Shown piece after piece: positions 1 through 64,000 of a stretch of DNA of 64,000 nucleotides (positions within the stretch are counted from its first letter, which is position 1; each line of letters opens with the position of its first letter). The notes under the pieces are model-generated. The model worked only from the letters and a program-made list of their open reading frames with translations. It did not search any database and was not told where the DNA came from. The translations under genes were made by a program, and so were the position numbers. Origin of the DNA: Eshraghiella crossota (lineage in GTDB: Bacteria; Bacillota; Clostridia; Christensenellales; CAG-917); contig CAVANK010000008.1 in NCBI GenBank assembly GCA_963590075.1, positions 390-64,389 of the forward strand, written 5' to 3'.

Positions 1-2289
1 GACGGAGTTGGTGAGCATTTCGGGATTTTCTGCCGAGAGTGCTACGAGGTTGACCGCGCCGACTGCAAAGTTGTACATAAATTTGCCGAATCTCGATATT
101 TTGCATTGACCGATTGTGTTGTTTGCGGTCAACTCACCTTTGACAAACGGTGTGTTTTCAATCATCTTTTCACCGTAAATTGCTTCAAATTGCTCGACGG
201 GGATATCTTTTGCGTTTGTGATATCGTAGTAGCAAGGAGCGGTCGCTTTGTAGTCGGGGATAGGTGCGTCGGGATTTTTGGACGTTACGTTCACAGTGCC
301 TTCGAGTTTGATATCGCGAGAGCTTGCGCCCACGAGAATACGGAAATCACCGCTTTCGACGTGCCAATCGTTGATGGATACGTTGTAGTATGCAAACGCA
401 CGCGAGTCAAGCGATACGCTGACCTCTTTTTCTTCACCCGCTTGTAAGAACACTTTCTTGAAGCCTTTGAGTTCCTTTTCGGGACGGTAGAGCGTGCTTT
501 CGACGTCCGCAACGTACACTTGCGCAATTTCCGCGCCCGCGACTTTGCCCGTGTTCTTGACCTTGAACGTGACGGTGAAGTCGTCTCCTTCGTTGATGCT
601 GTCCGCGCTCAATTTGAGGTCGGAATACTCAAACGTGGTGTAGCTCAAGCCGTAACCGAACGGATATTTGACCGCTTTCTTTGCCGTGTCGTAATAGCGG
701 TATCCGACGTAAACGCCTTCGCGATATTCCACCGTGCGAGGGCCCATACGGAAGTATTTTGCGCCGATATAATCTTTTTCGTTGACGGGGAAGGTTTCTG
801 CAAGTTTGCCCGATGGATTGACCTTGCCGTATATGAGGTTGTACGCCGCCTCTCCGCCTGCTTGTCCGCCGAGATAGAGGTTGAGTATGCCTTTTACCCT
901 CTTGTCCCAATCACCGATTTCAACGGGTGAACCGCAAGAAAGCACGACGATGACGTTTTTGTTGACCTTCAAAATCTCGTTGATGAGCGTCACGTGCGAA
1001 GAAGGCATTTTGATGTGACTGCGGTCGTAGCCTTCCGACTCGAACGCGTCCGTCAGACCTATAAACAACAATACCGCGTCTTTGCCTTTTGCCGTCTTGA
1101 CCGCTTGTTTTATGAGGCTCTTCTTGTAGCCTTCGCCTTTGAGGGTATAGCCGTCTGCATAAGCGTATTTTTGACCGGCGTTCTCCAAAGCGTCCGTAAA
1201 CGACGTGATCTTTGTGGGGAGAATGTGGCTCGAACCACCGCCTTGATAGCGGAGTTTCTTTGCAAGTTTGCCGATGACCGCGATGTTCTGTTTTGCGTTC
1301 AAGGGGAGTGCGCCGTCGTTTTTGAGAAGCACCGCTCCGCCTTCCGCCGCGCGTCTTGCGATTGCGTTGTGTTCTTCGATGTCGAACTTTACGCCCTTGA
1401 CTTCGCGCACGGTGTTTTCGTATGCAAATCTTATGAGACGAAGCACCACTTTGTCGATATCCTCAACCGTGAGAGTGCCGTCTTCGAGCGCTTTGTATAC
1501 GCTGGGATCGCTCATGCCTTTGTTGCCCGGCATTTCGAGATCCATACCCGCTTTGACGCCTTCGGGACGGTTATTGACCGCACCCCAGTCGCTCACTACG
1601 ATGCCCTTAAATCCCCACTCGTCACGCAAGACGTCGGTGAGGAAACGCTTATAATCGCTGAGGTACGTGCCGTTGAGACGGTTGTAAGAGCACATAACGG
1701 TGGTGGGCTGTTCCGTCTTGACGATATGCTCGAATGCAGGCATATAAATCTCGCGAAGCGTACGCTCGTCAACTACGGAGTTGATGCACATTCTTATGTA
1801 TTCTTGGTTGTTTGCAAGGAAGTGTTTGAGGGAAGTGCCGACGTTTTTGCTTTGCACGCCGTGTACCCACGCAGCACCCATACGTCCCGCAAGGAAGGGA
1901 TCTTCCGAGAAATACTCGAAGTTTCTTCCGCAAAGCGGACTGCGCTTGATGTTGACGCCGGGGCCGAGAACGGTGGAAACGCCCAAAGATTGCGCTTCGA
2001 CTGCGATTGCCGCACCGACTTCTTGTTCGAGCTCAACGTCCCAACTCGATGCGGACGTAACCGCACCGGGGAAGCAAGTTGCGGGTTCGGGCGTTTGCAT
2101 AATGTTCACGCCACCGGACATTTTTTCGCGACGCATACCGTTGGGGCCGTCGCTCGTGCGCACGGCAGGAATGTCTACGCCGTCTCTCTTGATAGGTTGC
2201 GTAAGCCACGTAGTAGAACCGGAAAGCATTTGCACTTTCTCTTCCAGCGTAAGCTTGGCAAGAATATCCTTATAATCATTCTCGTTCAT
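1..2289 (-). CDS. Glycoside hydrolase family 3 beta-glucosidase (3' end lies beyond the left window edge)
   Basis: Own minus-strand translation: ATG at 2289..2287 after a GGAGGAAAT RBS, open for 763 codons to position 1 (MNENDYKDILAKLTLEEKVQMLSGSTTWLTQP...). Contains the GH3 nucleophile region EWGFKGIVVSDWGAV. Absent from the ORF track because it is open at the edge. The + strand ORFs 994..2355, 1268..1654 and 1781..2275 are antisense shadows. Confidence 0.85.
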   Translation of the reverse strand, partial: MNENDYKDILAKLTLEEKVQMLSGSTTWLTQPIKRDGVDIPAVRTSDGPNGMRREKMSGGVNIMQTPEPATCFPGAVTSASSWDVELEQEVGAAIAVEAQSLGVSTVLGPGVNIKRSPLCGRNFEYFSEDPFLAGRMGAAWVHGVQSKNVGTSLKHFLANNQEYIRMCINSVVDERTLREIYMPAFEHIVKTEQPTTVMCSYNRLNGTYLSDYKRFLTDVLRDEWGFKGIVVSDWGAVNNRPEGVKAGMDLEMPGNKGMSDPSVYKALEDGTLTVEDIDKVVLRLIRFAYENTVREVKGVKFDIEEHNAIARRAAEGGAVLLKNDGALPLNAKQNIAVIGKLAKKLRYQGGGSSHILPTKITSFTDALENAGQKYAYADGYTLKGEGYKKSLIKQAVKTAKGKDAVLLFIGLTDAFESEGYDRSHIKMPSSHVTLINEILKVNKNVIVVLSCGSPVEIGDWDKRVKGILNLYLGGQAGGEAAYNLIYGKVNPSGKLAETFPVNEKDYIGAKYFRMGPRTVEYREGVYVGYRYYDTAKKAVKYPFGYGLSYTTFEYSDLKLSADSINEGDDFTVTFKVKNTGKVAGAEIAQVYVADVESTLYRPEKELKGFKKVFLQAGEEKEVSVSLDSRAFAYYNVSINDWHVESGDFRILVGASSRDIKLEGTVNVTSKNPDAPIPDYKATAPCYYDITNAKDIPVEQFEAIYGEKMIENTPFVKGELTANNTIGQCKISRFGKFMYNFAVGAVNLVALSAENPEMLTNSV

Positions 2290-2547
2290 AATTTCCTCCG
2301 AGTATTAATATTTGTTATATATAGGCAAAGCCCTTATATCGATAATATAGAATAATAACAATTCTTATATATCATTATATCACGCGCGTGGCGTGCTTTC
2401 AAGCATAGATTTTATCGTCTGCAATATGCGTACATCGTGCATATCGTTTGCCGTTTTAATCTTTGTTGAATGTATATGTGTTTTCAATAGTTTTGACGGA
2501 ATAATAGTTTTATCAGCACGAAAACGATTGATGAAAGCACGTTTTCG

Positions 2548-3225
2548 TCATTTATTGAGTTTCGCTTTGTCGCGGGCGGAAAGAGGCGTTTTATCTTCGA
2601 TATACGTTTGCCACACGTTTATGCGGTCGTCTTCGTCTATTTGACGGAGGACTCTGCACGGATTGCCCACTGCAATGCAACGGGGCGGAATATCGCGAGT
2701 GACCACGCTTCCCGCACCTACAACCGCGCCTTCTCCTATCGTGACGCCACCGCAAATAATTACGTTGGAGGCTATCCAAGCGTTCTTTTTGATAGTCACG
2801 GGTTTGGAATATTCGAGGTCGTGATAACCGTCGGGATAGGTGGTGTTTATGCGCTCCTCGGCAATGAACGGGTGACACGGCGTTGCAATCGTTACGTTTG
2901 CGCCGAGCCATACGCCGTCTTCAAGCGTGATGGGAGATATGTCCAAAAGAGTGCAACCGTAGTTGAAAAATATGTCGTTGCCAAGGTGGATATTGACGCC
3001 GTATTCACAGTAAAAAGGTGTGAAAATCCAAGCGGATTTGCCCTTGGACGAGGGGATAAGTTTGTTTATAAGGCGTCGTTGCCTCGGTACGTTCCACACG
3101 GGGCATTTGTTGAGTTTTTGCGTGAGGAGCATACCTCTTGCGTGTCGCCAAAATATGTCTTTGCTTGACGAGTTGTACAATTTGCCGTTTATCATACGTT
3201 GCCATTCGACGTTTATTTTGCTCAT
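2548..3225 (-). CDS. Maltose/galactoside O-acetyltransferase family protein (hexapeptide-repeat)
   Basis: 225 aa. N-terminal Mac-like segment (QRMINGKLYNS), then left-handed beta-helix hexapeptide repeats (GANVTI..., IASNVIICGGVTIGEGAVVGAGSVV). Confidence 0.75.
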   Translation of the reverse strand: MSKINVEWQRMINGKLYNSSSKDIFWRHARGMLLTQKLNKCPVWNVPRQRRLINKLIPSSKGKSAWIFTPFYCEYGVNIHLGNDIFFNYGCTLLDISPITLEDGVWLGANVTIATPCHPFIAEERINTTYPDGYHDLEYSKPVTIKKNAWIASNVIICGGVTIGEGAVVGAGSVVTRDIPPRCIAVGNPCRVLRQIDEDDRINVWQTYIEDKTPLSARDKAKLNK

Positions 3226-3348
3226 ATTTCACCTCATTTTTGATATAATTTTATGTCAAAATAATAATGAATTATATCATAAAAGCGAACAAAATATCAT
3301 AAAAGCGTTGTAAAATACAAAAAGCGTGTTATCATTGAGGGGAAGAGA

Positions 3349-4224
3349 ATGCGAAAATTAATAATTAATAATTGCGGAAGGCGGAGCCTTATCCAAAATA
3401 AATATATAAACGATGTAGGGGAAATAAATCCTAATATGGAAGATAGAAAAAACAATAAGTTGAATATCGAAGTTTTGCCGAAAGGGGTGTCGGCGCCTAA
3501 ATTTCAGCAGAGAGAAAGCGGTGTGGTGCACACACCGTACAGTCGGGAAGTTGCGTTTTACAGTTGCATAAAAAACGGTGATTTGCAAGGGCTTAAAGAT
3601 TGTATGGAAAAGTTTATGTTTGAGTCTCTTGTTGTTGGCAGAATGAGCAACGACAACTTGCGCCAGTCCAAATATATGGCGGTGAGTTGCATTACGCTTG
3701 CCACGCGTTACGCCGTAGAGGGCGGGCTTATGGAAAGCGAAGCGTATAATTTGTCAGACAAGTATATACAAAGCGTGGACAATATGGACGATACGGACGA
3801 TATATTGTATTTCCTTATCGAAAAAGCCGGAGAACTTACGACGCTCGTCAAAGAGCATAAAGACAGACTGGAATATCCGCCGTATATCAGAAAGGCGATA
3901 AAGACCATCGACGCGCATTTGCACGACAAACTTGTGTGCGAAGACATCGCAAAAGAGTGCGGAGTATGCGTGGATTATTTGACCAAGCAGTTCAAAGCGT
4001 ACGTCGGCGTGAGCGTGAAGCGATACGTGCTTTCGCAAAAACTCCAAGCGTCAAAAGAGTTGCTTCTCGACGACGTTCCGTACAAAGACGTTGCGTACTA
4101 TTTCGGCTTCTGCTCGCAAACGCACTATATAAGCGTGTTTGAAAAAGAATACGGAATGACGCCAAAACAATTTGTCGTGGCAAACGCCGAAAAGATAAAT
4201 TCGCCGGATAAAAACGCAAAGTAG
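3349..4224 (+). CDS. AraC-family transcriptional regulator
   Basis: C-terminal double HTH typical of AraC/XylS (CEDIAKECGVCVDYLTKQFKAYVGVSVKRYVLSQKLQASKELL...YYFGFCSQTHYISVFEKEYGMTPKQF). GGGGAAGAG RBS before the ATG. Divergent from the acetyltransferase gene. Confidence 0.8.
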   Translation: MRKLIINNCGRRSLIQNKYINDVGEINPNMEDRKNNKLNIEVLPKGVSAPKFQQRESGVVHTPYSREVAFYSCIKNGDLQGLKDCMEKFMFESLVVGRMSNDNLRQSKYMAVSCITLATRYAVEGGLMESEAYNLSDKYIQSVDNMDDTDDILYFLIEKAGELTTLVKEHKDRLEYPPYIRKAIKTIDAHLHDKLVCEDIAKECGVCVDYLTKQFKAYVGVSVKRYVLSQKLQASKELLLDDVPYKDVAYYFGFCSQTHYISVFEKEYGMTPKQFVVANAEKINSPDKNAK

Positions 4225-4396
4225 GCGACGTCTGAAATAAACGACTGTTGCAATTAACGATAGTTTATTATATCATATGCGTCGGTTAAAACCGCAATAT
4301 CGTCAAAAAAAGGCAAATTTTGCACGAAAAATAAAATTGCACTAATACCGTAACCAAACGATAACTCGTACGTGTATTTAGTGAAAGGAGGATTGA

Positions 4397-4876
4397 ATGA
4401 AGAACGAGACTTTGGAAAGGCTCATCAAAAAGCACTACAATGAGGCTTTGCTTTACGTGTACTCGTTTTGTCACAATCGCTCGCTTTCGGAAGATATAGT
4501 GCAAGAGTCGTTTATGCGCGCGTTCCGCTCCATCGACGAGGAAAAGGACGGGTTCAAATACTGGCTGTTCAAGGTGTGCAGAAACTGCTACTTCGATTAC
4601 GTGCGCAAAAACAAGCGCGTGGGTGCGATAGAGTTCGACGTTGCGGATGAAAACGACTTGATAGACTCCGTTATCCAAAAGGAAGAATACCGCGCGCTGT
4701 ATAAAGCGATATCGCTTCTTAAAGACAACTATCAAGAAATCGTGCGACTTTTCTATTTTGACGGTATGTCCGTAAAGGAAATCGCGTCCATACTCGATAC
4801 GAGCCTAGAGAACGTAAAAATCCAACTCTATCGTGCAAGACTCAAACTCAAAGAAATTTTGGAGGGTAATATATGA
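4397..4876 (+). CDS. ECF-type RNA polymerase sigma-70 family factor
   Basis: 159 aa. Region 2 (EDIVQESFMRAF...YWLFKVCRNCYFDYVRK) and region 4 HTH (FYFDGMSVKEIASILDTSLENVKIQLYRARLKLKE). AAAGGAGG RBS. Confidence 0.85.
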   Translation: MKNETLERLIKKHYNEALLYVYSFCHNRSLSEDIVQESFMRAFRSIDEEKDGFKYWLFKVCRNCYFDYVRKNKRVGAIEFDVADENDLIDSVIQKEEYRALYKAISLLKDNYQEIVRLFYFDGMSVKEIASILDTSLENVKIQLYRARLKLKEILEGNI

Positions 4877-5445
4877 ATTTTGAAGAGGCGTTTGCCCGTT
4901 ATAAAGACGGCGTTGCGACGGACGAAGAAAAAGAGTACGTCAAGCAACAATTGGAAATTGCCAACTCTTTCGTTGCCGACGACGAAAAACGCCAATCCGT
5001 ACCCGTCGCCGAAGCAAGCGACGACGACGTGAAAAAGGCAAAGAAAAAATTTAAGTGGCGTTACGTCGTGATACCCGCGATATCGCTTATATGCGCTCTT
5101 TTGGTGATTGCGGCAATACTCGGCGGTGTGTTTGGCTCGGCTGCAACGTATGCGCATAACGCAAGAGCGTACGACAAAAATGCGTGCGAGGCTATCGCTT
5201 GGGAAAAACTCGTTGAAGTTGCGACGGAAAATGATTTTTCCTCGTATCTTCCGACGTTTGAGGTGGACGACGTCGACAAAGAGTTCAACTACGTCGCACA
5301 CGATATAAAGCAGAGTTATTATTCCTACTTCTTCACATTCGAGCGCAACGACGATTTGTACCTCGATAAAACCGATATAAAAGTTGTCGTCGAGGTCAAT
5401 ACGGTAACGGGTGTTGCAACGCTTGTGAAAATCAAGAATAGATAA
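4873..5445 (+). CDS. Putative anti-sigma factor, single-pass membrane protein
   Basis: ATGA start/stop overlap with the sigma gene. Cytoplasmic N-terminus, one TM helix (WRYVVIPAISLICALLVIAAILGGVFG), extracytoplasmic C-terminus. The call rests on position and topology only; there is no zinc-finger anti-sigma motif. Confidence 0.5.
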   Translation: MNFEEAFARYKDGVATDEEKEYVKQQLEIANSFVADDEKRQSVPVAEASDDDVKKAKKKFKWRYVVIPAISLICALLVIAAILGGVFGSAATYAHNARAYDKNACEAIAWEKLVEVATENDFSSYLPTFEVDDVDKEFNYVAHDIKQSYYSYFFTFERNDDLYLDKTDIKVVVEVNTVTGVATLVKIKNR

Positions 5446-5670
5446 ACTCAAACAATCGATATTAAAAAGCGTACCTAGTCGGCGCGCTTTTAACGTGTGG
5501 CGGGCGTTTTTAGCGGGACTTTTTTCTTTGTGCGTTAAACGCATGTCGTCGGTGCGCTTTTTACTTGTTGTGTTAATGGGTTGCCTACGCGCTTTTTTCG
5601 TCGAAATTTCAAATATATTTTTTCCGCTTATTTTTATAATCTCTTTGCATACAATATTCACGAGGTGTTT

Positions 5671-6384
5671 ATGTGGTCAAACTTGATAAGTATCGACAAA
5701 GGGTATGATAAGGAGATAGGATATATACTTGACAAACTTCAATGCACGAAAGACGTGTCGTACGCAATAGAGGAGTCCGAGGACAGAATGTGGATTTATC
5801 TTGCAAGTGCGTGCGAGTGTGCGGACGAGGTGGAAAGCAAGATTTACGATATACTCGACGTGGTGTTTTTGTCTTTTCTCAAAATGCGTTTTTTTCTCGA
5901 ACGATTGCCGTTTAGAGGGCTTAACCACGCAAAGTGCGCGCTTTTAAGTTCAATGGTAAACTTCGACAGAGATTTTGAAAGCGGTATAATCGCAAAGACG
6001 TTGTCAAACGCGCTTGACTATAACGTTGACGGGCTTTTTAATTTTCGCTTGCGCTCGCTCAAAGAGGCGTGGAGCGAAGTTGCCGACGTTGCTTCGAGAT
6101 TGTTGGAGGGCAGTGGCAGTGATACGGATATATACGATATAGCCTCCTTTATCGCGGGGACGGACGGCGGAAAAAATCAAATATGCGTGGAGCGCAATCG
6201 CCTCAAAAATTTGACGGAAAGACACTTTGTGGAAGTGATTAATCTATTCGATACGGAAGAGTACAATATATTGAGCGCAATCATAAAAGAAAAGCCGTGC
6301 GAAATAGTGATTGAAAACAACTCTTTTTCGACGCCGATGAACTCGACGTTGCGACATATAGCAAGAGTTATCGAAAAATTATAA
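5671..6384 (+). CDS. YtxC-like putative sporulation protein
   Basis: Start moved to ATG 5671 (GAGGTG RBS 5 nt upstream). The VDGLFNFRLRSLKEAW segment resembles the FRFRL signature I recall for the YtxC-like family. No TM segment. The family assignment is from memory. Confidence 0.45.
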   Translation: MWSNLISIDKGYDKEIGYILDKLQCTKDVSYAIEESEDRMWIYLASACECADEVESKIYDILDVVFLSFLKMRFFLERLPFRGLNHAKCALLSSMVNFDRDFESGIIAKTLSNALDYNVDGLFNFRLRSLKEAWSEVADVASRLLEGSGSDTDIYDIASFIAGTDGGKNQICVERNRLKNLTERHFVEVINLFDTEEYNILSAIIKEKPCEIVIENNSFSTPMNSTLRHIARVIEKL

Positions 6385-6549
6385 ATATACGATACGTGTT
6401 GTAAAATCGGGCAAAAACGAGGAAAACTGTCAAAAACGGCTATATTTTGACTAAACAAGAGGGCGAAAAAGCACGAAAAGTGTTATATAATGTCGAAACA
6501 AAACACGATATGTGTATAAGGCAAAACGATATTAAGAAATAAAGGCAAC

Positions 6550-6579
6550 AAAAAAACGGGCAGTTACGCCCGTTTTTTA
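6550..6579. terminator. Bidirectional rho-independent terminator
   Basis: A-run, stem ACGGGC/GCCCGT (6556..6573), then a T-run. Sits between the convergent ytxC-like and serA genes. Confidence 0.8.
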
Positions 6580-6610
6580 GTCATATTAAGTTGTGATCGA
6601 GCGGTTGATA

Positions 6611-7705
6611 TCAATAGACTTTGCGTGCCTTGATCGTGTTTGGCGTGGTGAGCGTTGCAAGGTCAAGTTCGGTATCCGTATCGATTACGGTATAGCGTAT
6701 ACCGTTTCTTACCGCGCTTACTCCGTCAAATTCGGGAGTACCCGTATCGTTTGAGATAACGGTGTAACGGTGCGTTGCCGATTTGGGAACGGACAAATTG
6801 GGCATATTGACGGAATTGACGATATTGCCGTTTTCGATATAGTCTTTGAGTTCCTTGGCAGCCATAACTGCACAGTTGTCTTCCGCCTCTTCTGTAGAAG
6901 CGCCGAGGTGAGGCACTGCGACGATACCTTCGCATCCTATGCAATCGCCGTCCGGGAAATCGACGACGTATTTACGCACTTTTTTGCTTGCAAGCGCGTC
7001 TTTGATTGCCGATACGTCGCAAAGTTCTCCGCGTGCGGCGTTGACGATTATCACGCCGTCTTTCATCGTTGCGATGCTATCGGCGTTGATTAGGTGCTTG
7101 GTGTCGGGCGTCATCGGAAGATGAAGCGTGACGAAGTCCGCGTTTTGCCAAGCGTTTTTCATATCGTCGAAAATTGTTACGAAGGGTATTTCTTCCTTTG
7201 CGGATTGCGAGATGAAGGGATCGTAACCTACGACGTTCATACCGAGAGCGTGCGCCGAGATTGCAACTTTTCTGCCTATCGCGCCAAGTCCCAAAACACA
7301 AAGTGTTTTGCCTGCTATCTCGTTGCCCGCAAACGCGCTCTTGCCTTTTTCCACTTGTTTTGCGACGTCGTCGCCCGTGATGGTGTTTGCCCAATTGCTT
7401 GCCTCAACGACGTTTCTTGCACCGATAATGAGGTATGCGATTACGAGTTCCTTAACCGCGTTGGCGTTTGCGCCGGGGGTATTAAACACGCAAATACCTT
7501 TCTTTGCGTAGTCCGCGTGCGGAATATTGTTGACGCCCGCGCCCGCTCTCGCAACTGCAAGAAGGGAAGAGGGCACTTGATATTCCTCCATTTTGAAAGA
7601 GCGCACGAGTATGCCGACGGGATCGGCGCAATTATCCGTAACGGTGTAGCCTTCGAGCACGGGATTTGCAAGTTTTGATATGGAATTGAGTTTGAGAATA
7701 TTCAT
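6611..7705 (-). CDS. serA: D-3-phosphoglycerate dehydrogenase (D-2-hydroxyacid dehydrogenase family)
   Basis: 364 aa. NAD-binding GLGAIGRKVA fingerprint. Lies directly downstream of serC in the same orientation. Confidence 0.8.
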   Translation of the reverse strand: MNILKLNSISKLANPVLEGYTVTDNCADPVGILVRSFKMEEYQVPSSLLAVARAGAGVNNIPHADYAKKGICVFNTPGANANAVKELVIAYLIIGARNVVEASNWANTITGDDVAKQVEKGKSAFAGNEIAGKTLCVLGLGAIGRKVAISAHALGMNVVGYDPFISQSAKEEIPFVTIFDDMKNAWQNADFVTLHLPMTPDTKHLINADSIATMKDGVIIVNAARGELCDVSAIKDALASKKVRKYVVDFPDGDCIGCEGIVAVPHLGASTEEAEDNCAVMAAKELKDYIENGNIVNSVNMPNLSVPKSATHRYTVISNDTGTPEFDGVSAVRNGIRYTVIDTDTELDLATLTTPNTIKARKVY

Positions 7706-7723
7706 ATCTTCACCTAATTTTAC

Positions 7724-8800
7724 TTATTTGTTTTCAAGTTCAAACTTCTTCATAAACTCGATGAGGGCTTTGACGCCTTCCACGGGCATTGCGTTGTAGA
7801 TTGACGCGCGCATACCGCCTACGAGTTTGTGCCCTTTGAGGGATACGAGTCCGTTGGCTTCCGCTTCCTTGACGAATTTGGCGTTGAGTTCGTCCGTAGG
7901 AGCGACGAAAGGCACGTTCATAATGGAACGGCTGTCTTTTTCAACATAGTTGTTGTAGAAGTCGGAGTTGTCGATGAAGTCGTAAAGCATACCCGCTTTT
8001 TCTCTGTTGATTTGCTCGATTGCCTCGACACCGCCCGTTTTTTTGAGGTGGCGCAAGTTGAGCATCATCATATAAATTGACCAGCACGGCGGAGTGTTGT
8101 AGAGGCTGTTTGCGTCTATTTGCGTGCGGTATTTGAGCATAGTGGGGCAAATTGGGAGTTCACCGCCGAGCATATCGTCTTTGACGATAACGAGTGTGAC
8201 GCCCGCGGGAGCAAGGTTCTTTTGCGCGCCGGCGTAAATGAGAGAATATTTGCTCACGTCCGTCTTTTCGCTCATAATGCAAGAGGACAAGTCCGCAACG
8301 AGGGGTACGCCGTTCGTGTCGGGAAGAGTGTGATATTTGGAGCCGAAAATGGTGTTGTTTTCGGTGATGTGAACGTAACTTGCGTCTTGTCTGAAATCGG
8401 ACGGGGACGTCTTGGGAATGTAGGTGAATTTCTTGTCTTCGCTTGATGCGACGAGCTTGATATCACCGTATTTTTGCGCTTCTTTGTACGCTTTTTTCGC
8501 AAAGTTGCCGGTTACGATATAATCCGCTTTTCCCGTTTTTAGCAAGTTGAGCGGAATTGCCTCGAACTGCGTGGAAGCACCGCCTTGCACCATAATAACG
8601 TGGTAGTTTTCGGGGATTTGCATAAGCTCGCGCACCAAGTCGAGACACTCGGTATTGATTGCGTCGTACCATTTGGAGCGGTGGCTCATTTCCATAACGC
8701 TCATACCCGAGCCGTTGTAATCCGTGATGGATTTTCCCGCCTCTTGCAACACCTCGATAGGGAGCATAGACGGACCTGCGGAAAAGTTGTAAACTCTCAT
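7724..8800 (-). CDS. serC: Phosphoserine aminotransferase
   Basis: Start moved to the internal Met (MRVYNFSAGPSMLP...), which has an AAAGGAGAA RBS. The track ORF extends 39 codons upstream without an RBS. Class V aminotransferase features throughout. Confidence 0.9.
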   Translation of the reverse strand: MRVYNFSAGPSMLPIEVLQEAGKSITDYNGSGMSVMEMSHRSKWYDAINTECLDLVRELMQIPENYHVIMVQGGASTQFEAIPLNLLKTGKADYIVTGNFAKKAYKEAQKYGDIKLVASSEDKKFTYIPKTSPSDFRQDASYVHITENNTIFGSKYHTLPDTNGVPLVADLSSCIMSEKTDVSKYSLIYAGAQKNLAPAGVTLVIVKDDMLGGELPICPTMLKYRTQIDANSLYNTPPCWSIYMMMLNLRHLKKTGGVEAIEQINREKAGMLYDFIDNSDFYNNYVEKDSRSIMNVPFVAPTDELNAKFVKEAEANGLVSLKGHKLVGGMRASIYNAMPVEGVKALIEFMKKFELENK

Positions 8801-9008
8801 AAATTCTCCTTTATTTGCAATATATTGCAATAGCAAATTATCGTTTATACTTATATCGTAAAGGCAAAATCGGCGTTTGTAAAGATGTTTTTTGTCTGCT
8901 TTTGCAAGTATTTGCATAATCTCTTGCTTAAAAAGTAAAAATAGTGTAACATATTAAATTAGATAAATATGTACACTATCACGCGCTTAGGCGCATACGG
9001 AGAATATA

Positions 9009-10652
9009 ATGGCAAAAAATACGAAAACGGTTAAAGTTACCTTCCTCGGCGGCGTCGGTGAAATCGGCAAGAATATGACCGTCTTGGAATACGGCAACGA
9101 TATGATAATCGTGGACTGCGGAGTGGCTTTCCCCAAAGAGGACAGCCCCGGCATCGACGCGATTATCCCCGACATCACTTACATCAAAGAAAATATAGCA
9201 AGACTTCGCGGTATCGTGCTTACGCACGGTCACGAAGACCACATCGGCGCGATTCCTTATTACGCCGACGACCTCAAAGACGTGCCTATCTACGGCACCG
9301 CGCTCACTGTCGGACTTCTTAAACGCAAGCTCGACAAGCAAGGCAAAAAGTGCAACCTCGTGACTATTTCGGCGGGGGATACTGTGTCTTTGGGAGAATT
9401 CCGCGTGGAATTTATCAAAGTGGCGCACTCTATGGCGGGTGCTTGCGCACTCAATATCACTTGCCCCGTCGGCAACGTGTTCGTGACGGGTGACTTCAAG
9501 ATCGACAACACGCCCATCGACGGCAAAAAGACGGATATCGGACGCATTGCGGAAATAGGCGCGAAGGGCGTTTTGCTTATGCTCGGAGAGTCCACCAACG
9601 TAGAAAGAGCGGGCAGTTCCACTTCGGAAAAAGTCGTCGGACAAAATTTGGAACAAATTTTCGTCGCAAACCCCAACAAACGCATAGTTATCGCGTGCTT
9701 TGCATCGTCAAACTACCGCGTGCAACAAGTGCTTTCGCTTGCGCATAAGTATCATAGAAAAGTGGTGCTTGCGGGAAGAAGCATGAAAGGCATCGTGGAC
9801 GTTGCGTCCGCTTGCGGTGAATTGCAAGTGCCAAAGGGCGTACTCGTCGACAGCGTGGGAAGATTGCTCCCCAGCGAAACCGTCGTGCTTGCAACCGGCT
9901 CGCAAGGTGAACCGCTCAGCGCACTCAACAAACTCTCAAAAGGTGAATTCAACAAAATCAACCTCGGCACGGACGACGTGGTGGTGCTCAGTTCTTCGCC
10001 TATCCCGGGCAACGAGAAATCCGTCTACGACGTCATCAACGACTTGTTCAGAAAGGGCGCAAACGTCATTTACGACAGTATGAACGACATTCACGTGTCG
10101 GGACACGCTTACGCCGAGGAATTGAAGCTTATGCTTACCCTCGTACACCCGCAGTTCTTTATGCCCGTGCACGGTGAGTATCGTCATCAATTCAAGCACG
10201 CCGAAATCGCAAAATCACTTGGCGTGGCAAGCAAAAATATCGTCATTCCCAACATTGGCGAGTGCTACGGCGTAAATCAAAAGGGTATACGCCAACACTC
10301 CAACGTCGCGTCGGGCAACACATACGTGGACGGCGTCGTGCTCGAAGACGGAAAATCCGTCGTCAACGACCGTCGCTCGCTTGCCGAATACGGTATGCTT
10401 TTGGTGCTTTGCGCGGTGGATATGGATCTCGGCAAAATCTCGGGTGACGTGGACGTCGTGGCAAGAGGCTTCAACCTCACCGACGACGTGCGCTCGTCCA
10501 TAGAAAACGCAACCAAAGACGCGATAAATTCCGTCGATTTCGATAAGACAGACATCAACGAAATCGCTCGCATAGTCAAAAAGGCTGTGAGAAAACTCTT
10601 TTACAAGGATAGACAATTCCCGATTATCATTCCCGTTATCGTAGAGGACTGA
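9009..10652 (+). CDS. rnj: Ribonuclease J (metallo-beta-lactamase/beta-CASP)
   Basis: 547 aa. HGHEDHIGA metal motif, beta-CASP region and C-terminal domain, with the typical N-terminus VKVTFLGGVGEIGKNMTVLEY. Confidence 0.9.
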   Translation: MAKNTKTVKVTFLGGVGEIGKNMTVLEYGNDMIIVDCGVAFPKEDSPGIDAIIPDITYIKENIARLRGIVLTHGHEDHIGAIPYYADDLKDVPIYGTALTVGLLKRKLDKQGKKCNLVTISAGDTVSLGEFRVEFIKVAHSMAGACALNITCPVGNVFVTGDFKIDNTPIDGKKTDIGRIAEIGAKGVLLMLGESTNVERAGSSTSEKVVGQNLEQIFVANPNKRIVIACFASSNYRVQQVLSLAHKYHRKVVLAGRSMKGIVDVASACGELQVPKGVLVDSVGRLLPSETVVLATGSQGEPLSALNKLSKGEFNKINLGTDDVVVLSSSPIPGNEKSVYDVINDLFRKGANVIYDSMNDIHVSGHAYAEELKLMLTLVHPQFFMPVHGEYRHQFKHAEIAKSLGVASKNIVIPNIGECYGVNQKGIRQHSNVASGNTYVDGVVLEDGKSVVNDRRSLAEYGMLLVLCAVDMDLGKISGDVDVVARGFNLTDDVRSSIENATKDAINSVDFDKTDINEIARIVKKAVRKLFYKDRQFPIIIPVIVED

Positions 10653-10672
10653 TAGTAGGGAAGGGGTGAAAA

Positions 10673-11761
10673 ATGTATAGAAAACGCATTATTCTCATAC
10701 TTACGTCGCGCGATGAGCCCGACGGTGTTTCCGAGAGGCTTGCCCAAGCAATCCGCAAAATCGGCACGCACAACGTGGTGGTTATGAGCGACGACAAGTA
10801 CGGCTCTGCCACCAAACTTTCGGCGTTGGATAAAATTATGGACAGCGGTGGGGAATATCAATATTTGCTCGAACGCAAGGACAAGGGCGTGATTAAGGAT
10901 AAGTTCAAGTTCAAGACGCTTTCAAAGAGAGTCAACCGCATAAATAACCTTATCAAGCGTTTCCATCCCGAGTATATTTTGTGCGTTACGCCATACGCTC
11001 ATCACTGCGCGATCGAGGCAAAACGCAGAGCGAGATTTAATACGCAAATCATTTATATGATGCAAACGTTCACCCTCTCCAAAAGAGTGCACGACGACGC
11101 AACCAACGTTTATATAGTCGAAAATGCAGACGTAAAGTCCGATTTGGTGCGAAACGGCATAAAATCAAAGGACGTTATGGTTATGGGCTTGCCCTACGAT
11201 ATAGAGTGCTTGCACCCCGACCAAATTACGCTCAAAAAGAGAGAACTCGGGCTTCCAAAAGTCAAGACCGTGTACGTCAACGTGCACTATAAAAAGGAAC
11301 TTTTGGACGTATTCTCGCTTCTTCTCGACCAAGGTGAAATTGCCAATCTCGTGGTCAATTGCCACGACGTAAAGACGCTTGAAACGCTATCGTCAATGGC
11401 GGTGAAAGTGCCGAGTATGAAAGTGGTGTTTATACAAAACGCCGACCAAACGGACGAGTGTATGCAAGTGTGCGACGTGGCTATCACGCAGTACGACGTT
11501 GCGACGCTTTATAAGTGCTTCAAGTTGGGCATTCCCTCGATAGTGCTATCCAAAAACGAGCACGAGCAAGCGGATATATCCTATCTCGTGGGGCACGGGC
11601 TTTGCCTCAAAGCGAAAGATAATCTCGATATGGTCGCGCTTCTTTACAAACTTTTGCAAACGGATACGGGCATCAAGATATCCGACGAGGGCAAAAAGTG
11701 GGTGGAGTACAGCAGTATAGACAATATAGCCAATTTCCTTTCCGCATACATAGCGGTGTGA
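10673..11761 (+). CDS. Glycosyltransferase-like protein (MGDG-synthase/UgtP-like layout), function uncertain
   Basis: 362-aa ORF with an RBS and normal codon usage, so the CDS itself is solid. Only loose resemblance to the UgtP/MGDG synthase N-domain layout (ILILTS..., HPEYILCVTPY...), and no clear catalytic motif recognised. Confidence 0.4.
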   Translation: MYRKRIILILTSRDEPDGVSERLAQAIRKIGTHNVVVMSDDKYGSATKLSALDKIMDSGGEYQYLLERKDKGVIKDKFKFKTLSKRVNRINNLIKRFHPEYILCVTPYAHHCAIEAKRRARFNTQIIYMMQTFTLSKRVHDDATNVYIVENADVKSDLVRNGIKSKDVMVMGLPYDIECLHPDQITLKKRELGLPKVKTVYVNVHYKKELLDVFSLLLDQGEIANLVVNCHDVKTLETLSSMAVKVPSMKVVFIQNADQTDECMQVCDVAITQYDVATLYKCFKLGIPSIVLSKNEHEQADISYLVGHGLCLKAKDNLDMVALLYKLLQTDTGIKISDEGKKWVEYSSIDNIANFLSAYIAV

Positions 11762-11770
11762 GAAAATAAT

Positions 11771-13048
11771 ATGCCAAAGATAAAGATAAAAACGGTTTCG
11801 GATTTTGCAAAAAGACAGGGATTTAAGGTCGGCGACGAAGTGTTGCGCATAGGCGGATACGATATGATCGACGAAATCGATTACTTGTATTACGACAACG
11901 AGAGAAAATTTTCGGTGGATATTTTGCGTGACGGAAAACCGCATACTATCAAAGTGCACAAAAAAGACGGACAATCGCTCGGACTGGAATTCGATATCGA
12001 GATGAAACCCGTCGTGTGCAAAAATAAGTGTATTTTTTGTTTTGTAGACCAACTTCCCAAGGGTATGCGTTCCACGCTTTACATCAAAGACGACGATTAC
12101 AGATACAGTTTTATGTGCGGTTCGTACGTCACGATGACCAACGTAAGCGAAGCGGACATCGAGAGGGTTATTAGGCTCAAACTCAGCCCTCTTTATATCT
12201 CCGTGCACGCGTGGGACGACGATATCCGTACGTTCATACTCAAAAACCCCAACACGCGCAAATTGCGCGATCAAATGCGTCGTCTCGGTGCGGCGGGTAT
12301 CAAGATGCACACGCAACTCGTGGTAGTGCCCGACGTCAACGACGGAAAGGTGCTTGAAGACAGTATAAGAGGCTTGCACGAGGTCGAAGGCGTTGAGACG
12401 GTGGCGGTTGTTCCCGTGGGTATGACCGGGCACAGAGACAACTTGCCCAATCTCAAAAGCGTTGACGAGCAGAACGCCAAAGACACGATTGCGCTCGTTG
12501 AGAGTTTGCACAGAGAATACGGCGGATTTTGTTGGTGCAGTGACGAGTATTACGTCAAGGCAAAACTTCCCACGCCGTCAAGCACGTACTACGGCGCGTT
12601 TGACCAAATCGAAAACGGCGTAGGTTTGCTTGCGGACTTCGACGATAACTTTGAATACAATATGAGCGAAACCGAGGATTGCAACCTTGGCAAGAGAGTT
12701 GAGTTTATAACGGGCGTATCCTTTGCGCCATACCTTGAAAAATACGCAAAAAGACTTGAAGAAAAACTCGGTATCGAGTGTAAAGTGCATGCGATTATCA
12801 ACAACTTTTTCGGCACTTCCGTAACGGTTGCGGGACTTGTTACGGCGGGTGATATCACGGAGCAACTCAAAGACAATCACGCTCCCGACGCATACGTGAT
12901 ACCCGACAATATGCTCCGCGAATTTACGGATACCTTCCTCGACAACGTAAGAGTTGAGGAACTTTCCGAAAGACTCAAAGCGCCTATTATCGTCACTGCG
13001 CACAGTGGAAGCGACATAGTGAGCAAGATAAAAGAGTTCTTTGAATGA
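11771..13048 (+). CDS. DUF512-type radical SAM protein with N-terminal PDZ-like domain
   Basis: CKNKCIFC is a CX3CX2C radical-SAM motif. N-terminal GFKVGDEVLRIGG PDZ-like segment. The position immediately upstream of der is conserved in Clostridia. Confidence 0.75.
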   Translation: MPKIKIKTVSDFAKRQGFKVGDEVLRIGGYDMIDEIDYLYYDNERKFSVDILRDGKPHTIKVHKKDGQSLGLEFDIEMKPVVCKNKCIFCFVDQLPKGMRSTLYIKDDDYRYSFMCGSYVTMTNVSEADIERVIRLKLSPLYISVHAWDDDIRTFILKNPNTRKLRDQMRRLGAAGIKMHTQLVVVPDVNDGKVLEDSIRGLHEVEGVETVAVVPVGMTGHRDNLPNLKSVDEQNAKDTIALVESLHREYGGFCWCSDEYYVKAKLPTPSSTYYGAFDQIENGVGLLADFDDNFEYNMSETEDCNLGKRVEFITGVSFAPYLEKYAKRLEEKLGIECKVHAIINNFFGTSVTVAGLVTAGDITEQLKDNHAPDAYVIPDNMLREFTDTFLDNVRVEELSERLKAPIIVTAHSGSDIVSKIKEFFE

Positions 13049-13140
13049 TCGAAAAAGAAAAGTAAAAAGCATATAAAACGCAATAATCGGCGTTTTATGC
13101 ATTAGAAAACGGCAAATAAACATAAGATTTGGTGAAAATA

Positions 13141-14457
13141 ATGAAACCATTGGTAGCAGTAGTAGGAAGACCTAACGTAGGAAAATCAACGCTTTTCAAC
13201 CGCATTGCGGGCAGTAGAATTTCTATTGTCGAAAACACTCCCGGCGTTACGCGCGACAGAGTTTACGCAGATTGCGAGTGGTGCGGAAGAGCATTCACGC
13301 TCATCGATACGGGCGGTTTGGAAATGAAGAGCACGGACGAGATGTGGAGTCATATCCGCACGCAAGTGGAAATTGCGGTGGATACGGCGGACGCCATTTT
13401 GTACGTGGTGGACGGCAAGACGGGACTAACGACGGACGACAACCTTGTGTGTTCGTATTTGAGAAAATCAAAACTTCCCGTTATCCTTGCCGTAAACAAA
13501 ATAGACAACAACGATATGGGCAACGTATACGATTTTTACGCGCTCGGATTCGGTGAGCCTTACGCCGTCAGTGCGGAGCAAGGCAAGGGCCTCGGTGATT
13601 TGCTTGACGCGATTATGGAAGTTATCCCCGTAAGCGTACCCGAGGAAGATCCCGATCGCATAAAGATTGCAATCGTCGGCAAACCGAACGCGGGCAAGAG
13701 TTCCATTGCCAACAAACTTTTGGGATACGACCGCTCTATCGTAAGCGATATCGCGGGCACGACGCGTGACGCAATCGATACCGAACTCAACGTCGGCGAC
13801 GACAAATATCTCATCATCGATACGGCGGGTATGCGCAAGAAAAAGGTGGTCAACGAGGACGTTGAAAGATACTCGGTTATGCGTTCTATCCTCGCTGTGC
13901 GTAGGGCGGACGTGGTGCTTATCGTATGCGACGCCAACGAGGGACTTACCGAGCAAGACGTCAAAATCGCGGGCTTCGTGCACGAAGAGGGCAAGCCGTC
14001 CATAATCGTTATGAACAAATGGGATTTGGTGGACAAGAACACCCACACCATTTACGAATTCGAGAAAAAACTCAAAGAAGATTTGAAGTATATGGATTAT
14101 TTCAAGTCCGTGTACATCTCCGCACTCAGCGGAAAGCGTCTTGACAATTTGCTCCCGCTTTGCAAAGAGGTGGTGGCAAATTCAAGAAAGCGTATCGCGA
14201 CGGGGCTTCTCAACGAGGTTATCGGCGACGCAATCAGAATAAGCGAACCGCCGTCCTATCTCGGAAAGAAACTCAAAATCTTCTACGTAACGCAAGTGTC
14301 CGTTGCGCCTCCGACTTTCGTGGTCAAGGTCAACGATCCCGCGATTATGCATTTCAGCTACAAGAGATACCTCGAAAACTCCTTGCGCAAGAGCTTTGAT
14401 TTCTCGGGTACGCCTATACGCTTGCTCATACGCTCCAACAGCGGTGACGAGCAATAA
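13141..14457 (+). CDS. der: Ribosome-associated GTPase Der (EngA), two GTPase domains
   Basis: Two G1 motifs (GRPNVGKST and GKPNAGKSS), two DTGG/DTAG motifs and two NKxD motifs, plus a KH-like C-terminus. ATG 13141 preferred over the GTG at 13129. Confidence 0.95.
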   Translation: MKPLVAVVGRPNVGKSTLFNRIAGSRISIVENTPGVTRDRVYADCEWCGRAFTLIDTGGLEMKSTDEMWSHIRTQVEIAVDTADAILYVVDGKTGLTTDDNLVCSYLRKSKLPVILAVNKIDNNDMGNVYDFYALGFGEPYAVSAEQGKGLGDLLDAIMEVIPVSVPEEDPDRIKIAIVGKPNAGKSSIANKLLGYDRSIVSDIAGTTRDAIDTELNVGDDKYLIIDTAGMRKKKVVNEDVERYSVMRSILAVRRADVVLIVCDANEGLTEQDVKIAGFVHEEGKPSIIVMNKWDLVDKNTHTIYEFEKKLKEDLKYMDYFKSVYISALSGKRLDNLLPLCKEVVANSRKRIATGLLNEVIGDAIRISEPPSYLGKKLKIFYVTQVSVAPPTFVVKVNDPAIMHFSYKRYLENSLRKSFDFSGTPIRLLIRSNSGDEQ

Positions 14458-14628
14458 AAATCATCGAAAATCAATCAAAAATGCGTTGCGTAAACGCACA
14501 ATCGGTGATATAGTGTGGATGTCGAAATATCGGACGATTGTATAATATATTATACAAACCGCACGAAAGACTACGCCGATTGGCAAAAGTGTCGCAGTCG
14601 GAATAGTATACACTGAGACGGAGGGCTT

Positions 14629-15897
14629 ATGAACTACAAGGATGTTGCCAAAGAACAACTTTGCGAGCAACTCAAAACCGAACAAAAGGCATATAAAAAA
14701 CTTGTAAAACGCGGTGTGAGCGTGGATATGACGCGCGGAAAACCGTCCTCCGAACAACTTGAAATCGCAATGCCTATGCTTGAGCATGCGGGTGAGTACG
14801 ACTATAAAATGAGCGGTATCGACGCGCGCAATTACGGTGAGCCTGCAGGTCTTAAACAAGCAAGAGAGTTGTTTGCCGATATTCTCGGCGTAAAGGCGGA
14901 CGAGGTCATTGTATGCGACGGCTCGTCGCTCGATATTATGTACAACGTGGTGCAGTTTGCACTCCAATTCGGCATAATGGGTTCGACTCCGTGGAACAAG
15001 CTTGACAAGGTCAAATTCATTTGTCCCGCGCCCGGCTACGATAGACATTTTTCCATTTGCGAAAACTTCGGCATAGATATGATCACCGTGCCTATACTTG
15101 CGGGCGGTCCCGATATGGATATGGTGGAAGCACTCGTCAAAGACGACGCAAGCGTCAAGGGCATTTGGTGTGTTCCCAAATATTCCAATCCTACGGGCGT
15201 TACGTATTCGGACAAGGTGGTGGAGAGAATGGCAAATCTCAAGCCCGCGGCAAAAGATTTCCGCGTGTTTTGGGACAACGCCTATTGCATACACGGACTT
15301 TACGAGACGGAAGATAAACTCAAAAACATCTTCGACGTTGCAAAAAAAGCGGGCAATTCCGATATGATTTATGAGTTTTCGTCTACTGCAAAAATCACTT
15401 TTGCGGGAAGCGGAGTGGCGGTTGTTGCCGCGTCGCAAAACAACGTGCAAGATTTGCTCAAACGCTTGTTTTTCAAGAAAATCAATCCCAACCGCGTAAA
15501 CCAAGTTATGCACGTGGAGTTTTTGAAAGACGTCGACAACGTAAAGAAAATTATGCAAAAGCACGCTGCGATATTGCGTCCCAAATTCGATTTGTTCCAA
15601 GCCAAGATGCAAGAGGCGTTTGGAAAAAGCAAGGAAGTGAAGTGGTCGAGACCTCGCGGAGGTTACTTCATTTCGCTTGACGTACCGCATTGCGCAAAGC
15701 GCATAGTGGAACTTTCCGCCGAGGCGGGAGTCAAGTTTACGGCGGCGGGTTCAACATTCCCGTATCGTATCGACGACAACGATAGCAATATCCGCATTGC
15801 GCCCAGCGTGCCGTCGCTCGAAGAGATGGATTTTGCAATTGACGTGCTTATCCAAAGTATCAAAATCGCACTTATCGAATACTATACGAAGAGATAA
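14629..15897 (+). CDS. PLP-dependent aminotransferase, class I/II fold
   Basis: 422 aa, GGAGGG RBS. The aminotransferase fold is recognisable (SKITFAGSGVAV lysine region, YSNPTG). Substrate not assignable from the sequence. Confidence 0.7.
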   Translation: MNYKDVAKEQLCEQLKTEQKAYKKLVKRGVSVDMTRGKPSSEQLEIAMPMLEHAGEYDYKMSGIDARNYGEPAGLKQARELFADILGVKADEVIVCDGSSLDIMYNVVQFALQFGIMGSTPWNKLDKVKFICPAPGYDRHFSICENFGIDMITVPILAGGPDMDMVEALVKDDASVKGIWCVPKYSNPTGVTYSDKVVERMANLKPAAKDFRVFWDNAYCIHGLYETEDKLKNIFDVAKKAGNSDMIYEFSSTAKITFAGSGVAVVAASQNNVQDLLKRLFFKKINPNRVNQVMHVEFLKDVDNVKKIMQKHAAILRPKFDLFQAKMQEAFGKSKEVKWSRPRGGYFISLDVPHCAKRIVELSAEAGVKFTAAGSTFPYRIDDNDSNIRIAPSVPSLEEMDFAIDVLIQSIKIALIEYYTKR

Positions 15898-16048
15898 AAC
15901 GCCGATTGCGTGAAAACAATGCGAATTACGGCATATAAGGTTGCGCAAAAAAAGCATTGAAAATCATATAAAAACGATAGTATAAAGGCATAAAAACATA
16001 CCGAAAACGGTATTAAAAAGGCGCAAAAAAACAATCAAAGACGGCATT

Positions 16049-16079
16049 AAAAAAGGCACTCAAACGAGTGCCTTTTTCG
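16049..16079. terminator. Bidirectional rho-independent terminator
   Basis: A-run, stem AGGCACTC/GAGTGCCT with an AAAC loop, then a T-run. Sits between the convergent aminotransferase and dihydroxyacetone kinase genes. Confidence 0.85.
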
Positions 16080-16093
16080 TGCTTTATAAGCGA

Positions 16094-17923
16094 TTACATT
16101 TTTTCAATGTACTTTGCAAGTTCGTTGAAGATTACGTCAAGACCGTGTGCACCCGCGTCGGGATAACCGATTGAACGTTCACCCACCGTGCCCGCTCTTC
16201 CGAGTGTTGCAACGTGAGTCTTGGTGGCTTCTGCGCCGTCGTGTGCCGCTTTTGCGCCGAGGTCGAGACCTTCTTGCAAAGTCTTGCCTTCTTCCGCCGC
16301 TTTGGTCAACGCCATTGCGCAGGGTTTGAGTGCGTCGACGAGAGTCTTGTCACCGATTTCCGCGCCCTTGCCGAAGGACTTCTTGCCCGTCTCGTAAACA
16401 CCGCGGTTTGCTTCGGTGAAGAGGAGCGCTACGTCTGCAAGATTGACTTCTTTCTTGCCGAGCATTGCTTTGCCTGCGTACTTGAACGCAGAACCCCAAA
16501 TAGGACCGCTTGCGCCGCCGCAGTACTCTTTGATTATCTCACTGCAACTGACGAGGAATTGACCGATATCGCCTTTCTTTCTCGTTGCCCAGTCTGCTTT
16601 GAGTTGTTTGAAACCTTTTGCGATTGACATACCGAAGTCACCGTCGCCCATTTTGTCCGCTTCGCAGAAGGGAACTTCGTTTTCGATGATGACGTCTGCC
16701 ATTTTGTCTACGATTTGAACGAACGCCGCCGTGTTGATGGTCTCGCCTACTTGGGGAGTGCCTTCAACTTCGTATACTGCGTTGTCCTCGTTTTCATCGT
16801 TTGCGATTGCCTTTTTTGCCGTTGCTTTGTGTGCGGTCTCGACGGGAGCGTATCCGAGTGCTCTGCCGATTGCTTGCACTGCTTCGAGTGCCGCTTCCGC
16901 TTGTTCGCTCATAGCCGCGCCCCAAGTGAGTGCGGGGGTGGATACGGGGTAGTCGATGAGGGCTTTGAGTTCGTTATCCACACGGAGGACGGAGATAGAC
17001 GCGCCCGCCATATCGATGGACGTCATAAAGTTGCCGACGATGGTGCGGTGGATATTGATACCGTCCGCTTTCAACGCCTTGGTTACGGAATTGTTGAGAA
17101 TATAGAGTTCTTGTAGCGGAGTGCCGCCAAAGCCGTTGATGAGGAGCACGACGTCTTCGCCTTTCTTGAGAGCGAGGTCTTCTTCGAGGTCGGAGAGGAT
17201 GCGTCTTGACAAATCGTCGCAGAACGTGCCCGTCGAATAGTCGATTTTCTCACGGAAACGACCGGGTTCACCGTGGATACCTACGCCGAATTCCATTTCG
17301 TCGTCACCGATTTCAAAAGTGGGGTGTCCCGCCGCCGGAACGGTGCAACTCGTGAACGCAAAACCGAAGGAACGAACGTTTTCGATAACCTTGTTTGCAA
17401 CTGCTTTGACTTCTTCGAGTTCCTTGCCTTGTTCCGCCGCCGCGCCCGCGCATTTATGTACGAGGACAGTGCCCGCAACGCCTCTGCGACCTACGGTGTA
17501 GAGGGAGTCTTTGACTGCGATATCGTCGTTGACGTACACTGCGTCGACTTTGATGCCGTCGTCTTGTGCGTCTGCCATTGCGTTGTTGAAGTTCATGCAG
17601 TCGCCGGAGTAGTTCTTGATGATGAGAAGAACGCCTTTGTCCGTTGCGCATTTCTTGATTGCGTTGTAGACTTGAACTTGTGAGGGTGAAGCAAAGACGT
17701 CGCCGCAAACCGCCGCGTCAAGCATACCTTTGCCGACGAAGCCTGCGTGTGCGGGTTCGTGTCCGCTGCCGCCACCGGAAATCAAACTGACTTTTGCGTC
17801 GTTGATATCTTTCTTTTTGACAACCTTATACTTTTCTACGAATTCGAGTTCGGGATGAGCGGCAGCCAAGCCGTGACACATATCGTAAACGAAAGTTTCG
17901 GGCGTATTCATTATTTTCTTCAT
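16094..17923 (-). CDS. ATP-dependent dihydroxyacetone kinase, fused DhaK-DhaL (Dak1+Dak2) type
   Basis: 609 aa. Dak1 N-terminal motif SGGGSGHEPAHAGFVG, an Ala-rich linker and a Dak2 C-terminal domain (DGDFGMS...). AAGGAG RBS. Confidence 0.9.
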   Translation of the reverse strand: MKKIMNTPETFVYDMCHGLAAAHPELEFVEKYKVVKKKDINDAKVSLISGGGSGHEPAHAGFVGKGMLDAAVCGDVFASPSQVQVYNAIKKCATDKGVLLIIKNYSGDCMNFNNAMADAQDDGIKVDAVYVNDDIAVKDSLYTVGRRGVAGTVLVHKCAGAAAEQGKELEEVKAVANKVIENVRSFGFAFTSCTVPAAGHPTFEIGDDEMEFGVGIHGEPGRFREKIDYSTGTFCDDLSRRILSDLEEDLALKKGEDVVLLINGFGGTPLQELYILNNSVTKALKADGINIHRTIVGNFMTSIDMAGASISVLRVDNELKALIDYPVSTPALTWGAAMSEQAEAALEAVQAIGRALGYAPVETAHKATAKKAIANDENEDNAVYEVEGTPQVGETINTAAFVQIVDKMADVIIENEVPFCEADKMGDGDFGMSIAKGFKQLKADWATRKKGDIGQFLVSCSEIIKEYCGGASGPIWGSAFKYAGKAMLGKKEVNLADVALLFTEANRGVYETGKKSFGKGAEIGDKTLVDALKPCAMALTKAAEEGKTLQEGLDLGAKAAHDGAEATKTHVATLGRAGTVGERSIGYPDAGAHGLDVIFNELAKYIEKM

Positions 17924-18028
17924 AATATTTCTCCTTAAAACCGCTTATATAATCCTATTATAACCTTATATTACGCGGATTTTTTATAAGACACTCCCTT
18001 GCGCGGGCAAGGGAGTGTGCGTTTTATA

Positions 18029-19213
18029 TTAGTGGCAGCATTCGCAGTCGCAGCCGTATCTGAAATCGTGACCGAGTTTGTCCGCCGCTTTGATTGCCGC
18101 GATAACCATATCTTCGGTTACGGGGAAGGGCATATTGTGGATGCTCTCGTCGGGGATGCAAGTCTTTGCCGCAACGATCTTGTATTCTTCTTCGGTGAGT
18201 TCTTCTCTGATGACTTCGCCCGTGCGCGGATTGGTCATAAGGTCGTGCAAGCAGACGGGGAGACCTACTTCGTCGCAGAAGTTGAGAACTTCGTAAAGTT
18301 CTTCTTCGGGGCTGTTTTCGAGAACGAGTTGGCAAATCGTACCGAATGCGACTACTTCACCGTGCATACAGCAAGCGTGAATGTCGTGGACTGCGGTGAG
18401 ACCGTCGTGGATTGCGTGTGCAGCGGCAAGACCGCCGGATTCAAAGCCGAGACCGGAGAGAAGAATGTTGGTTTCGACAATCTTTTCAAGTGCGGGAGTT
18501 ACAACATTGCAGTCGCAAGCGACTTTTGCTTTTGCGCCGTCGCTGATAAGGTTGCGATAGCAAAGCTCTGCAAGTGCCGCAGCCGTGTAAGTGCCGTAGC
18601 CGAGCAACGTGCCTTTCTTGCGGTCTGCTCCGCAGGGGAGACCTGCGTTGACGTTGGATACGCTGTTGACGTTGGCTCTTGCCTCGAAGTATGTGGAAAG
18701 TGCGTCGCCCATACCGCTTACGAGGAAGCGAGATGGTGCGTTTGCGATGACGTTGAGGTCGATAAGAACTACGGACGGGCTTTGACGGAAGTATGCGTAA
18801 TCGTCAAACTCGTGATCGTCCGTGTAAAGAACCGCGGAGTGAGAGGTCGGTGCGTCCGTTGCCGCGATAGTGGGGCAGATGATGAGCGGATTGCCTGCCG
18901 CGACGCATTTTGAAGTGTCGATTGCTTTACCGCCGCCGAGACCGATCGTGCAATTGCATTTGTTTGCTTTTGCGAACTCTTGAAGTGCTTTTACAACCGT
19001 GCGCGAGCATTCACCCTTGAAGATGTCGCAAGTGACGAATTCTACACCGTATTTTGCTTGCGTTGCTTCGAGTTTCTCTTTGACGAGGTTGAGTGCAAAC
19101 GGATCTGCGATAAGGAGTGCTTTCTTACCGAATGTTTTGACAAAATAACCGAGGTTCAACAATTCGTTTTCGCCTTGTACATACTTTGTGGGACAAATAA
19201 ATGCTTTTCTCAT
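18029..19213 (-). CDS. gldA: Glycerol dehydrogenase (iron-containing alcohol dehydrogenase family)
   Basis: 394 aa. GGGKAIDTSK NAD motif and metal-binding His residues (HAIHDG...HGE). Upstream of the dihydroxyacetone kinase gene in the same orientation, giving a glycerol oxidation pair. Confidence 0.85.
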   Translation of the reverse strand: MRKAFICPTKYVQGENELLNLGYFVKTFGKKALLIADPFALNLVKEKLEATQAKYGVEFVTCDIFKGECSRTVVKALQEFAKANKCNCTIGLGGGKAIDTSKCVAAGNPLIICPTIAATDAPTSHSAVLYTDDHEFDDYAYFRQSPSVVLIDLNVIANAPSRFLVSGMGDALSTYFEARANVNSVSNVNAGLPCGADRKKGTLLGYGTYTAAALAELCYRNLISDGAKAKVACDCNVVTPALEKIVETNILLSGLGFESGGLAAAHAIHDGLTAVHDIHACCMHGEVVAFGTICQLVLENSPEEELYEVLNFCDEVGLPVCLHDLMTNPRTGEVIREELTEEEYKIVAAKTCIPDESIHNMPFPVTEDMVIAAIKAADKLGHDFRYGCDCECCH

Positions 19214-19467
19214 AAATTTTCTCCTTTAGAGGTGTTTTTTAAGATGTAAATATTATATATCCTAGCCGAAAATAATTCAATACCCAATTTGTTAAAAAAC
19301 GTGCATTTTTGAAAATTTTTTGCAAAAAATCGCGATTTTGAGGGGTTGCGGTCTCGATTTTCATAAAATTTTAATGTTTTTCGAGCAATTTATTCAAAAA
19401 AGTTGAATATTGAAAAAATCCGTATATAATAAAATCAATAAAGATCTTCATTGTCGAGGTGAATAAT

Positions 19468-20220
19468 ATGGACGTCGTATCATCAATCGAAAAACGCGTG
19501 CAATGGATACGCGATTTGCTTGCAAAAACAGGCGCAAAGGGCGTCATTTACGGCAACAGCGGCGGAAAGGATTGCACCCTCGTCGGAGCACTTTGCAAAC
19601 TTGCGACTCCCAACGTTTTGGGTGTCATTATGCCTTGCCAATCCTCGCAAAATTACGGTAGTGACCGCGACGACGCTTTGAGAGCGGGCGAGTATTTCGG
19701 CATCGAGCAAATCGAGATAGATTTGAGCGCAACCAAACAAGCGCTTCTCGACGCTTTCGGCGAGCAACTCACCAATGGCAACGCCGGTGAGAGCAATCTC
19801 AAAATGGCAAGCGTCAACATCAATCCGCGCCTTCGAATGACCACGCTTTACGCACTCGGTCAGGCAAGAGGATATCTCGTGGCGGGCACCGGCAACCTTG
19901 ACGAGGCAACGCTCGGATACTTCACCAAGTGGGGCGACGGCGCACACGATTTCAACCCGATTGCGGACTTGACCGTCGGTGAGATTTACGAGCATTTGAG
20001 ATACCTCGGCGCACCCGCAACCATCATCGCAAAAGCACCGTCCGCAGGTCTTTATCAAGGTCAAACCGACGAGCAAGAAATGGGCATCAAATACGCCGAC
20101 GTAGATAAATATCTACGTGGTGAAGATGTCCCCGCAGACGTGAGAGAGAAGATTGAGAGTGCTAAACGTAGAGCTGCGCATAAACTTCGTATGCCTCTCA
20201 AATTTGGCGAAAACGCCTGA
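19468..20220 (+). CDS. nadE: Ammonia-dependent NAD+ synthetase
   Basis: PP-loop SGGKDCT (SGGxDS-type). ATG 19468 is preferred because the GTG at 19459 sits inside the GAGGTG RBS. Confidence 0.85.
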   Translation: MDVVSSIEKRVQWIRDLLAKTGAKGVIYGNSGGKDCTLVGALCKLATPNVLGVIMPCQSSQNYGSDRDDALRAGEYFGIEQIEIDLSATKQALLDAFGEQLTNGNAGESNLKMASVNINPRLRMTTLYALGQARGYLVAGTGNLDEATLGYFTKWGDGAHDFNPIADLTVGEIYEHLRYLGAPATIIAKAPSAGLYQGQTDEQEMGIKYADVDKYLRGEDVPADVREKIESAKRRAAHKLRMPLKFGENA

Positions 20221-20235
20221 TTTGGCAAATAACTG

Positions 20236-20325
20236 CGTCAGAGCCGTCCGCCCGACAACTCATTTACGATTAGTAAATTAGGGTTGCCGTTCGGACGGCT
20301 CTTTCTTGTTCTTTATCCAAATCAG
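20236..20325 (+). repeat. About 90-nt repeated element, copy 1: 11-bp stem (20240..20250 / 20292..20302) around a conserved 41-nt loop, then a T-rich tail
   Basis: AGAGCCGTCCG ... CGGACGGCTCT encloses CAACTCATTTACGATTAGTAAATTAGGGTTGCCGT. Starts 16 nt after the nadE stop. A partial third copy of GTAAATTAGGGTTGCC is at 20372..20387. Confidence 0.7.
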
Positions 20326-21161
20326 ACGTTTTCGCATAGATTTGAGTTTGGAGAGGCTTATTAAAAATTTTGTAAATTAGGGTTGCCACCCAAACGGCGA
20401 ATAACTTTGGACGCGATTGACGTAGCGTAACAATCGCTATTCCGTCACTGCGTTCCTTACAGCACCCCGAGTTTTGCAAATCACGTACGTTTGTACGTTG
20501 GGTTTTGTTTCGGACGGGTGTTTATATGTTGTAGTCGTAACTCCTCTAAAAACAATACCCCCTCTTTCCGGACACGCCGGCATTTCTCGCCCCACTCGGT
20601 TAGGGACATTTCTCTACAAGAGTACCCGTCGCTCGCGGGGGAGACAACGGCACTCGCATAGATAGGGACATTTCTCTACTTGTGCCACTCGTTCGCCAAC
20701 GAAAAGAACAATACTCGTTGGCTCACTTGTACTACACCCACAAGGCTTCCACACACAAAGGACAAGTGAACGAAAGTGTGATATGTAAGATGAAAGCGTA
20801 GCCTTTTGTGTGAAGGAAAAAAGGAGCACCAAGGCAAAAAGCAAACAATTGGCACAAGTGACAATTGTGGCTAAAAGCCTTGTGTGTGACGCAAGCTCGG
20901 CACTTATCCGCTCGTCGCCTTGCGACTCGAACTCCGAATAAGCAAATTCCGTGTATAAGTACGCTTTGAATAAGTTTTCGTTAATTAGTCCGCTCTACAA
21001 GTTCGCGGACGGTGGTTTCTATTCCGTTTTCAAATAGGCACATTCCGTTAATAAGTGCGCCCCGAATGAGAGAGCGTTTAATTCCAAATTATCCTTTTTT
21101 ACCGAAAGTCGATATTATTCATATCAAAAATCGATAAATTTTTCTAAAATTCAATTTGTGC

Positions 21162-21190
21162 TTGCGACATTACTTAACATATGCTAATAT
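21162..21190 (+). promoter_or_regulatory. Candidate sigma-A promoter of the hydrogenase operon
   Basis: TTGCGA, 17 nt, TAATAT, 43 nt upstream of the hydC start. Confidence 0.4.
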
Positions 21191-21232
21191 ATATAAGGTT
21201 ATCATTTTATTCAACAAAGGAGGGGCTGAATT

Positions 21233-21715
21233 ATGGCTCATTTAAGTGAGGCGGCTGTTGCTCAAATCAACGCGATTTGCGACAGATACACCGATGAAAA
21301 AACCCCGCTTATGATGATTTTGAGCGATATTCAAAAGGAATACGGATATATTCCCATCGAAGTGCAAGAAATCGTCTCCGAAAGGACGGGGATCTCAGTT
21401 GCGGAAATTTACGGCGTCGTGACTTTCTACTCGTTTTTCTCGTTAGCACCCAAGGGGAAATACGTTATAGGCGTATGTCTCGGCACGGCTTGCTACGTCA
21501 AGGGCGCACAACAAGTTATCGACAAGTTCTGCGAAGTGCTCGGCATCAAGCCCGGTGAAACCACCAAAGACGGTTTGTTTACTATCGACGCATTGCGTTG
21601 TATAGGCGCTTGCGGTATTGCTCCCGCCGTTTCCATCAACGGTCAAGTTTACCCCAAAGTCGCAGTCAATGCCATCCCCGGCATTGTTGACAGTTATAAG
21701 TCGAGGGAGGAATGA
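21233..21715 (+). CDS. hydC: [FeFe] hydrogenase NuoE-like [2Fe-2S] subunit (HydC/HndA type)
   Basis: 160 aa. Thioredoxin-like [2Fe-2S] ferredoxin Cys pattern (CLGTACYVKG...CIGACGIAP). AAAGGAGG RBS. Confidence 0.85.
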   Translation: MAHLSEAAVAQINAICDRYTDEKTPLMMILSDIQKEYGYIPIEVQEIVSERTGISVAEIYGVVTFYSFFSLAPKGKYVIGVCLGTACYVKGAQQVIDKFCEVLGIKPGETTKDGLFTIDALRCIGACGIAPAVSINGQVYPKVAVNAIPGIVDSYKSREE

Positions 21716-21720
21716 TTGAG

Positions 21721-23604
21721 ATGATTAGAACTTTTGAAGAACTTGAAAGAACTTGCAACGATTGCTCCAAATGTATGGACGCAAAATTTACCGGTCACGA
21801 CGGCAAACGTCACATCGTACTTTGCGGTGGTACGGGCTGTCTTTCTTCCCATTCGGACGAAATCAGAGAAGAGTTTGTAAAGCTTGTCAATGAAAGAGGC
21901 TTGCAAGACAAAGTCACCGTCAACCAAGTGGGTTGCTTCGGCTTTTGCTCGCAAGGTCCTTTCGTCAAAATTTATCCCGAAGACACTCTTTATAGAATGG
22001 TCAAAATCGACGACGTGAGAGAAATCGTCGAAAAAGACATCGAAAACGGCGAAGTAGTGGAAAGACTTCTTTACGTCGATCCCGTCACCAAAGAAAAAGT
22101 TTCAAAACAAGACGATATCACTTTCTACAAAAAACAAGTGCGTATCGCATTGCACGGTTGCGGAAGCATCAACCCCGAAAAGATCGAAGAAGCACTCGGT
22201 GCGGGCGCGTTCAAAGGTCTCGCACGCGCGCTTCAAATGGACAGACAAGAAGTCATCAACGAGATTTTGGCTTCCGGACTCAGAGGTCGTGGCGGCGGTG
22301 GTTTCCCGACGGGCAGAAAATGGCAGTTTGCTTACGCTCAGCCCGACGGTGACAAATACGTCGTTTGCAATGGCGACGAAGGCGATCCGGGCGCGTTTAT
22401 GGATCGTTCCATACTCGAAGGAAATCCTCTTGCGGTCATCGAAGGTATGATGATTGCAGGTTACGCAATCGGCGCACAAAACGGTTATTTCTACGTGCGT
22501 GCGGAATATCCTATCGCCGTGCATCGTTTGCGCATAGCAATCCGTCAAGCGGAAGAAGCGGGCTTGCTCGGCGACAACATTCTCGGGACGAACTTCTCGT
22601 TCCGCGTACATATCCGCCTCGGTGCGGGCGCATTCGTTTGCGGTGAAGAGACGGCTCTTCTCAACTCCATCGAAGGACAAAGAGGTATGCCTCGTCCTCG
22701 TCCGCCGTTCCCCGCAGTCAAGGGATTGTGGCAATCACCGACCATCGTCAACAACGTCGAAACGCTTGCTTGCGTGCCTTACATTATGAGAGAAGGCTTT
22801 GAACAATTCACCAAATTCGGCACTGAAAAATCCAAGGGCACGAAGGTTTTTGCTCTCGGCGGAAAGGTCAACAACGTAGGTCTCGTGGAAGTGCCTATGG
22901 GTACTACTTTGCGCGAGCTCATTTACGACATCGGCGGTGGAATTCCAAACGGCAAGAAATTCAAAGCAATTCAAACGGGCGGTCCTTCGGGCGGATGCCT
23001 CACGGCTGACGACCTCGACGCACTCATCGACTTTGACAACCTCATTGCAAAAGGCTCGATGATGGGCTCGGGCGGTGCTATCGTTATGGACGAAGACAAC
23101 TGTATGGTTGACGTCGCAAAGTTCTATATGGAATTCATTTGCGACGAATCTTGCGGAAAATGTTCTCCTTGCCGTATAGGTACTAAGAGAATGCTCGAAC
23201 TTCTCACCAAGATAACCAAAGGTCAAGCCACTATGGAAGACCTTGACAAGCTCATCGACCTTGCAGGCAACATAAAAACCAACTCCCTTTGCGCCTTGGG
23301 ACAGACCGCTCCCAACCCCATACTTTCCACGCTTGCGCACTTCAAAGATGAATATATCGCGCACATCGTGGATAAAAAGTGTCCGGCGGCAGTGTGCAAG
23401 AGCCTTATGAACTACACGATTATTGCGGACAAGTGCGTAGGTTGCGGACTTTGCGAAAGGAATTGCCCCACCAACGCAATTCACAGCACCAACTATATCG
23501 CGCCCAATCACAAACTCCCGTCCAGAAAAATCGACACGGAAAAGTGCATCAAGTGCGGTATGTGTATGTCTTCGTGCAGACTCAAAGCAATCGAGAAAAA
23601 GTAA
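21721..23604 (+). CDS. hydB: [FeFe] hydrogenase NuoF-like NAD(P)H/FMN subunit (HydB/HndC type)
   Basis: GGGGFPTG FMN/NADH region, a SLBB-like part, the CGKCSPCR 4Fe-4S motif and two C-terminal ferredoxin CxxCxxCxxxCP motifs. ATG 21721 (10 nt after GGAGG) is preferred over ATG 21712, which overlaps the hydC stop. Confidence 0.85.
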   Translation: MIRTFEELERTCNDCSKCMDAKFTGHDGKRHIVLCGGTGCLSSHSDEIREEFVKLVNERGLQDKVTVNQVGCFGFCSQGPFVKIYPEDTLYRMVKIDDVREIVEKDIENGEVVERLLYVDPVTKEKVSKQDDITFYKKQVRIALHGCGSINPEKIEEALGAGAFKGLARALQMDRQEVINEILASGLRGRGGGGFPTGRKWQFAYAQPDGDKYVVCNGDEGDPGAFMDRSILEGNPLAVIEGMMIAGYAIGAQNGYFYVRAEYPIAVHRLRIAIRQAEEAGLLGDNILGTNFSFRVHIRLGAGAFVCGEETALLNSIEGQRGMPRPRPPFPAVKGLWQSPTIVNNVETLACVPYIMREGFEQFTKFGTEKSKGTKVFALGGKVNNVGLVEVPMGTTLRELIYDIGGGIPNGKKFKAIQTGGPSGGCLTADDLDALIDFDNLIAKGSMMGSGGAIVMDEDNCMVDVAKFYMEFICDESCGKCSPCRIGTKRMLELLTKITKGQATMEDLDKLIDLAGNIKTNSLCALGQTAPNPILSTLAHFKDEYIAHIVDKKCPAAVCKSLMNYTIIADKCVGCGLCERNCPTNAIHSTNYIAPNHKLPSRKIDTEKCIKCGMCMSSCRLKAIEKK

Positions 23605-23619
23605 AGAGAGGGAATTATT

Positions 23620-25386
23620 ATGGCTAAAATAAATATCAAAATAGAAGGCGTCCCTTATCAAGTCGAACAAGGCTTGACTATCCTTGAAGCGGCAAAGGCT
23701 TGCGGTTACGAAATTCCGTCCCTTTGCGCGTACAATCACGGTGAATGTTCAAGAGGCTCTTGCAGAGTATGTCTCGTCGAGGCTACCGGTGCAAGAGGTC
23801 TCGTGGCGTCTTGCGTGTACCCCGTCGCAGAGGGTATGGAAATCACAATATCTTCCCCCAAAGCGGTGCAAGCAAGAAGATCTTCTGTGGAACTTTTGCT
23901 TTCCAACCACAACCGCAACTGCCAAGAGTGCGACAAGAACGGCAAGTGTGAACTCTTGCACGTAGCCGTCCTCACGGGCGCAAGAGAGGGCATTTATAGC
24001 GGTGAACAAACGCCCGTAACCGTGGATAAACTCACTCCGTCAATCAAGCGCGACACGAGCAAGTGCGTGCTTTGCGGTAGATGTATCGAAAGATGTAAAA
24101 ATGCGCACGGTTTGTCCGTCCTCGGCTTTGAAAAGAGAGGATTCAAGACTATCGTCGCACCGGCAGAGAATAGAAGTTTTGCCAATTCTCCGTGCATTTT
24201 GTGCGGTCAATGCGTAAGCGTTTGCCCCACTGGCGCACTTATGGAAGTGAGCGAAATCGACAAGGTCGACGCCGCGTTCAAAGCGGGCAAATACGTCGTG
24301 GTGCAAGCCGCGCCTGCCGTAAGAGCGGCACTCGGTGAAGAGTTCGGTATGCCTATCGGCTCGCTCGTAACCGGCAAAATGGTCGCCGCGCTTCGTCGTC
24401 TCGGCTTCAAAAAAGTGTTCGACACCAATTTCGGCGCTGACCTCACCATTATGGAAGAGGCAACCGAGCTTCTCGGCAGAGTTAAAGACGGCGGTGTGTT
24501 GCCGATGATTACGTCTTGCTCGCCCGGTTGGATCAACTACGCGGAGTATTACTACGGAGATTTGTTAAATCACCTTTCTTCTTGCAAATCGCCTCACGAA
24601 ATGTTCGGCGCAATCCTCAAAACTTATTATGCGGAACAAAACGGCATCAATCCCGAGGACATGTACGTCGTATCCGTTATGCCTTGCACCGCAAAGAAAT
24701 TCGAGAAAGAGAGGAAAGAACTTTCCACCAACGGTCTCAAAGACGTCGACGCGGTTCTAACTACGAGAGAGCTTGCCAAGATGATCAAGCGCGCGGGCAT
24801 TATGTTCAACAGACTTCCCGACGAGGATTTTGACAACGATATCGTCGGTGAATACACGGGCGCGGGCGTCATCTTCGGCGCAACGGGCGGTGTTATGGAA
24901 GCGGCTCTTCGTACGGCGGTGGCAGTGCTCGACGGCAAAGAACTCGAACACGTCGAACTCACCGAGGTTAGAGGTCTCGAAGGCATCAAAGAAGCGTCCT
25001 ACAACCTCGGCGGTATGGAGGTCAAAGTTGCGGTCGCTCACGGCATGAAGAACGCCAAAGTCCTCCTAGACCAAATCAGAGAAGGCAAGAGCCCGTATCA
25101 CTTCATCGAGATTATGGGTTGCCCCGGCGGATGCGTCGCGGGTGGCGGACAACCTTACGTCAAACCTTGCTTCCTTCCCAACGAGGATGCCGATATTCTC
25201 GATACTTTCCGCGCAAAACGTGCCTCCGCACTTTACCGTGAAGACGAGGGTAAAACCGTTCGTGTCTCCCATAAGAATGCCCAAGTCCAAAAACTCTACG
25301 ACGAGTTTCTCGGCGAGCCGAATAGCCATCTTGCGCATGAGTTGTTACACACTCATTATACCTCCCGCACCCGTTTCCCGAAGTAA
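23620..25386 (+). CDS. hydA: [FeFe] hydrogenase catalytic subunit, trimeric/bifurcating-type domain layout
   Basis: N-terminal 2Fe-2S domain, His-ligated and two ferredoxin-type clusters, then the H-domain with L2 MPCTAKKFE and L3 EIMGCPGGCVAGGGQP. L1 reads TSCSPGW (see findings). Confidence 0.85.
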   Translation: MAKINIKIEGVPYQVEQGLTILEAAKACGYEIPSLCAYNHGECSRGSCRVCLVEATGARGLVASCVYPVAEGMEITISSPKAVQARRSSVELLLSNHNRNCQECDKNGKCELLHVAVLTGAREGIYSGEQTPVTVDKLTPSIKRDTSKCVLCGRCIERCKNAHGLSVLGFEKRGFKTIVAPAENRSFANSPCILCGQCVSVCPTGALMEVSEIDKVDAAFKAGKYVVVQAAPAVRAALGEEFGMPIGSLVTGKMVAALRRLGFKKVFDTNFGADLTIMEEATELLGRVKDGGVLPMITSCSPGWINYAEYYYGDLLNHLSSCKSPHEMFGAILKTYYAEQNGINPEDMYVVSVMPCTAKKFEKERKELSTNGLKDVDAVLTTRELAKMIKRAGIMFNRLPDEDFDNDIVGEYTGAGVIFGATGGVMEAALRTAVAVLDGKELEHVELTEVRGLEGIKEASYNLGGMEVKVAVAHGMKNAKVLLDQIREGKSPYHFIEIMGCPGGCVAGGGQPYVKPCFLPNEDADILDTFRAKRASALYREDEGKTVRVSHKNAQVQKLYDEFLGEPNSHLAHELLHTHYTSRTRFPK

Positions 25387-25412
25387 AAACCGCGCTATTT
25401 AGCGAATAGCAT

Positions 25413-25500
25413 TGTTAAAGCCCCTTGTCCGTCAACTCATTTACGTTTAGTAAATTAGGGTTGCCGTGCAAGGGGCTTTTCCTTGCTCTTCATCTAAATA
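25413..25500 (+). repeat. About 90-nt repeated element, copy 2: 11-bp stem (25417..25427 / 25469..25479) around the same conserved loop
   Basis: AAAGCCCCTTG ... CAAGGGGCTTT encloses CAACTCATTTACGTTTAGTAAATTAGGGTTGCCGT. Starts about 27 nt after the hydA stop. The T-rich tail (TTCCTTGCTCTTCATCTAAAT) is also similar to copy 1. Confidence 0.7.
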
Positions 25501-25804
25501 TCGCAGTTTTTCAAACGCGGTATGCATCAATTATTAATTATTAATAATAAATCATATTGCTAAAAATATAATTCATTTTGAAAATGGACGATATTTTGCG
25601 GTTTTTGATGTAAAATGCGGGGCGGAATGAGCAAAATTAAGGTTGGTTTTTGTTAAATCAGTTGTTTGGATGAATCGATATAAGTGTTGTTTTGTGGTTT
25701 ATACTCGTTTTGTACTTGGCAATACAGTTCATAGTTGCCAATAAAAAGGTGCAAATACGTAGTCGGAATACAAAATCGAGAAATGCTTATAAAATCTATA
25801 TAAC

Positions 25805-25845
25805 AAAAAAAACGGATGGCATTTTTAGATTGCTATCCGTTTTTA
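25805..25845. terminator. Orphan bidirectional terminator-like hairpin
   Basis: A8, stem AACGGATGGCA/TGCTATCCGTT (11 bp with one G-U pair), then T5. No credible CDS within about 400 nt on either side. Confidence 0.5.
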
Positions 25846-26041
25846 CTCTTGCTTTTTAATTAGTCTTGCGCGCGCACTTGTATCAAAGACTACGGCACGT
25901 CTAATCGTCAAATGGGGAAAATTAGGTGGAATCGAGTTATTTACAGTGCCTATTTTTTAACGCATTTTAGAGAAGATTTTGTTGTGCGGTTTGATGTGAT
26001 TGTATGGTTTATGTTGGGTTGATTTTTTATATTTTGTTGAA

Positions 26042-26103
26042 AGGCGTATGCTTGTCTCGGCGAGCGTAGCGAGCCGACTTGTTAAAAAGACAAGCATACG
26101 CCT
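26042..26103 (-). terminator. Long composite hairpin downstream of the ATPase gene
   Basis: Perfect 15-bp arms AGGCGTATGCTTGTC / GACAAGCATACGCCT enclosing an inner TCGGC/GCCGA stem. Lies 32 nt after the minus-strand stop at 26135. Only a weak U-run. Confidence 0.45.
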
Positions 26104-26134
26104 AAGTGTTACAAGGGATAGTTGAGTATGAAAA

Positions 26135-27487
26135 TCAAAGCAACATCGTCATATAAATGGGCAGATATGTTATGCCCGATTCTTCTTTATAATCTGAAGT
26201 GTGAATCACATATGGCATTGCGGTTTGTTCCTCATATTTCGTGCAGAACTTTTGCAAGGAATTGATCGTGTAATTCTTGCCCGATTTGACTTCTATAGGG
26301 GATATGTTGTGTCTGTTGGTGACTTTGCTTTTTGCAATCAAAAAATCTATCTCCATTCTCGATGCAGAATCGTTTTGCGATGCGCTTGAATAGAAATATA
26401 ATTTATGACTAGACGCTACAAGCATTTGCGCAACGATGTTTTCCACAAGCATGCCTTTGTTCACTTCCAACTTGTCAAAAAGCAATTTCTTGTATATTTC
26501 TTCTTCGGCAATGCCTTTTTCGTCGAAAGCGTGGCTTATAAGCAATCCCGTGTCCGCCATATAGCATTTGAGCGTTGTTCTGTCCATATTCAGTTTCAGC
26601 CCTATGTTAGGCGCGGTTGAATTGTAACAGTTGTTGACTATCATTGCGTCATCAAGCCAGAACAAAGCGTCTTCGTATTCACGGAAGCGCGCTTCTTTTT
26701 TTATGGACGAAAGTTTAAACTTTTTCTCGTGTTTTTGCAGTTGCGACGGTATCTCGTCAAATATGCTTTGAACCTTAACCTTGTATCCTTCGGCGTGTTT
26801 GCCGATGTCATTTCTATACAAGGTCAAGATATCTCTTTTTACGGCATCTACCTCATTGAAATCCTTGGTGTTTACATATTTTTCAACCGCTTGCGGCATT
26901 CCGCCCACAATCATATATTGACGGAAATAATCCATTGCTTTTCGGTGGAGCGCCTGTCCCATTGGTTTTTTGTCGTTATAATTTTTGCGGATTAAATCCA
27001 TAAGCGTGTCGTTTCCCATTGCCCACAAAAACTCTTCAAAATCCATAGGATACATTTTTATGTGTCTCTCTTCGGATGGAATGACAATATTTTTGACATT
27101 CTTTTTTATGGAAACGAGCGAGCCTGTTTCGATATAATCGAATCTACCGTCCTCAACGAGATATTTTATAGCTGCGCGCGCTCGCGGAAACATTTGAACC
27201 TCGTCGAAAATAATCAACGATTCTCGCGGATATAGTTTGGTGTTGAAATATGCGCTCAAATACACAAAGAATGTGTCCAAATCGTTCAGATATGCGTCGA
27301 ATAAATTCTTGACGTCGTTTCCGACTTTGTTAAAATCAATGACTATATACGATTTGTAATATTCTTGTGCAAATTCTTCTGTAATATAACTTTTGCCGAC
27401 ACGTCTTGCGCCGTCGATTAAAAGGGCGGTTTGCCCGTTTGAAGATTGCTTCCATTCAATCATTTTATCAAAGATTTTGCGTTTCAT
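26135..27487 (-). CDS. AAA+ ATPase with C-terminal PD-(D/E)xK-like domain (AAA_14 + DUF4143 architecture)
   Basis: Walker A GARRVGKSY, Walker B LIIFDEVQ, and a C-terminal EIDFLI...PIEVKSGK motif. ATG 27487 (GGGAG RBS) is preferred over the GTG at 27493. Confidence 0.8.
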   Translation of the reverse strand: MKRKIFDKMIEWKQSSNGQTALLIDGARRVGKSYITEEFAQEYYKSYIVIDFNKVGNDVKNLFDAYLNDLDTFFVYLSAYFNTKLYPRESLIIFDEVQMFPRARAAIKYLVEDGRFDYIETGSLVSIKKNVKNIVIPSEERHIKMYPMDFEEFLWAMGNDTLMDLIRKNYNDKKPMGQALHRKAMDYFRQYMIVGGMPQAVEKYVNTKDFNEVDAVKRDILTLYRNDIGKHAEGYKVKVQSIFDEIPSQLQKHEKKFKLSSIKKEARFREYEDALFWLDDAMIVNNCYNSTAPNIGLKLNMDRTTLKCYMADTGLLISHAFDEKGIAEEEIYKKLLFDKLEVNKGMLVENIVAQMLVASSHKLYFYSSASQNDSASRMEIDFLIAKSKVTNRHNISPIEVKSGKNYTINSLQKFCTKYEEQTAMPYVIHTSDYKEESGITYLPIYMTMLL

Positions 27488-27743
27488 ACACACTCCCGCA
27501 TCACGTTTTTGAGATTTTTATAATGACATATTATCACGTTTTCGCGATTTTTACAATAATAATATATCACATAATCAATGGTTTTTCAATAGAGATTTAG
27601 CAAAATTATGATATATTTTGGCTTTTGTTTCGCAATACTTTGTGCCCTGTTCTGTGGTTTCACCACGGCTTTTATGTATGATGCGAACAACGGTTGATTT
27701 TAGGAATTATAATCTATTCTAATGTTAGTAGCTATATACAGTG

Positions 27744-27773
27744 TTGACAAAATGTGCGGAATCGTCGTATTAT
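27744..27773 (+). promoter_or_regulatory. Candidate sigma-A promoter of the LRR lipoprotein / small ORF / SIR2 transcription unit
   Basis: TTGACA, 18 nt, TATTAT, about 190 nt upstream of ATG 27963. Confidence 0.5.
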
Positions 27774-27962
27774 AGAGGTGCGATAAACTTAAAATCTGAT
27801 AAGAAAGACCTTTTACTTCGGTAACAGGTGCATTTTTCGCGTTACATAGCTTTCTTATCAGACATAGCATGTGGGTTTATCGCAAAAATCAGCGGGGATG
27901 CACTTGTTATATTTTTACTAGATCATTTGAAAATCCCTGCAATACAAACTGCGAGGGAGAGC

Positions 27963-30900
27963 ATGAGAGCCCACAAAAAGCAACGTATATTTATCATTTT
28001 AGCCATTTTGACAATGGCGGTCATTTTGACGTGCATTTTTGCCGCTTGCGACAAAACCGGTGCGCAAGACAAAAATTATACTGTCACCATACATCCAAAC
28101 AACGGACAACCCGATATCGTTTGGGATGTCGCCACTGACATTCCGTCCATAACGAAATATGGATATCACATTGTCGGTTTTTATCTTGACGAGGGGATGA
28201 CAACAAGCACAACGCTTGAATCCTTGAAGTCATCCGAACTGACAAGCAATTTGGACGTATATGTCAAATGGGAAAAGGATAGTGTGCCGCCAAAAACCAA
28301 AATCAGCACAAACAAATTGCTTTGCGATTACGATACTAGAACTTTAAGCGGAAAGGTGTCCAATTCAACGACAGTATTTTCGTTTAGCGATGAGATTTCC
28401 GTTGAAAAAGGTGCAACATACACTGTTTCGACCGATATTACCGGAATCAACGTGATTCCGAGCAAAACTGTGAATCTTGAGATTGGCGATAATGTTTTTT
28501 ACATTGTAGTTTCAAACGAAGATGAGCTCACGTTGTATACAGCGACAGTGCGTCGCAGACCGATATATGAAGTCGTTTTTAACGTAAAAGGCGGAACGGA
28601 AGTCGAAGCGCAACAGGTTGAAGAAGATGATTTCGCAACTGCGCCAACTACTGAAAAAAACGGTTGCACATTTGAAAGGTGGGATTGGGATTTTGCAACA
28701 TCGATTACTAAAAACACAACCATAACAGCAATTTGGAATGCTTTTACATATAATATCATTTACGACTTGAATATTCCCGAGGATTCTGTAAGCCAAGATG
28801 TTGACAACTCAAGGAATCCGACAACATACACCGTTGATGATACGATATATTTTTCTGCGCCTAGACGAAACGGTTATTATTTTACCGGTTGGAGTGTGGA
28901 CAGAATTGTTAAAGGCACAACGGGAACGGTAAAGACGACAGCGCAATGGAGTCCGATTACCTATGAAATTATATATGATTTTGGTGATTCCAAATCGGTA
29001 AGCAAGGCGACAAACAGCGATTTGAATCTAAGGTATTATAATATCGAGAGCGAAATCACATTCGCTGAACCAACAAGAGCCGGTTATTCGTTTGTATCTT
29101 GGGACAAGAATATTGCAAAAGGTACAACCGGTACGCAAATAATAACTGCAAGTTGGAGTGTTATCGATTACGATATTGTGTACAATTTTGGTGATACTTC
29201 TTCTGCCAGCAAAGCCATAAACAATGAACTAAATCCAGCAACTTATACTGTTGAGGACGAAATTGTATTCGCCGAACCAACAAGAACAGGATATGAATTC
29301 TTATCTTGGGACAAGAACATTGTAAAAGGCATGACTAATGAACAAACTATAACTGCTAGCTGGTCAATTATCGATTATGACATCATTTACGACCTTGGCG
29401 ATGCTGATTCCGTAAGTAAGGCTACCAACAACGATTCAAACCCGACAACGTATACCATTGAGGACGAAATCATTTTTGAAACCCCTACAAGGCAGTATTA
29501 TGAGTTTGTTGAATGGAGTAAAAACATTTCAAAAGGTAGCGTCGGTAACCAAAATGTTGTTGCGGTATGGAAAGCTGAAACACATACGATAACATATGTG
29601 TTGAACAATTGGACGAATGTCGCCGACAACAAAAATACATATACAATTGAAGATCAAACATTTGCTTTGTTCGATGGCGTAAAAGGAGAAAGTCTTTTCT
29701 GTGGATGGTATCTAGATGATGAGTACACGAATTACATCGAAACGATAGATGCATCATCAATGAAGGATTACATTGTTTATGCAATGCCGGATTGTGGTGC
29801 TACAAAGGGATTATCTATTGAAAACGGTGTTGTAAAAAGCTATTCAGGTACATCAACAAATGTTGTTATCCCGTCTTATTACAAAGGCTACGCTGTTGTG
29901 AGCATTGTCAAAGCTGTTTTCAATAATTGCACAAATTTGACGAGCGTGACAATCCCCGACAGCGTGACAAGCGTTGGTAGTTCTGCATTTTCCGGTTGCA
30001 CGGGATTGACAAAAATAACAGGGCCTTCCGACATGGTTTCCACTGTTGCAAAACAGTGCAACAGCACGGCGGTTGAGGAGATTGTTATAACAAGCGGAAC
30101 AAGCATCGGTTATGATGCCTTCTCTGGTTGCAGTGGTTTAACAAGCGCCACAATTTCGGATAGTGTGACGAGCATCGGTTATTATGCTTTCTCAGGTTGC
30201 GACAAACTTCAGAACATATATATAGCTGACATGGTGGCATGGTGCAATATTTCAGGATTAGATGATTTGATGGAATATGGATCAAGCAACAAGAATTTGT
30301 ACCTTGACAATGAACTTGTTACATCGGTTTCAATCCCTAACGAAGTAACCACCATCCCGTCTTATGCTTTTTATGGTTGTGAGAGTATTGTAAATGTAAT
30401 TATTCCCGACACCGTAACGAGTGTTGGCAATTATGCATTCTCTGGCTGCACTAACCTTCAAAATATATACATTGCTGACATAGTGGCGTGGTGCAATATT
30501 TCAGGGTTGAATTGGTTGATGGAATATGGTACAAGCAACAAAAATTTATATCTAAACAATGAACTTGTTACATCGGTTACAATTCCTCTCAGTGTGACAA
30601 GCATCGGCAGGTCTGCATTTAATGGGTGTAGCAGTCTGACGAGTATCACGATTCCAGACACAGTGACGAGTGTTGGTAGTTCTGCATTTTCCGGTTGCAC
30701 GGGATTGACAAAAATAACAGGACCTTCCGACATGGTTTCCACTGTTGCAAAACAGTGCAACAGCAAGGTGCTTGAGATTGTTATAACAAGCGGAACAAGC
30801 ATCGGCTCTTCTGCCTTCTCTGGTTGCAGTGGTTTAACAAGCGTCACAATTTCGGATAGTGTGACGAGCATCGGCTCTTATGCATTCTCAGGGTGCACCG

Positions 30901-32147
30901 GTTTGATGAGCGTCACAATCCCGGACGGTGTGACGAGTATTGGCGATTACGCTTTTCGTGATAGCAGCAGTTTAACAACAGTCACATGGAATGCAATTGC
31001 GTGTGCAACTGTTGGATCTTCATATTCTTCTGTTTTTTCAGGGTGTTCTAACCTTGCTATTGTGAACATTGGAAATAATGTAACTATTATTCCGTCCTAT
31101 GTCTTTTATAATTGTAACGGTTTGACGAGCATTACAATTTCGGATAGTGTGACGAGCATCGGCTCTTATGCATTCTCAGGGTGCACCGGTTTGATGAGCG
31201 TCACAATCCCGGACGGAGTGACGAGTATTGGCGATTCTGCCTTCTCAAACTGCAGTGGATTGACGAGTGTCACAATTGGCAACAGTGTGATGAGCATCGG
31301 TGAGAATGCATTTTTGGGTTGCTGGCGACTGATTGAAGTGTACAACAAATCGTCGTTGACGATAATAGCCGATAGCAACGATAACGGGCGTGTCGCATCT
31401 AATGCAAAAAATGTGTATACGGACACAGAAGGCGAAAGCAAACTTTCAAATGACAACGGTTATGTTGTATATACTGACGGGACAGAAAAGATTTTAGTGG
31501 CGTATACCGGCACTGAGACTGAATTGTCATTGCCATCATATATAACCCAAATCAACGAGTTCGCATTCTATGAATGTGCCGAGTTGACATTCATAACAAT
31601 CCCGAACAGCGTAAAGAGCATTGGCTATTCCGCCTTTTCAAGTTGCACGGGGTTGACAAGCATCACAATCCCTAACAGTGTGACGAGCATTGGTGGTTCT
31701 GCTTTCTCTGGTTGTATCGGACTCACAAGCATTATTGTTGAAAAGGGAAATCTTAACTATCATAGCGACGGCAATTGCTTGATTGCAACCGCAACCAAAA
31801 CACTGATTTTGGGTTGCCAAAACAGTGTCATCCCTTCCGATGGTAGTGTGACGAGCATCGAAAGTTATGCCTTCCAGTATTGTGGCGACTTGACAAGCAT
31901 CATTATTCCGGACGGCGTGACGAGCATCGGCGGTTTGGCCTTCTATAGATGCACTGACTTGACAAACATCACTATCCCCGACAGCGTAACCAACATTGGC
32001 TATGGTGCTTTCCGAAACTGTAGCGGACTGACAAACATTAATTTTGAAGGCACAAAAGAACAATGGAATGCAATCACAAAAGGCGATAATTGGAACGATG
32101 GTGTCGCAACCAACTGCACAATTACTTGTTCCGACGGAACGATATAA
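27963..32147 (+). CDS. Large surface lipoprotein: Listeria-Bacteroides (Flg_new) repeats followed by BspA-type leucine-rich repeats
   Basis: Start moved to ATG 27963 (GAGGGAGAGC RBS), giving MRAHKKQRIFIILAILTMAVILTCIFAAC, a signal peptide with a lipobox-like FAAC. Repeated GY.F..W...I.KGTTG....A.W modules are followed by more than 25 copies of the roughly 23-aa L.S..IP.SVTSIG..AF.GC..L repeat. Confidence 0.85.
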   Translation: MRAHKKQRIFIILAILTMAVILTCIFAACDKTGAQDKNYTVTIHPNNGQPDIVWDVATDIPSITKYGYHIVGFYLDEGMTTSTTLESLKSSELTSNLDVYVKWEKDSVPPKTKISTNKLLCDYDTRTLSGKVSNSTTVFSFSDEISVEKGATYTVSTDITGINVIPSKTVNLEIGDNVFYIVVSNEDELTLYTATVRRRPIYEVVFNVKGGTEVEAQQVEEDDFATAPTTEKNGCTFERWDWDFATSITKNTTITAIWNAFTYNIIYDLNIPEDSVSQDVDNSRNPTTYTVDDTIYFSAPRRNGYYFTGWSVDRIVKGTTGTVKTTAQWSPITYEIIYDFGDSKSVSKATNSDLNLRYYNIESEITFAEPTRAGYSFVSWDKNIAKGTTGTQIITASWSVIDYDIVYNFGDTSSASKAINNELNPATYTVEDEIVFAEPTRTGYEFLSWDKNIVKGMTNEQTITASWSIIDYDIIYDLGDADSVSKATNNDSNPTTYTIEDEIIFETPTRQYYEFVEWSKNISKGSVGNQNVVAVWKAETHTITYVLNNWTNVADNKNTYTIEDQTFALFDGVKGESLFCGWYLDDEYTNYIETIDASSMKDYIVYAMPDCGATKGLSIENGVVKSYSGTSTNVVIPSYYKGYAVVSIVKAVFNNCTNLTSVTIPDSVTSVGSSAFSGCTGLTKITGPSDMVSTVAKQCNSTAVEEIVITSGTSIGYDAFSGCSGLTSATISDSVTSIGYYAFSGCDKLQNIYIADMVAWCNISGLDDLMEYGSSNKNLYLDNELVTSVSIPNEVTTIPSYAFYGCESIVNVIIPDTVTSVGNYAFSGCTNLQNIYIADIVAWCNISGLNWLMEYGTSNKNLYLNNELVTSVTIPLSVTSIGRSAFNGCSSLTSITIPDTVTSVGSSAFSGCTGLTKITGPSDMVSTVAKQCNSKVLEIVITSGTSIGSSAFSGCSGLTSVTISDSVTSIGSYAFSGCTGLMSVTIPDGVTSIGDYAFRDSSSLTTVTWNAIACATVGSSYSSVFSGCSNLAIVNIGNNVTIIPSYVFYNCNGLTSITISDSVTSIGSYAFSGCTGLMSVTIPDGVTSIGDSAFSNCSGLTSVTIGNSVMSIGENAFLGCWRLIEVYNKSSLTIIADSNDNGRVASNAKNVYTDTEGESKLSNDNGYVVYTDGTEKILVAYTGTETELSLPSYITQINEFAFYECAELTFITIPNSVKSIGYSAFSSCTGLTSITIPNSVTSIGGSAFSGCIGLTSIIVEKGNLNYHSDGNCLIATATKTLILGCQNSVIPSDGSVTSIESYAFQYCGDLTSIIIPDGVTSIGGLAFYRCTDLTNITIPDSVTNIGYGAFRNCSGLTNINFEGTKEQWNAITKGDNWNDGVATNCTITCSDGTI
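29973..30865 (+). repeat. In-frame direct repeat pair inside the LRR gene, 699-nt period
   Basis: 29973..30066 matches 30672..30765 with one mismatch over 94 nt. The match continues with small gaps to 30178 and 30865. Confidence 0.85.
30846..31236 (+). repeat. In-frame direct repeat pair inside the LRR gene, 288-nt period
   Basis: 30846..30948 matches 31134..31236: 103 nt with a single mismatch (GGACGGTGTG versus GGACGGAGTG). Confidence 0.9.
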
Positions 32148-32175
32148 AAAATAAACCAAAAAAAGGAGCACACAA

Positions 32176-32496
32176 ATGAACAAAGGTACAATTAGCAAGA
32201 TTAAAATTGACGATAAATATCGCTATTGCATAAGACTTGAAAACACAGTAAAAATTAAAGATAAGAATGGAAAAGAGCTTGAGTATAATGTTTTTCTTTT
32301 TGAAACGAATAATCCCGCACCAGATGCAAAACTCGTTCCTGTAGAAGATGTGTATACTTTTGAAAAGGATTTGACGTCACTTTTGGGCAAGAAACTCGAA
32401 TTTTGTATTGATTTTGTCTCAAAAGAGAACAACGACAAAACAGAGAGTGCTGCTAAAGAAAAAATCATATTGAAATCAGTTGAGTATGAAGCGTAA
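32176..32496 (+). CDS. Small hypothetical protein (106 aa), partner of the SIR2-like gene
   Basis: AAGGAG RBS 7 nt upstream. Starts 29 nt after the LRR gene stop with no terminator in between. Soluble and Lys/Glu-rich, with no motif I recognise. Its stop overlaps the next gene by 17 nt. Confidence 0.6.
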   Translation: MNKGTISKIKIDDKYRYCIRLENTVKIKDKNGKELEYNVFLFETNNPAPDAKLVPVEDVYTFEKDLTSLLGKKLEFCIDFVSKENNDKTESAAKEKIILKSVEYEA

Positions 32497-33718
32497 AACT
32501 ATATATATTATCGGTGCGGGGTCAACTGCTGCGTTGGGTATTCCAACATCTGATAAACAAAAGATATTTTTTGAAAAGTTGGCAGAGAGTGGCGACGAAA
32601 CGCTCTGCCAACTCTATCGTATTGTAACTAAAAGATTCGCAAATAGGGATTATGGCATCAACGATGTGTTTAATTTGATTGACACGGCATTGTTCCTAAA
32701 AACGGGATTGTATGACGATGTAGAGAGAATAGAATACATAGAATTGTTGCGCACAAAACGCGAACTTATTTCGTGTATTTTTGAGGAATTCAAAAATAAA
32801 ATCGCAACAATTGATGATTGCGCTTATGAAAAGTATGTCAACTTTTATTATCAACTTGCAAAAAGGGAGTTGGCTAAAAAGATTGAGTGCAATGTTGATA
32901 TGCAAAAGCGCGAGTTTTTCATAGCCGATTATTCTATCATAAACTTCAATTGGGATTTGTGTTCATTATTCCCTATTATAGAGTCGAATAAACTACTTAA
33001 TCACGAAAACGACAGATATATCAATAAGGAAGGCTTTCCCCAGTTGAGAATGTACACAGACTTTAATTACGAGTGTGCATCGACACTAAATGATTTGCCA
33101 TGGTATCCATTTACCGAGCCGGCGGCGGCTATCGCAAATTCTGATAAACATATGGGTAAAAGACGTGTCGTTTTGCTGAAAGCGTTTTATCCGCACGGTC
33201 TTATGAACTCTTTCAAATGCCCCAAATGCGCTCGTCACTCATTGTATCTTGGAAATCAGTTGGAAATAAAAGAAGTCAGTAAATCGATAGATTATAGCAA
33301 AGATAAACCACTTTACAAATGCCCGAATTGTGGTGCGGAGATAAGTGCAAAAGACTTCAACATTCTTGTGCAATCTAACTTTAAAGAGAGAAACTCTTTT
33401 CTCGAAGAAACACGCATAAAAATGTTTTGCGAACTCGAATCTGCTGAAAAGCTGGTCTTTATCGGGTATTCGATGCCTCAAGACGATGTTGATTATAGAA
33501 CGTTTTTCAAGTCGCTCAACAATGTAAAAGGAGCACACGTGGTTTTACATGACAAAAACTCGCATGACTTCAAAATGATATCCGATGGCGATGATTTTAG
33601 TAATTATTCAGACGAAACAAGAACAGCGATAGGAAATTATCTTTCAATATTCAAGAATATATGTCTCAACACAAAAGGCTTTCCTGATGCCGCTGATGAT
33701 ATTCTAAGAATCGAATAA
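32480..33718 (+). CDS. Stand-alone SIR2 (sirtuin)-like protein with retained zinc ribbon
   Basis: 412 aa with an ordered motif set: IIGAGSTAALGIPT (aa 11-24), FNWD (N157/D159), YPHG (H239), CPKC-30 aa-CPNC (C247/C250/C281/C284) and LVFIGYSMPQDD (aa 325-336). No additional recognisable domain. Confidence 0.75.
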   Translation: MSMKRKTIYIIGAGSTAALGIPTSDKQKIFFEKLAESGDETLCQLYRIVTKRFANRDYGINDVFNLIDTALFLKTGLYDDVERIEYIELLRTKRELISCIFEEFKNKIATIDDCAYEKYVNFYYQLAKRELAKKIECNVDMQKREFFIADYSIINFNWDLCSLFPIIESNKLLNHENDRYINKEGFPQLRMYTDFNYECASTLNDLPWYPFTEPAAAIANSDKHMGKRRVVLLKAFYPHGLMNSFKCPKCARHSLYLGNQLEIKEVSKSIDYSKDKPLYKCPNCGAEISAKDFNILVQSNFKERNSFLEETRIKMFCELESAEKLVFIGYSMPQDDVDYRTFFKSLNNVKGAHVVLHDKNSHDFKMISDGDDFSNYSDETRTAIGNYLSIFKNICLNTKGFPDAADDILRIE

Positions 33719-33727
33719 ACTATATGT

Positions 33728-33759
33728 AAAAGTGGTTCGCTATGTGTGAGTCACTTTTT
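33728..33759 (+). terminator. Candidate terminator after the SIR2-like gene
   Basis: 7-bp stem AAAAGTG/CACTTTT with a 17-nt loop, running into T5, 10 nt after the stop. Confidence 0.4.
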
Positions 33760-34178
33760 GCAGTATGTTAGTTGTTCGTTTTATCCATGAATATGGTCTT
33801 GAATATGCCTCTCGATAATGATATAATATGTATATCAAAAGTCGGGAGGCAATGAAGTGCACACCCAAAGTTTTACATTTTGTCCAACTTTTGGGTTCAC
33901 GTCACAATTATGGATGATTTTGAATTGTTTTTTCAAAAACATCGAAAACCTTGTAAATTTTACAAAAAAATGAATAGTTGAGACATATGGGACATTTTTG
34001 TCCCATAACTTCTCGTATAATCGAGATAAACGAAGCAGTTTATTAAAAATTAGCCGAATGTGCGCAATTTTTATAAAAGACAAAAGCAATTGCGCTAGCG
34101 AATATTGCGGATTTTGAGCTAAAATACGGCATTTTATGCCCGTAAAACGATAATTTTTGTTTAATAGAGGCAAAAGGG

Positions 34179-34208
34179 TTGAAAATTGCGCGGATAGTGG
34201 TATATAAT
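34179..34208 (+). promoter_or_regulatory. Candidate sigma-A promoter of the second Flg_new lipoprotein gene
   Basis: TTGAAA, 18 nt, TATAAT, 49 nt upstream of ATG 34257. Confidence 0.5.
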
Positions 34209-34256
34209 TATCGAGAAATATCAGTAATAAATTAACAAAAGAAGAGTATCGCACCG

Positions 34257-35651
34257 ATGACAAGCCATAACGGATATACATTTGGAAAAACCGTAAAACG
34301 TATATTTTTAATTTTTGCCATAACTTGCTTGTCGATAACGACTGTTTGCTTGCTTTGCGCGTGCGATTCTGACGATGTAAACAACTTGTTTCAGCCTTCC
34401 GCTTTTATAACTTTTGTCCTAAACAACGGTGAAGTGGATATAATTTGGCAATACGGCGACGCCGTGCCGACACCCGTGAAGGACGGATTTGAATTTTTAT
34501 ATTGGTGCACCGATATCGAATGTGAAAACAAAGCCGAAATAAATTTTGACGAAACCCCTAAAACGGATATTATTTTGTATGCCAAGTGGAAAGAATTGCT
34601 CGACCTTCAAGACGTCGTGTTTGAAAATATGAGCGTCGTGTATGACGGGAACAAGCATTCCATTGCGGTCAATTTGCCGAGCGGTGCTTCTATCGAGTAC
34701 GTCGGAGAGCATGAATTTATAAATGTCGGCACTTATACCGTGAGCGCAATCGTTTCAAAAGACGGCTATAAAGATTTGAATAAGAGCGCAACGCTCACCA
34801 TTGAAAAAGCAAAGATCGAAAAAGTTGAATTTGAAGACAAGACTATCGTTTGGGACGGTGAAAAACATAGCATTTTCGTGAGTACGGAACTTCCCGAAGA
34901 GATAAAAATCACGTATACGGGTAACGGTATCGGCGATGTCGGCGAACATTTGGTTGTCGCACACTTTGACGTCGGCACGAATTATGAACAGATTGCCGAA
35001 GTCAGCGCGATTTTGAAGATCGAACCGCTTATGCACACAGTTATTTTCGATTATGGTGACCGTACAGAAACGATTAAAGTCGAACACGGCAAAAACATAG
35101 AGAATCCACCGACTCCTACGGCAAGAACGGGTTATATCGCGACGTGGGATAAGAGTCTCGAAAACGTAACTTCGGATATGACGGTTTCTATAAAATACAC
35201 GCTTGCAACGTACGATATCGTCTATAACTATGATTGCGACAAGACGGGGTGGACGTTGACTTATAATATGGAAACGGAAGTGATTTTGCCTGCCGCTACG
35301 AGAGATTATTATGTATTTGACGGTTGGTATACCGCGGACGGAAAGAAAGTGGAAAAGATTGAAAGAGGCAGTGTCGGTGACATCGTTCTTTATGCCTCGT
35401 GGACGCCTATCGAATACAAGATTATTTTCCACGGTGAAATCGACGAATATATAAACGATACGAACAATAAGTACAATTCCGCTTTTACCGTTGAAAGCGA
35501 GACGTTTATTTTGTACGGCGCGACGAGACACGGTTACGTTTTCGCGGGTTGGTACGACAATCCCGAATGCGTCGGCGAACCGATAACCGCACGCGAAAAG
35601 GGCACGCACGGAGATTTGCACCTTTACGCAAAATGGGTGGAAGAGACTTGA
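34257..35651 (+). CDS. Surface lipoprotein with Listeria-Bacteroides (Flg_new) repeats
   Basis: Signal peptide with the Cys cluster LLCACDSD. Repeated GY.F.GWY......V..I..G..GD..LYA.W modules (for example YYVFDGWYTADGKKVEKIERGSVGDIVLYASW). Confidence 0.8.
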   Translation: MTSHNGYTFGKTVKRIFLIFAITCLSITTVCLLCACDSDDVNNLFQPSAFITFVLNNGEVDIIWQYGDAVPTPVKDGFEFLYWCTDIECENKAEINFDETPKTDIILYAKWKELLDLQDVVFENMSVVYDGNKHSIAVNLPSGASIEYVGEHEFINVGTYTVSAIVSKDGYKDLNKSATLTIEKAKIEKVEFEDKTIVWDGEKHSIFVSTELPEEIKITYTGNGIGDVGEHLVVAHFDVGTNYEQIAEVSAILKIEPLMHTVIFDYGDRTETIKVEHGKNIENPPTPTARTGYIATWDKSLENVTSDMTVSIKYTLATYDIVYNYDCDKTGWTLTYNMETEVILPAATRDYYVFDGWYTADGKKVEKIERGSVGDIVLYASWTPIEYKIIFHGEIDEYINDTNNKYNSAFTVESETFILYGATRHGYVFAGWYDNPECVGEPITAREKGTHGDLHLYAKWVEET

Positions 35652-35805
35652 TAGTCGTTTTTGCATCGAAGAGTTTTGCCGTAGTCCTATAAATTTCAAA
35701 AAGACTTTGGCATATTTTGTCCTTTTGGTATTCGTTAAATAAAATATTGCCATAGAAGTTGCGGAGTGGTATAATACAAAAAAATAAATAGTTTCTAGGC
35801 GAAAG

Positions 35806-37563
35806 ATGAAAAGAGATATTGAAAAATTGCAAGAGTTCGTAAAAGACGGCGGAATCGACGCATATATCGTGTTTACGAGCGACGATCACGGCAGTGAATA
35901 CGTCGTGGACCACTTCAAAACGCGTGAGTTTCTTTGCGGATTTACGGGAAGCGCGGGCACTCTCGTGGTGACGAGAGACGGCGCGTATCTGTGGACGGAC
36001 GGAAGATATTTTATCCAAGCGGCGGAGCAACTCAAAGCAACGGATACCGTGCTCATGAAAGCGGGCGAAGAGGGTGTGCCGTCTATTTTCGAGTTTGTGA
36101 AAAAACTTTCCGACATGCCCAAAATCGCATTTGATTTTTGTACGGCTACGGTTGAATTCGTCGAAGCGTTGAAAAAAAGCGTCAAGGGCGTTGAAATCGT
36201 CGATTGCGGTGAAATTATTGACCGTATTTGGCAAGATCGTCCCGAAGTCGCGCCTACGAAGGCGTGGTTTTTGCCCGATAACGCGACGGGTGAGAGCGTA
36301 AAAAGCAAGATTGAAAACTTGCAAAAAGACCTTGAAAAACAAGGTTGCGAATACGCGCTCGTGTCCTCGCTTGATGATATTGCGTGGCTTTTCAATATGC
36401 GTGGAAGCGATATAGAGTACAATCCCGTCAATTACGCGTACGCAATCGTGTCCAAGGACGGCGCGACGTTGTTTATAGACGATAGAAAACTCGATGCGAA
36501 ATGCAATAAAATTCTTGCGGAAAACGATATAAACGTATTGCCGTATAGCGACGTTTACGGCGTGGTTTCGCAAATAGAGGGAAGAGTGCTTATCGACAAG
36601 GAAAAGACCAATTACGCACTGTTTTCTCGCATAAAGGACGTCAAAGAGACGGAAGCTTTCCCCACGACCGTGAGAAAGGCAATCAAGAACGCGGTCGAGA
36701 TAAAAAATATGAAAAAAGCGCACGTCGAGGACGGCGTTGCGGTGCTCAAATTTATGCGTTATCTCAAAGAGAACGCGGGCAAAGAGATTATGAGCGAGAT
36801 TTCGCTTGCGGACAAACTCGAAGCGTTTAGAAGAGAAAGCAGAAACTTCCTCGACCTCAGTTTCGACACCATTTGCGGATACGCTTCAAACGGCGCAATC
36901 GTGCATTATTCCGCAACTCCCGAGACGGACAAAGTCGTTGAAAACAAGGGATTGCTCCTCGTCGACAGCGGTGCGCAATACCGCTACGGCACGACGGATA
37001 TAACCCGTACGTTTGCGATGGGAAAGGTTACGAATGAGGAAAAGCGCGCTTTTACCATCGTGCTTAAATCGCATATCGCACTTGCAAGAGCGACGTTCCC
37101 CAAAGGAACGACGGGCGCACGCCTCGATATGATTTCGAGAGCGCCGATGTACGCTTACGGTATGGACTTCAAGCACGGCACGGGACACGGCGTTGGATAT
37201 TTGCTCAACGTTCACGAAGGACCGCAAAATATCTCACCGAGAGCGTTTACGCCCAAATACGCAGTTTTGCCGGGAATGATTACGTCCAACGAACCCGGAT
37301 TTTACGAGGAAGGCAAGTTTGGTATAAGACACGAAAATCTCGTGCTTTGCGTGGAAAAGGAAAAGACGGAATACGGCACGTTTTGCGCATTCGAGACGAT
37401 AACGCTCGTGCCTTTCGACCTTGACGCAATAGACGTAAAACTGCTTGACGAGGGTGACAAAGCGTGGCTCAACGCATATCATAAGAGCGTGCGCAAGACC
37501 ATCGGCAAGTACCTCGTCGGCAAAGATTTGAAGTTCCTCGAAAGAGCGACGAGAGAAATCTGA
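35806..37563 (+). CDS. Xaa-Pro aminopeptidase (M24B, aminopeptidase P family)
   Basis: 585 aa. Creatinase-like N-domains plus an M24 pita-bread domain with metal ligands (DSGAQY...DITRT, HGTGHGVG, SNEPGFYE). Confidence 0.85.
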   Translation: MKRDIEKLQEFVKDGGIDAYIVFTSDDHGSEYVVDHFKTREFLCGFTGSAGTLVVTRDGAYLWTDGRYFIQAAEQLKATDTVLMKAGEEGVPSIFEFVKKLSDMPKIAFDFCTATVEFVEALKKSVKGVEIVDCGEIIDRIWQDRPEVAPTKAWFLPDNATGESVKSKIENLQKDLEKQGCEYALVSSLDDIAWLFNMRGSDIEYNPVNYAYAIVSKDGATLFIDDRKLDAKCNKILAENDINVLPYSDVYGVVSQIEGRVLIDKEKTNYALFSRIKDVKETEAFPTTVRKAIKNAVEIKNMKKAHVEDGVAVLKFMRYLKENAGKEIMSEISLADKLEAFRRESRNFLDLSFDTICGYASNGAIVHYSATPETDKVVENKGLLLVDSGAQYRYGTTDITRTFAMGKVTNEEKRAFTIVLKSHIALARATFPKGTTGARLDMISRAPMYAYGMDFKHGTGHGVGYLLNVHEGPQNISPRAFTPKYAVLPGMITSNEPGFYEEGKFGIRHENLVLCVEKEKTEYGTFCAFETITLVPFDLDAIDVKLLDEGDKAWLNAYHKSVRKTIGKYLVGKDLKFLERATREI

Positions 37564-37602
37564 AAGAAAAAGAAAAACGCAAAATCAATATTTTGACAAT
37601 CC

Positions 37603-37629
37603 AAAAAGCAGGCATCAAGCCTGCTTTTT
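37603..37629 (+). terminator. Rho-independent terminator
   Basis: AAAAAGCAGGC / GCCTGCTTTTT hairpin with a T-run. Confidence 0.85.
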
Positions 37630-37817
37630 GCGTTGCTTGCGCTAAATTGCTTTCAATTTGACATCTTTGCCTAAAAGGGCAAAACGCAAGCCGATCGAAA
37701 TGCGCTTGGCTACGTCGAGCCGAGAGTGAAATCCGCTTTTGAAAATGCTTTTTCGATATTGCAAAACTTATTAAAAGATATTATAATATCATCATAAAAC
37801 AATAAGGAAGAAAAATT

Positions 37818-39227
37818 ATGTTGCTTACAACTATGCTTATCCGCACGCTTTTGTGCAAGCCCAAAGAGATTGACGCCGGTGAATACAAGGCAAGAGAGTT
37901 TGACAAAGACGTCATTGCAAAGCACTTGTCCGAGGCAGTGCAAATCCCCACCGTGTCAATGGTAGGAGAGTTTGAGGGCGTTGACAAGCCGTTCCACGAC
38001 TATCACGCGTGGCTTGAAAAGACCTATCCGCTCATTCACGCAACGGCACAAAAGACGGTCATCAACAATTACAGTCTCGTGTATCGCTTCAAGGGCAAAA
38101 ATCCCGAGTTGTTGCCGGGCGCGTTTCTTGCGCACCAAGACGTAGTTCCCGCACCCAAAGAGGGTTGGGATTACGAGCCGTTCGGCGGTACGATTGACGA
38201 CGGATTTATTTGGGGACGCGGAACGCAAGATATGAAAGGCACGATGATTTCCTTGCTCGAAGCAATGGAAAAACTGCTCTCGGAAGGGTGGCAACCGGAA
38301 AGAGACGTGTATTTCTGCTTCGGTCACGACGAAGAAGCGTGGACGGAAGAAGGTGCGGCGCATATTTGCAAATGGTTTCAAGAGCAAAATATCAAGCTCG
38401 AATACATCATCGACGAGGGTGGTACGATTATCGACGGCAAGATGATAGGTGAGGACAAGTTGTTCGGTCTTATCGCAACGTGCGAAAAGGGCAATATGAA
38501 TATGACTTTGACCGTCGAAAAGGCGGGCGGACACGCTTCCAACCCCAAGAAACCGTCTGCAGCGGCAATTATGGGCAAGGCACTCGTCAAACTCGACAAG
38601 CACCCGATGCCGAGCAAATGGACGCCCGCTACAAAGCAAACGTTCAAACTCATTGCGCCTCACGTGAAATTCCCGTTCAGATTTATCCTCGTAAACAGAG
38701 ATATCTTGAGCCCGTTGCTCAAGTTTGTGTTTAAGAAGATATCTCTCACCAACGCTCTCATATCCACGACGTTTGCGCAAACTATGCTTCACGGAAGCGA
38801 CGCAGAGAACGTCATTCCGCCCAAGGTTACGGCAAATATCAACACTCGTATAATCACGGGCGTTACCAGTGACGAAGTGCTTGCATACACGCAAAAATTG
38901 CTCGGCAAAGACGTAAAAGTGGAAAGACACGGCAAAGGCACGGAAGCAACCGCAGTATCTCCCATCGACGTCAAACCGTGGCACGACCTCAACGTTGCCA
39001 TCAAGCAAATTTTCCCGACGATGGTCACCGCTCCGTATATGTTTATCGCCAACAGCGACAGTCGTTATTATGGTGAAGTGTGCGACAACATCTACCGCTT
39101 CACACCCTTCCTTATGACGCTTGAAGACCAAAAGCGTATACACGCAATCAACGAGCGCGTAAGCATCGACGCAATGGAAAAGGCAACGCAATTCTTTGCA
39201 CAATGCCTCGAAGTTATGAACAAATAA
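37818..39227 (+). CDS. M20/M25/M40 family metallopeptidase
   Basis: 469 aa. AHQDVVPA and GRGTQDMKG motifs, with a HDEE metal/catalytic segment (FGHDEEAW). Confidence 0.8.
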   Translation: MLLTTMLIRTLLCKPKEIDAGEYKAREFDKDVIAKHLSEAVQIPTVSMVGEFEGVDKPFHDYHAWLEKTYPLIHATAQKTVINNYSLVYRFKGKNPELLPGAFLAHQDVVPAPKEGWDYEPFGGTIDDGFIWGRGTQDMKGTMISLLEAMEKLLSEGWQPERDVYFCFGHDEEAWTEEGAAHICKWFQEQNIKLEYIIDEGGTIIDGKMIGEDKLFGLIATCEKGNMNMTLTVEKAGGHASNPKKPSAAAIMGKALVKLDKHPMPSKWTPATKQTFKLIAPHVKFPFRFILVNRDILSPLLKFVFKKISLTNALISTTFAQTMLHGSDAENVIPPKVTANINTRIITGVTSDEVLAYTQKLLGKDVKVERHGKGTEATAVSPIDVKPWHDLNVAIKQIFPTMVTAPYMFIANSDSRYYGEVCDNIYRFTPFLMTLEDQKRIHAINERVSIDAMEKATQFFAQCLEVMNK

Positions 39228-39247
39228 CGCCAAATCAAAAATCTTTT

Positions 39248-39284
39248 CACCGCAAGGCAATCAAATGCGTTGCGGTGTTTTTTT
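39248..39284 (+). terminator. Rho-independent terminator
   Basis: CACCGCAA / TTGCGGTG stem followed by T7. Confidence 0.8.
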
Positions 39285-39400
39285 GCCGTTATCGGCAATA
39301 AAACTGTATTTTATTTACAAAACAACCTATATATATTGCCGATAACGGCAAAAATACGTAGATTAATTTGAAATAAAACTTTACTTTTTGCCGATAAGCG
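39283..39400. promoter_or_regulatory. Three TTGCCGATAAC-type boxes upstream of the HTH-Fic gene (candidate operators)
   Basis: TTGCCGTTATCGGCAA (39283..39298), TTGCCGATAACGGCAA (39336..39351) and the half-site TTGCCGATAAGCG (39388..39400). Centres are about 52-53 bp apart. Confidence 0.45.
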
Positions 39401-39408
39401 TATATAAT

Positions 39409-40308
39409 ATGACTATGAAATATTTATCGGTAAGCGAAATAGCAAAAGAGTGGAATATATCCGAAAGAAGCGTGCGCAACTATTGCAGTACCGGCAAAAT
39501 CGACGGCGTGTTCTTGACGGGCAAGACGTGGAATATACCTTGCGACGCACAAAAACCGAGCAGAGCAAAACGCAAGAGCAAAGCAAGTCGCTCGTTGTCG
39601 GAAGTTTTACGTGCGGAAAAGGCAAACGGCGTTTCGGACGGTATTTATAATAAAATTCAAATCGAATTGACGTACAACTCAAACCATATAGAAGGAAGCG
39701 AGTTGTCTTACGAGCAGACTCGTTATATTTTTGAAACCAACACCGTTACCGCGGATATGGGCAAAAATCTCAACGTCGACGACATAATCGAGACCGCCAA
39801 TCATTTTAAGTGCATAGATATGGTTATCGACAACGCAAATTATAAATTGTCCGAAAACTTTATAAAAACGTTGCACAAGACGCTCAAAAGCGGTACTAGC
39901 GCCGGCAGATTGTCGCGGTTCAACGTGGGCGAGTACAAAAAAATGCCAAACGAGGTCGACGGGAAAGAGACCGTTGCGCTCGATAAAGTTGCGGAAAGAA
40001 TAGAAGCACTTCTTGACGAATACAACGCGCGCAAAACGCCTACGATCGACGACGTTTTGGATTTTCACCAAAGATTTGAGAGCATACAACCTTTCCAAGA
40101 CGGGAACGGAATAGTGGGAAGATTGTTGCTTTTCAAAGAGTGTTTGAGGCTCGATATCGTGCCGTTCATTATAGACGAAGACTTGAAAACGTTCTATTAT
40201 CGCGGACTCGAAGAGTGGGGTAACGATAGAGTGTATTTGAGAGGTACGTGCCTTTGCGCGCAAGATAAGTTCAAAAAGTATCTTGATTATTTCCAAATTG
40301 AATATTAA
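39409..40308 (+). CDS. HTH-Fic family protein with a degenerate Fic active-site motif
   Basis: N-terminal HTH (LSVSEIAKEWNISERSVRNYC). The Fic core reads FHQRFESIQPFQDGNGIVGRLL. The start is uncertain (ATG 39409 or 39415; the track ORF starts at TTG 39388). Confidence 0.75.
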   Translation: MTMKYLSVSEIAKEWNISERSVRNYCSTGKIDGVFLTGKTWNIPCDAQKPSRAKRKSKASRSLSEVLRAEKANGVSDGIYNKIQIELTYNSNHIEGSELSYEQTRYIFETNTVTADMGKNLNVDDIIETANHFKCIDMVIDNANYKLSENFIKTLHKTLKSGTSAGRLSRFNVGEYKKMPNEVDGKETVALDKVAERIEALLDEYNARKTPTIDDVLDFHQRFESIQPFQDGNGIVGRLLLFKECLRLDIVPFIIDEDLKTFYYRGLEEWGNDRVYLRGTCLCAQDKFKKYLDYFQIEY

Positions 40309-40397
40309 ACCGATATAAACAAAATATGAAAAATATTTCATATTCGTTGACGCCAAAATCGGGAAGTGATATATTTTTGGTGAAGGAGGCAGACGAT

Positions 40398-40658
40398 ATG
40401 ATTGAAATCAGTATGAAAGTTGACGGTATGCAGTGCGGTATGTGCGAGTCGCACGTCAACGATGCGGTGAGAAAATCCGCAAACGTCAAAAAAGTTAAGT
40501 CATCGCATGTGGCAAATTCAACGGTAGTTGTGGCTGAGGACGACGTGGACGTAAACGCCATTAAGCAAGGCATTGAAAAAGAAGGCTACGTCGTGTCCGA
40601 CGTCGAGGTGAAATCGTATCAAAAGAAAGGATTTTTTGCGTCGTTGTTCAAAAAATAA
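40398..40658 (+). CDS. Heavy-metal-associated (HMA) domain protein, CopZ-like
   Basis: Start at ATG 40398 after an AAGGAGG RBS. GMQCGMC metal-binding motif at the N-terminus. 86 aa. Confidence 0.75.
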   Translation: MIEISMKVDGMQCGMCESHVNDAVRKSANVKKVKSSHVANSTVVVAEDDVDVNAIKQGIEKEGYVVSDVEVKSYQKKGFFASLFKK

Positions 40659-40679
40659 TAGATAAAGAAGCAAAAAGGC

Positions 40680-40708
40680 AAAACCGCTTGCAAGTCGAGC
40701 GGTTTTTT
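40680..40708 (+). terminator. Rho-independent terminator
   Basis: AAAACCGCT / AGCGGTTTT stem with a T-run. Confidence 0.8.
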
Positions 40709-40783
40709 GACGGAAATTTTCAAATTTTTGCATAAGCGTACCCGACCGCTCATAGAGTATAGCAAACCAAGTTGGAGGAGTTT

Positions 40784-42262
40784 ATGGATAAATTTGACCT
40801 TTATCGAGACATAGCGTCACGAACGGGCGGAGACGTATACGTCGGAGTGGTTGGTCCCGTACGCACGGGTAAATCGACGCTCATCAAACAAGTGATGCAA
40901 CAATTTGTGGTTGACGGAATTGTCAATGCCGACGAACGCAGTCGCGCGATAGACGAAATTCCTCAATCCGCGGACGGAAATACGATTATGACCACGCAAC
41001 CGCGCTTCGTGCCTAACGAGGCGGTCAGAGTGTCGGTGGGTGATAATATTGCCGTCAATATGAGGCTTATAGATTGCGTCGGGTATCTCGTGGACGGAGC
41101 GCTCGGCGCAGAGGAAGACGGCAAGGAACGTATGGTGTCCACGCCGTGGTCGGACGAGGATATGCCGTTTTCAAAGGCAGCGGAAATCGGCACGCAAAAG
41201 GTCATAAAAGAGCATAGCACCATTGCGCTTGCGGTGACGACGGACGGAAGTTTCGGCAATATTCCGCGTGAAGACTATGTCAAAGCGGAAGAAAGAGTGG
41301 TGAGCGAACTTAAAGAGTGTAAAAAACCGTTTGCAATCGTTCTCAACGTTGCGGACGAAAACTCTCAAAGCGCGCAAAAACTCAAAGATGAACTTGCCAA
41401 AAAGTACGACGCACCCGTCGTCGTCAAGAACGCGCTCACTATGAAAGAGAGCGATATCAGCGAGATTTTGGAGACGATTTTGCTTGAATTCAGCGTCAAA
41501 ATCATCGATTTCGATTTGCCTCGTTGGGTGCAAGCGTTGCCTCTCGACAACGACGTCGTAAAGGAACTTATCGAAAGCGTCAGAAGAATGGCGGACGACG
41601 TCGACAAGATGAAAGACTACGACAAAATCGACGGATATTTTGAAAATGCGGACTATTGGCAACAGCCTTTGTCAATCGGCCTAGACGCCGGCAAGGGCAG
41701 AGTGCAAGTGGATATGAAGCCCAAAGACGGCGTGTTCTTTAAGGTTGCAAGCACGGAGTGCGGTATAGATATCGAGGACGATTTCGATTTGCTCACAGAG
41801 CTCAAAGCACTTTGCAAGGGTAGGGACAAAATCCAAAAACTTCAATCGGCAATGGAGCAAGTGGAAACGCTCGGCTACGGCATCGTTATGCCCACTATGG
41901 ACGAGATCGAATTGCAAGAACCTCAAATCTTGCACCAAGGTCAACAATACGGCGTAAAACTCAAAGCAAGCGCACCGTCCTTGCATATAATGAAAGTCAA
42001 CGTCGAAACGGAAGTAAGCCCCATCGTCGGCAGTGAACAACAGAGCAAAGACTTGGTTGACAGTATGCTACTCGATTTTGAAAACGACAAGCAGGCGATT
42101 TGGGACACCAACATCTTCGGACGCTCGCTTTCGACGCTCGTTGCGGACGGCATCAACAACAAGTTGCAGACCGTGCCCACCGATGCGGAACAGAAGTTGC
42201 GCAAGACTCTCGGACGCATCGTCAACGAAGGCAAGGGCGGAGTGATTTGCATCTTGCTGTAA
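40784..42262 (+). CDS. spoIVA: Stage IV sporulation protein A
   Basis: N-terminus MDKFDLYRDIASRTGGDVYVGVVGPVRTGKSTLIK with Walker A. Length about 492 aa. The C-terminal GGVICILL ending is typical of SpoIVA. ATG 40784 follows a GGAGG RBS. Confidence 0.9.
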   Translation: MDKFDLYRDIASRTGGDVYVGVVGPVRTGKSTLIKQVMQQFVVDGIVNADERSRAIDEIPQSADGNTIMTTQPRFVPNEAVRVSVGDNIAVNMRLIDCVGYLVDGALGAEEDGKERMVSTPWSDEDMPFSKAAEIGTQKVIKEHSTIALAVTTDGSFGNIPREDYVKAEERVVSELKECKKPFAIVLNVADENSQSAQKLKDELAKKYDAPVVVKNALTMKESDISEILETILLEFSVKIIDFDLPRWVQALPLDNDVVKELIESVRRMADDVDKMKDYDKIDGYFENADYWQQPLSIGLDAGKGRVQVDMKPKDGVFFKVASTECGIDIEDDFDLLTELKALCKGRDKIQKLQSAMEQVETLGYGIVMPTMDEIELQEPQILHQGQQYGVKLKASAPSLHIMKVNVETEVSPIVGSEQQSKDLVDSMLLDFENDKQAIWDTNIFGRSLSTLVADGINNKLQTVPTDAEQKLRKTLGRIVNEGKGGVICILL

Positions 42263-42311
42263 TGCGCGACAATAACTCGAAAACAAGACTTTAAGTCATC
42301 GTTTGAAAAGA

Positions 42312-42356
42312 ATAAAGTGCGGAAATCGAAATCAATAGGTTTCCGCACTTTATTTT
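42312..42356 (+). terminator. Rho-independent terminator
   Basis: 14-bp stem ATAAAGTGCGGAAA / TTTCCGCACTTTAT followed by TTT. Confidence 0.8.
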
Positions 42357-42482
42357 AGCAAAGACCGTTGCACATATAATGATATATTTTTATCGTGAAC
42401 AATTCACAAGAGCGCATAGTTAAGTCCTTTGGTATTGACAAGATATACTGTTGTGATATAATCGAGTTTAATGGGGGAAAAT

Positions 42483-43547
42483 ATGTCAAACAGAGAAAGA
42501 AAAGAACAAAAATTGCGCGCTAAGTTAAGAAAAAAAGGTCTCTCGAGAAGCGAGATAGAAAAGACCATTCAATCAAAGCGCAAAAAAGCAAAGGTTGCAG
42601 GTATAGTCGTAGGTGTGATAATCGGGGTGTTGGTCATAGCCGTGATTGTTTGTTTTTCCGTTCCGCAAATTCGCAATTCTATATTCAATACCGTTAATAA
42701 CGTTATAGGAAATAAAAATAAAAGCGAAAACGAAATGCGCATAGAACACGTCGAAAAATTAGTTTCGGAAGAAAAAAGCGATACGAATAAAAACGAGCTT
42801 GAAGATTTCATAAAGAATCAAGAGGAATCTAAAGATATAATAATTCCCGATGACGCAACCGAAGAACAAAAGCAAGTTTTAGAAGAAAAAAAGATATATC
42901 TTCAAATCGTCGAAAACGTAAACAGACTGTATAAACAAAAATTCTTCCCCGTTTCGGATAAATATGCAAACAAAGTCGTTTCGACTATGACAGGAATAAA
43001 GAATATATATGAAATCGAGGACGGGTACGTTTTTTATGTAAGTGCAATAAGCAAGTCGGGCAATAGGTATTACAAATCGAATGCTTTTTTGAGAGTTAAA
43101 ATGGCAGAAAAGTTTTCGACTTTTGAAGAATTGAACGATATGTTGAAAAACAAATCTTTCTGCGATTTGTTGTATGTGTTTGACGATTACAGCCGTTGCG
43201 AGGACATAAATAACGAGCTGTTTAGATTGTATACATCTCGATTTGACGATTCGGATTCATACACGTTTGAGCTTTTGGATATGACAACCGAACTACCGAT
43301 TGGCAGCGACTATCCTCCGATGGTTTCGACGCTTTTTGTGAAGGAAAAACATAACGATTATGTATCGTATGTGTTGGGAAATATGGAGTACACGACAGAG
43401 TCTTGTTCAACCAGAACATACGAGGGTTTGCTTGAAAAGCTAAAAGAGAGAACAAAGGGAAAGGCTTTTTCCACAGGTTCTTATTCATTGTCGGACATCG
43501 ATTTGGATTGGGAGGCGTATAAAGCGCAAAATCAAACAATCGTTTGA
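42483..43547 (+). CDS. Hypothetical N-terminally anchored membrane protein
   Basis: Lys/Arg-rich N-terminus, one TM helix (VAGIVVGVIIGVLVIAVIVCFSV) and a roughly 290-aa extracytoplasmic part with no recognised motif. ATG 42483 (GGGGGA RBS) is preferred over ATG 42471. Confidence 0.55.
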   Translation: MSNRERKEQKLRAKLRKKGLSRSEIEKTIQSKRKKAKVAGIVVGVIIGVLVIAVIVCFSVPQIRNSIFNTVNNVIGNKNKSENEMRIEHVEKLVSEEKSDTNKNELEDFIKNQEESKDIIIPDDATEEQKQVLEEKKIYLQIVENVNRLYKQKFFPVSDKYANKVVSTMTGIKNIYEIEDGYVFYVSAISKSGNRYYKSNAFLRVKMAEKFSTFEELNDMLKNKSFCDLLYVFDDYSRCEDINNELFRLYTSRFDDSDSYTFELLDMTTELPIGSDYPPMVSTLFVKEKHNDYVSYVLGNMEYTTESCSTRTYEGLLEKLKERTKGKAFSTGSYSLSDIDLDWEAYKAQNQTIV

Positions 43548-43603
43548 TGCAGGGGAATGTAAGATTGAGGTTTTCAATGCAACTTGAATTTTGAAATTAA
43601 TAA

Positions 43604-43641
43604 AAGGAACTCTACGGTTTAATAGAGTTCCTTATTTTTTT
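43604..43641. terminator. Rho-independent terminator between convergent genes
   Basis: AAGGAACTCTA / TAGAGTTCCTT stem, then a T-run. Confidence 0.8.
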
Positions 43642-43679
43642 GTTTTATTAGATTCAAAGATATAAGAGTATTCTCGTTT

Positions 43680-45089
43680 CTATTCTTCCGCTTCGACTGC
43701 GTCCTCGAGGACTTCTTCGATAGGCGTTTCCTCGTCCGTCAGGCGAGTATAAACGTCCTCGGGAAGCGGCTTTTTCCACTTTACGGTGAAGTAGAAAACG
43801 ACAGATACAATCATACCTACGCCCCAGCCGATAGGCCAAGACCACCAAATTCCGTTTGTGCCGAGCGGCTTGCTGAGAAGAAGCGCAAGCACCACGCGGA
43901 GTATCAAATCGGTAAAGGTGGTTATCATAAATTTTACCATCTTTCCGCCACCGCGCAATACGCCGTCGCATACAATCTTGACTGCCACGATAAAGTAGAA
44001 CGGAGAGACTATACGCAAGAATTGCATACCTACGTCGAGCGCGCCCGTCGTAGAGTCTTTCATAAACAGCATAAGCAGATATTGTCCGCCGAATACGTAC
44101 AAAAGCACGATAGGCAAGCACAACGCCCATACGAATACGAGACCCGAGACAAACCCCGGTTTGATACGTTCGGTTTTGCCTGCGCCGAGATTCTGGCTTG
44201 TGTAGTTGGATATTCCGTTTGCAAACGTCAAGAAGGATGTCGTAACGAGGTTGTTGAGCTTTACGCTTGCCGAGTAGCCCGCCATAACCACTTGCCCGAA
44301 GGAGTTGACGACGCTTTGAATGACGATGTTGCCCACGGAGATGAAACTTTGTTGGAGTATGCTCGGGATTGCGATGACGGAGATGTCTCCGAGCACTTTC
44401 CACGAGAAAACTTTGGGTTTGGCGTCCGCTTTGATTTTGCGGAGTTGCAAAAGCACGAAAATTACGGATAATACGCAACTTACGCCTTGGCAAATGAATG
44501 TTGCCCAAGCAACGCCCGCCACGCCCATCTTGAAGGACACGACAAACCAAATATCCACGCCTATGTTGGCAAGTGAGGATATCGCAAGGAAAATGAAGGG
44601 CGTTCTGCTATCGCCGAGTGCGGCAAATATACCCGTTGAAATGTTGTAGAAGAACACGAACGGCAATCCCCATATGTATATGTCGAGGTACAGTTGTGAG
44701 TCCGCCATAAGATTGTCCGGAGTGTTGATGAGATATAGAAGTTGCTTGGAACAAGTAAGACCTATCACCATCAATATCGCACAAAGCACCGCGCCCGAAA
44801 TCCACGTGGTATATACCGCGGTTTTTAGGTCAGCGTACTTCTTTGCACCGAAATATCTCGATACTATGACGGAACAACCTATGTTGCATCCAAACGCAAA
44901 AGCAATGAAAATCAGTGTAATCTCATAGCTGTTTCCCACGGACGCAAGGGCGGCGTCTCCTATGAATTTGCCGGCTACGAAACTGTCGGCAAGATTGTAG
45001 AGTTGTTGAAAAATAATACTTCCGAAAAGCGGGAGGCAAAATTTGAATATGACGCTTGCAGGCTTTCCTACTGTTAAATCTTTTTGCAT
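43680..45089 (-). CDS. MATE family efflux transporter
   Basis: 469 aa, about 12 TM segments. Typical N-terminus KPASVIFKFCLPLFGSIIFQQLYNLADSFVAGKFIG. Confidence 0.85.
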   Translation of the reverse strand: MQKDLTVGKPASVIFKFCLPLFGSIIFQQLYNLADSFVAGKFIGDAALASVGNSYEITLIFIAFAFGCNIGCSVIVSRYFGAKKYADLKTAVYTTWISGAVLCAILMVIGLTCSKQLLYLINTPDNLMADSQLYLDIYIWGLPFVFFYNISTGIFAALGDSRTPFIFLAISSLANIGVDIWFVVSFKMGVAGVAWATFICQGVSCVLSVIFVLLQLRKIKADAKPKVFSWKVLGDISVIAIPSILQQSFISVGNIVIQSVVNSFGQVVMAGYSASVKLNNLVTTSFLTFANGISNYTSQNLGAGKTERIKPGFVSGLVFVWALCLPIVLLYVFGGQYLLMLFMKDSTTGALDVGMQFLRIVSPFYFIVAVKIVCDGVLRGGGKMVKFMITTFTDLILRVVLALLLSKPLGTNGIWWSWPIGWGVGMIVSVVFYFTVKWKKPLPEDVYTRLTDEETPIEEVLEDAVEAEE

Positions 45090-45444
45090 AATATGCCTCT
45101 AATATTTTTTACGCACCGTATTGTAGTCTTGTGTGTGCGCAATGTCAAATATTATGCGAAAATTGCAATAAACGAGTGTGCGTATTTGTGCGATAATTGC
45201 ATACATTTTGCATATTGTGCGGAAATTTCTATACCAATAAAAACTATATTCAAATATCCCGACGGGACTGTTCTCCGATAAAATAGGGGGCGCGTAGAAC
45301 GTTTGGCTGTTGCATTGTTTTTTATGCTCAACGGATAATATTCAATCGCAATTTTTTCAGCCCTCATATTGACACAGCGTAGAGCGTTTGGTTGGAACAA
45401 TTTATGGAAGTACAATAAATATATTAAAAATATATTAATTTATC

Positions 45445-45473
45445 TTGATAAGAACCGCTAAATATGGTATAGT
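45445..45473 (+). promoter_or_regulatory. Candidate sigma-A promoter (extended -10) of the lipid operon
   Basis: TTGATA, 17 nt, TGgTATAGT. Leaves a leader of about 285 nt before GTG 45766. Confidence 0.5.
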
Positions 45474-45765
45474 TTAAAAGTCATACTATATGTATGCAAA
45501 TTCGAGTAGGGGGACTACTCGCTATTTGCGTTGCAAAAATTCATCGATTCCATTTCGGCAGAAGAATGCTCGCAAACAATCGATCGAATAGAATCGCTTT
45601 ACATATACTGCGACAACTATGCGAGAAACGTTCCGTAGCGACATCTCGTATGGGATGCGACTTTTTGTTTGTCGCGACGCTTTTTTATGGTCGCTTTATC
45701 AAAAACGCGTCCCCGATTTCAACGCATAGAAGTGCCGAAGCATTATATCGTATTGGAGAGTAATT

Positions 45766-47676
45766 GTGAAGATAAAGGATATAGGCGGGTTTAAAAGAGC
45801 AGGAGATTATATCGGTTACAAACTCGACGCTCTTGAGTCATCGGATAAATCGATGGCGTCTTTATATGAATTGATGTTCTCCGAAAGAGAGAACGTTATG
45901 TTTGAGCAATCCGACGGTTTCAGAATTAAAAAAACGTCTTACGGAGAAGTTTTTGACTGTGTCGAGGCGATTTGCGCCGATTTACAAAGAAAAATAAACG
46001 CTGAAAATCAATCCGTAGTGGGAATATATATGGACAATTCACCGCAATGGATTGTTGCTTTTTGGGCAGTGTTGCATTGCGGATTTAAACCGCTTCTTTT
46101 GAATTTGAGAATGTCGGACGCAACTATAGAACGAGTTATTGCGCAAAACAACGTTTGCGCGGTGGTTTCGGACGGCAAGATATTTTCTGTAAATACAATC
46201 GTTTTCGACAGTGTGAAAAAGAGCGAAACGTCACTTGAAAAATGCGAGTTCGGTCGGGAATTTTTCGTGATGTCGTCGGGTACGTCGTCGGTAAAACTCT
46301 GCGCTTATTCCGCCGACGAACTTGTGCAAATAATAAGGGATAGTTCCGATCTGTTGAAGCGCAATTCCATTCCGAAACGTCATTATAACGGCAACATCAA
46401 GTTGCTGACATTTTTGCCGTTTTATCATATTTTCGGCTTTATTGCGGTATATCTTTGGTTTTCGTTTTTCGCGCGCACTTTCGTGTGTCTGCGCGATTAC
46501 GGTCCTCAAACAATAGTAAACACGATAAAAAAACACAAAGTCACGCATATATTCGCAGTGCCTATGCTTTGGGATAAGGTTTACGAGCAAGCGATTGCGA
46601 CGATAAAGTCGCGCGGACTCGAAGCTAAGTTCGATAAGGCACTCAAAATCTCAAATAAGCTCGGCAATTCATTGCCGGGAAAGGCGTTTGCTTCGCTTGC
46701 ATTCAAAGAAGTCAGAGAAAAAACGTTTGGAGAAAGCGTGCGTTTTTTGGTAACGGGCGGAAGCGTTATTCGCCCTCAGGTTATCGGATTTTTTAACGGT
46801 ATAGGCTATCACCTTGCCAACGGTTACGGAATGTCCGAAGTCGGAATAACTTCCGTCGAACTTTCAAACAGCAGAAAGAAACTTAACTCCTGTTCTATCG
46901 GGAAACCGTTGCCGTCCATCGAATACAGAATTGACGAAAACGGCGTTTTGGAGGTAAGAGGAAAGTCGTTGGCAAAGTACATCTGCGAAAACGGCGAAAA
47001 GAGATACACGAACGGCGACTGGTTCAATACTCGCGATTTGTGCCAAAAGAAAGGCGATTGCTATTATATTAACGGTCGCGAGGACGACTTGATCGTGTCC
47101 GTGAGCGGCGAAAACATCAATCCCGTTGCGGTGGAAGAAGTCTTGTTGCCGAAAAATGCCAACGTCGTGTGCCTTATAGCGGGCAAAGACGACGAGTTGC
47201 CGGTGCTTTTGACATCGGTGCCAAAAGGGCTGAGCAGAGAAGAATCGGAAGCGGTAGTCAAAGAAATACGAGAACGCATAGAGGAAAACAATCTGTCTGC
47301 TCAAATCGGAAAAGTCTACCTGACTTGCGACGAACTGATTGTGGGAAACGAATTCAAACTCAACAGAAAAAGACTGAAAAAGGATTATTCGGAAGGTAAG
47401 ATTTCGCAAATAGAGTTCAAAAACAATGACGTTTGCGAAAATCACGATGAGTTGACGGAGAAAATAAGAGGTTATTTCGCCACCGCGCTCGGAAAAGCGG
47501 ACGAACAAGTCGGATATGAAACGAATTTCTTTTTGGACGAAGGCGGAACAAGTCTTGATTATTTTGCGCTTATTGCAAAATTGCAACAGGATTTCCGTAT
47601 GGATTTCCCGATGTCCGTAGACGAGAATCTTACAACCGTTGCCGATATGGTCAAATACATAAGGGAAAGAATATGA
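45766..47676 (+). CDS. Adenylate-forming (ANL) enzyme fused to a C-terminal carrier-protein domain
   Basis: 636 aa with a GTG start after a GGAGAG RBS. ANL motifs GYGMSEVG, GDWFNTRD and GREDDLIVSVSGENINP. The C-terminus has a carrier-protein Ser motif (FFLDEGGTSLDYFALI). The phosphate-binding loop is atypical (SSGTSSVKL). Confidence 0.75.
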   Translation: MKIKDIGGFKRAGDYIGYKLDALESSDKSMASLYELMFSERENVMFEQSDGFRIKKTSYGEVFDCVEAICADLQRKINAENQSVVGIYMDNSPQWIVAFWAVLHCGFKPLLLNLRMSDATIERVIAQNNVCAVVSDGKIFSVNTIVFDSVKKSETSLEKCEFGREFFVMSSGTSSVKLCAYSADELVQIIRDSSDLLKRNSIPKRHYNGNIKLLTFLPFYHIFGFIAVYLWFSFFARTFVCLRDYGPQTIVNTIKKHKVTHIFAVPMLWDKVYEQAIATIKSRGLEAKFDKALKISNKLGNSLPGKAFASLAFKEVREKTFGESVRFLVTGGSVIRPQVIGFFNGIGYHLANGYGMSEVGITSVELSNSRKKLNSCSIGKPLPSIEYRIDENGVLEVRGKSLAKYICENGEKRYTNGDWFNTRDLCQKKGDCYYINGREDDLIVSVSGENINPVAVEEVLLPKNANVVCLIAGKDDELPVLLTSVPKGLSREESEAVVKEIRERIEENNLSAQIGKVYLTCDELIVGNEFKLNRKRLKKDYSEGKISQIEFKNNDVCENHDELTEKIRGYFATALGKADEQVGYETNFFLDEGGTSLDYFALIAKLQQDFRMDFPMSVDENLTTVADMVKYIRERI

Positions 47677-48317
47677 TTTGGTTTTTTCAGGCATTTGCAA
47701 AAATCACGGGTTGGCCGCTTCAAAAACTCATATTCAGGACGAAAGTTTTGTATGAGGACAAAAGCGTGCAGTCAAGGCGCATAAAAGGCTCGGCGATTCT
47801 CGTGTCCAATCATACCTCGATTTACGACTATATCGTGATAATGTTCACGTTTATATCGCGCATTTTGAGATATCAGATGGCGGAGTTGCTTTTTGACAAA
47901 AAAGGACTCGGCGGGCTTTTGAAAAGGTTGGGCGGAATAAAGGTGAATCGCAACGCGCACGACTACGGATTTATAGAACGATCCAAAGACGTGTTGGACA
48001 AAGGCGGTGTGGTCGGGATTTTTCCGGAAGGCAGACTGCCGAAAGACGGGGAAGTGCCTCCGATTGAATTTAAACCGGGTGCGGCGTATCTTGCGCTTTA
48101 CTCCGACGTCAAAATAATCCCGACATACCTTAGCGGCGGTTATTTCGGGAAAAAGCGTGCAAAAATCGTTATCGGCAAGCCCATAGACGTAAACGAACTT
48201 TACGACTCGAGCAAAAGCGAAAAAGAAAATTTGGAAGACATATCAAATCGATTGAGGGAGAAAGTAATCGAATTGGGAACGTTGATCGATGAAAAACAAA
48301 AGAGAAAACAAGCCTGA
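47673..48317 (+). CDS. PlsC-family (lysophospholipid/glycerol-3-phosphate type) acyltransferase
   Basis: HX4D motif NHTSIYD and a downstream FPEGR motif. ATGA overlap with the preceding gene. Confidence 0.8.
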   Translation: MIWFFQAFAKITGWPLQKLIFRTKVLYEDKSVQSRRIKGSAILVSNHTSIYDYIVIMFTFISRILRYQMAELLFDKKGLGGLLKRLGGIKVNRNAHDYGFIERSKDVLDKGGVVGIFPEGRLPKDGEVPPIEFKPGAAYLALYSDVKIIPTYLSGGYFGKKRAKIVIGKPIDVNELYDSSKSEKENLEDISNRLREKVIELGTLIDEKQKRKQA

Positions 48318-48990
48318 AAAGAAGAAAGAAAGGCACTTTTTATACGACATCGTATGGGGAACCGGATATGCTCTCGGATGTATCGGTTTCAGACAAAAAG
48401 TGCTGTATATCAGCCCGAAAGCAAAAGAAAAGATAAAAGGCGGTGCGTTGCTCGTGGCAAATCACGTGAGTTTTTTCGATCCCGTGTATATGCTTATGAC
48501 GGTGCCGTACAGACGTCAACACTTTGTCGCGACGAAAGAGTTTTTCTCTACAAAGTTCAAAAGATTTTTGTTTGAGAAAGTCTTTTTGTGCATAAGCATC
48601 GACAGGGACAACGTCGGAACGGCGACTTTCCGCACGATAGTGAACGAGCTGAAACAAGGCGAAATCGTTTCTCTGTTTCCGGAAGGACATATAAACACAA
48701 AAACCGACGGAAGTCTTGACGAGTTCAAGTCGGGCGTGGTGTTGATGGCGTTAAAAAGCAATTGTCCCATAATTCCGATGTACGTGCATGGGCGCAAGAA
48801 CATATTCCACCGCTTGGTAACCGTCGTCGGAGAACCGTACGAAGTGTCTTTGCAAAAAGCGAACGGATCGGTTATCGAATATATGCAGGACGCCGCAAAG
48901 GAAATCAGAGAAAAGGAAATCGAGCTTGAACGATACTACAACGAGTATTGCGAAAATAAACATAAAAAATCACACAGAGGAGATAAGTGA
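48289..48990 (+). CDS. Second PlsC-family acyltransferase
   Basis: HX4D motif NHVSFFD and the FPEGH motif. Overlaps the preceding gene by 29 nt. Only one possible start codon. Confidence 0.75.
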   Translation: MKNKRENKPEKKKERHFLYDIVWGTGYALGCIGFRQKVLYISPKAKEKIKGGALLVANHVSFFDPVYMLMTVPYRRQHFVATKEFFSTKFKRFLFEKVFLCISIDRDNVGTATFRTIVNELKQGEIVSLFPEGHINTKTDGSLDEFKSGVVLMALKSNCPIIPMYVHGRKNIFHRLVTVVGEPYEVSLQKANGSVIEYMQDAAKEIREKEIELERYYNEYCENKHKKSHRGDK

Positions 48991-50507
48991 TGTACACAAA
49001 CACAAGAGAGTATTTTGCTCAATTTACCGACTCGGAAACTTTTAGCAGATTGGTCGAATATCCCGACGTCGTTACGATGTGGAACGAGCGTTCCGGAGAG
49101 TTTGCCGACAGTGTTGCCGTTATAGACGACGCAAAAAGTTATACCTTCGCACAAATTGACGACGATATCGCTTTGTTCAGAACGGTGCTGAAGAATAACG
49201 GATTGAAAAAGGGCGACAGAGTGGGCGTTTTTGCAAAAAACTCCTATGACTTTGTAAAACTTTATCTTGCCGCGGTGACATCCGGTCTTACGGCGGCGGT
49301 ATTGCCCGCTCAATTGAACGATATGGCAATATTCGGATGTTCGATGCAGTTTGGTCTTAAGGCGATTTTGACGCAAGACTCTCTGCTTGCCACGACAGAG
49401 TTTGCGCGCGAAAAGAATCCCGCTTTGAAAGTGATTTCCGCAAGTCAGACGGCAGACGAAAAAACTCCGTCAACCGCCGTGGACGGGACGGATATATGCG
49501 TGATTATGTTTACCGGCGGTACGACGGGAAAGAGCAAGGGCGTAAAACTTTCTCATTGCGCGGTCATGCAAGGAACGATAAACGGTTGCTACGGAATAAA
49601 AGACGTATTCGGTCAAAAATATTTGCTCGTTTTGCCTCTTTCTCACGTTTTCGGCCTTATCAGAAACCTTATGTCTTCGTTGTATTCCGGCAGTTGTCTT
49701 TGCATTTGCCGCAACAACAAGGATATGTTTAGGGATATTGCGATTTACAAGCCGACCGTATTGGTTGCAGTGCCCGCTCTTGCGGAAATGGCACTCGGAC
49801 TTTCTCGTCAATTCGGCAAGAATATGCTCGGTCCCGATCTCAAGACAATTATTTGCGGAGCGGCAACCGTTGCGCCGTATCTCGTTGCGGAATACAGAAA
49901 GATAGGCATTACTTTGTACCCCGGATACGGACTTACGGAATCCGCAAATCTTGTGACTGGCAACGTTGACAACTTCAACAAACCGTCGTCTATCGGCGTG
50001 CCTTATCCCAATCAGGAACTCAGAATCGTTGACGGCGAACTTTGGCTCAAGGGCAAAAATATGATGGACGGTTATACGGATGAAGAAGCCAATAAAACCG
50101 CGTACGAGGACGGTTGGTTCAAAACGGGCGACCTCGTCAAGACCGATGCGGACGGCTTCTATTATGTCGTAGGAAGAATAAAAGAAGTCATCGTGTTGGC
50201 AAACGGCGAAAACGTTTCTCCTGCGGAAGTCGAGTGTAGTTTCAACGAGTTGGACTTTGTACAGGATTCGCAATTGTTCGAGGACGTGGACGAAAACGGC
50301 AATCACTATCTCTCGCTCGAAATCGTGCCGAGAGCCGCGGTTGTAAAAAATATAGATGCCGAGGACAAGAACGCGTATATGATGAGCGCGCTTGAAAAGG
50401 TCAATATGTCTTTGCCGGGACATTGCAGAGCAAACAAGATCGTGATCAGAGACAAAGACTTTGACAGAACGCCGAGTATGAAAATAGCGAGATACAAAAA
50501 ATGTTGA
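48987..50507 (+). CDS. AMP-dependent synthetase/ligase (fatty acyl-AMP/ACP/CoA ligase type)
   Basis: Canonical ANL motifs FTGGTTGKSKG, GYGLTES, WFKTGD and GRIKEVIVLANGENVSP. ATGA overlap with the preceding gene. Confidence 0.85.
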   Translation: MMYTNTREYFAQFTDSETFSRLVEYPDVVTMWNERSGEFADSVAVIDDAKSYTFAQIDDDIALFRTVLKNNGLKKGDRVGVFAKNSYDFVKLYLAAVTSGLTAAVLPAQLNDMAIFGCSMQFGLKAILTQDSLLATTEFAREKNPALKVISASQTADEKTPSTAVDGTDICVIMFTGGTTGKSKGVKLSHCAVMQGTINGCYGIKDVFGQKYLLVLPLSHVFGLIRNLMSSLYSGSCLCICRNNKDMFRDIAIYKPTVLVAVPALAEMALGLSRQFGKNMLGPDLKTIICGAATVAPYLVAEYRKIGITLYPGYGLTESANLVTGNVDNFNKPSSIGVPYPNQELRIVDGELWLKGKNMMDGYTDEEANKTAYEDGWFKTGDLVKTDADGFYYVVGRIKEVIVLANGENVSPAEVECSFNELDFVQDSQLFEDVDENGNHYLSLEIVPRAAVVKNIDAEDKNAYMMSALEKVNMSLPGHCRANKIVIRDKDFDRTPSMKIARYKKC

Positions 50508-50749
50508 CTAAAGAAGAAATTTTTGAAAAATTGAGAAGTATTCTTATCGGAATGGACGATAGGAACAGAGAACTTATCGCAAATGCGACCGAGGATACCA
50601 AGTTGATAACGGAACTCGGCCTTTCATCCGTAAGTATGCTTTATCTGGTTATCGCAATCGAAGAAACTTTCGATATCGAGTTCGATACCGAATTTCCGTT
50701 TGCTACCGTGGGCGAAGTCGTGGATTATATCCAGAGTAAAATAAAATGA
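50501..50749 (+). CDS. Acyl carrier protein
   Basis: 82 aa, acidic. Ser attachment region ELGLSSVSMLYLVIAIEETF. Overlaps the stop of the ligase gene. Confidence 0.75.
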   Translation: MLTKEEIFEKLRSILIGMDDRNRELIANATEDTKLITELGLSSVSMLYLVIAIEETFDIEFDTEFPFATVGEVVDYIQSKIK

Positions 50750-51738
50750 AATGGACGCTTGACGATTGCGAGTTTGGCGATGTCGTGAGAGTGAAGTGCG
50801 ACAGCGTATACCATTACGGGATATTCGTTTCGCAAGACGAAGTGATTCAGTTCGGATATCCGCCGACATACTATGTGAACGAGCATAAAAACGAACCTAT
50901 AACCGTCAACAGAGTCGGCGTTTACGATTTTATCGGCGACGGAATGATAGAAAAAGGCGTTTTCGAAAGAGGCGAGAAGCATTTTCCGAGAGAAGAAATC
51001 GTCGCGCGTGCGTCGAAGAGAATAGGCGAGGGCGGATACAACATACTTCACAACAATTGCGAGCATTTCGTGTATGAGTGCGCTTTGGGAGTGAAACGCA
51101 GTCTTCAGGAAGAAGAGTTGTGCAAAAAGTGGAAGAACAGACCTGTTTTCGACGTGTACGTAGCCTTTGACGTCGACGCGTTGACAAAAGGCGAGATTGT
51201 CGACGCAAAGAGAAGAAAGGATATTTGCGAAACCCAAAACCAAAGAGTGAAAGAGGAAAAAATCGCAGTGTGGAATCTGCTTGCAATCGCCGCTCGCAAC
51301 TCGTTGGCTATCGATATCGACAACGTAAAATTCGACAAACAAAAAAGCGGGAAATGGACGAGCGATGAGTTTGCTTTTTCGCTGTCGCATACGGATGGTT
51401 GCGTTGCCGTCGCGGTGTCGAGGGACGATTGCGGAATCGACGTCGAAAAGTTGTCGAATTTTTTGCAAAAGTGCAAAGATAAGTCGTTTGAAACCGCTTT
51501 TGCCGAAAAAATCGGCGTGAGCGCAACAGGGGAAGAGTTGCTTTGTCAATGGACAAGAAAAGAAAGCGTTTACAAGGCAACGGGCATCGGCCGTTTTATA
51601 CCAAAGGACACGGATGGCAAAAAGTATGGCGTAAAAACCGTAAAAATTGCCGATTATATCGTGAGTGCGGTTTCCGTCAAGAGCGAAAATCCAAACATCT
51701 ATGCGGTTGAAAACGGCAAGTGCAGAATTATGTTTTAA
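50746..51738 (+). CDS. LRAT/NlpC-P60-like acyltransferase domain fused to an Sfp-type 4'-phosphopantetheinyl transferase
   Basis: N-terminus: YHYGIFV His box and NNCEHFVYEC Cys box (LRAT family). C-terminus: FSLSHTDG, GIDVEKL and WTRKESVYKATG (PPTase motifs). ATGA overlap with the ACP gene. Confidence 0.7.
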   Translation: MKWTLDDCEFGDVVRVKCDSVYHYGIFVSQDEVIQFGYPPTYYVNEHKNEPITVNRVGVYDFIGDGMIEKGVFERGEKHFPREEIVARASKRIGEGGYNILHNNCEHFVYECALGVKRSLQEEELCKKWKNRPVFDVYVAFDVDALTKGEIVDAKRRKDICETQNQRVKEEKIAVWNLLAIAARNSLAIDIDNVKFDKQKSGKWTSDEFAFSLSHTDGCVAVAVSRDDCGIDVEKLSNFLQKCKDKSFETAFAEKIGVSATGEELLCQWTRKESVYKATGIGRFIPKDTDGKKYGVKTVKIADYIVSAVSVKSENPNIYAVENGKCRIMF

Positions 51739-51749
51739 GGAGGGGACAG

Positions 51750-52712
51750 ATGCATTTGGCATTGCAGATAGCGTTATACGTTTTGGTTGCGCTCGTAGGT
51801 AGTTTTTTGCTGTCTTACGTTGCGGTAAACGTTGCGCTGTTCGTAAAGTTTTTCCGGAAAGTGCCTTCCGAAAAATTGAGGAAGAATGCGTTGAAAGACG
51901 AATACTACGACGGATTGAGAGAGAAAATGCTTGCCGCAAGCGAAAGAATGGATAATATGCCCAACACGCGTATAACTTGCACGTCCGAGGACGGATTGAA
52001 ACTTTCGGCAAGATATTACAAAAACGAATCGGACAAGTTGATCGTGTTCTTCCACGGCGTACACGCAGTTGCTTGGAACGGACTTGCTTTTGTCGCCGAA
52101 ACGTTTTGGCAACAGAAGTACAACGTGATGATTGTCGATCAACGCGCTCACGGTCAAAGCGAAGGTATGTATTCCACGTACGGATATCGCGAAAGCGACG
52201 ACGTGCTCTGCTGGCTCGATAGGCTTGCAGATATGAAATTGAGCGAGATAGTCCTGTACGGAATATCTATGGGCGCGACTGCGCTCGGACTTGCGTCGGA
52301 CAGAATAAAAGACGACAGAGTGAAAGCGCTGATTATGGATTGCGGGTTTACGTCGCTCTATGATTTGGAAAAGCACATTCTCAACTACAATCACATTCCC
52401 GACTTCCTTATGAGCGGAATGATTGTCGCGGGGAACGCGATTTTCAAAATCGACAACAAGGAATGCACGCAGGAGCATATAAAAAATTCCGATATTCCGA
52501 TGTTGTTCTTGCACGGCACGGCGGACAGAGTCGTCCCGATAGAGTGCAGCAAAAACAATCTCGACGCATGTAAGTCTATGAAAGAAATGATAACCGTAGA
52601 CGGCGCGGGACACACAACGGCAACCGTTGTGGGAGGAGGAGAAGTCAGAGAGAAAATCTGTGATTTTATAAACAAAACATACAAAACAAAAGAGGAGAAT
52701 TGCAATGGATAA
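51750..52712 (+). CDS. Membrane-anchored alpha/beta hydrolase
   Basis: ATG 51750 after an AGGAGG RBS. N-terminal TM helix, GISMG nucleophile elbow, late D and H (GTADRVV...GAGHT). Confidence 0.75.
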   Translation: MHLALQIALYVLVALVGSFLLSYVAVNVALFVKFFRKVPSEKLRKNALKDEYYDGLREKMLAASERMDNMPNTRITCTSEDGLKLSARYYKNESDKLIVFFHGVHAVAWNGLAFVAETFWQQKYNVMIVDQRAHGQSEGMYSTYGYRESDDVLCWLDRLADMKLSEIVLYGISMGATALGLASDRIKDDRVKALIMDCGFTSLYDLEKHILNYNHIPDFLMSGMIVAGNAIFKIDNKECTQEHIKNSDIPMLFLHGTADRVVPIECSKNNLDACKSMKEMITVDGAGHTTATVVGGGEVREKICDFINKTYKTKEENCNG

Positions 52713-53640
52713 AAAATTTGTAATCATACCGGACGTTACTTGCGATTTGAGCGAAGAATTGCGCGACAAGTATGATATCCGGTTTATCAACGGATATTAC
52801 TCGACGCCGGACGGCAAAGAACATCCGTCTTTTCTGAAGTGGGAGGGTATGACTTCAGAACAATTTTATAAAGAACTGAAAGCCGATCCGAACGGATTTA
52901 AGACGGCACCTCCGAACATTCAGGAATGGCACGACGTATTTGAGCAATACATAAAAGAAGGCTACGACGTTTTGGGCATGACCATTTCTTCGGGTATTTC
53001 GGGAACTTTCGCGTTTATGAGCGAGGCGGCAAAGCAAATAAGGGAAGAGTATCCCGACGCAAAAGTGCGCTGTGTCGACTCGATGAGATTCAGTTCCGGT
53101 TGCGGATTGATGGCAATTTACGCGTCTATCCTCAGAGAACAAGGCAAAACCATCGACGAGGTTGCGGATTGGTTGGAAGAAAACAAAAACAGATTCCATC
53201 AATCGGGATGGCTTGACGATTTGTCGTTTGTCGCAAAGAAAGGCAGACTTACGCAGGCAAAAGCATTCTTCGGCACGCTCGCGGGCGTCAAACCTATCGG
53301 TGAATTTGACTATAACGGACTTACTACCGTCATAGGAAAGGCAAAAGGCGAAAAACAAGCGTATAAAGTGCTTGTCAGATACATCGAAGAAACGATAGAA
53401 AATCCGCACGACCAGATTATTCTTTTGGCAACGTCCGATAGAAAAAAACAAGCGGAAGTCTATAAAAAGATGATAGAGGACAATATTTGTCCCAAGGAAG
53501 TTATCATCAACGGTGTTTTCCCGTCTTGCGGAATCAACGTCGGTCCCGGTCTTATGGCCGCATACTATGTCGGCAAACCGATTTCCAAAGGCGTGGTAGA
53601 AGAAAAAGAAATTATGTCAAGATTGCTTCAAGAAAAATAA
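52705..53640 (+). CDS. DegV family fatty-acid-binding protein (FakB-like)
   Basis: ISSGISGTF and LSFVAKKGRL DegV signatures. 8-nt overlap with the preceding gene. Confidence 0.85.
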   Translation: MDKKFVIIPDVTCDLSEELRDKYDIRFINGYYSTPDGKEHPSFLKWEGMTSEQFYKELKADPNGFKTAPPNIQEWHDVFEQYIKEGYDVLGMTISSGISGTFAFMSEAAKQIREEYPDAKVRCVDSMRFSSGCGLMAIYASILREQGKTIDEVADWLEENKNRFHQSGWLDDLSFVAKKGRLTQAKAFFGTLAGVKPIGEFDYNGLTTVIGKAKGEKQAYKVLVRYIEETIENPHDQIILLATSDRKKQAEVYKKMIEDNICPKEVIINGVFPSCGINVGPGLMAAYYVGKPISKGVVEEKEIMSRLLQEK

Positions 53641-53668
53641 AGCGATTCGAAACAAAAGAGGATAATTT

Positions 53669-55135
53669 ATGAAAGTGCTTAAAAACAAGGGATTGATGGT
53701 TCTTTACGGATGCTCCGCAATGGGCGTCAATCTGCTTAACTTAATGATGGGTTCTTATCTGTGCAGCGCATTGCTTGTCGGCGGTTTCGGCGCAGAGGCT
53801 ATACCGTATCAGACATTCGAAGGCAAGGACCTCGTCGTGGCGGCGGCGTGGGCGGTATTCGTCGTAATTGCAAAGATTATCGACGGCGTTATCGATATTC
53901 CTATGGCTACGCTTACGGACAATTTGAAATCGAAATGGGGAAGAAGACGCCCCACGATTCTCATAGGATTGATCGTACTTATCGCATCCTTCCTGCTCTT
54001 TGCGTTGTATACGCCGCAAAACGGCGAAACGTGGCTCAACACCGTGTATTACGGAATAGTGTTGTGCGTTTTCTATAGTTCATATACATTGACTATGGTG
54101 AGTTATTACGCCACGTTTACGGAAATCGTAGACAATGAACAGGACAGAAACTTTATTTCAAACGTAAAATCTGTTTGCGATATAGTTTATTTCATCATAG
54201 GATACGTCGTTGTCGGCTTTATACTCAAAGGCTTGAATATCAGAATGGTTTCTTTGATAATATTGCCGTTGGTGTTGCTTATGCTCATCCCGATGTTCCT
54301 CATAAAAGAGCCGTCGACGCTGAATACTCAAAGATCTGCAGAGAAGCAAGTAAACATCTTCAAATCTCTCGCATACACATTCCGAAACAAGGATTTCATC
54401 TGCTGGATGGTCGTTTATTTCTTCCTGACCTTTGGCGTGCAACTGTTCCTTGGCGGTATAAACGAGTACTTCTCATATAGAAATATGAGTATGATGTACG
54501 TTATGGCGGCGTCGTTTGCGCCCGTTCCTCTGACATTGATTCTTTACAATTGGATAATCAAAAAGAGAGGATTTAGGTTTGCCATACAGTACGTTTTGCT
54601 TATCTTTGCGGTGGCAATGCTTATGCTTTTCGGAATATCGTACATCAAAGACGATACGACAAGAACGGTATTGTCTGTGGTCGGAGGTCTTGCAAGTTCC
54701 TTTGCGGTGGGAGCAATTTTCTCGGTGGCGTATTCTATTCCGTCACAACTTGCAGCCGATGACGAGCAAAGAACGGGTATTTCTCATTCGGCTATGTATT
54801 TTGCCGTTCAGGGACTGTTTTCAGGCGTTGCCAGCGGTCTTGCGACGGGAGTGGTGTTGACTGCTTTGAAAAAGACGGACGGCGCGATAACTTACATGAC
54901 GATTATTTCCGCAATTGCGTGCGTAATTGCGTTTACCTTTACCTATATACTACCGCAATCGATAGTTAAACTCGGAAGGGTGGAAAAAGTGCCCGCAGTA
55001 CAACCTTCGGAAGCAACGAGCGATGCCGACACCGCCGAAAATTTATCGGAAGAGGGTGTGTTGAGCGTTGCAAGCGCAGACGTGCAAATCTCCGAAGACG
55101 AAAATACGACAAACAATATACAAGACTATGAGTGA
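53669..55135 (+). CDS. GPH/MFS-family transporter
   Basis: About 12 TM segments. GPH-type loop motif DGVIDIPMATLTDNLKSKWGRRRP. Acidic C-terminal tail. Confidence 0.75.
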   Translation: MKVLKNKGLMVLYGCSAMGVNLLNLMMGSYLCSALLVGGFGAEAIPYQTFEGKDLVVAAAWAVFVVIAKIIDGVIDIPMATLTDNLKSKWGRRRPTILIGLIVLIASFLLFALYTPQNGETWLNTVYYGIVLCVFYSSYTLTMVSYYATFTEIVDNEQDRNFISNVKSVCDIVYFIIGYVVVGFILKGLNIRMVSLIILPLVLLMLIPMFLIKEPSTLNTQRSAEKQVNIFKSLAYTFRNKDFICWMVVYFFLTFGVQLFLGGINEYFSYRNMSMMYVMAASFAPVPLTLILYNWIIKKRGFRFAIQYVLLIFAVAMLMLFGISYIKDDTTRTVLSVVGGLASSFAVGAIFSVAYSIPSQLAADDEQRTGISHSAMYFAVQGLFSGVASGLATGVVLTALKKTDGAITYMTIISAIACVIAFTFTYILPQSIVKLGRVEKVPAVQPSEATSDADTAENLSEEGVLSVASADVQISEDENTTNNIQDYE

Positions 55136-56810
55136 AAGAATGGACGGTACAAGATTTGAAAGAATGGTCAGAAGTGGCCTCGCAAATTTGTGTATCCACG
55201 AAAAAGAAATAAACGATATGAACGTGTTTCCCGTTCCGGACGGCGACACGGGGCATAATATGCGCCTCACGCTCGAAAACGGAATAAACAACGCGCAATC
55301 CGAAAAACATCTCGGCAAATATCTGAAAAGTTTGAGCCACGGGATGTTGCTCGGCGCGCGCGGAAATTCCGGCGTTATACTTTCGCAATTGTTCAGCGGT
55401 ATGGCGGACGAGCTCGAAAGCGACAGTTATATCAATGCGGGCGAATTGAGGGACGCGTTGATAAGAGCGTATAAGAAGGCTTACTCTGTCGTCGCTCGTC
55501 CCGTCGAAGGGACTATTCTCACCGTTGCGAGAGAGGGCGTCGAACATATTATTCCTCAAATAAGAAGAGGTACAACGGTTGAACTGACTTTCTCGATGTA
55601 TCTTGCCGAAATGAAAAAATCGGTGCGCAATACTCCCGAAATGCTCGCGGTGTTAAAGGAGTCCGGAGTGCTCGATAGCGGTGCGGTGGGATATATAACG
55701 ATTTTTGACGGAATGGTCAGAGCAATGAACGGGGAAGATATACAAGCGTCGGAGGATGTGCAAATGAATACGTCGGGGAATTTAAGTGCGACCGATACTT
55801 CCGGCTTCGATGAAAACAGCCAATTCCGATTTGGCTACTGTACGGAGTTTTTATTGCAACTGCTCAATGCAAAGACGTGCAACAATCCGTTTTCTTTGTC
55901 GAAGTTCAAAGACGAACTCGGCAAACTCGGCAACTCGCTGGTGGCAATTCAGTCGGGAACTATCGTAAAAATACACGTACATACGTTTACGCCTGCAGAC
56001 GTCATCGCTCTTGCGCAAAAATACGGAGAATTTGTGTCTTTCAAACTTGAGAACATGCAGATTCAACACAACGAATTTTCCGCAGATGCAAGCGTGCAAA
56101 AGAGCGCTGTTGCCGCAGACGTCGACGCCGTAACGGATGTCAAAGAACTGGCGGTTGTTGCCGTAGCGGACGGTGACGGTATCAGCGATATATTGAAAGG
56201 TTGCGGTTGCGATATGGTGCTTGCGGGCGGACAAACCATGAATACCGCCGTGCAGGAATTTGTTTCGGCATACAAGACGCTCGATGCAAAGAGAATCGTA
56301 GTGTTGCCAAACAATTCAAATATAGTTCAATCTGCCGTTCAGGCTGCCGAGGTGTGCGGAATGAGCGATAAGATAACCGTTATCCCGACAAGTTCCGTTA
56401 TCGAAGGGTATTACGCGTTGGCTATGGGTTCTGTGGATATCGAAGACGTCGAAGAGCGCATATCGTTGATGAAAGACGGTGCGCAAAGTATAACTACCGT
56501 AAGCGTGGCAAAAGCGGTAAAGAATTATTCTGCAAGCGATTTTTCCTGCGGGAAAGGCGATTATATCGGCTTTGTAGGCAAGAAACTTATATCGGCAAAC
56601 GCAGATATAAACACTGCTCTCGTCGACGCTTTGAAACAGGTTGACGATTTGGAAGATAAGGGTTCTTTCGTTGTTCTAATCGGCGCAAACGCACCCGAAA
56701 ATGCCGAAAACGATATTCGCGAATTGCTTGAAAACGAGTTTGAAGATATAGGCACCGACGTTCTTTACGGCGGTCAACAGGTCTATGACGTAATCGTGGG
56801 GGTGGTTTGA
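55128..56810 (+). CDS. DAK2-domain protein of the YloV/FakA (fatty acid kinase) type
   Basis: Start at ATG 55128, overlapping the transporter stop. N-terminal Dak2 motif NVFPVPDGDTGHNM and a roughly 560-aa three-domain length. Two genes downstream of the DegV gene, with the transporter gene between them. Confidence 0.8.
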   Translation: MSERMDGTRFERMVRSGLANLCIHEKEINDMNVFPVPDGDTGHNMRLTLENGINNAQSEKHLGKYLKSLSHGMLLGARGNSGVILSQLFSGMADELESDSYINAGELRDALIRAYKKAYSVVARPVEGTILTVAREGVEHIIPQIRRGTTVELTFSMYLAEMKKSVRNTPEMLAVLKESGVLDSGAVGYITIFDGMVRAMNGEDIQASEDVQMNTSGNLSATDTSGFDENSQFRFGYCTEFLLQLLNAKTCNNPFSLSKFKDELGKLGNSLVAIQSGTIVKIHVHTFTPADVIALAQKYGEFVSFKLENMQIQHNEFSADASVQKSAVAADVDAVTDVKELAVVAVADGDGISDILKGCGCDMVLAGGQTMNTAVQEFVSAYKTLDAKRIVVLPNNSNIVQSAVQAAEVCGMSDKITVIPTSSVIEGYYALAMGSVDIEDVEERISLMKDGAQSITTVSVAKAVKNYSASDFSCGKGDYIGFVGKKLISANADINTALVDALKQVDDLEDKGSFVVLIGANAPENAENDIRELLENEFEDIGTDVLYGGQQVYDVIVGVV

Positions 56811-56814
56811 TCCT

Positions 56815-57774
56815 ATGATAGCACTTTACGTTATTGTCGGAATAATCGGAGCCACACTGTTGCTATACATTTTGCCGATGCTGTTTTTGGCGCATCTGCT
56901 TTTTTCCATATTGCTTGTGCGTACAAAACCGAGCAAGTGGTCGCGCAATTGCAGTTGGGACGACGAAGAGCAGAAAAGAATGTTCGCCATAGGCGAGGAA
57001 TGGGGCGCGACTCACGAGCAATACCACAGACAAGTTTCAATCGTAAGCGACAAATATAAACTTGTCGGCGAATATTTCGATTTCGGTTACGACAAGGCGG
57101 TGATTATCGTCCCCGGCAGAATGGAAACCTGTGTTTATTCCTATTATTTTGCAAAGCCCTATGAAGAAACGGGATATAATGTGTTGGCTATCGACAACAG
57201 ATCTCACGGTTTGTCGCAGGGAAGATATAATACGGTCGGGATGAAAGAATATGCGGACATAATCAACTGGGCAAGTTTTTTGCATGATTCATGCGGAATA
57301 AAGAAGATTATGTTCCATGGCATTTGCATAGGATCGGCAACCGTTCTCAATGCGTTTACTTTCGTTCAGCCGCCCGAATACTATCAGGGATTGGTCGCGG
57401 ACGGAATGTATTTGCACTTCGGAAACATGCTTGAGAAGCGAATTAAAGAAAGACACCACAATCCGCACCCAATGACGGAAATCGTTATGTCGATGATAAA
57501 ATGCGTGTCGGGAAAAAATCCCGCAAAGAACGGACCTATTCACAATATCGACAAAATGAAAAAGCCGATGCTGTTTTTATATAGCAAAAAAGACGTGTAT
57601 TCGGATCCCGCCGAAGTGCAGAGTTTATACGATAAGTGCGGTGGCGAGAAGCAGATAGTTTGGTTTGACGAGGGTATACACTCTCATATCAGAATAAACA
57701 ATACGGAAAAGTACGACAATACCATAAAAGCGTTTATAAGCGATTATATGAAAGATATAAATGATAAAGGATAA
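56815..57774 (+). CDS. Membrane-anchored alpha/beta hydrolase paralog with Cys in the nucleophile elbow
   Basis: Same layout as the 51750 gene, but the elbow reads HGICIGS (57319..57333) where the paralog has YGISMGA. Confidence 0.7.
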   Translation: MIALYVIVGIIGATLLLYILPMLFLAHLLFSILLVRTKPSKWSRNCSWDDEEQKRMFAIGEEWGATHEQYHRQVSIVSDKYKLVGEYFDFGYDKAVIIVPGRMETCVYSYYFAKPYEETGYNVLAIDNRSHGLSQGRYNTVGMKEYADIINWASFLHDSCGIKKIMFHGICIGSATVLNAFTFVQPPEYYQGLVADGMYLHFGNMLEKRIKERHHNPHPMTEIVMSMIKCVSGKNPAKNGPIHNIDKMKKPMLFLYSKKDVYSDPAEVQSLYDKCGGEKQIVWFDEGIHSHIRINNTEKYDNTIKAFISDYMKDINDKG

Positions 57775-57785
57775 AGGAGAAAATT

Positions 57786-58904
57786 ATGGGATTGGATAAG
57801 TTGTTTTCGGGCAAGAACAAGGTTACAAACATGATTGACAACGTAAGCCGAAAACACAAAATCGCCAAAGCCGTGGTCACCCTTACCGGGATGAGTATGG
57901 CGAGCGTTGTCGGTGCTATGGCTTTGTACGATTCGTTCTTTCAGCGGTACAATCGCCCCGATTATTCGTTGAAACCGGGCATCTATTGCTATGAGAGAGC
58001 AAAAGATGTTGTTGAAAGAGAAGAGTTTTTCTTTCCCGCAAACGACGTAAATTTGAAAGGATATTATTATCCTGCGCAAAATTCGTCGGGACTCGTCGTC
58101 GTTTCTCACGGCTTGCATGCGGGCGCGGACGATTATCTGCCAATAATAATTTATATGGTACAAAACGGTTTTTCCGTGTTTGCGTATGACGGGAGAGGTA
58201 CGTATGATTCCGAGGGTTCGTCAACGGTCGGACTGTGTCAGGCACTCGTTGATCTCGATTGCGCTTTGGGCTATATCCAAAAAACCGACAAATACAAAGA
58301 TATGCCGTTGTTTCTGATAGGGCACTCTTGTGGCGGATATGCGGCGACGTCCGTTTTGAGCCTTAAGAAGAATATCAAGGCATGTGCCGCAATCGCACCT
58401 CCAAACAATTGCTATACGCTCATAAGAGAGAAAGGCTATCAATACGGAGGTATGCTTGCTTCGGAGGGTTTGCCGAGAATATTCCTCGATGCGTATCAGT
58501 TCATCCTGTTTGGCGATTATACGGAATGTAACGGCGTAAAAGGCATCAATTCCGTCGATATTCCCGTGCTTGTCGCGCACGGCGTGGACGATAAGATTAT
58601 TTCGTTTGGCGGACAATCCGTCATTTCGCACAAAAACGAAATCACCAATCCCAACGTGAGATATTATATCGGCACCAACGATAGCGGAGGACATGACAGT
58701 ATTTGGCATTCCTCTTCCGCCGCAGAGTATAAAAAGGATGTCGAAAAGAGTATAGCGCAACTAAAAGAGCAAAAAGGCGACGACCTCAGCGATGAAGAAC
58801 TCGCCGAGTTTTATAAGACAATAGACCATCAAAAATACAGCGAAATAAACTTTGCCTTGTTTGACGAGATTATCTCGATGTATAAAGATGCGTTGAATAA
58901 ATAA
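57786..58904 (+). CDS. Alpha/beta hydrolase (secreted or membrane-anchored)
   Basis: AAAGGAG RBS, N-terminal hydrophobic segment, GHSCGG elbow, HGVDDKII region and a late His. Confidence 0.75.
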   Translation: MGLDKLFSGKNKVTNMIDNVSRKHKIAKAVVTLTGMSMASVVGAMALYDSFFQRYNRPDYSLKPGIYCYERAKDVVEREEFFFPANDVNLKGYYYPAQNSSGLVVVSHGLHAGADDYLPIIIYMVQNGFSVFAYDGRGTYDSEGSSTVGLCQALVDLDCALGYIQKTDKYKDMPLFLIGHSCGGYAATSVLSLKKNIKACAAIAPPNNCYTLIREKGYQYGGMLASEGLPRIFLDAYQFILFGDYTECNGVKGINSVDIPVLVAHGVDDKIISFGGQSVISHKNEITNPNVRYYIGTNDSGGHDSIWHSSSAAEYKKDVEKSIAQLKEQKGDDLSDEELAEFYKTIDHQKYSEINFALFDEIISMYKDALNK

Positions 58905-58920
58905 TTAACGGAGGGGTATT

Positions 58921-59418
58921 ATGCCGTATTGCAGAAAGTGTGGAAAAGAAATCGAACAAGACACGGGTTTGTGCGAAGATTGCAGAAATAGGGAACTTAT
59001 TTTTGAAGAATACGAACAAGAACCCGTCGCAATTGACGAAGCGAATAAGTTTGAAGAAGCGAATAAGTTTGAAACGGAGCAACCTGCGCAAAGTAGCGGA
59101 AGGATGTTCGGCTTCGGCAAAGCGCTCGCATCTGCTATCGTCGGAGTTGTATCCGTCGCATTTGCTTATATAGCGACGGCTCTTGCCTTGCTCGGCGAAG
59201 AAGGCGTGGCGGGTTGCGCGGTTTGCCTGACGTTTTCAATCGTAGGCGCAATAGTGAGTTTGACTTTTGGTATTATATCTATAAAGACGTTTATCCAAAA
59301 GAAAAACGAAGGCGAAATTAAGCCGATCGCGACGCTCGTATGCGGAATCGTGGGGTGCGCAATGACGGCAACGGCAGGAGTGTGGTGGCTTTATTGCCTC
59401 GCAAGGATGGTGTATTGA
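58921..59418 (+). CDS. Zinc-ribbon membrane protein
   Basis: N-terminal CRKC-12 aa-CEDC ribbon, an acidic linker containing an 18-nt tandem duplication, then 3-4 TM segments. GGAGGGG RBS. Last gene of the co-oriented block. Confidence 0.6.
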   Translation: MPYCRKCGKEIEQDTGLCEDCRNRELIFEEYEQEPVAIDEANKFEEANKFETEQPAQSSGRMFGFGKALASAIVGVVSVAFAYIATALALLGEEGVAGCAVCLTFSIVGAIVSLTFGIISIKTFIQKKNEGEIKPIATLVCGIVGCAMTATAGVWWLYCLARMVY

Positions 59419-59505
59419 TAGTTTCTATCCAAAGCGTTTTAGGGAAAACGCTGAAAATGAAATTGTCTGTATGAATAAAGCGAAATTTGTGAATATATGC
59501 GGTGT

Positions 59506-59799
59506 TTATTCTCCAAACATCGATACGTAAATATCGTAGGCGTCGTTGAGAGATTTGACGGGAACGTAGAGCATCAGCGAGTCGTTGGCTCTCGTTGCAA
59601 GACTAAAACCGCAAGGCACGGCAAAAACGTCGATGTTTTGAGATCTCAACGCCTCGATAAACATCGTCGCAAAATGGTTGTCGGACATTTTATAAAAGAA
59701 AGAAACGTCGTCGTCTTTGGCTGTGCGCAAATCGGTGTTCCCGCAACGCGCGCACACTTTTTCCGCATTGGCGATTTTGCATTTTTCGCAATAAAACAT
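59506..59799 (-). CDS. Hypothetical small zinc-ribbon protein
   Basis: MFYCEKCKIANAEKVCARCG gives CxxC-9 aa-CxxC. ATG 59799 (GGGAG RBS) is preferred over the TTG at 59814. Function unknown. Confidence 0.5.
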   Translation of the reverse strand: MFYCEKCKIANAEKVCARCGNTDLRTAKDDDVSFFYKMSDNHFATMFIEALRSQNIDVFAVPCGFSLATRANDSLMLYVPVKSLNDAYDIYVSMFGE

Positions 59800-59889
59800 A
59801 TTTTGTTCTCCCAAACTGCTTTTTGATTATCATATCACAAAAGTTGCGATATATCAATGGGGCAATGAGAATAACAAAAAATAGAAGTT

Positions 59890-59916
59890 AGCGTGTTGAA
59901 AAACACGCTTTATTTT
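59890..59916 (+). terminator. Orphan terminator-like hairpin
   Basis: AGCGTGTT / AACACGCT stem with a GAAA loop, then TTTATTTT. Lies in a divergent intergenic region with no upstream + strand gene to terminate. Confidence 0.35.
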
Positions 59917-59936
59917 CCTCGATTAGTTTGTATCGA

Positions 59937-59965
59937 TTGATTTTTTGCGGCAAGAAGACTATAAT
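59937..59965 (+). promoter_or_regulatory. Candidate sigma-A promoter of the ArsB/NhaD-type transporter gene
   Basis: TTGATT, 17 nt, TATAAT, followed by a hairpin-rich leader of about 120 nt. Confidence 0.5.
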
Positions 59966-60088
59966 CTGCAAGCGTACGGACAATGTTATTGCAGATAACG
60001 ACTTTTGTAAAAATTTGCGAATAAATCGTACAAAAGCATTAAAAGCAAAGCACATAAATGCAAGCGTAAGGATACAAGGATACGAAAG

Positions 60089-61423
60089 ATGATTGCGTCG
60101 ATAGTTCTCGGGGCGGTGGCGGTCGTAGGGACGATTGCCTCCATAATATTTTTGCCGGAAGTGAATGTTAAGGATAGGCGAGTGCCTATATTTTGGCTAC
60201 CCGCTTTTGCGTGCGCAATCGTACTTTTGAGCATTGGCGCGTTGCCCATCAAGGACGCGATGCAAGGGCTTGCGGGGGATATGCTTTCGATGTTCGAGGG
60301 CAGAGTGAGCGTCAATCCCGTCAAGATACTTTTGCTGTTTTTCGGTATGACTGCGATATCCGTATTTTTGGACGAGGCGGGCGTGTTTCGCTACCTTGCG
60401 ACCAAGTCCGCAAAGCTTGCGGGAAGCAGTCAAAAGAAACTGTTTTTCATACTGTACGCGGTGGTATCGATTTTGACGGTTTTCACCTCAAACGATATCA
60501 TTATCCTCACGTTTACGCCGTTTATCTGCTATTTTTGCAAAAACGCCAAGATTTCGCCTATTCCGTATTTGGTGTCGGAATTCGTTGCCGCCAACACTTT
60601 TTCGATGATATTTATCATAGGCAATCCCACCAATATTTACCTTGCGGAAAACTACGGAATCACCTTCGGAAGGTACTTTGAAGTTATGGCTTTGCCGACG
60701 ATTTTGGGCGGATTTACCGCACTGGGAGTGCTGTATCTCATATTCAAAAACAAACTGAAAGAGGCAATCGAAGTCGGCGATTTTCAAGACGCGACGATAG
60801 AGAAAAAACCGCTTGCGATATTCGGCGCAAGCGTGCTGGGCGTATGTCTCGTATTGTTGGTGATATCCGATTATATAGGCGTTGAAATGTGGGCGTTTGC
60901 GGTGCTTGCACTGGTGGTGCTCGTCGTGGGGTGTCTTATAATTTGCGCAGTGAAAAAGGAAAAACCGATTGAACTCGGACGCACTTTTGCGCGCCTTCCG
61001 TACGAGCTTATTCCGTTCGTGGTGTCTATGTTTATAATCGTGCTTGCGCTCAAACGCAACGGCGTTGCGGACGAGATCGCAAACGTATTTGCAAAGGCGG
61101 GGAGCAACTTTGACATCTTGACGTACGGCGTGTCGTCAACGCTTGCTGCAAACCTTATAAACAACATTCCGATGAGCGTGCTCTATTCCGTCATCACACA
61201 AAACGCCTCGCCGTTTGCGGTGTACGCGTCCGTAGTCGGCTCGAATATCGGTGCGTTTTTGACGCCCGTAGGCGCGCTTGCGGGCATAATGTTTACGGGG
61301 CTTTTGAAGTCGCTTGACGTCAAGTTTTCTTTTTTGGATTTTTCAAAGCACGGCGTAACGGTTGCAATCCCCACGCTTTTTGCCACGCTTGCGGGACTTT
61401 ATATAATGCAAGCAATTATGTGA
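60089..61423 (+). CDS. ArsB/NhaD-superfamily anion permease
   Basis: 444 aa, more than 10 TM segments. Duplicated signature segments IIGNPTNIYL and LINNIPMSVL, as in ArsB/NhaD/CitMHS-type permeases. Confidence 0.65.
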   Translation: MIASIVLGAVAVVGTIASIIFLPEVNVKDRRVPIFWLPAFACAIVLLSIGALPIKDAMQGLAGDMLSMFEGRVSVNPVKILLLFFGMTAISVFLDEAGVFRYLATKSAKLAGSSQKKLFFILYAVVSILTVFTSNDIIILTFTPFICYFCKNAKISPIPYLVSEFVAANTFSMIFIIGNPTNIYLAENYGITFGRYFEVMALPTILGGFTALGVLYLIFKNKLKEAIEVGDFQDATIEKKPLAIFGASVLGVCLVLLVISDYIGVEMWAFAVLALVVLVVGCLIICAVKKEKPIELGRTFARLPYELIPFVVSMFIIVLALKRNGVADEIANVFAKAGSNFDILTYGVSSTLAANLINNIPMSVLYSVITQNASPFAVYASVVGSNIGAFLTPVGALAGIMFTGLLKSLDVKFSFLDFSKHGVTVAIPTLFATLAGLYIMQAIM

Positions 61424-61444
61424 AAAAGCGCAAGCATATCGGGG

Positions 61445-61535
61445 AGTGATATTGCGACTTTGTCGCAGTGATATTCTCGCTATGCGAGAGTGATATTTTT
61501 GGCTTGTGCCAAAAGTGATATTCGCACTTCGTGCG
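61445..61535 (+). repeat. Array of 4 AGTGATATT motifs alternating with 4 different short hairpins (3' UTR of the permease gene)
   Basis: AGTGATATT at 61445, 61467, 61489 and 61514. Intervening hairpins are GCGA-CTTTG-TCGC, CTCGC-TAT-GCGAG, TTTGGC-TTGT-GCCAAA and CGCAC-TTC-GTGCG. Confidence 0.8.
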
Positions 61536-61558
61536 AGTTGTGGAGTATTCTATAAATC

Positions 61559-61591
61559 AAAAAAAACACTGTCCGTTCTGGCAGTGTTTTG
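61559..61591. terminator. Bidirectional rho-independent terminator
   Basis: A-run, AAAACACTG / CAGTGTTTT stem with a 10-nt loop, then a T-run. Sits between the convergent permease and sdaA genes. Confidence 0.8.
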
Positions 61592-61612
61592 TATTATCGT
61601 TTGATTGATTAT

Positions 61613-62848
61613 TTATTTTCTCTTCAAGTGTTTGGAGTGGCGGAGGCGGGAGTGGCGATAACTTTTTGCAAGTCCGCCGCCTGACGTTTCGCGATAGCGC
61701 ACGTTGATGTCTTTGCCCGTTTGGTACATAGTTTCCACCACGGCGTCAAAGGAGATTTGGCGTGAGTTGGTGAGGAAGTTGGCAAGCGACACGGCGTTGA
61801 TTGCGCGCATTGCCGCAACTGCGTTGCGCTCTATACAAGGTATTTGCACAAGACCTTCGACGGGATCGCAAGTGAGTCCGAGATGGTGCTCCATTGCAAC
61901 TTCTGCGGAGTACTCGATTTGGTCAAAGTCCATTCCGAAAAGTTGCGCAAGTGACGCCGCCGCCATAGAACACGCCGTACCGCATTCCGCTTGGCAACCG
62001 CATTCCGCACCGCTTATTGAAGCGTTGGTCTTGACGATGTTGCCTATGATACCCGCTGTGCAAAGCGCGTCGATTATATCGTCGTTGGTGAATGAGTGTG
62101 TCTCTTGCTCGTAGCGAAGCACTGCGGGCACGATACCGCACGAACCGCACGTCGGGGCGGTTACGATGATTTCGCCCGCGGCGTTTTGCTCGCTCACGGC
62201 AAAGGCGTACGCGCATACGAGACGGTTTTCTTTGGTCTGCGGAGTTTCGTCAATGTGGCGTTGTTGATAGAGAATTTTGGCTCTGCGCTCTGTGTTGAGA
62301 CCGCCGGGAAGCACACCGCTTGCTTTGAGACCTTGTTTAATGGCGTTTTTCATCGCTTCCCAAATCTCTGCAAGGTAGGTACGTATCTCAGCGCCCTCAA
62401 AGCGTTCTACGTATTGAGGAATGGTAATTTCCTCATTGTCGCAATATTCGCGGATTTGCTCGAAAGTATGGTGAGGATATACGTCCTCCGGCTCTATCGA
62501 ACTTTCACCCTCGACCTCGATTGCACCGCCACCCACGCTGTAAACGCGCCACGAGTCTATGACTTTGCCGTTTAAGTCGTATGCAAACAAGTCCATAGTA
62601 TTGGGGTGCGGGAGGTGAGTGTTTTCAAAATCGAAAACGACGTCCACGGGCTTGGTAAACGTCTTTTTGAGTACGACGTCCGTGCCGTGACCTTTTCCGG
62701 TCTTTGCCAAAGAACCGTAAAGCACGGCCTTGAAAGAAAGCGCGTTTTTGTTGCGCTCGGAAAAGAGTTTCGCGGCTTTTTCGGGGCCCATAGTGTGGGA
62801 ACTCGACGGTCCGCGTCCGATTTTGTACAATTCGGTGAGGCTTTTCAT
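61613..62848 (-). CDS. sdaA: L-serine dehydratase, iron-sulfur dependent, single-chain form
   Basis: N-terminus MKSLTELYKIGRGPSSSHTMGP. Cys cluster region (APTCGSCGIVPA) and GAECGCQAECG. Confidence 0.85.
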   Translation of the reverse strand: MKSLTELYKIGRGPSSSHTMGPEKAAKLFSERNKNALSFKAVLYGSLAKTGKGHGTDVVLKKTFTKPVDVVFDFENTHLPHPNTMDLFAYDLNGKVIDSWRVYSVGGGAIEVEGESSIEPEDVYPHHTFEQIREYCDNEEITIPQYVERFEGAEIRTYLAEIWEAMKNAIKQGLKASGVLPGGLNTERRAKILYQQRHIDETPQTKENRLVCAYAFAVSEQNAAGEIIVTAPTCGSCGIVPAVLRYEQETHSFTNDDIIDALCTAGIIGNIVKTNASISGAECGCQAECGTACSMAAASLAQLFGMDFDQIEYSAEVAMEHHLGLTCDPVEGLVQIPCIERNAVAAMRAINAVSLANFLTNSRQISFDAVVETMYQTGKDINVRYRETSGGGLAKSYRHSRLRHSKHLKRK

Positions 62849-63284
62849 TGGTTACTCCTTATATCGAGGGTATTATAGCACAACTTGCGTTTTTATCAAC
62901 GCTTTGAGAGCGATAAAGGCGCATAAAATCGCAAAATATTTTTGCGCATACCCCTCAACGATTTGCCAAGCGTATAAAAAGTGTGCTAATATATCACAGT
63001 TTTAAGAGCAAAAATCGTCGCTGTGGCAACGGCAACACGCAAGTGTGCGCATTGCCTTAGCCACGCTGGATTTATTGCTCTTACTAACCGCGCAACCGAT
63101 ACACGCTATCGGTTCAAGCACGGGCAAAAACTCATACCACAGTTTCGCTATATCGCTTGCTTGGTGGGGCGCACTTCGTGCTTGTAATGTCATCGGTAGA
63201 AATGCAATTCGGGATTGTTCAAATATATTAGTGCAAAATAGTGGCAACATACATACGAAAAAATCATCGAAAGAAGGTTCGATT

Positions 63285-64000
63285 ATGGTCAGAAACGATT
63301 TGAGAAACATTGCAATCATCGCACACGTCGACCACGGCAAAACTACGCTCGTGGACGGTATGCTCAAACAATCGGGCACGTTTAGAGAAAATCAACAAGT
63401 AGCAACGTGCGTTATGGACTCGGGTGACCTCGAAAGAGAAAGAGGTATCACCATTTTGGCAAAGAATACGTCCATACATTATAACGGCACTAAAATCAAT
63501 ATCATCGACACACCGGGACACGCGGATTTCTCCGGTGAAGTGGAGCGCGTACTCAAAATGGTCAACGGCGTTGTGCTTTTGGTAGACGCACAAGAAGGAC
63601 CTATGCCTCAAACGCGTTTCGTCGTTGAAAAAGCTTTGGCTTTGGGACTCAAAATCATAATCGTCGTCAACAAAATCGACAAGCCCGACGCAAGACTTTC
63701 CGAAGTCGGTGACGAAGTGCTTGAACTCTTGCTCGACCTCGACGCAAGCGACGAACAGCTTCAAAGCCCCATTTTGTATTGCAGCGGTAAACAAGCGACT
63801 GCAACTCGCGACTACAACGTCCCCGGAAAAGACCTCAAACCGCTCTTCGATACGATTATCGATTATATCCCCGCTCCCGAAGGCGACGAAAACGGAGAAT
63901 TGCAACTTCTCGTATCCGCAATCGACTACAACGACTACGTAGGTCGTATCGGCATCGGCAGAATTGAAAGAGGCAAAGTAGATATGGCAAAGGAAGTCGT
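63285..64000 (+). CDS. typA: Translational GTPase TypA/BipA (3' end lies beyond the right window edge)
   Basis: Own translation from ATG 63285: [31 protein letters not shown]...[14 protein letters not shown]...NKIDKP. Open to the window end and therefore absent from the ORF track. Confidence 0.9.

Follow-up and report, generated by a model that had tools for sequence, protein, structure and literature searches.

The window analysed here, a stretch of 64,000 nucleotides from contig CAVANK010000008.1 of assembly GCA_963590075.1 (the source genome; 1.68 Mb in 56 contigs), carries two full copies of a hairpin repeat on its forward strand, each at the end of a protein-coding gene. The upstream copy (copy 1) closes an ORF at 19459-20220 that we take to be nadE, encoding an NAD synthetase-like protein. 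The downstream copy (copy 2) closes hydA, the last of three co-oriented genes at 21233-25386 (160, 630 and 588 aa), an order that, judged from the arrangement, is presumably that typical of a trimeric NuoE/NuoF-type [FeFe] hydrogenase. The original prediction had placed a repeated, structured element of about 90 nt at these sites; the repeat and its structure are there, but the element had been drawn too narrowly and in fact measures about 128 nt. The decayed remains of an older copy or copies lie a short distance downstream of copy 1. The features are as follows.

20207-20335, + strand: copy 1, the full hairpin repeat after nadE (RNA fold; covariance model, 143 bits)
20218-20220, + strand: nadE stop codon, TGA, within the outer stem of copy 1 (sequence; comparison with relatives)
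20225-20233, + strand: left box of copy 1, GCAAATAAC, partner of the right box at 20308-20317 (60-copy alignment, columns 27-35 and 114-123)
20240-20302, + strand: inner hairpin of copy 1, a variable 11-bp stem with a conserved apical hairpin at 20256-20286 (alignment, fold)
20303-20317, + strand: T-rich tract of copy 1, 3' of the inner hairpin
20372-20520, + strand: decayed older copy or copies, displaced downstream of copy 1 (partial covariance-model match, 28.9 bits)
20372-20389, + strand: apex fragment of the decayed copy
20390-20409, + strand: left-arm fragment of the decayed copy
20410-20461, + strand: foreign 52-nt module in the decayed copy
20462-20520, + strand: mismatched inner hairpin of the decayed copy
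25384-25511, + strand: copy 2, the full hairpin repeat after hydA (ORF 23620-25386; RNA fold; covariance model, 139 bits)
25402-25410, + strand: left box of copy 2, GCGAATAGC, partner of the right box at 25485-25494 (alignment)
25417-25479, + strand: inner hairpin of copy 2, a variable stem with an apical hairpin at 25433-25463 (alignment, fold)
25480-25494, + strand: T-rich tract of copy 2, 3' of the inner hairpin

Both copies fold into long hairpins over their full extent, with RNA minimum free energies of -63.4 kcal/mol for copy 1 (z -10.2) and -55.1 kcal/mol for copy 2 (z -9.2). They share, as had been noticed from the sequence, a conserved core, which amounts to 35 nt at 20256-20290 and 25433-25467 (0 expected by chance), and the 11-bp stems that enclose it are perfectly complementary in each copy although their sequences are unalike: AGAGCCGTCCG/CGGACGGCTCT in copy 1 (20240-20250/20292-20302) and AAAGCCCCTTG/CAAGGGGCTTT in copy 2 (25417-25427/25469-25479). 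The stretch between the stems had been described as a 41-nt loop; it is conserved, but is itself an apical hairpin of two helices. Likewise, the elements do occur at stop codons, but not, as had been thought, just past them: the stops lie inside the base of the hairpin rather than 5' of it. In copy 2, pairing begins with the hydA stop triplet itself (TAA, 25384-25386). At nadE, relatives encode a protein ending in ...KFGE followed by TAA, whereas that of the source genome ends in ...KFGENA followed by TGA; the ORF extends three codons into copy 1 because the usual TAA position reads GAA.

A core-only fragment reported at 20372-20387 is indeed present, and its 16-mer GTAAATTAGGGTTGCC has three exact occurrences against 0.05 expected. 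The decayed copy in which it lies is orthologous to an element that in a related genome, G010, has kept its place on the nadE stop codon. In the 52-nt module within the left internal loop of this decayed copy, a small GCGATTG...CAATCGC hairpin precedes GTCACTGCGTTCCTTACA. Genome-wide there are about 23 copies of the small hairpin; it also stands free in another relative, G056 (L256), and is found in the right internal loop of a copy on contig C13. A block reading ...TAAATGCAAyTTTCCCCCTTCCTCAyGGTGTTTyCCCTAT... or CCCCCTCTTTCCGGACACGCCGG recurs 3' of several gene ends, at 20558-20580 of the window, at C9:131, C23:11059 and C9:64353 of the source genome and also in relatives, and outside the window a further dispersed repeat, CAACTCACAAGTTCATTGTCTACTGCCACGCTAG, has 15 copies on both strands (G000 C1:28626, C2:77931, C10:46512 and 12 more sites).

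It is clear that the two copies are more than a lone duplication. Iterated nhmmer searches located the element at 85 places in the source genome, 66 of them full length and about 20 partial, and a covariance model built on 60 copies gave 88 matches there, some of which are the reverse strand of the same copies. Comparison with Rfam gave no family match at the elements at E values up to 10; a cmscan of window positions 19000-27000 returned three chance-level matches, all elsewhere. Aligned, the copies define an imperfect palindrome of about 128 nt that forms one continuous compound hairpin. Its outer stem, about 17 bp long and largely locus-specific, is A-rich on the left and T-rich on the right, and its first bases are the stop codon of the host gene. 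Above this, two conserved boxes (GCGAATAAC/GTTCTTCATC) pair across a fixed pyrimidine-pyrimidine mismatch that copy 1 also shows; next comes an asymmetric internal loop separating the boxes from the variable stem, which is GC-rich and about 11 bp long. The apical hairpin comprises CAACTC/GGGTTG, a 2-nt bulge, ATTTAC/GTAAAT and a 5-nt loop. Within it, little or no variation is seen in a T.G pair (columns 64/88), in the adjacent C-G pair or in the 2-nt bulge, and the apex as a whole has at least six variants that covary, among them ATTTAC/GTAAAT versus ACGTAC/GTACGT, the lower helix appearing as CAACTC/GGGTTG, CAAAATC/GGTTTTG or CCAGTC/GGCTG.

The association with stop codons holds throughout the family. 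In the source genome 55 of the 66 full copies lie directly 3' of an ORF on the same strand (at least 60 codons, ending -20 to +30 nt relative to the start of the model), and in 37 the stop is no more than 2 nt from the model start; the mirror-image, antisense control gave 11, scattered in position. Across about 15 other genomes, a same-strand ORF precedes 112 of 149 full copies, and its stop is within 2 nt in 76. The stop codon is base-paired in 109 of 112 minimum-energy folds, and on average the helix reaches 1.6 nt further, into the last sense codon, compared with 0.4 nt in a control. TAA serves as the stop in 76-82% of element-bearing genes versus 58% genome-wide, a figure based on crude gene calls. 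Secondary peaks in position at +9/10, +13/14 and +21 represent ORFs that read through to the next in-frame stop, and the left arm offers stops in all three frames. Ordinary terminators of the source genome (about 249 predicted) start some 15-45 nt 3' of the stop, with a mode of 20-24 nt, and only about 10% fall within 5 nt of it; the anchoring thus belongs to the element itself rather than to terminators in general. The host genes are core or housekeeping genes, often highly expressed, and include gdh, fba, gap, fusA, dnaN, pnp, hydA and rpmF, the products of which are glutamate dehydrogenase, fructose-bisphosphate aldolase, GAPDH, EF-G, DnaN, PNPase, L32 and two [FeFe] hydrogenases, together with FtsX-type permeases.

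Among the genomes searched, the family is confined to a narrow set of relatives, uncultured Clostridia of the human gut; at family level about 80 genomes have the element and 28 lack it. Model matches were obtained in 49 of 51 genomes of the genus, most with at least dozens of copies, and in 14 of 15, 12 of 12 and 2 of 3 genomes of sister genera, with single weak matches in two more; ten other genera of the family and 16 genomes from other families of the order gave no match. Public records containing the core are bins from the human gut that go under names such as uncultured Clostridiales, Christensenella sp. UBA and Firmicutes bacterium CAG:238. The same element also appears in bins labelled Phascolarctobacterium succinatutens or Anaeroplasmataceae (L148, L149, L160, L172 and others); the organism names attached to these bins look unreliable.

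Orthologous sites in relatives carry a range of structures. In low-copy species HydA ends in ...PRNRY and a plain terminator follows 20-90 nt further on, whereas in high-copy species it ends in ...RTRFP-X and the element begins at the TAA. At the same locus in G010 and G056, a new element occupies the TAA and the right half of the element found in the source genome and in G017 remains downstream; right-half remnants just 3' of full copies were seen at six loci of the source genome. The nadE stop codon is occupied by a plain terminator in G056 and by a collapsed element, reduced to left arm, inner stem, short loop and T-run, in G010; the element at nadE in G044 is collapsed too. In the source genome a new full copy stands 5' of the G010-type element, which is displaced and broken at 20372-20520. 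The collapsed derivatives at nadE in G010 (L255) and G044 (L257), and one elsewhere in the source genome (C24:8143-8183), resemble ordinary terminators, so that some plain terminators may descend from the repeat. Turnover appears to be slow: of 99 orthologue pairs, 63 have the stop of the same gene occupied by an element in both species, and joint occupancy rises to 77% where the C-terminal 90 residues are at least 90% identical, which argues for slow replacement rather than active hopping. A metagenome scan for strains of the same species at nadE yielded one close contig, which is G010-like, and no fresh insertion. In the nadE 3' flank of another species (L270, L272 and L273), one contig joins the alternative flanks of the other two with an extra right-half element between them, a mosaic showing that the elements act as points of inter-strain recombination.

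The covariation that first drew attention to the stems extends across the family. RNAalifold on the 60 copies predicts 44 pairs, of which 38 show double changes, and the stems are kept in the additional copies, with 94.7% of cells paired against 69% in column shuffles and 30-44% when the partner is slid. The complementarity of the hairpin is clearly maintained. The pattern of change, in contrast to the original prediction, does not by itself argue for a selected RNA fold. Among cells that are not Watson-Crick, A.C and C.A (65) are no rarer than G.U and U.G (43), and the antisense strands fold equally well or better, at -74 kcal/mol for copy 1 and -57.5 kcal/mol for copy 2. At 62 orthologous loci the inner (mid) stem was replaced in 33 and the outermost stem in 39. 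In stems with few changes double changes outnumber single ones by 287 to 57, even where the ends of the host proteins are 96-100% identical, and they do so because the contiguous inner hairpin is swapped as a block: being one uninterrupted stretch of about 65 nt, it can have both arms altered together by a single conversion or template-switch tract. At hydA, for instance, the source genome and G017 share the same outer stem around different inner hairpins. Conversely, copies in the source genome whose interiors are 95-98% identical have outermost stems that are unrelated to each other, yet self-complementary. The palindromes grow outward in situ, as is seen at single loci and on average; at hydA in G019 the far side holds a 10-nt inverted copy of the host codons TTTCCCCAAC, whereas its sister G047 has only 3 nt. 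The parity of A.C with G.U, the symmetry of the strands and the exchange in blocks together mean that the covariation is no proof of a selected RNA fold, and the observed pattern is what would be expected from templating at the level of DNA. That block exchange and templated palindrome growth can produce perfect-looking covariation is a warning for covariation-based RNA discovery.

The best explanation, to which we give slightly better than even odds (about 0.55), is that the element is a portable hairpin repeat of terminator type that is copied and reshuffled at the DNA level. As judged from its sequence, it is most likely the intrinsic terminator of the host gene and, at the same time, a hairpin that would protect the 3' end of the transcript. 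The element has the layout of an intrinsic terminator, in which a U-tract comes directly after a GC-rich hairpin on the transcribed strand: the 10 nt 3' of the inner hairpin have a T fraction of 0.56 in the sense direction and 0.19 in the antisense equivalent, with the sense pattern T(108)TTC..GTT.T. The base of the outer stem shows no such asymmetry, at 0.42 on both sides (an A-run facing a T-run), and a second T-run closes the whole hairpin. It is this sense-only U-tract after the inner hairpin, with the terminal T-run, that makes a terminator the most likely role, and a terminator acting on the sense strand is the most economical account of the sense orientation, the plain terminators at the same sites in relatives and the terminator-like form of the collapsed derivatives. 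Against it, the U-tract is imperfect, reading UUUCUUGUUCUU or UUUCGCGUUAUG; a simple terminator scan, of a kind not built for compound hairpins, did not call the element. The invariant T.G pair, the 2-nt bulge and the box mismatch exceed what a terminator needs and suggest a putative recognition site for a protein. As for the copying, fresh copies arise on the stop codon while older ones stay downstream and decay, the inner hairpin is traded between copies in one block, presumably through gene conversion or template switching, and the palindrome can extend outward as the last bases of the host gene are copied, inverted, onto the far side. DNA-level copying by itself accounts for neither the nucleotide-exact anchoring nor the 5:1 sense orientation. 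Candidate reasons for the anchoring are a function that requires the stop codon to be inside a helix, and a longer survival of those copies that became the stop codon of a gene. Insertion into the loops of existing terminators, which would account for the placement as well as for the locus-specific outer stems, was considered as a general model and rejected, given that ordinary terminators mostly lie some 15-45 nt past the stop and that the new hydA element of G010 and G056 carries its own outer stem. No donor with this outer stem was found in five genomes.

If the repeat is the terminator of its host genes, then the ends of genes can consist of exchangeable, mobile parts. Alternatively, the element could be a non-autonomous mobile element of MITE, REPIN or attC type, moved in trans by an enzyme that reads three features of the folded single-stranded DNA hairpin, namely the apical T.G pair, the 2-nt bulge and the mismatch in the boxes, with terminator activity either incidental or acquired later. 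Hairpins that act as single-strand recombination sites, among them attC, the ends of IS200/IS605 and REP sequences, typically contain bulged bases and fixed mismatches. The copies are many and turn over, with new ones at the stop codon and old ones displaced; the balanced counts of G.U and A.C are what is expected for DNA and not for RNA; a 133-nt unit bounded by GGATAAG...CTTATCC is common to two unrelated loci; and at two loci the old gene end and stop survive 139 and 301 nt downstream, so that some events evidently insert DNA a few bases upstream of the old stop. We nevertheless consider this reading unlikely. The source genome, which is 94% complete, contains no match to Y1/RAYT, RVT_1, TnpB or IS110, and RAYT, reverse transcriptase, TnpB and IS110 were accordingly set aside as mobilisers; PF01797 (Y1_Tnp) gave 0 matches there and did match control genomes. 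Within the genus Y1 is present in 12 of 52 genomes and is uncorrelated with copy number, being absent from the high-copy G001, G009, G010 and G012 and present in the low-copy G022-G024. Termini vary among copies, unlike terminal inverted repeats of the MITE type, for the outermost 10 bp differ and only the inner boxes are conserved. There is no general target-site duplication: duplication of TA or of 9 bp was rejected, the 9-mer ending in the stop recurring downstream in 12 of 167 copies compared with 8-14 for control 9-mers. In the source genome, an incomplete metagenome bin, no pair of left and right arms encloses a gene. Finally, the largely conserved occupancy of the same genes across species points away from active hopping. 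A small reverse-strand ORF starting from the CAT of the conserved right box was also rejected on inspection, as it lacks a ribosome-binding site and the stems vary regardless of codons; no promoter site was called within the element.

The placement itself invites a different reading, in which the hairpin is a selected cis-acting device of the mRNA 3' end whose function depends on having the stop codon in its base: the terminating ribosome would melt the outer stem and so couple translation termination to read-through, mRNA decay or stalling. Nucleotide-exact placement, sense orientation and the near-universal pairing of the stop codon fit such a device. The apical motif is invariant and strand-specific, and 12-15 nt separate the stop codon from the conserved box, which is about the length of mRNA that a ribosome covers downstream of its A site. 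E. coli REPs near stop codons provide a precedent for stalling, as described in PMC12306157. This account is nonetheless quite doubtful: G.U is not preferred over A.C, the antisense strand folds as well as the sense strand, stems are replaced as blocks instead of by stepwise compensation, and no Rfam family matched down to E = 10. A broader proposition, that the repeat either spreads by homing to translation stops or is kept up by a function needing the ribosome to open the base of the hairpin, is more of a long shot. Were it true, homing to stop sites would be a new mode of element targeting, and a ribosome-opened hairpin would be a new translation-coupled 3'-end device; either way, the apical motif of T.G pair plus bulge would be the handle for a protein. 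It is highly improbable that the repeat serves, within terminators, as a signal for species recognition or recombination, for example as a pair of DNA-uptake-type sequences. Its conserved core, its restriction to one lineage and its terminator-like hairpins would suit such a signal, as would the inter-strain recombination evident at element loci. However, the core occurs in its several covarying variants whereas uptake signals are invariant in sequence, to our knowledge none is known in Firmicutes, and the placement on stop codons would be left without explanation. The precedent is that of paired Neisseria uptake sequences that form terminators, as mentioned in PMC3049150. The portable, terminator-type repeat that is recopied and reshuffled as DNA is the interpretation we prefer to all of these.

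Dispersed bacterial palindromes (REP, ERIC, BOX, RUP, SPRITE) are common, their placement is usually loose and their function is debated. No description of the present family was found in a literature search, and it appears to be undescribed. What sets it apart is that, across a whole group of abundant uncultured human-gut bacteria, dozens of core genes (gdh, fba, gap, fusA, pnp and hydA among them) have a stop codon that the repeat either provides or encloses, and exact anchoring to stop codons by an element with no known transposase poses a clean mechanistic question.

Several known systems are instructive. In S. pneumoniae, SPRITE is a dispersed, terminator-like repeat at gene ends that has no known transposase (PMC3049150), and the likeness to the present family is one of kind, by description only: both are dispersed Firmicute repeats of about 100-130 nt with a long duplex followed by a U-rich tract and with A-run and T-run ends, both are enriched near the 3' ends of coding sequences with neither a known transposase nor a target-site duplication, and co-option as terminators has been proposed for both. 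SPRITE differs in that its roughly 30 copies are AT-rich, loosely folded and near rather than on gene ends, whereas the present family has a compound four-part hairpin with a conserved apex and covarying stems, exact anchoring and a strong sense bias. The attC sites of integrons are also imperfect palindromes with bulges, directly 3' of an ORF on its own strand, variable in sequence and conserved in structure; their AAC...GTT boxes have a counterpart here, some copies reading GCCTAAC, which fits RYYYAAC. Unlike attC sites, which occur in co-oriented cassette arrays, the present copies are spaced some 10 kb from one another behind housekeeping genes and point both ways along a single contig; their right box, GTTCTTC or GTTATGC, does not fit GTTRRRY, and extra stems lie outside the boxes. 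Intrinsic terminators, including bidirectional ones with A- and T-tracts, share the GC-rich hairpin and the sense U-rich tract and occupy the same sites in relatives, but ordinary terminators of the source genome have stems of 5-12 bp and unrelated sequences, whereas the element is a homologous 128-nt repeat. REPs and REPINs (PMC3116915, PMC8266576, PMC3733652) are likewise extragenic palindromes present in many copies. They fold into long hairpins, are passed on vertically within a lineage over long periods, show compensatory-looking changes and have roles in termination or mRNA stability. A single-copy RAYT is present in every genome with such a repeat population, whereas no RAYT accompanies the present family, and REPINs consist of two inverted REP units around a spacer and are not anchored to stop codons, whereas no sub-palindrome and no GTAG or CGTC tag is visible by eye in the present element. 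In E. coli, REPs closer than 16 nt to a stop cause ribosomes to stall and reduce translation, according to PMC12306157, which cites Liang, Rudd and Deutscher (2015). Here too a repeat hairpin lies near enough to the stop to meet the terminating ribosome, and by analogy an effect on translation may be envisaged; but PMC12306157 puts only 11% of E. coli REPs that close, at variable distances, whereas about two thirds of the full copies of the present family contain the stop codon itself.

What the first reader, a model, noticed from the sequence alone, without database searches (positions are those of the whole stretch)
32176..33718. Overlapping small ORF plus stand-alone sirtuin-like SIR2 gene: candidate undescribed NAD-targeting defence or toxin-antitoxin-like module
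**SIR2-like protein.** The 412-aa protein carries the full ordered sirtuin motif set:
- Rossmann GAGS (aa 12-15)
- N-x-D (FNWD, N157/D159)
- catalytic-position His (YPHG, H239)
- a CxxC-30-CxxC zinc ribbon (C247/C250/C281/C284)
- FIGYS (aa 327-331)

About 70 uncharacterised C-terminal residues follow.

**What is missing.** It has none of the partner domains of the SIR2 defence systems I know:
- no SLOG domain (ThsA)
- no TIR partner
- no HerA helicase
- no pAgo
- no STAND NTPase
- not the >1000-aa DSR1/DSR2 format

**Partner ORF and context.** It is preceded by a 106-aa soluble ORF with a good RBS, and that ORF's stop overlaps the SIR2 start by 17 nt. A small gene first with an overlapping junction is the classic antitoxin/modulator-effector layout. 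The pair lies in an AT-richer island next to an ATPase-nuclease gene. It follows the LRR lipoprotein gene by 29 nt with no terminator, and a hairpin plus T-run closes the unit.

**Alternative.** Because the zinc ribbon is retained, a protein deacylase or ADP-ribosyltransferase acting on the small protein is equally possible.
Basis: partly seen in the sequence, partly recalled or inferred. Interest (0 to 1): 0.8.

Follow-up and report, generated by a model that had tools for sequence, protein, structure and literature searches.

The report
Orphan sirtuin-like enzyme with small partner
A rare two-gene unit in gut Clostridia pairs a very divergent, zinc-binding sirtuin-like (NAD-using) enzyme with a fast-evolving 100-residue protein of unknown fold; it belongs to no named system, almost always sits beside a cell-surface adhesin-like gene, and is most likely a new conflict or defence module, though this is unproven.

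Summary
A 106-aa ORF (32176-32496) overlaps a 410-aa ORF; the true start is ATG 32486, giving an 11-nt overlap, not 17.

**Large protein.** It misses every Pfam, NCBIfam and PADLOC threshold. Its AlphaFold model (pLDDT 90) is nevertheless a SIR2 fold, closest to the NADase of SIR2-HerA defence systems. His237 and the four cysteines align with the catalytic His and zinc ribbon of Thermotoga Sir2.

**Small protein.**
- It is a true gene (dN/dS 0.13-0.31) of an orphan family: 33 clusters among 1.84 billion proteins.
- It lies directly upstream of the SIR2-like gene in nearly all ~35 loci, across Clostridia, Bacteroidales and Victivallales.
- Four or five lineages keep an intact SIR2-like gene after losing or breaking it. 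It is therefore not an indispensable antitoxin.

**Context.**
- The pair has lower GC than its flanks and decays often.
- One version shares 91% DNA identity between two phyla.
- It sometimes neighbours McrBC, WYL regulators, AbiEii or PDC-S01.
- No phage or plasmid copy was found.
- In the close family it is always in an operon-like arrangement with an LRR_5/Flg_new surface-protein gene.

**Verdict.** This is a new SIR2-based two-gene module. Its function is inferred, not shown.

The parts
32176..32496 (+). Small partner gene: 106 aa, beta-rich, orphan family.
   Evidence: - ORF with an AGGAG ribosome-binding site.
- dN/dS is 0.13-0.31.
- Homologs lie directly upstream of the SIR2-like gene in most loci.
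- No hit in Pfam, NCBIfam, PADLOC, PHROGs or PDB.
- Only 33 clusters among 1.84 billion representatives.
- Only N38 and K73 are nearly invariant.
- The AlphaFold model has low confidence (pLDDT 58) and is all-beta with one short helix.
32486..33718 (+). Divergent SIR2-superfamily gene (410 aa from ATG 32486; the listed ORF begins at TTG 32480). It has a helical cap plus a Cx2C-30-Cx2C zinc ribbon.
   Evidence: - 105 homologs.
- Invariant GAG, NWD, PHG, four Cys and GYS.
- AlphaFold model: pLDDT 90, pTM 0.90.
- Foldseek matches: SIR2 of SIR2-HerA at E = 3e-8, then classical sirtuins, ThsA and SPARSA.
- hhalign places H237 and the Cys pairs on H116 and C124/C127/C148/C151 of Sir2Tm.
- Pfam SIR2 and SIR2_2 hits fall below threshold.
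32486..32496 (+). 11-nt overlap of the small gene's stop with the SIR2-like start. This is a probable translational-coupling junction.
   Evidence: Read directly from the sequence. Overlaps of 4-17 nt occur in 11 of 13 loci examined.
27828..32147 (+). Upstream lipoprotein gene with Listeria-Bacteroides (Flg_new-type) repeats and BspA-type LRR_5 repeats. The probable start is ATG 27963. It is probably co-transcribed with the pair.
   Evidence: - ORF and lipobox-like signal (…ILTCIFAAC).
- 69-nt periodic repeats.
- Promoter-like site at 27744-27773, and no terminator before the small ORF.
- A homologous surface-protein gene is adjacent to the pair in every close-family locus that has enough flanking sequence, except L007.
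- No Pfam search was run on the window's own protein. The Pfam names come from its homologs in the other loci.
33725..33762 (+). Hairpin followed by a U-run just after the SIR2-like stop codon. It is terminator-like.
   Evidence: Fold of -17 kcal/mol with z = -2.9. The consensus terminator scan did not call it.
26138..27493 (-). Neighbouring AAA_14 + DUF4143 ATPase gene, a homolog of the PADLOC candidate PDC-S01. It is context, not shown to be part of the module.
   Evidence: - Pfam hits and PADLOC hit at E = 1e-121.
- The same kind of gene lies near the pair in L007, in L045/L046 (two copies) and as a fragment in L049.

Best explanation
The pair is a self-contained, horizontally mobile two-gene conflict module, most likely anti-phage or abortive-infection.

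**Proposed mechanism**
- The 410-aa protein is an NAD+-consuming SIR2-superfamily effector.
- The translationally coupled ~100-aa beta-rich protein is its regulatory or specificity subunit. It would act as a sensor or adaptor that holds or positions the enzyme, not as an indispensable antitoxin.
- On a trigger the enzyme would hydrolyse NAD+, or transfer ADP-ribose, and arrest the cell.

**Shown**
- SIR2 fold and intact catalytic motifs.
- Conserved pairing of the two genes.
- The small gene is coding.
- Patchy and mobile distribution.
- Absence from named systems.

**Inferred**
- NAD+ consumption.
- Physical complex between the two proteins.
- Trigger-dependent activation.
- A defence role.
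For: **Fold and active site**
- The SIR2 fold is predicted with high confidence, and the nearest solved structures are the NADase subunits of SIR2-HerA defence complexes.
- GAG, N155/D157 and H237 are invariant, so the NAD-site residues are under selection.

**Pairing**
- The pairing is conserved from 94% down to about 20% small-protein identity, across Clostridia, Bacteroidales and Victivallales, with overlapping junctions.
- The small gene evolves faster than the enzyme gene and shows a different synonymous divergence. Window against L001 gives pS 0.72 for the small gene and 0.30 for the large one. This fits a diversifying specificity subunit and recombination between the two genes.

**Accessory behaviour**
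- The family is rare: about 16 of 185,579 species genomes.
- The pair has lower GC than its flanks in most loci.
- 91% nucleotide identity, confined to the pair, links an Acetobacterium genome and a Bacteroidales MAG.
- Truncated and remnant copies occur.

**Defence or mobile-element neighbours in several loci**
- PDC-S01 homolog in the window.
- McrB/McrC and a caspase-domain protein in L015; a WYL-WCX regulator in L012; integrase, ISL3, MNT-type nucleotidyltransferase and Schlafen AlbA_2 in L010.
- HsdR, T5orf172 and a resolvase in L045.
- AbiEii, TnpV, WYL and a serine recombinase in L047.
Against: - There is no experimental or phage evidence.
- No PADLOC model matches.
- Most loci are not recognisable defence islands.
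- In the close family the constant neighbour is a surface LRR_5/Flg_new protein gene in operon-like spacing, which a pure defence model does not explain.
- The zinc ribbon at the canonical sirtuin position is typical of protein-directed sirtuins. It is not described for the SIR2 of SIR2-HerA, whose small domain is all-helical (PMC11514289).
- The family is absent from the phage, plasmid and IMG/VR collections, so there is no evidence of carriage on such elements.
- The small protein's fold is unresolved.
Confidence: 0.45

Rival explanations
1. This is a protein-modifying sirtuin, not a defence NADase. The enzyme deacylates or ADP-ribosylates a protein substrate. The small protein is either that substrate or carrier, through its near-invariant Lys73 or Asn38, or an adaptor. 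The module serves the adjacent surface-protein gene, for example in its expression, maturation or export.
For: - The canonical zinc ribbon sits directly after the catalytic His, as in protein deacylases. Classical sirtuins are also significant fold matches.
- The only near-invariant polar residues of the small family are one Asn and one Lys.
- The arrangement with an LRR_5/Flg_new/Cthe_2159 surface-protein gene is operon-like, with gaps mostly of 15-40 nt. It holds in essentially every close-family locus and in several different chromosomal backgrounds.
- Loss of the small gene is tolerated.
Against: - The more distant pairs (L010-L013, L015) have no surface-protein neighbour.
- The surface proteins are exported lipoproteins, while both module proteins lack signal peptides.
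- The Phe-Arg of the sirtuin cofactor-binding loop (GIPDFR in Sir2Tm) is not present after GAGST.
- Frequent decay, low GC and cross-phylum transfer fit an accessory conflict gene better than a maturation factor.
- No macrodomain or lipoate ligase gene is present, unlike the SirTM/GcvH-L operons.
Confidence: 0.25
2. This is a classical type II toxin-antitoxin addiction module. The small upstream protein is a labile antitoxin that neutralises a constitutively toxic SIR2 NADase, stabilising the surrounding DNA, including the surface-protein gene.
For: - Small gene first, with an overlapping junction.
- Variable, partly low-complexity segments in the small protein.
- Mobile, low-GC context.
Against: - Intact SIR2-like ORFs with all catalytic residues persist without a functional small gene in L007 (absent), L055 (clean deletion), L037 (5' truncation; the same protein on 13 contigs) and L042/L071 (frameshift or undetectable).
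- The small protein has no DNA-binding domain hit.
- Its pI ranges from 4.6 to 10.3.
Confidence: 0.12
3. The association with LRR genes is passive. The pair is simply linked to a multi-copy, recombination-prone surface-protein gene family and has no current cellular role. On this view it is a decaying or selfish passenger, or the SIR2 fold is used for a function that does not involve NAD.
For: - Truncated copies (L061-L065), a remnant copy (L072/L073) and small-gene-less copies occur.
- LRR genes are interrupted by serine-recombinase elements next to the pair in L047 and L055.
- The family is very rare.
Against: - Both genes are under strong purifying selection (dN/dS 0.13-0.31).
- More than 40 columns are invariant in the enzyme across sequences down to 31% identity, including every NAD-site motif.
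- The pairing persists in distant phyla without LRR genes.
Confidence: 0.1

Closest known systems
SIR2 subunit of the SIR2-HerA (Nezha) anti-phage system
   Same: It is the best structural match (8uae_B, E = 3e-8, TM about 0.5). Both are stand-alone SIR2 proteins of about 400 aa with a large helical cap, encoded in a two-gene unit.
   Different: - No HerA or other ATPase partner is present in any locus.
- Sequence identity is only about 11-13%.
- No PADLOC SIR2 model matches.
- This family carries a Cx2C...Cx2C zinc ribbon after the catalytic His. The SIR2-HerA small domain is described as all-helical (PMC11514289).
- The partner here is a ~100-aa beta-rich protein.
Classical sirtuin deacylases (Sir2Tm, Sir2-Af1/Af2, CobB, SIRT2/SIRT5)
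   Same: - GAGxS, N-x-D, catalytic His-Gly, and a zinc ribbon at the same position.
- Significant fold matches.
   Different: - Pfam SIR2 scores 11.7 bits against a cut-off of 24.
- The cofactor-loop Phe-Arg motif is absent.
- There is a ~110-residue helical insertion, plus extra invariant motifs: YTDFN, WYPFTEPAA and QSNFK.
- The C-terminal motif is GYS...DD, of the SIR2_2 type.
- The context is accessory and mobile.
Thoeris ThsA, DSR1/DSR2, SPARSA and Avs5 SIR2 effectors
   Same: All use a SIR2 catalytic domain, and these systems deplete NAD+. ThsA and SPARSA give weaker fold matches.
   Different: None of their sensor or partner domains is present: no SLOG, TIR, long C-terminal sensor region, APAZ/pAgo or STAND NTPase (and the neighbour tables).
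SirTM / GcvH-L / macrodomain operons of Firmicutes
   Same: A sirtuin-type enzyme is encoded next to a small (~100 aa) beta-rich protein that could be its substrate. This comparison rests on established knowledge, not on a test here.
   Different: - No macrodomain or lipoate-protein ligase gene is present.
- The small protein has no lipoyl or biotinyl domain hit.
- The enzyme does not reach the Pfam SIR2 threshold.

Membership tests
SIR2 superfamily (fold level) | Rossmann-type NAD-binding fold with a small cap domain, similar to solved SIR2 structures. | tested here: met
   The AlphaFold model has pLDDT 90. Foldseek gives probability 1.0 to SIR2-HerA SIR2, Sir2-Af, Sir2Tm, SIRT2/5, CobB and ThsA.
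SIR2 superfamily (fold level) | Conserved GAGxS, N-x-D and catalytic His. | tested here: met
   G10 A11 G12, N155/D157 and H237 are invariant in 27 sequences. H237 aligns with H116 of Sir2Tm (the Sir2Tm sequence was verified).
Pfam SIR2 (PF02146) / SIR2_2 (PF13289) | Score at or above the curated gathering threshold. | tested here: not met
   SIR2 scores 11.7 bits (cut-off 24) and SIR2_2 scores 12.7 bits (cut-off 24.5). Only 7 of 27 members give even weak SIR2_2 hits.
Classical sirtuin deacylases | Cx2C...Cx2C zinc ribbon following the catalytic His. | tested here: met
   C245/C248/C279/C282 are invariant. They align with C124/C127/C148/C151 of Sir2Tm.
Classical sirtuin deacylases | Cofactor-binding loop with conserved Phe-Arg after GAGxS (GIPDFR). 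| tested here: not met
   The family reads GAGST..L.IPT, with only P20 invariant and no conserved F-R.
SIR2-HerA (Nezha) | Adjacent HerA-type ATPase gene. | tested here: not met
   No HerA/FtsK-type gene lies next to the pair in the window or in any fetched locus. PADLOC gives no hit.
Thoeris type I (ThsA/ThsB) | SLOG domain fused to SIR2, plus a TIR-domain ThsB gene. | tested here: not met
   No SLOG or TIR domain in either protein or in the neighbours.
DSR1/DSR2 | Single protein of more than 1000 aa, with an N-terminal SIR2 domain and a long C-terminal sensor region. | tested here: not met
   The protein is 410 aa, and homologs are 391-435 aa.
SPARSA / Avs5 / Kongming | Short pAgo with APAZ, a STAND NTPase, or KomA/KomB partners. 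| tested here: not met
   None of these domains occurs in the protein or its neighbours (and the neighbour tables).
Type II toxin-antitoxin module | Small upstream gene overlapping the effector gene. | tested here: met
   The overlap is 11 nt in the window and 4-17 nt in most loci.
Type II toxin-antitoxin module | The antitoxin is indispensable whenever the toxin gene is intact. | tested here: not met
   L007, L037, L042 and L055 carry intact SIR2-like genes without an intact small gene.
Type II toxin-antitoxin module | Toxicity of the effector, neutralised by its partner. | not testable with these tools
   This needs expression experiments.
SirTM/GcvH-L operon | Macrodomain and LplA-like genes, and a lipoyl-carrier fold in the small protein. 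| tested here: not met
   No such neighbours are present. The small family has no Pfam hit.
Anti-phage defence system (generic) | Enrichment next to known defence genes. | tested here: inconclusive
   Defence-type neighbours occur in a minority of loci: PDC-S01, McrBC, WYL, AbiEii, HsdR. No formal enrichment statistic was computed.

The most novel reading that the evidence does not exclude
The conserved unit is really three genes. An exported LRR_5/Flg_new surface lipoprotein would be functionally coupled to a cytoplasmic zinc-ribbon SIR2 enzyme and its small partner. Two possibilities:
- a guard arrangement, in which the SIR2 pair responds when a phage exploits or perturbs that surface protein;
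- a sirtuin-dependent step that controls production of a variable adhesin.

Either would be a kind of coupling not described for any SIR2 system.
Probability: 0.12. Interest if true: 0.8.

Novelty: new variant of a known kind. Interest (0 to 1): 0.55.

Why it matters
SIR2 NADases are a recurring effector of bacterial immunity, but each known system is defined by its sensor partner. Here the partner is a previously unseen ~100-aa protein family. The SIR2 domain itself is a hybrid: it has the helical cap seen in defence NADases and also keeps the zinc ribbon of protein-directed sirtuins.

If the module is active, it would add a minimal SIR2 system from hard-to-culture gut and rumen Clostridia. 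It would also give a compact model for how a tiny subunit gates a sirtuin-fold enzyme.

The strict linkage to BspA-like surface-protein genes is unexplained. It could connect NAD-based conflict systems to cell-surface variation in gut commensals.

Tried and rejected
**Sequence and profile searches**
- Pfam, NCBIfam, PADLOC and PHROGs on both proteins gave nothing significant.
- Scanning 27 SIR2-like members and 38 small-protein members one by one against Pfam also gave nothing.
- Sequence and profile searches of the PDB returned only zinc-finger noise.

**Small-protein structure**
- The AlphaFold model has low confidence (pLDDT 58).
- Its Foldseek matches are all non-significant (best E = 0.4). 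OB-fold ssDNA-binding proteins appear among them, but I do not use this as evidence.

**Wider searches for the small protein**
- An exhaustive profile search of 1.84 billion representatives found 33 clusters and no informative domain fusion.
- The single 235-aa hit, P0136, is a read-through from a truncated cytidylyltransferase gene.

**Mobile-element and RNA searches**
- The phage, plasmid and IMG/VR collections hold no homolog.
- BFVD returned only a giant-virus sirtuin.
- Rfam found no RNA element in 25300-35900.

**Literature**
- Searches found no described system with this architecture. The library is limited to open-access text.

**Rejected readings**
- The small ORF as a chance ORF.
- Classical TA with an indispensable antitoxin.
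- Membership of Thoeris, SIR2-HerA, DSR, SPARSA, Avs5 or the SirTM operons.
Full report
**1. The observation**

- The small ORF (32176-32496, 106 aa) starts with ATG, 8 nt downstream of an AGGAG motif.
- The large ORF is listed from TTG 32480. All database homologs begin at the in-frame ATG 32486 (MKRKT...), including P0001, which is 100% identical over 410 aa.
- The overlap is therefore 11 nt (ATGAAGCGTAA) rather than 17. Overlaps of 4-17 nt recur in 11 of 13 homologous loci examined.
- The upstream lipoprotein gene ends 28 nt before the small ORF. No promoter-like or terminator-like site was predicted in between.
- A hairpin with a U-run follows the stop codon of the large ORF (-17 kcal/mol, z = -2.9).
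- The pair has GC 0.36. The neighbouring hydrogenase and peptidase genes have 0.47-0.52.

**2. The large protein is a very divergent SIR2-fold enzyme**

Sequence-profile libraries fail to classify it.
- Pfam SIR2 gives E = 0.25 and SIR2_2 gives E = 0.14. There is nothing significant in NCBIfam, PADLOC or PHROGs.
- Only 7 of 27 family members give even weak SIR2_2 hits.

Structure and motifs do classify it.
- An AlphaFold2 model built on 27 homologs is confident (pLDDT 90, pTM 0.90).
- Foldseek places it in the SIR2 fold. The best matches are the NADase subunits of SIR2-HerA complexes (8uae_B, E = 3e-8, TM about 0.5). These are followed by archaeal, bacterial and human sirtuins, ThsA and the SPARSA SIR2.
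- A profile-to-sequence alignment puts H237-G238 on the catalytic H116-G117 of Thermotoga Sir2. It puts the four cysteines on that enzyme's zinc ligands.

The protein combines two features.
- It has a ~110-residue helical cap (helices 22-134 in the model), as in defence-type SIR2 proteins. The small domain of SIR2-HerA SIR2 is described as all-helical (PMC11514289).
- It also has the zinc ribbon of classical protein-directed sirtuins.
- The Phe-Arg of the sirtuin cofactor loop is not conserved.
- Extra invariant motifs (YTDFN, WYPFTEPAA, QSNFK, DD after GYS) point to a family-specific site.

**3. The small protein is a real, orphan, fast-evolving partner**

- Between related loci its dN/dS is 0.13-0.31.
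- A profile of it detects an ORF immediately upstream of the SIR2-like gene in nearly every locus recovered from GTDB genomes, public assemblies and JGI/ENA metagenomes.
- This includes distant pairs in which the enzyme is only 25-31% identical: Acetobacterium wieringae, a Bacteroidales MAG, Oscillospiraceae, Ruminococcus and Victivallales.
- An exhaustive HMMER scan of 1.84 billion representative proteins finds just 33 clusters. Almost all are stand-alone proteins of 84-130 aa.
- It has no Pfam, PDB or PADLOC relative.
- Its model is low-confidence (pLDDT 58): all-beta with one short helix. Fold matches are not significant.
- Across 38 sequences only Asn38 (in the YN motif) and Lys73 (in KKxxF) are nearly invariant. 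pI ranges from 4.6 to 10.3.
- Between the window and L001 the small gene has pS 0.72 and the enzyme gene 0.30. This indicates recombination between the two genes and faster turnover of the small one.

**4. The small gene is dispensable for keeping the enzyme gene intact**

Several lineages carry an intact SIR2-like ORF with all invariant residues but no intact small gene.
- L007 (Erysipelotrichaceae) has no small ORF.
- L055 has a clean deletion that joins the small gene's ribosome-binding site and first two codons to the enzyme.
- L037 retains only the C-terminal two-thirds of the small gene, after a deletion that also cut the LRR gene. That enzyme protein, P0083, occurs on 13 contigs.
- L042 has a frameshift. 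In L071, which encodes the same type of enzyme, the profile detects no small ORF.

This argues against a classical antitoxin. Other copies show the gene pair decaying:
- 5'-truncated enzymes lacking GAGS (L061-L065; P0066, 60 member sequences);
- a 70-residue remnant beside a transposase-like ORF that I judged by eye to be IS30-family (L072/L073).

**5. Context**

In the window the order of genes is as follows.
- NAD synthase (19459-20220) and, from 21233 to 25386, three genes of a [FeFe]-hydrogenase cluster.
- A low-GC stretch that contains, in order:
  - an AAA_14-DUF4143 gene on the minus strand, matching PADLOC candidate PDC-S01 at E = 1e-121;
  - the LRR/Flg_new lipoprotein gene;
  - the pair;
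  - a second Flg_new/MBG lipoprotein gene.
- M24 and M20 peptidase genes.

- In every close-family locus with enough flank, except L007, a surface-protein gene lies immediately next to the pair on the same strand. It is of the LRR_5 and/or Flg_new type, and once Cthe_2159.
- It is usually upstream, with gaps mostly of 15-40 nt. In L044-L046 it is immediately downstream, and in L042/L071 it lies further downstream on the same strand.
- L007 instead has a different 1010-aa lipoprotein gene directly downstream.
- The wider flanks differ from locus to locus: MutS/MutL, serpin, an ABC transporter, EF-Tu, serine recombinases, a type I restriction subunit.
- The distant pairs lack the surface gene and sit in mobile or defence-like settings:
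  - integrase, ISL3, MNT nucleotidyltransferase and Schlafen AlbA_2 in L010;
  - a WYL-WCX regulator in L012;
  - McrB/McrC and a caspase-domain protein in L015.
- L010 and L011 share 91% nucleotide identity over 1774 nt, which is exactly the pair, across two phyla. A binning error in the MAG cannot be excluded.
- The pair has lower GC than its surroundings in most loci.
- No copy was found in the phage, plasmid or IMG/VR collections.

**6. Interpretation**

The evidence establishes a conserved two-gene module built on an intact SIR2-fold active site.

I rank the conflict or defence reading first (about 0.45). In this reading the enzyme is an NAD+-consuming effector and the small protein is a regulatory or specificity subunit. 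The reasons are:
- the nearest structures are defence NADases;
- the distribution is rare, patchy, low-GC and decay-prone;
- the partner diversifies quickly;
- there is a minority of defence and mobile-element neighbours.

The main rival (about 0.25) is a protein-directed sirtuin tied to the surface-protein operon, with the small protein as substrate or adaptor. It draws on the retained zinc ribbon, the conserved Lys and Asn of the small protein, and the strict linkage to surface-protein genes.

A classical TA module (about 0.12) is disfavoured by the small-gene-less lineages. A passive passenger or non-NAD function (about 0.1) is disfavoured by the strong purifying selection.

NAD+ consumption, complex formation and any phage phenotype are inferred, not shown.

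**7. Novelty**

- No named SIR2 system fits: Thoeris, SIR2-HerA, DSR1/2, SPARSA, Avs5, Kongming or SirTM. Each fails on its defining partner (see the membership table).
- No PADLOC model matches any family member tested.
- Open-access literature searches found no description.
- I classify it as a new variant of a known kind: a SIR2-based two-gene module with a new partner family and a zinc-ribbon-bearing SIR2 clade.
- Interest is moderate. New SIR2 architectures are expected by specialists. The minimal size, the hybrid domain structure and the unexplained coupling to BspA-like surface-protein genes make it worth an experiment.

Noticed in passing
window 26138-27493 (-); also L007 73-1503 (-), L045 6042-7316 and 11503-12759, L049 10447-10773: An AAA_14 + DUF4143 ATPase gene, matching PADLOC candidate PDC-S01 at E = 1e-121, recurs within a few kb of the pair in four otherwise different loci. 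In L045 it flanks the pair on both sides.
   Followed up: partly
L047 6157-8644; L055 3355-7963: Large serine recombinase genes lie directly upstream of 5'-truncated LRR_5 genes that precede the pair. This suggests that mobile elements integrate into these surface-protein genes.
   Followed up: no
L010 1840-3598 against L011 2447-4203: 91% nucleotide identity, confined to the two-gene pair, links Acetobacterium wieringae (Bacillota) and a Bacteroidales MAG. L010's small ORF and P0136 retain a fragment of a cytidylyltransferase gene at the 5' side.
   Followed up: partly
L061-L065 (for example L064 8058-9089): One lineage carries a 5'-truncated SIR2-like ORF of 343 aa that lacks the GAGS motif. 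It is present on at least five contigs and corresponds to P0066, with 60 member sequences.
   Followed up: partly
window 27982-28006 and 34297-34321; window 34257-35651: A second lipoprotein gene (Flg_new + MBG_3) follows the pair after a 540-nt gap. It shares a 25-nt stretch, in the signal-peptide region, with the upstream LRR lipoprotein gene.
   Followed up: no
window 33719-34256: This 540-nt stretch has no convincing ORF and no Rfam match. It contains promoter-like sites at 33799-33827 and 34179-34208.
   Followed up: partly
L017 5995-7143 and 8057-9058: A distant SIR2_2-type relative in a Pyrinomonadaceae MAG lies about 900 nt upstream of an ORF whose N-terminus looks like a TIR domain by eye. 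This would be a Thoeris-like arrangement. The TIR assignment was not checked with a profile.
   Followed up: no
L004 705-943: Weak extra matches to the small-protein profile (E = 5e-4 and 0.01) lie just upstream of the intact small ORF. They may be a degenerate duplicate.
   Followed up: no

Follow-up and report, generated by a model that had tools for sequence, protein, structure and literature searches.

A conserved thirteen-gene operon of gut and rumen Clostridia with a putative role in assimilating exogenous lipids

Within the window, a stretch of 64,000 nucleotides from an Eshraghiella crossota contig, positions 45766–59418 carry thirteen co-oriented open reading frames on the + strand, referred to here as g1 to g13. 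Neighbouring frames in the ORF list overlap by 4–29 nt or are separated by no more than 28 nt, which bears out the tight coupling proposed in the initial annotation, and each of the thirteen domain assignments made there was reproduced by Pfam. The first five junctions are all overlaps: 4 nt at g1/g2 (ATGA), 29 nt at g2/g3, 4 nt at g3/g4 (GTGA), 7 nt at g4/g5 and 4 nt at g5/g6 (ATGA). The g6/g7 junction is a 19-nt overlap or, with ATG 51750 as the g7 start, which gene calls of close relatives imply, an 11-nt gap. Downstream, g7/g8 and g9/g10 overlap by 8 nt each, and the gaps measure 28 nt (g8/g9), 4 nt (g10/g11), 11 nt (g11/g12) and 16 nt (g12/g13); the start of g10 is an ATG at 55128, internal to an ORF beginning with TTG at 55068. 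Terminator-like hairpins are not in excess within the cluster (28 versus 21.8 ± 4.8 in shuffled sequences).

Between a divergent MatE gene and g1, the sole good + strand promoter-like site lies at 45445–45473 (TTGATA, 17 nt, TG-extended TATAGT), a consensus match only, with 10 of 12 positions plus the TG in a consensus scan; it is also kept in a related locus (L095). The ensuing 5′ leader of about 290 nt (45474–45765, + strand) is predicted by RNA folding to adopt a structure in which U-runs follow hairpins (z = −2.9; 1 of 200 shuffles folds equally well), and is conserved block by block in L095 and a second related locus, L096. It has no match in Rfam, even at E ≤ 1, and a Pfam search with the 89-aa ORF it contains (45494–45763) returned no match. 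The leader is possibly an attenuator or riboregulator. The g1 start codon, GTG 45766, is preceded at 5 nt by a ribosome-binding site, GGAGAG.

The operon encodes two clearly different ligases. The product of g1 (45766–47676) is an ANL carboxylic/fatty-acid adenylating enzyme (AMP-binding PF00501, 1.2e-35) with a C-terminal carrier domain at about 47458–47661 (PP-binding PF00550, 6.5e-10); its adenylation motifs and the carrier GGxS serine are kept in 59 orthologues, and its P-loop, MSSGTSxVK, is atypical yet conserved. The product of g4 (48987–50507) is a canonical fatty-acid-type AMP ligase (PF00501, 6.8e-62) with all core motifs conserved, whose best NCBIfam match is long-chain-fatty-acid–CoA ligase (197 bits, versus 110 bits for the amino-acid adenylation domain). 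Both score in NCBIfam as fatty-acid-type ligases, not as amino-acid adenylation domains. A stand-alone acyl carrier protein is encoded by g5 (50501–50749; PF00550, 3e-05), and the serine of its GLxSV motif is kept in 66 orthologues. Because g5 falls below the cut-off of every ACP model in NCBIfam (best 46.6 bits versus 66), it does not appear to be of the housekeeping AcpP type.

PlsC/LPLAT-type acyltransferases are encoded by g2 (47673–48317; PF01553, 6.7e-20), the putative partner of g1, and by g3 (48289–48990; PF01553, 1.2e-20), the putative partner of g4 and g5. The motifs NHxxxxD and FPExR of g2 are kept in 60 orthologues, and NHxxxxDP and FPEG are conserved in g3. For both, the top NCBIfam model is the PlsC domain of an MFS-PlsC-ligase fusion, acyl-[ACP]–phospholipid O-acyltransferase; no transmembrane segment is predicted in either, consistent with a monotopic mode of action on membrane lipid. 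Compared with E. coli Aas, the g3 product aligns with the acyltransferase domain (E 6e-11; 151 aa at 26% identity) and g4 with the acyl-ACP synthetase domain (E 1e-24; 383 aa at 27%), so that, judged by homology, g3 and g4 look like the two halves of a split Aas.

The g6 product (50746–51738) fuses a soluble LRAT/PLAAT-type domain (about 50767–51096; LRAT PF04970, 9.1e-16) to an Sfp-type phosphopantetheinyl transferase, or PPTase (about 51145–51735; ACPS PF01648, 24.5 bits). H23, NNCEHF (C105), GxDxE and WxxKExxxK show no variation across 24 homologues. Foldseek searches with an AF2 model (pLDDT 91) matched the PPTase side to Sfp, AASDHPPT and PptT (E 1e-10 to 1e-6), and the LRAT side to PLAAT3, HRASLS2 and AdPLA (E 1e-6, TM 0.74–0.80). 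No transmembrane segment is predicted in g6. Relatives that have lost the PPTase half keep the LRAT motifs with the catalytic Cys and His. The N-terminal domain is predicted to be a soluble Cys-His acyltransferase or hydrolase.

The second half of the operon combines a fatty acid kinase pair with three alpha/beta hydrolases and a transporter. DegV/FakB-type g8 (52705–53640; PF02645, 9.1e-55) is a fatty-acid-binding protein that exceeds the TIGR00762 cut-off (193.9 bits versus 99.7) and has a median orthologue identity of 58%. The catalytic subunit of a FakA-type fatty acid kinase, g10 (55128–56810), consists of Dak2 (PF02734), FakA-like_M (PF21645) and FakA-like_C (PF13684) domains and is a true member of the YloV family (TIGR03599, 487.7 bits versus 396). 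FakA together with DegV is the established means by which Firmicutes use fatty acids from outside (PMC10146087). The hydrolases had been annotated as three putative lipases; the folds stand, and the label proved too simple. A membrane-anchored Ser enzyme of the Hydrolase_4 family, g7 (51720–52712 from GTG 51720; PF12146, 1e-16), has a hydrophobic N-terminal anchor and conserved GxSMG, Asp and His. The g11 product (56815–57774; PF12146, 8.2e-13), also membrane-anchored, carries instead a Cys nucleophile (HGICIG), kept with Asp and His in at least 90% of 34 orthologues; its gene is found only beside FakA, at most 30 nt downstream in 21 of 21 loci. It is a candidate thioester-forming transacylase. 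The Ser hydrolase g12 (57786–58904; PF12146, 1.7e-18), with a conserved GHSxGG and an N-terminal signal-anchor, shows weak kinship in PDB sequence matches to an esterase (5g59, 2e-8) and to monoglyceride lipases (about 1.5e-4); it is probably extracytoplasmic, with four K/R residues before its transmembrane segment and two after it, though for the hydrolases as a group topology is a guess from charge counts. The last gene, g13 (58921–59418; weak Pfam match), encodes a DUF4190-like protein with an N-terminal zinc ribbon (conserved CxxC...CxxC), an acidic, Pro-rich linker and three hydrophobic, transmembrane segments.

The transporter g9 (53669–55135; PF13347, 2.9e-30), an MFS_2 protein of the GPH/MFSD2A type, shows the highest conservation in the cluster (median identity 59%). 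The top three PDB structural neighbours of its medium-confidence AF2 model (pLDDT 76.6) are MFSD2A (E 8.5e-10 to 2.7e-9), followed by MelB, although MFSD2A leads MelB and drug exporters by a modest margin and all MFS folds look alike. MFSD2A is a lysophosphatidylcholine symporter. An alignment with E. coli MelB (hhalign probability 87%, limited to helices II–IV) places the invariant D72 and D76 of g9 on the Na+-site residues D55 and D59. These comparisons predict a cation-coupled symporter of the MelB/MFSD2A type with its Asp pair retained, and this type and intact site argue for import. Kinship to LplT was rejected (hhalign probability 1%); of the LplT–Aas likeness seen in the initial annotation, the Aas part holds and the transporter part does not.

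Relatives of the LRAT–PPTase fusion occur in 436 of 185,579 species genomes, and all returned loci with a class-level name belong to Clostridia; the hosts of the cluster inhabit gut or rumen. Dozens of independent assemblies share the gene order despite unrelated flanks and an LRAT–PPTase identity of 35–50%. In a set of 40 related loci without duplicates, all with complete flanks, the order is constant, the flanking genes vary and the median spacing of consecutive orthologues is −34 to +20 nt, g11–g12 excepted. Genes g1–g5 are present in 36–38 of these loci (g1 in 36), g9 in 29, g12 in 28 and g7, g8, g10 and g11 in 24–25: g7 is always accompanied by DegV (25 and 25), and g11 occurs only where FakA does (24 each). 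In 14 loci the cluster is followed by one to four g13-like genes, and 24 loci have divergent copies, marking g13 as an apparent recurrent partner. Searches started from single genes reach the same cluster: three of three sampled g9 homologues (59–77% identical) and four of four g10 homologues (one identical, three at 47–48%) lie inside it.

The idea of one thirteen-gene unit survives as a tight operon, but across relatives it resolves into four modules in varying combinations: ligase-carrier and PlsC; PlsC, ligase, ACP and LRAT(-PPTase); hydrolase, DegV, MFS, FakA and hydrolase; and hydrolase with zinc-ribbon membrane protein. These combine as type A, type B, core-only and six-gene half systems, the last retaining g3, and g12 is shared by types A and B and the half system. 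In type B, the MFS gene lies between ligase-carrier and PlsC, the gene logic of LplT–Aas. FakA/DegV are absent from type B, core-only and half systems, and the latter two also lack the transporter, so the core must work without import. Some relatives lack g4, g6, g4–g6 or just the PPTase half of g6. In Saccharofermentans a Wzy_C protein gene follows the core. Seven loci carry an inserted gene that resembles a polysaccharide deacetylase. No fab, PKS/NRPS condensation, glycosyltransferase or reductase gene recurs in or beside the cluster, and plsX, plsY and cdsA are not linked to it in this survey. Full-text literature searches found no description of the operon, in keeping with the initial annotation, and by these comparisons it is a real unit, apparently undescribed before and widely conserved among gut and rumen Clostridia.

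The initial annotation had left two options, lipid scavenging or remodelling and the synthesis of a special lipid; the present results shift the weight towards salvage without deciding the matter. We give an even chance to the proposal that the operon works as a self-contained unit, taking in fatty acids and lysolipids from outside and re-acylating them into membrane lipid. In function it would be a Gram-positive counterpart of LplT–Aas plus FakAB to which private carrier proteins have been added. The proposal draws on the recurring gene order, the convergence of MFS- and FakA-started searches, the fatty-acid-type ligases, the conserved ligase, carrier and PlsC motifs, the Aas matches of g3 and g4, the PlsC model shared by g2 and g3, the LplT–Aas-like layout of type B, the symporter features of g9, FakA/DegV scores above the YloV and DegV cut-offs, the esterase/monoglyceride lipase likeness of g12 and the absence of recurrent biosynthetic genes. 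Within it, we infer the direction of transport, the acceptor, the ligase–acyltransferase pairing and the roles of the LRAT domain, g11 and g13. Outside the cell g12, and at the membrane g7, would act on lipids from the diet, the host or the cell itself, freeing fatty acids and lyso- or deacylated lipids, and g9 would deliver to the cytoplasmic face an acceptor that is amphipathic or bears a head group. The ligases g1 and g4 would adenylate fatty acids and load them as thioesters onto two carriers, g5 and the C-terminal domain of g1, which the PPTase half of g6 would prime, while g8 and g10 would produce acyl-phosphate in parallel. The monotopic PlsC-type enzymes would then move carrier-bound chains to the lipid acceptor, g2 with g1 and g3 with g4/g5, serving two positions or two acyl classes. 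Both the LRAT domain and g11 would work via acyl-thioester intermediates, the former probably on acyl-S-carrier, in transfer or editing, the latter probably linking the Fak module to the remainder.

A less probable, though serious, contender is that the genes form a biosynthetic pathway for a dedicated lipid with two acyl groups, for instance a specialised component of the membrane or cell surface, a lipid anchor or a signalling molecule. In that case two different acids would be activated on two private carriers and joined on by the two PlsC-type enzymes, the LRAT domain or the hydrolases would free or modify the product, and the MFS protein would move product or precursor. Private carriers with a private Sfp-type PPTase are commoner in dedicated biosynthetic pathways than in salvage, and such a role would also suit two different ligases with the peculiar g1 P-loop, cores that lack transporter or Fak genes, the Wzy_C and deacetylase-like neighbours, the recurrent zinc-ribbon proteins and confinement to one bacterial class. 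However, no scaffold-forming enzyme (condensation domain, PKS, glycosyltransferase, reductase or amino-acid-activating domain) accompanies the cluster; FakA/DegV and the lipase-like hydrolases belong to salvage, the transporter type points to import, and piecemeal loss of parts is unusual for a fixed biosynthetic route.

It is improbable that the cluster is instead a housekeeping phosphatidic acid route, fed by external fatty acids, in lineages unable to make their own, with the sole ACP, PPTase, FakA/FakB and glycerol-phosphate/lysophosphatidate acyltransferases of the cell. The YloV membership of FakA, the intact motifs of ACP, PPTase and both PlsC enzymes, and hosts living where fatty acids are abundant would agree with this, and since every FakA relative sampled, the most distant at 47% identity, lies in the cluster, its copy could be the sole one. 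Against it, variants lacking FakA/DegV, g4, g6 or g4–g6 indicate dispensable parts, g5 is below all ACP equivalog cut-offs, plsX, plsY and cdsA are unlinked, and the distribution is patchy. Fortuitous adjacency of unrelated lipid operons in one genome, to which modularity and missing modules might point, is very hard to credit and is refuted by the neighbourhood analysis: start and stop codons overlap throughout, order and spacing are shared by dozens of species with differing flanks, and every sampled member of the MFS and FakA clades occurs in this context alone.

To our knowledge, Gram-positive bacteria have no known transporter or dedicated enzymes for salvaging exogenous fatty acids and partly degraded lipids into membrane lipids. 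If the assimilation proposal is true, this operon would fill that job.

The operon comprises thirteen ORFs, g1 to g13, all on the + strand at 45766–59418, in which consecutive genes overlap by 4, 29, 4, 7, 4, 19, 8 and 8 nt or leave gaps of 28, 4, 11 and 16 nt; three of the junctions are ATGA or GTGA overlaps. The start of g10, the fatty acid kinase gene, is most likely the ATG at 55128, within a longer TTG ORF, and that of g7, the first hydrolase gene, is either GTG 51720 or ATG 51750, the latter corresponding to the 320-aa protein called in two close relatives. The upstream border is a divergent MatE gene (43680–45089, − strand), and the downstream border is a small convergent gene (59506–59814, − strand) that ends 88 nt beyond g13 and whose 102-aa product has a zinc ribbon (CxxC...CxxC) at its N-terminus but matches no Pfam family; a CitMHS/ArsB-type transporter gene lies beyond it. 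A bidirectional terminator-like hairpin is found at 59890–59909, and across 44500–62000, cluster included, such hairpins are no commoner than in shuffled sequence. A mobile element or horizontally acquired island was rejected: the GC content of the cluster (0.44–0.46) is that of the window, and its borders carry no mobility genes.

A promoter-like site whose −10 element is extended (45445–45473, + strand) precedes g1 and leads into a leader of ~290 nt (45474–45765, + strand), in which there are hairpins with U-runs after them, and a GGAGAG ribosome-binding site stands 5 nt before the GTG start codon of g1. The leader folds more stably than its shuffled versions (z −2.9), and no Rfam family was matched by the whole window at the gathering threshold or by the leader at E <= 1. 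It is kept nearly base for base in one related locus (L095:3444–3735) and in blocks in a more distant one (L096, ~310–602), and the resulting alignment of only three sequences holds at least one apparent compensatory change. The leader may serve the lipid operon as an attenuator or riboregulator, three sequences being too few to judge.

Elsewhere in the window, SpoIVA and [FeFe] hydrogenase genes mark the host as a spore-forming anaerobe of the Clostridium class; three consecutive genes at 21233–25386 (+ strand) resemble HydC/HydB/HydA of an electron-bifurcating [FeFe] hydrogenase. The host probably makes glycolipids, because the glycosyltransferase encoded at 10673–11761 (+ strand), which adjoins a DUF512 radical-SAM protein and EngA, resembles MGDG and diglucosyl-diacylglycerol synthases. 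A low-GC stretch (~26000–34300; 0.36–0.40 against about 0.46 elsewhere), possibly acquired horizontally, holds an AAA_14/DUF4143 ATPase gene (26135–27493, − strand) and the gene for a 1439-aa BspA-type LRR/Listeria-Bacteroides-repeat surface protein (27828–32147), with a second repeat protein encoded just past it (34257–35651).

The domain calls of the initial annotation were each reproduced by Pfam and NCBIfam for all thirteen genes. Gene g1 encodes an ANL ligase with a C-terminal carrier domain; g2 and g3, PlsC/LPLAT-type acyltransferases; g4, a canonical ligase that scores 197 bits with long-chain fatty-acid-CoA ligase models of NCBIfam vs 110 with the amino-acid adenylation domain; g5, a small stand-alone ACP that falls under every ACP equivalog cut-off; and g6, an LRAT domain fused to a phosphopantetheinyl transferase (PPTase). 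These are followed by the α/β hydrolase g7, the DegV protein g8, the MFS_2 transporter g9, the full-length FakA/YloV protein g10, two further α/β hydrolases (g11 and g12) and g13, which has a zinc ribbon and then three membrane segments. All three hydrolases are of the Hydrolase_4 type, each with one N-terminal hydrophobic anchor. In orthologues aligned from 81 related loci, the active sites are intact: the adenylation motifs of g1 and g4 are conserved, including the unusual P-loop MSSGTSxVK of g1, as are the phosphopantetheine serine of both carriers (the g1 domain and g5), the HX4D and FPEG motifs of g2 and g3, and the serine nucleophiles of g7 and g12. Of all the genes in the cluster, that for the transporter g9 is the best conserved: its median identity is 59%, compared with 37% for the LRAT–PPTase and about 30% for g7 and g12. 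PDB sequence searches with g1, g4 and the three hydrolases returned nothing beyond generic ligases and esterases.

Homologues of g6 form 402 clusters in the protein collection, and 436 of the species-representative genomes in the scan contain relatives. In the 80 loci listed of these 436, every class-level title points to Clostridia, originating from the rumen or from the gut of humans or animals; host titles include Oscillospiraceae, Christensenellaceae, Saccharofermentans and Mageeibacillus, and two others, ‘uncultured Bacteroides sp.’ and ‘Acidiphilium sp. CAG:727’, appear to be gut MAGs with wrong labels. Stop-to-stop ORFs of 85 loci were matched by best hit to the thirteen window proteins, and genes were counted in 40 non-duplicate loci with complete flanks. 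Genes g1–g5 are each present in 36–38 of the 40; g7, g8, g10 and g11 in 24–25; g9 in 29; g12 in 28; and g13 in 14, with divergent copies in 24 loci. Most of the related loci come from metagenome-assembled genomes, and all the evidence is comparative; since the same gene order recurs in dozens of independent assemblies, assembly artefacts are unlikely. The co-occurrence that the initial annotation had proposed checking by gene neighbourhood is borne out, with flanking genes that vary between loci.

There are four recurrent arrangements. Type A keeps the gene order of the window and is found in 24 loci, of which three lack the MFS gene. Type B (8 loci) reads g1-MFS-g2-g3-g4-g5-g6, then g12 and one to four g13-like genes, and lacks DegV, FakA, g7 and g11; its hosts are MAGs labelled Clostridiales, Eubacteriales, Oscillospiraceae, Clostridia, Candidatus Scatosoma and Candidatus Coproplasma. 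A core-only version holds g1–g6, followed in Saccharofermentans by a Wzy_C protein, and a six-gene half system, g3-g4-g5-g6-g12-g13, occurs in three MAGs (two labelled Christensenellaceae, one Clostridiales). Three homologues sampled in a search seeded with the MFS protein (61–68% identity) and four sampled in one seeded with FakA (one identical, three at 47–48% identity) all lie within the cluster; the loci so retrieved include variants without g4, without g6 or without g4–g6. Because of these variants and the recurring arrangements, the thirteen genes resolve into four co-travelling modules: g1 (with or without g9) and g2; g3, g4, g5 and g6; g7-g8-g9-g10-g11; and g12 with g13.

Fab, plsX, plsY, cdsA, glycosyltransferase, reductase and condensation genes are not recurrent in or beside the cluster, and no recurrent neighbour that would name the acceptor (plsX/plsY/cdsA, glycosyltransferases) was found. 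The only recurrent extra neighbours are zinc-ribbon membrane proteins, a polysaccharide-deacetylase-like gene and a MacB-type ABC transporter. One to four zinc-ribbon, Pro-rich or DUF4190-like membrane-protein genes stand in tandem directly after the cluster, even after the half system (g13 itself at 58921–59418 in the window; L064:12172–13815; also loci L071, L052 and others). The polysaccharide-deacetylase-like gene (Polysacc_deac_1 with DUF3473), absent from the window, sits between the g11 and g12 orthologues of about seven relatives, as at L001:16969–17823, L086:14362–15270 and L009:16896–17795.

The gene logic had been likened to that of the E. coli LplT–Aas pair, a likeness that holds for g3 and g4, which are homologous to the two halves of Aas, and fails for the transporter, which does not belong to the LplT family. 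With E. coli lplT, aas and melB as comparison sequences, g3 matched the Aas acyltransferase domain (residues 31–175; 26% identity over 151 aa, E 6e-11) and g4 the synthetase domain (residues 261–630; 27% identity over 383 aa, E 1e-24), while g2 matched Aas weakly (E 4e-5 over 50 aa) and g1 marginally (E 2e-4). Because g3 and g4 match the two Aas domains, the g3-g4-g5-g6 module is, on sequence similarity, a putative split Aas equipped with a separate ACP and PPTase. What the cluster shares with LplT–Aas (E. coli b2835/b2836, and the fused MFS–PlsC–ligase forms, PRK08633) is the combination of an MFS protein, a PlsC-type acyltransferase and an acyl-ACP-synthetase-type ligase, and type B clusters likewise place the MFS gene between the ligase–carrier and PlsC genes. 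The differences are equally clear. Ligase and acyltransferase are separate proteins here, two of each; the carriers are private, one fused and one free, and served by their own PPTase, whereas LplT–Aas uses the housekeeping ACP; and the LRAT domain, the Fak pair and the three hydrolases have no counterpart in LplT–Aas, which has been reported from Gram-negatives only (PMC11416262).

The family of g9 was assigned on several lines of evidence. Pfam places MFS_2 (2.9e-30) ahead of MFS_1 (2.9e-15), with PF13347 at 105.6 bits (cut-off 27); TIGR00792 (gph) scores 55 bits, under its cut-off of 231. As a homologue of LplT, g9 was rejected, with an hhalign probability of 1% (E 0.053) vs 87% for MelB. 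Residues D72 and D76 of g9 are invariant and fall, in the hhalign alignment, on D55 and D59 of MelB, which bind Na+ (PMC12851581); the sugar-binding Asp124 and Trp128 of MelB are not recognisably kept in the stretch of g9 aligned. The helix-II Asp pair and MFS_2 membership are common to g9, MelB (GPH) and MFSD2A, the eukaryotic Na+-dependent lysophosphatidylcholine symporter. A PDB sequence search with g9 gave no match, and its AlphaFold model (pLDDT 76.6) has as nearest PDB structures three of MFSD2A (E 8.5e-10 to 2.7e-9), then MelB, at an identity of only 13–16%. Together these results point to a cation-coupled symporter of the MelB/MFSD2A family, with a modest margin for MFSD2A, MFS folds being all alike. 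A symporter of this type favours import, and a lysolipid is a plausible substrate.

In the LRAT–PPTase fusion g6, the LRAT domain (PF04970, 9.1e-16) carries a His23 and a Cys-bearing NNCEHF motif that are invariant, and the PPTase part GxDxE (G230/D232/E234) and WxxKExxxK (W269/K272/E273/K277) motifs that are invariant or almost so, across 24 homologues that are 35–48% identical; the third triad position of the LRAT domain is Q, A or E. The Pfam ACPS model, recorded for most homologues, scores 24.5 bits on the window protein, just short of its cut-off of 25. In the AlphaFold model built from the 24-homologue alignment (pLDDT 91), Foldseek pairs the C-terminal two thirds with Sfp, human AASDHPPT and mycobacterial PptT (E 3.5e-10 to 1e-6) and the N-terminal third with human PLAAT3, HRASLS2, AdPLA and PLAAT4 (E about 1e-6, TM 0.74–0.80). 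The pseudo-dimeric fold and the motifs GxDxE and WxxKE(S/A)xxK of Sfp-type PPTases are thus present, as are the fold, catalytic His and NCEHF Cys of the PLAAT/H-REV107/LRAT family (NlpC/P60 superfamily). In animal PLAAT enzymes, a C-terminal hydrophobic anchor places the enzyme on phospholipid bilayers. The g6 domain differs in lacking this anchor, in its fusion to a PPTase and in adjoining carrier proteins; no hydrophobic segment was found in g6 or in the stand-alone LRAT versions that occupy its position in two relatives (L090:4382–4798, 138 aa; L092:4309–4749, 146 aa). Since H23 and NNCEHF are intact in these LRAT-only genes, the domain appears to contribute to the pathway independently of the PPTase. 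Its solubility and its location beside the carriers make acyl-S-carrier thioesters a possible substrate, in place of bilayer phospholipid. No description of an LRAT–PPTase fusion was found in full-text literature searches.

The Fak module comprises g10, with the full FakA domain set (PF02734, 4.7e-36; PF21645, 1.4e-23; PF13684, 2.3e-50) and 487.7 bits with TIGR03599 (YloV; cut-off 396.1), and the DegV/FakB protein g8 (PF02645, 9.1e-55; TIGR00762, 193.9 bits, cut-off 99.7). Scores stay below the equivalog cut-offs of NF038248 (VfrB; 397 vs 975 bits) and NF038249 (FakB1; 120 vs 350 bits), which appear to be built from characterised proteins of staphylococci, so that the miss says little for a Clostridium. 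A second Dak2-domain protein of the window, unrelated to this FakA, is a fused Dak1–Dak2 dihydroxyacetone kinase that adjoins an iron-type alcohol (glycerol-like) dehydrogenase (16094–19213, − strand), and together these two look like a glycerol-to-DHAP route. The FakA/FakB pathway of Firmicutes has the same two components, but in the cluster they are embedded among hydrolases and a transporter, near carrier-dependent ligases and with neither plsX nor plsY linked. The pair is, moreover, always trailed by g11 (56815–57774), a protein of the α/β fold whose nucleophile elbow, HGICIG, bears Cys, not Ser, in at least 90% of 34 orthologues. In 21 of 21 loci this gene starts within 30 nt after FakA, and both genes occur equally often (24 of 40 loci each). 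The conserved Cys and the invariable position directly after FakA suggest a thioester-forming transacylase, as judged from sequence, and not a lipase.

Further known systems were compared. Mitis-group streptococci take up GPC and lysoPC and then acylate them once or twice, by transporters and acyltransferases stated to be unidentified (PMC6805115), and lysoPC uptake and acylation in streptococci has been flagged as unexplained (PMC11416262); this chemistry is feasible for the transporter and two acyltransferases of the cluster, though the likeness to the pathway of these Lactobacillales is in chemistry only. The NRPS-like fatty acid amide (Oaa) cluster of gut Clostridia combines a fatty-acid ligase and carrier proteins with a free-standing condensation domain (PMC13310621), in whose place the present cluster has PlsC-type O-acyltransferases. 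A condensation domain is absent from the 13 cluster proteins and the recurrent neighbours, which rules out a fatty acid amide cluster of this kind. A DltA/DltC-like D-alanylation pair was rejected for g4 and g5 on the fatty-acid-ligase profile of g4 and the absence of MBOAT (DltB) and DltD genes from the cluster. ElbD-type ether-lipid systems consist of a ligase, an ACP, a reductase and an acyltransferase, and were ruled out since no reductase domain is encoded. The cluster had not been recognised as a described one, and no description was found in full-text literature searches either. Its protein families are all known; new is their assembly, namely the split and duplicated Aas with private carriers, the transporter of MelB/MFSD2A type instead of LplT type, the Fak pair set within the cluster, the LRAT domain in soluble form, and the α/β hydrolase with a Cys nucleophile.

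The best-supported reading, which we hold at about even confidence, is that the operon encodes a complete pathway by which exogenous lipid is assimilated. The hydrolases would free fatty acids and lyso- or deacylated lipids, and g9 would take up an acceptor. Ligases g1 and g4 would load fatty acids onto the two private carriers, primed by g6, as g8 and g10 produce acyl-phosphate; the carrier-bound chains would then be passed by g2 and g3 to a membrane acceptor. The two Cys enzymes, the LRAT domain and g11, may process acyl-thioester intermediates, either in acyl-carrier transfer or editing or by coupling the Fak module to the rest. Two sets of ligase, carrier and acyltransferase could allow positional or chain-type channelling and leave the FASII ACP pool untouched. 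The comparisons establish which parts are present, that their active sites are intact, to which families they belong and that they are inherited together; what the acceptor is, which way transport runs and which proteins act as partners is inferred. Candidate acceptors are a lysophospholipid, a glycerophosphodiester, glycerol-3-phosphate and a lyso-glycolipid, the last attractive in the rumen because galactolipids dominate there.

Biosynthesis of a dedicated acylated lipid is a less likely alternative: private carriers with their own PPTase, the core-only variants and the Wzy_C neighbour all speak for it, whereas an enzyme that would form the scaffold is absent and the Fak, lipase and symporter genes are of the salvage type. 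A housekeeping route in fatty-acid auxotrophs is improbable, as parts of the cluster are lost piecemeal in relatives. Fortuitous adjacency of the genes is refuted.

Alongside assimilation of exogenous lipid in general, a Gram-positive counterpart of LplT–Aas made from other parts can be put forward as a tentative proposal, more probably wrong than right. An MFSD2A-like Na+/lysolipid symporter would feed two carrier-channelled Lands-cycle acyltransferases, supplemented by two thioester-forming Cys enzymes: the soluble LRAT/PLAAT domain, acting on acyl-S-carriers, and the Cys α/β hydrolase, linking the acyl-phosphate of FakAB to the carrier or lipid pool. We know of no precedent for two such enzymes in bacterial lipid metabolism. 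If this proposal is true, gut and rumen Clostridia own a private route from host and dietary lysolipids to the membrane.

The surroundings of these bacteria contain fatty acids, breakdown products of bile phosphatidylcholine and plant galactolipids. For the uptake and re-acylation of lysophospholipids and glycerophosphodiesters in Gram-positives, the cluster gives candidate genes, found in hundreds of Clostridia species of the gut and rumen: those for one transporter, a pair of acyltransferases, a pair of activating enzymes, the carriers and the PPTase. It also presents two enzymological oddities, the LRAT/PLAAT–PPTase fusion and a Cys-nucleophile α/β hydrolase tied to a fatty acid kinase. Salvage, if true, would bear on how abundant uncultured commensals build their membranes from host and dietary lipid, on resistance to FASII-targeted drugs and on rumen lipid metabolism.

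Follow-up and report, generated by a model that had tools for sequence, protein, structure and literature searches.

A probable Gut-1-type dispersed repeat of constant linkers and variable hairpins in the 3′ UTR of a permease gene

An array of four constant linkers and four different hairpins, closed by a conserved tail, was analysed at positions 61445-61555 of a 64-kb stretch of DNA (the whole stretch is referred to as the window). The array is real, non-random and structured. Its identity as a dispersed repeat of the Gut-1 family (RF01706) is held with high confidence. The best explanation, to which we assign a probability of about 0.6, is that the array is a copy of a dispersed mosaic repeat of palindromic units, similar to REP/BIME or BOX elements, and not a regulator that evolved for the neighbouring permease gene. 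The mechanistic part of this explanation is much less certain than the Gut-1 identity. The repeat is roughly 110 nt long, with on the order of 100 copies per genome in some gut Clostridia. Gut-1 has been an orphan 'ncRNA' since 2010 and was previously known from metagenomes only. Its arrays are now placed in named lineages (MAGs titled Christensenella, Oscillospiraceae and Acutalibacteraceae, and one Akkermansia), its ends and unit grammar are defined as those of a dispersed, modular and fast-turning-over repeat, and its function is now testable in cultivable relatives. For annotation, Gut-1-type repeat is the appropriate label for the feature, in place of gene-specific regulatory RNA.

The array and its place between two convergent genes

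The 9-mer AGTGATATT occurs on the + strand at 61445, 61467, 61489 and 61514, with periods of 22, 22 and 25 nt, exactly as the earlier note had reported. Five copies were counted in the 64-kb window against 0.39 expected, and none of 100 shuffles reached five. The fifth copy, at 9453 on the - strand, lies within a long open reading frame and looks like a chance occurrence. The four intervals are perfect hairpins of different sequence, as had been described from the letters and as both sequence and folding confirmed. Linker 1 (61445..61453) forms the sharp 5′ edge of the element and is followed by hairpin 1 (61454..61466; GCGAC-TTT-GTCGC), whose module 'tgcgac' was found in 23 units of other arrays. 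Linkers 2 (61467..61475), 3 (61489..61497) and 4 (61514..61522) match the 9-mer exactly and precede, respectively, hairpin 2 (61476..61488; CTCGC-TAT-GCGAG; 'tctcgc', the commonest module with 36 units), hairpin 3 (61498..61513; TTTGGC-TTGT-GCCAAA; 'ttttggc', 22 units, usually the second-to-last hairpin) and hairpin 4 (61523..61535; CGCAC-TTC-GTGCG; 'tcgcac', 32 units, usually the last hairpin), all on the + strand. The 3′ edge is formed by a family tail (61536..61555, +), which reads AGTTGTGGAGTATTCTATAA in the window against a consensus of AGTTGTGGAATATTCCAWAT and is a degenerate form of the family's palindrome. What had been taken for a degenerate fifth unit is this conserved tail.

Folding of positions 61440-61558 returned the same four hairpins for the + strand RNA (-43.5 kcal/mol, z = -4.8), the - strand RNA (-31.3 kcal/mol, z = -5.4) and single-stranded DNA (-23.3 kcal/mol, z = -5.9). 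At the RNA level, A-U, U·G and U-A pairs between the AUU end of a linker and the AGU start of the following one can lengthen each helix, so that only GAU of the linker would be left unpaired. The proposal of a single-stranded linker therefore holds for GAU, whereas the linker ends can join the helix bases and are not necessarily unpaired.

The array begins 22 nt past the stop codon of an ArsB/NhaD/CitMHS-family permease gene (60089..61423, +; PF03600, 9.8e-43; PF02040, 7.3e-27) and thus lies in the permease 3′ UTR. The convergent gene on the other side (61613..62848, -) encodes an L-serine dehydratase with alpha and beta domains (PF03313, PF03315). Between them, about 4 nt beyond the end of the element and outside the repeat, lies a hairpin with an A-tract, a 7-11 bp stem and a T-tract (61559..61595), as predicted by RNA folds. 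It is presumed to act as a bidirectional intrinsic terminator common to the permease and serine dehydratase genes. The placement of the array between the permease stop (61423) and this hairpin, as previously described, was correct. The hairpin did not appear in the list of a consensus terminator scan, which scored hairpin 2 with the following ATATTTTT as terminator-like. Judged from its position upstream of the presumed terminator, the array must be co-transcribed with the permease mRNA.

The core GTGATAT was also surveyed elsewhere in the window, where 17 other copies were found against about 6.5 expected for the whole window. These copies are mostly promoters of the TGnTATAAT type. Of the copies at 2377(-), 14505(+), 27564(-), 40366(+), 42453(+), 59832(-) and 62991(-), several lie between genes and have the form of extended -10 promoters, such as TTGACA-N18-(G)TGATATAAT at 42453, and they are unrelated to the array. 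An extended -10 identity was considered for the array linkers themselves and rejected, as these do not end in a good -10 sequence and the idea is at odds with the GTGAAAT variants. Elsewhere in the window, a 1439-aa open reading frame (27828-32147) contains tandem DNA repeats at 30181-31312 with periods of 69 and 249 nt and therefore probably encodes a repeat-rich, surface-type protein.

Relation to Gut-1 and distribution of the family

An Rfam search had been proposed in the earlier note, which knew of no described motif with this organisation. The search was run, and such a motif proved to exist: the best match of the array, obtained by an E-value scan of a 1.1-kb region, was Gut-1 (RF01706), at 34.8 bits and E = 8.3e-5, and Gut-1 has exactly this organisation. 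The score lies below the Gut-1 gathering threshold of 50 bits, as does that of the orthologous array in locus L251, and the whole 64-kb window returned no match in Rfam gathering mode. CRISPR, snoRNA and other Rfam families gave weak sub-threshold matches only. Gut-1 was published from human-gut sequences with no sequenced organism and was classed as a probable non-coding RNA (Weinberg et al. 2010, PMC2864571). Its Rfam type is 'Gene; sRNA'. No function for Gut-1 was found in the literature, where nothing was found beyond the 2010 paper.

In the Gut-1 consensus, GUGAAAU links hairpins of variable sequence, whose helices have an A-U/U·G base and are set apart by a 3-nt spacer. The 2010 seed alignment also holds GUGAUAU variants and a forward array followed by a reverse array. 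The window array shares the architecture of at least three consecutive variable-stem hairpins with a GUGAWAU linker and an A-U/U·G base; in both, the stems covary, the linker is constant with 3-nt GAW unpaired, a tail beginning AGUUG follows the last hairpin, and the organisms are from the gut only. Two differences were noted. The window array has four hairpins and a tail compared with three hairpins in the model, and Rfam treats Gut-1 as an independent sRNA, whereas the arrays described here form a dispersed repeat without a conserved promoter of its own.

Homology was supported from both directions. Close relatives of the window array exceeded the Gut-1 threshold (L061, 50.3 bits; L070, 52.7 bits), and the L061 array is 82% identical to the window array over 111 nt. 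Arrays of L267, L298 and L252 also passed, as did many others from the genome scan, and that of L019 did not. Conversely, a covariance model built from window-type arrays detected both halves of accepted Gut-1 members at 35-74 bits. Because of this homology and the common architecture, the window copy is regarded as a sub-threshold Gut-1 member. Only 4 of about 20 arrays from eight metagenome loci passed the threshold, and the Rfam model overlooks most Christensenellales copies.

The distribution of the family was determined by pattern scans of genomes and metagenomes. A genome scan covering one genome per species (three GTGAWATT with 10-20 nt gaps) gave at least 118 loci, and the matches listed came nearly all from gut or rumen Clostridia MAGs, titled Oscillospiraceae, Acutalibacteraceae, Christensenellaceae/Christensenella, 'Eubacteriales' or 'Clostridia'; also among the matches listed were one Akkermansia MAG and a few plain tandem repeats in other taxa. 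L019 and L070 (Christensenella sp. MAGs) and L061 have a design nearly identical to that of the window array, including individual hairpins and the tail AGTTGTGGAATATTC. A complete metagenome scan with the exact pattern GTGATATT-N-GTGATATT-N-AGTTGTGGA gave 78 arrays in 75 human-gut loci. One assembly, ERZ808278 (11-17x coverage), contributed 26 of these on 13 contigs, and another, ERZ780149, contributed 14.

The covariance search of related genomes and metagenomes that the earlier note had suggested was also performed, and many related arrays were found. The model from window-type arrays detected about 21 further arrays in about 541 kb around the seeds, a density of roughly one array per 25 kb in Christensenellales-like gut genomes as estimated from these seed-centred loci. 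Single contigs of 13-14 kb carry three arrays each. In the 64-kb window itself, the same model with filters off found no second copy, only the array and its palindromic echo on the other strand. In the Akkermansia sp. MAG (L002), at least nine arrays were observed on one strand within 8 kb (1976-3450 and 5857-7062), in largely non-coding DNA with tandem units of 439 nt and 198 nt. Their linkers are GTGAAATT and a different constant linker, (A/G)CGAGATT, and the tail begins with the same AGTTGT.

The contexts of the arrays varied. Arrays were found after canonical terminators, directly after stop codons and beside a divergent gene start, and the flanking proteins of 58-60 genome-scan loci (58 proteins) formed almost no clusters, on which grounds an association with particular genes was rejected. 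According to rough gene calls based on open reading frames, the assignable neighbours were convergent in 11 cases, tandem-antisense in 12, tandem-sense in 5 and divergent in 3, and the coding share on the array's strand averaged 0.49 by the same calls. No sense-strand preference was detected, relative either to the neighbours or to the majority coding strand. The family thus shows the many copies in unrelated intergenic regions that mark REP/BIME repeats. The earlier note had set its own reading against a dispersed REP-type repeat with no strand bias, and the latter is essentially what was found.

Anatomy of the family and turnover at orthologous loci

The element is discrete, about 110 bp long and sharp-ended. 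Across 83 arrays, information reached about 2 bits within the linker and was about zero beyond the A immediately 5′ of the first GTGATATT, and therefore no conserved promoter lies upstream of the arrays. At the 3′ edge, information fell to about zero from 11-12 nt after AGTTGTGGA. A 12-nt palindrome, TGGAATATTCCA, is part of the conserved 20-nt tail (consensus AGTTGTGGAATATTCCAWAT). AT-rich simple repeats of the TTATTAATTATTAATTAATAA type often adjoin the arrays, after the tail in L256, L263, L305, L310, L314, L316 and L070 and before the array in L041 and L085.

Four linkers were present in 57 of 75 arrays, and linker periods varied between 18 and 30 bp, most often 22 or 25 bp. These periods bear on whether the linkers serve as double-stranded DNA sites, phased on one helix face, that bind a nucleoid protein or transcription factor and act as an insulator or titrator; the spacing had been noted before as fitting phased sites about two helical turns apart. 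With the variation observed, a constant helix face is not kept, and this explanation is considered very unlikely. The conserved 9-mer and the 12-bp palindromic tail would suit it, as would the strand symmetry of the stems and the tails of some copies (L060 at 2495-2608, L262 and L266/L279) that read TGTGGATAA, a perfect reverse match to the DnaA-box consensus TTATCCACA, although this match may be a coincidence. However, duplex sites give no reason for perfect but variable palindromes between them, and the tail of the window copy is a degenerate palindrome.

The hairpins are drawn from about 14 stem modules, all of which occur within one assembly and whose order varies between copies, while the 9-mer linker and the tail are constant. 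For the analysis of pairing, forward arrays were aligned by the model; a MAFFT alignment slips by whole units. In 150 arrays, 95.5% of pair cells were standard pairs, compared with 67% in shuffles and at most 56% with slid partners, and both sides changed in 29 of 33 pairs, which bears out the earlier claim that the spacers keep the ability to pair and not their sequence. The closing pairs of the first three helices were AU in 138-146 and UG in 140-143 of the arrays, with fewer in the fourth helix. Internal stems were 92.9% Watson-Crick, with G·U (1.7%) no commoner than A·C (1.8%). This is how DNA palindromes behave, and the stems offer no evidence of selection on one RNA strand; in a family of perfect palindromes covariation alone is no proof of RNA function. 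Two features do distinguish the strands. The T·G pair in the linker-derived helix base is nearly invariant, and the loops are T-rich on the AGTGATATT strand (TTT 52 versus AAA 15, TTC 42 versus GAA 4, TTGC 17 versus GCAA 0), although these counts are not independent, since the copies share common ancestry.

The family usually takes a larger, two-armed form of about 170 nt in Oscillospiraceae and Acutalibacteraceae MAGs, as found by the genome pattern scan at L009 (1555-1725), L025 (1944-2115), L039, L011 and about 70 other loci among the matches listed. Its forward arm has short stems and is separated from the reverse arm by an AT-rich centre, GGCGAATATAATATCAC; the arms are always convergent. 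In about 80% of cases, a co-directional gene ends in a long terminator-like hairpin directly before the forward arm, and a sigma-70-like promoter is often found no more than 10 nt from the far end. An 11-nt pairing joins the first linker to the centre, and its one variable position clearly covaries (AT 27, TA 17, CG 8), which is the best hint that at least the two-armed form folds as a single strand. A long-range pairing between forward and reverse linkers was also considered and was rejected, as its changes are uncompensated (GTTATAT versus ATATCAC).

Comparison of orthologous loci revealed turnover of whole elements. Locus L251, an orthologue of the window locus with about 93% identity across 3.1 kb, keeps the array, with changes in two loops only (the hairpin 1 loop is TTC), and also keeps the hairpin that corresponds to 61559-61595. 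In L119, the permease and serine dehydratase genes are separated by an unrelated 117-nt spacer without an array, and its flanks are 96-97.6% identical to those of L251. The same permease/serine-dehydratase locus in L120-L123 has no array. A locus-specific regulatory role of the array is therefore not supported. Absence of conservation at homologous loci, which the earlier note had named as telling against its reading, was found in part, since L251 retains the array and L119-L123 are without it. The difference between L251 and L119 is a block replacement of the whole intergenic region, terminator included, and the comparison of these two loci gave no clean filled-versus-empty junction. A second insertion polymorphism of the same neighbourhood is found in the next intergenic region, between the divergent serine dehydratase and BipA genes, where L251 (7939-8045) has a Gut-1 array with a further repeat, element B, the window has a different repeat (63008-63186), and the more distant L120 and L121 have neither. 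Finally, L305 and L316 carry orthologous arrays that differ by a whole hairpin module.

Several further observations were made in this neighbourhood. Element B is a second dispersed repeat, which in the window occupies 63010-63200, between the serine dehydratase start and the next gene. This stretch gave 26 BLAST matches in 18 of the fetched loci and no Rfam match. A related element B unit of about 83 nt (..TTCGCTACGCTGGATTCCCACGGTCACTTCGTTCCCTCGGAATGAC..GGTGGGACACCCACACCCGA..) gave 41 matches in 28 loci and often stands directly after Gut-1 tails, in either orientation. About 2.2 kb upstream of the permease gene, L251 carries a tmRNA gene (2202-2565, 139.8 bits). Upstream of 59928, the window shows no homology to L251, so that synteny breaks at this point.

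The arrays might alternatively form a functional structured RNA, in which GAU/AGUGAUAUU sites at the hairpin bases are offered to an RNA-binding protein or another RNA (as a sponge, scaffold or chaperone platform) and many copies jointly titrate a factor. We consider this unlikely. Strong hairpin covariation, the nearly invariant A-U, U·G, U-A helix base (in which U·G corresponds to a C·A mismatch on the other strand), the strand-asymmetric loops, the conservation of the linker across distant taxa, the fairly fixed architecture of four units and the covarying 11-bp long-range helix of the larger Oscillospiraceae form would all be expected of such an RNA. However, the stems lack enrichment of G·U over A·C, and about 100 copies with shuffled modules would be unusual for an sRNA gene. 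The sponge or titrator and sRNA interpretations are further weakened because no conserved promoter stands upstream, because arrays lie sense, antisense, after terminators or beside divergent starts with no sense preference, and because the array is dispensable at the orthologous locus. For the locus-specific form of this idea, a sponge or titrator in the permease 3′ UTR as originally proposed, no support was obtained, given that relatives lack the array at the same locus, that the contexts are unrelated, that tandem arrays are sense in 5 and antisense in 12 cases and that no promoter is conserved.

A 3′-end module selected at the permease locus, which would stabilise the mRNA against 3′-to-5′ exonucleases or supply back-up terminators that shield the serine dehydratase gene, is decidedly unlikely. 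The position between stop codon and terminator and the terminator-like score of hairpin 2 agree with such a role. So do the many members directly after stop codons or terminators and the 14 of 65 larger, two-armed elements (among the matches listed) that follow the ends of tRNA or rRNA operons, and E. coli REP elements do stabilise upstream mRNA. Nevertheless, the orthologues manage without the array, other arrays stand beside divergent starts or antisense to both neighbours, and the conserved linker and tail would be left unexplained.

The discrete ends, fairly constant length, multiple copies and insertion polymorphism also recall a classical MITE, which a DDE transposase would recognise by its inverted-repeat-like ends (AGTGATATT ... 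AATATTCC) and move by cut and paste. The two ends are indeed alike in inverted orientation (GTGATATT versus GGAATATT), but the inversion is loose, and at no offset did a target-site duplication of 2-5 bp rise above shuffled controls. No clean empty site was seen between L251 and L119. BLAST of the array against plasmid and phage collections returned nothing, and only 1 of 120 pattern matches in viral contigs was a true hairpin array, on which grounds a phage or plasmid origin was also rejected. A MITE is accordingly regarded as highly improbable. In 2.5 Mb around the arrays, tblastn with approximate sequences of an IS608 TnpA and an E. coli RAYT gave one weak match, 7 kb from an array.

The dispersed mosaic repeat is preferred over these alternatives. 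Under this explanation, copies would be gained, lost and homogenised at the DNA level, possibly through recombination or gene conversion between identical linkers and through template-switch correction of the palindromes, and a factor that recognises the 9-mer beside a hairpin of any sequence may be involved. At the permease locus, the element would be passively co-transcribed at the mRNA end, and its four stable hairpins could have at most a generic effect, by impeding 3′ exonucleases or read-through. Several findings stand against the dispersed-repeat explanation. The T·G helix base, the T-rich loops and the preference for four linkers point to one functional strand, the stems differ from those of REPs in following no single consensus within a genome, and no mobilising enzyme (in the 2.5 Mb around arrays), target-site duplication or clean junction was found. 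In addition, the conservation of the linker across families of Clostridia and an Akkermansia MAG suggests a conserved binding partner, which could be an RNA-binding protein. A speculative extension, which we hold to be doubtful, is that Gut-1 arrays are the substrates of a new recognition system in gut Clostridia and some Akkermansia, in which a protein reads one strand, as RNA or single-stranded DNA, by the 9-mer and an adjoining hairpin of arbitrary sequence. Such a protein might either spread the arrays, with REP-like mobility but without a RAYT or target duplication, or use about 100 copies as genome-wide 3′-end or insulator signals.

Likeness to known repeat and RNA systems

A constant repeat alternating with variable spacers is a feature that the array has in common with CRISPR. 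However, its repeat is 9 nt long instead of about 24-40 nt, and its 'spacers' are palindromes of 13-16 nt from a small common repertoire. The Rfam scan gave no significant match to a CRISPR family, and its sole CRISPR-DR match was weak and lay outside the array. The repeated presentation of a short motif between or on hairpins is likewise found in sponge RNAs of the CsrB/RsmZ type, which are single, promoter-driven genes with GGA motifs mostly in loops. The arrays have no GGA repeat and no conserved promoter, and they differ from these RNAs in comprising about 100 copies in either orientation, with the motif between hairpins, at the helix bases.

The closest resemblances are to dispersed intergenic repeats. 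In enterobacteria and pseudomonads, REP/BIME elements consist of short palindromic units, each flanked by a conserved asymmetric sequence, that are located between genes and often at gene 3′ ends. They form mosaic clusters that include units in opposite orientation, vary between strains and fold into hairpins when transcribed. The Gut-1-type arrays are similarly dispersed, intergenic, palindromic, mosaic and variable between relatives. REP stems have one or few consensus sequences per genome, whereas the arrays combine about 14 variable modules with a constant linker. The arrays are also fewer than REP, at about 10^2 copies, and whereas REP is tied to the RAYT transposase, the 2.5 Mb searched around arrays with approximate queries gave the single weak tblastn match described above. 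BOX elements of Streptococcus pneumoniae are built as boxA-boxB(n)-boxC from modules of 45-59 nt with conserved sequence. The arrays have shorter units of 20-26 nt in which the linker alone is conserved; like BOX, they are structured, multi-copy intergenic repeats of Firmicutes with no identified mobilising enzyme, composed of a modular head, repeated units and a tail.
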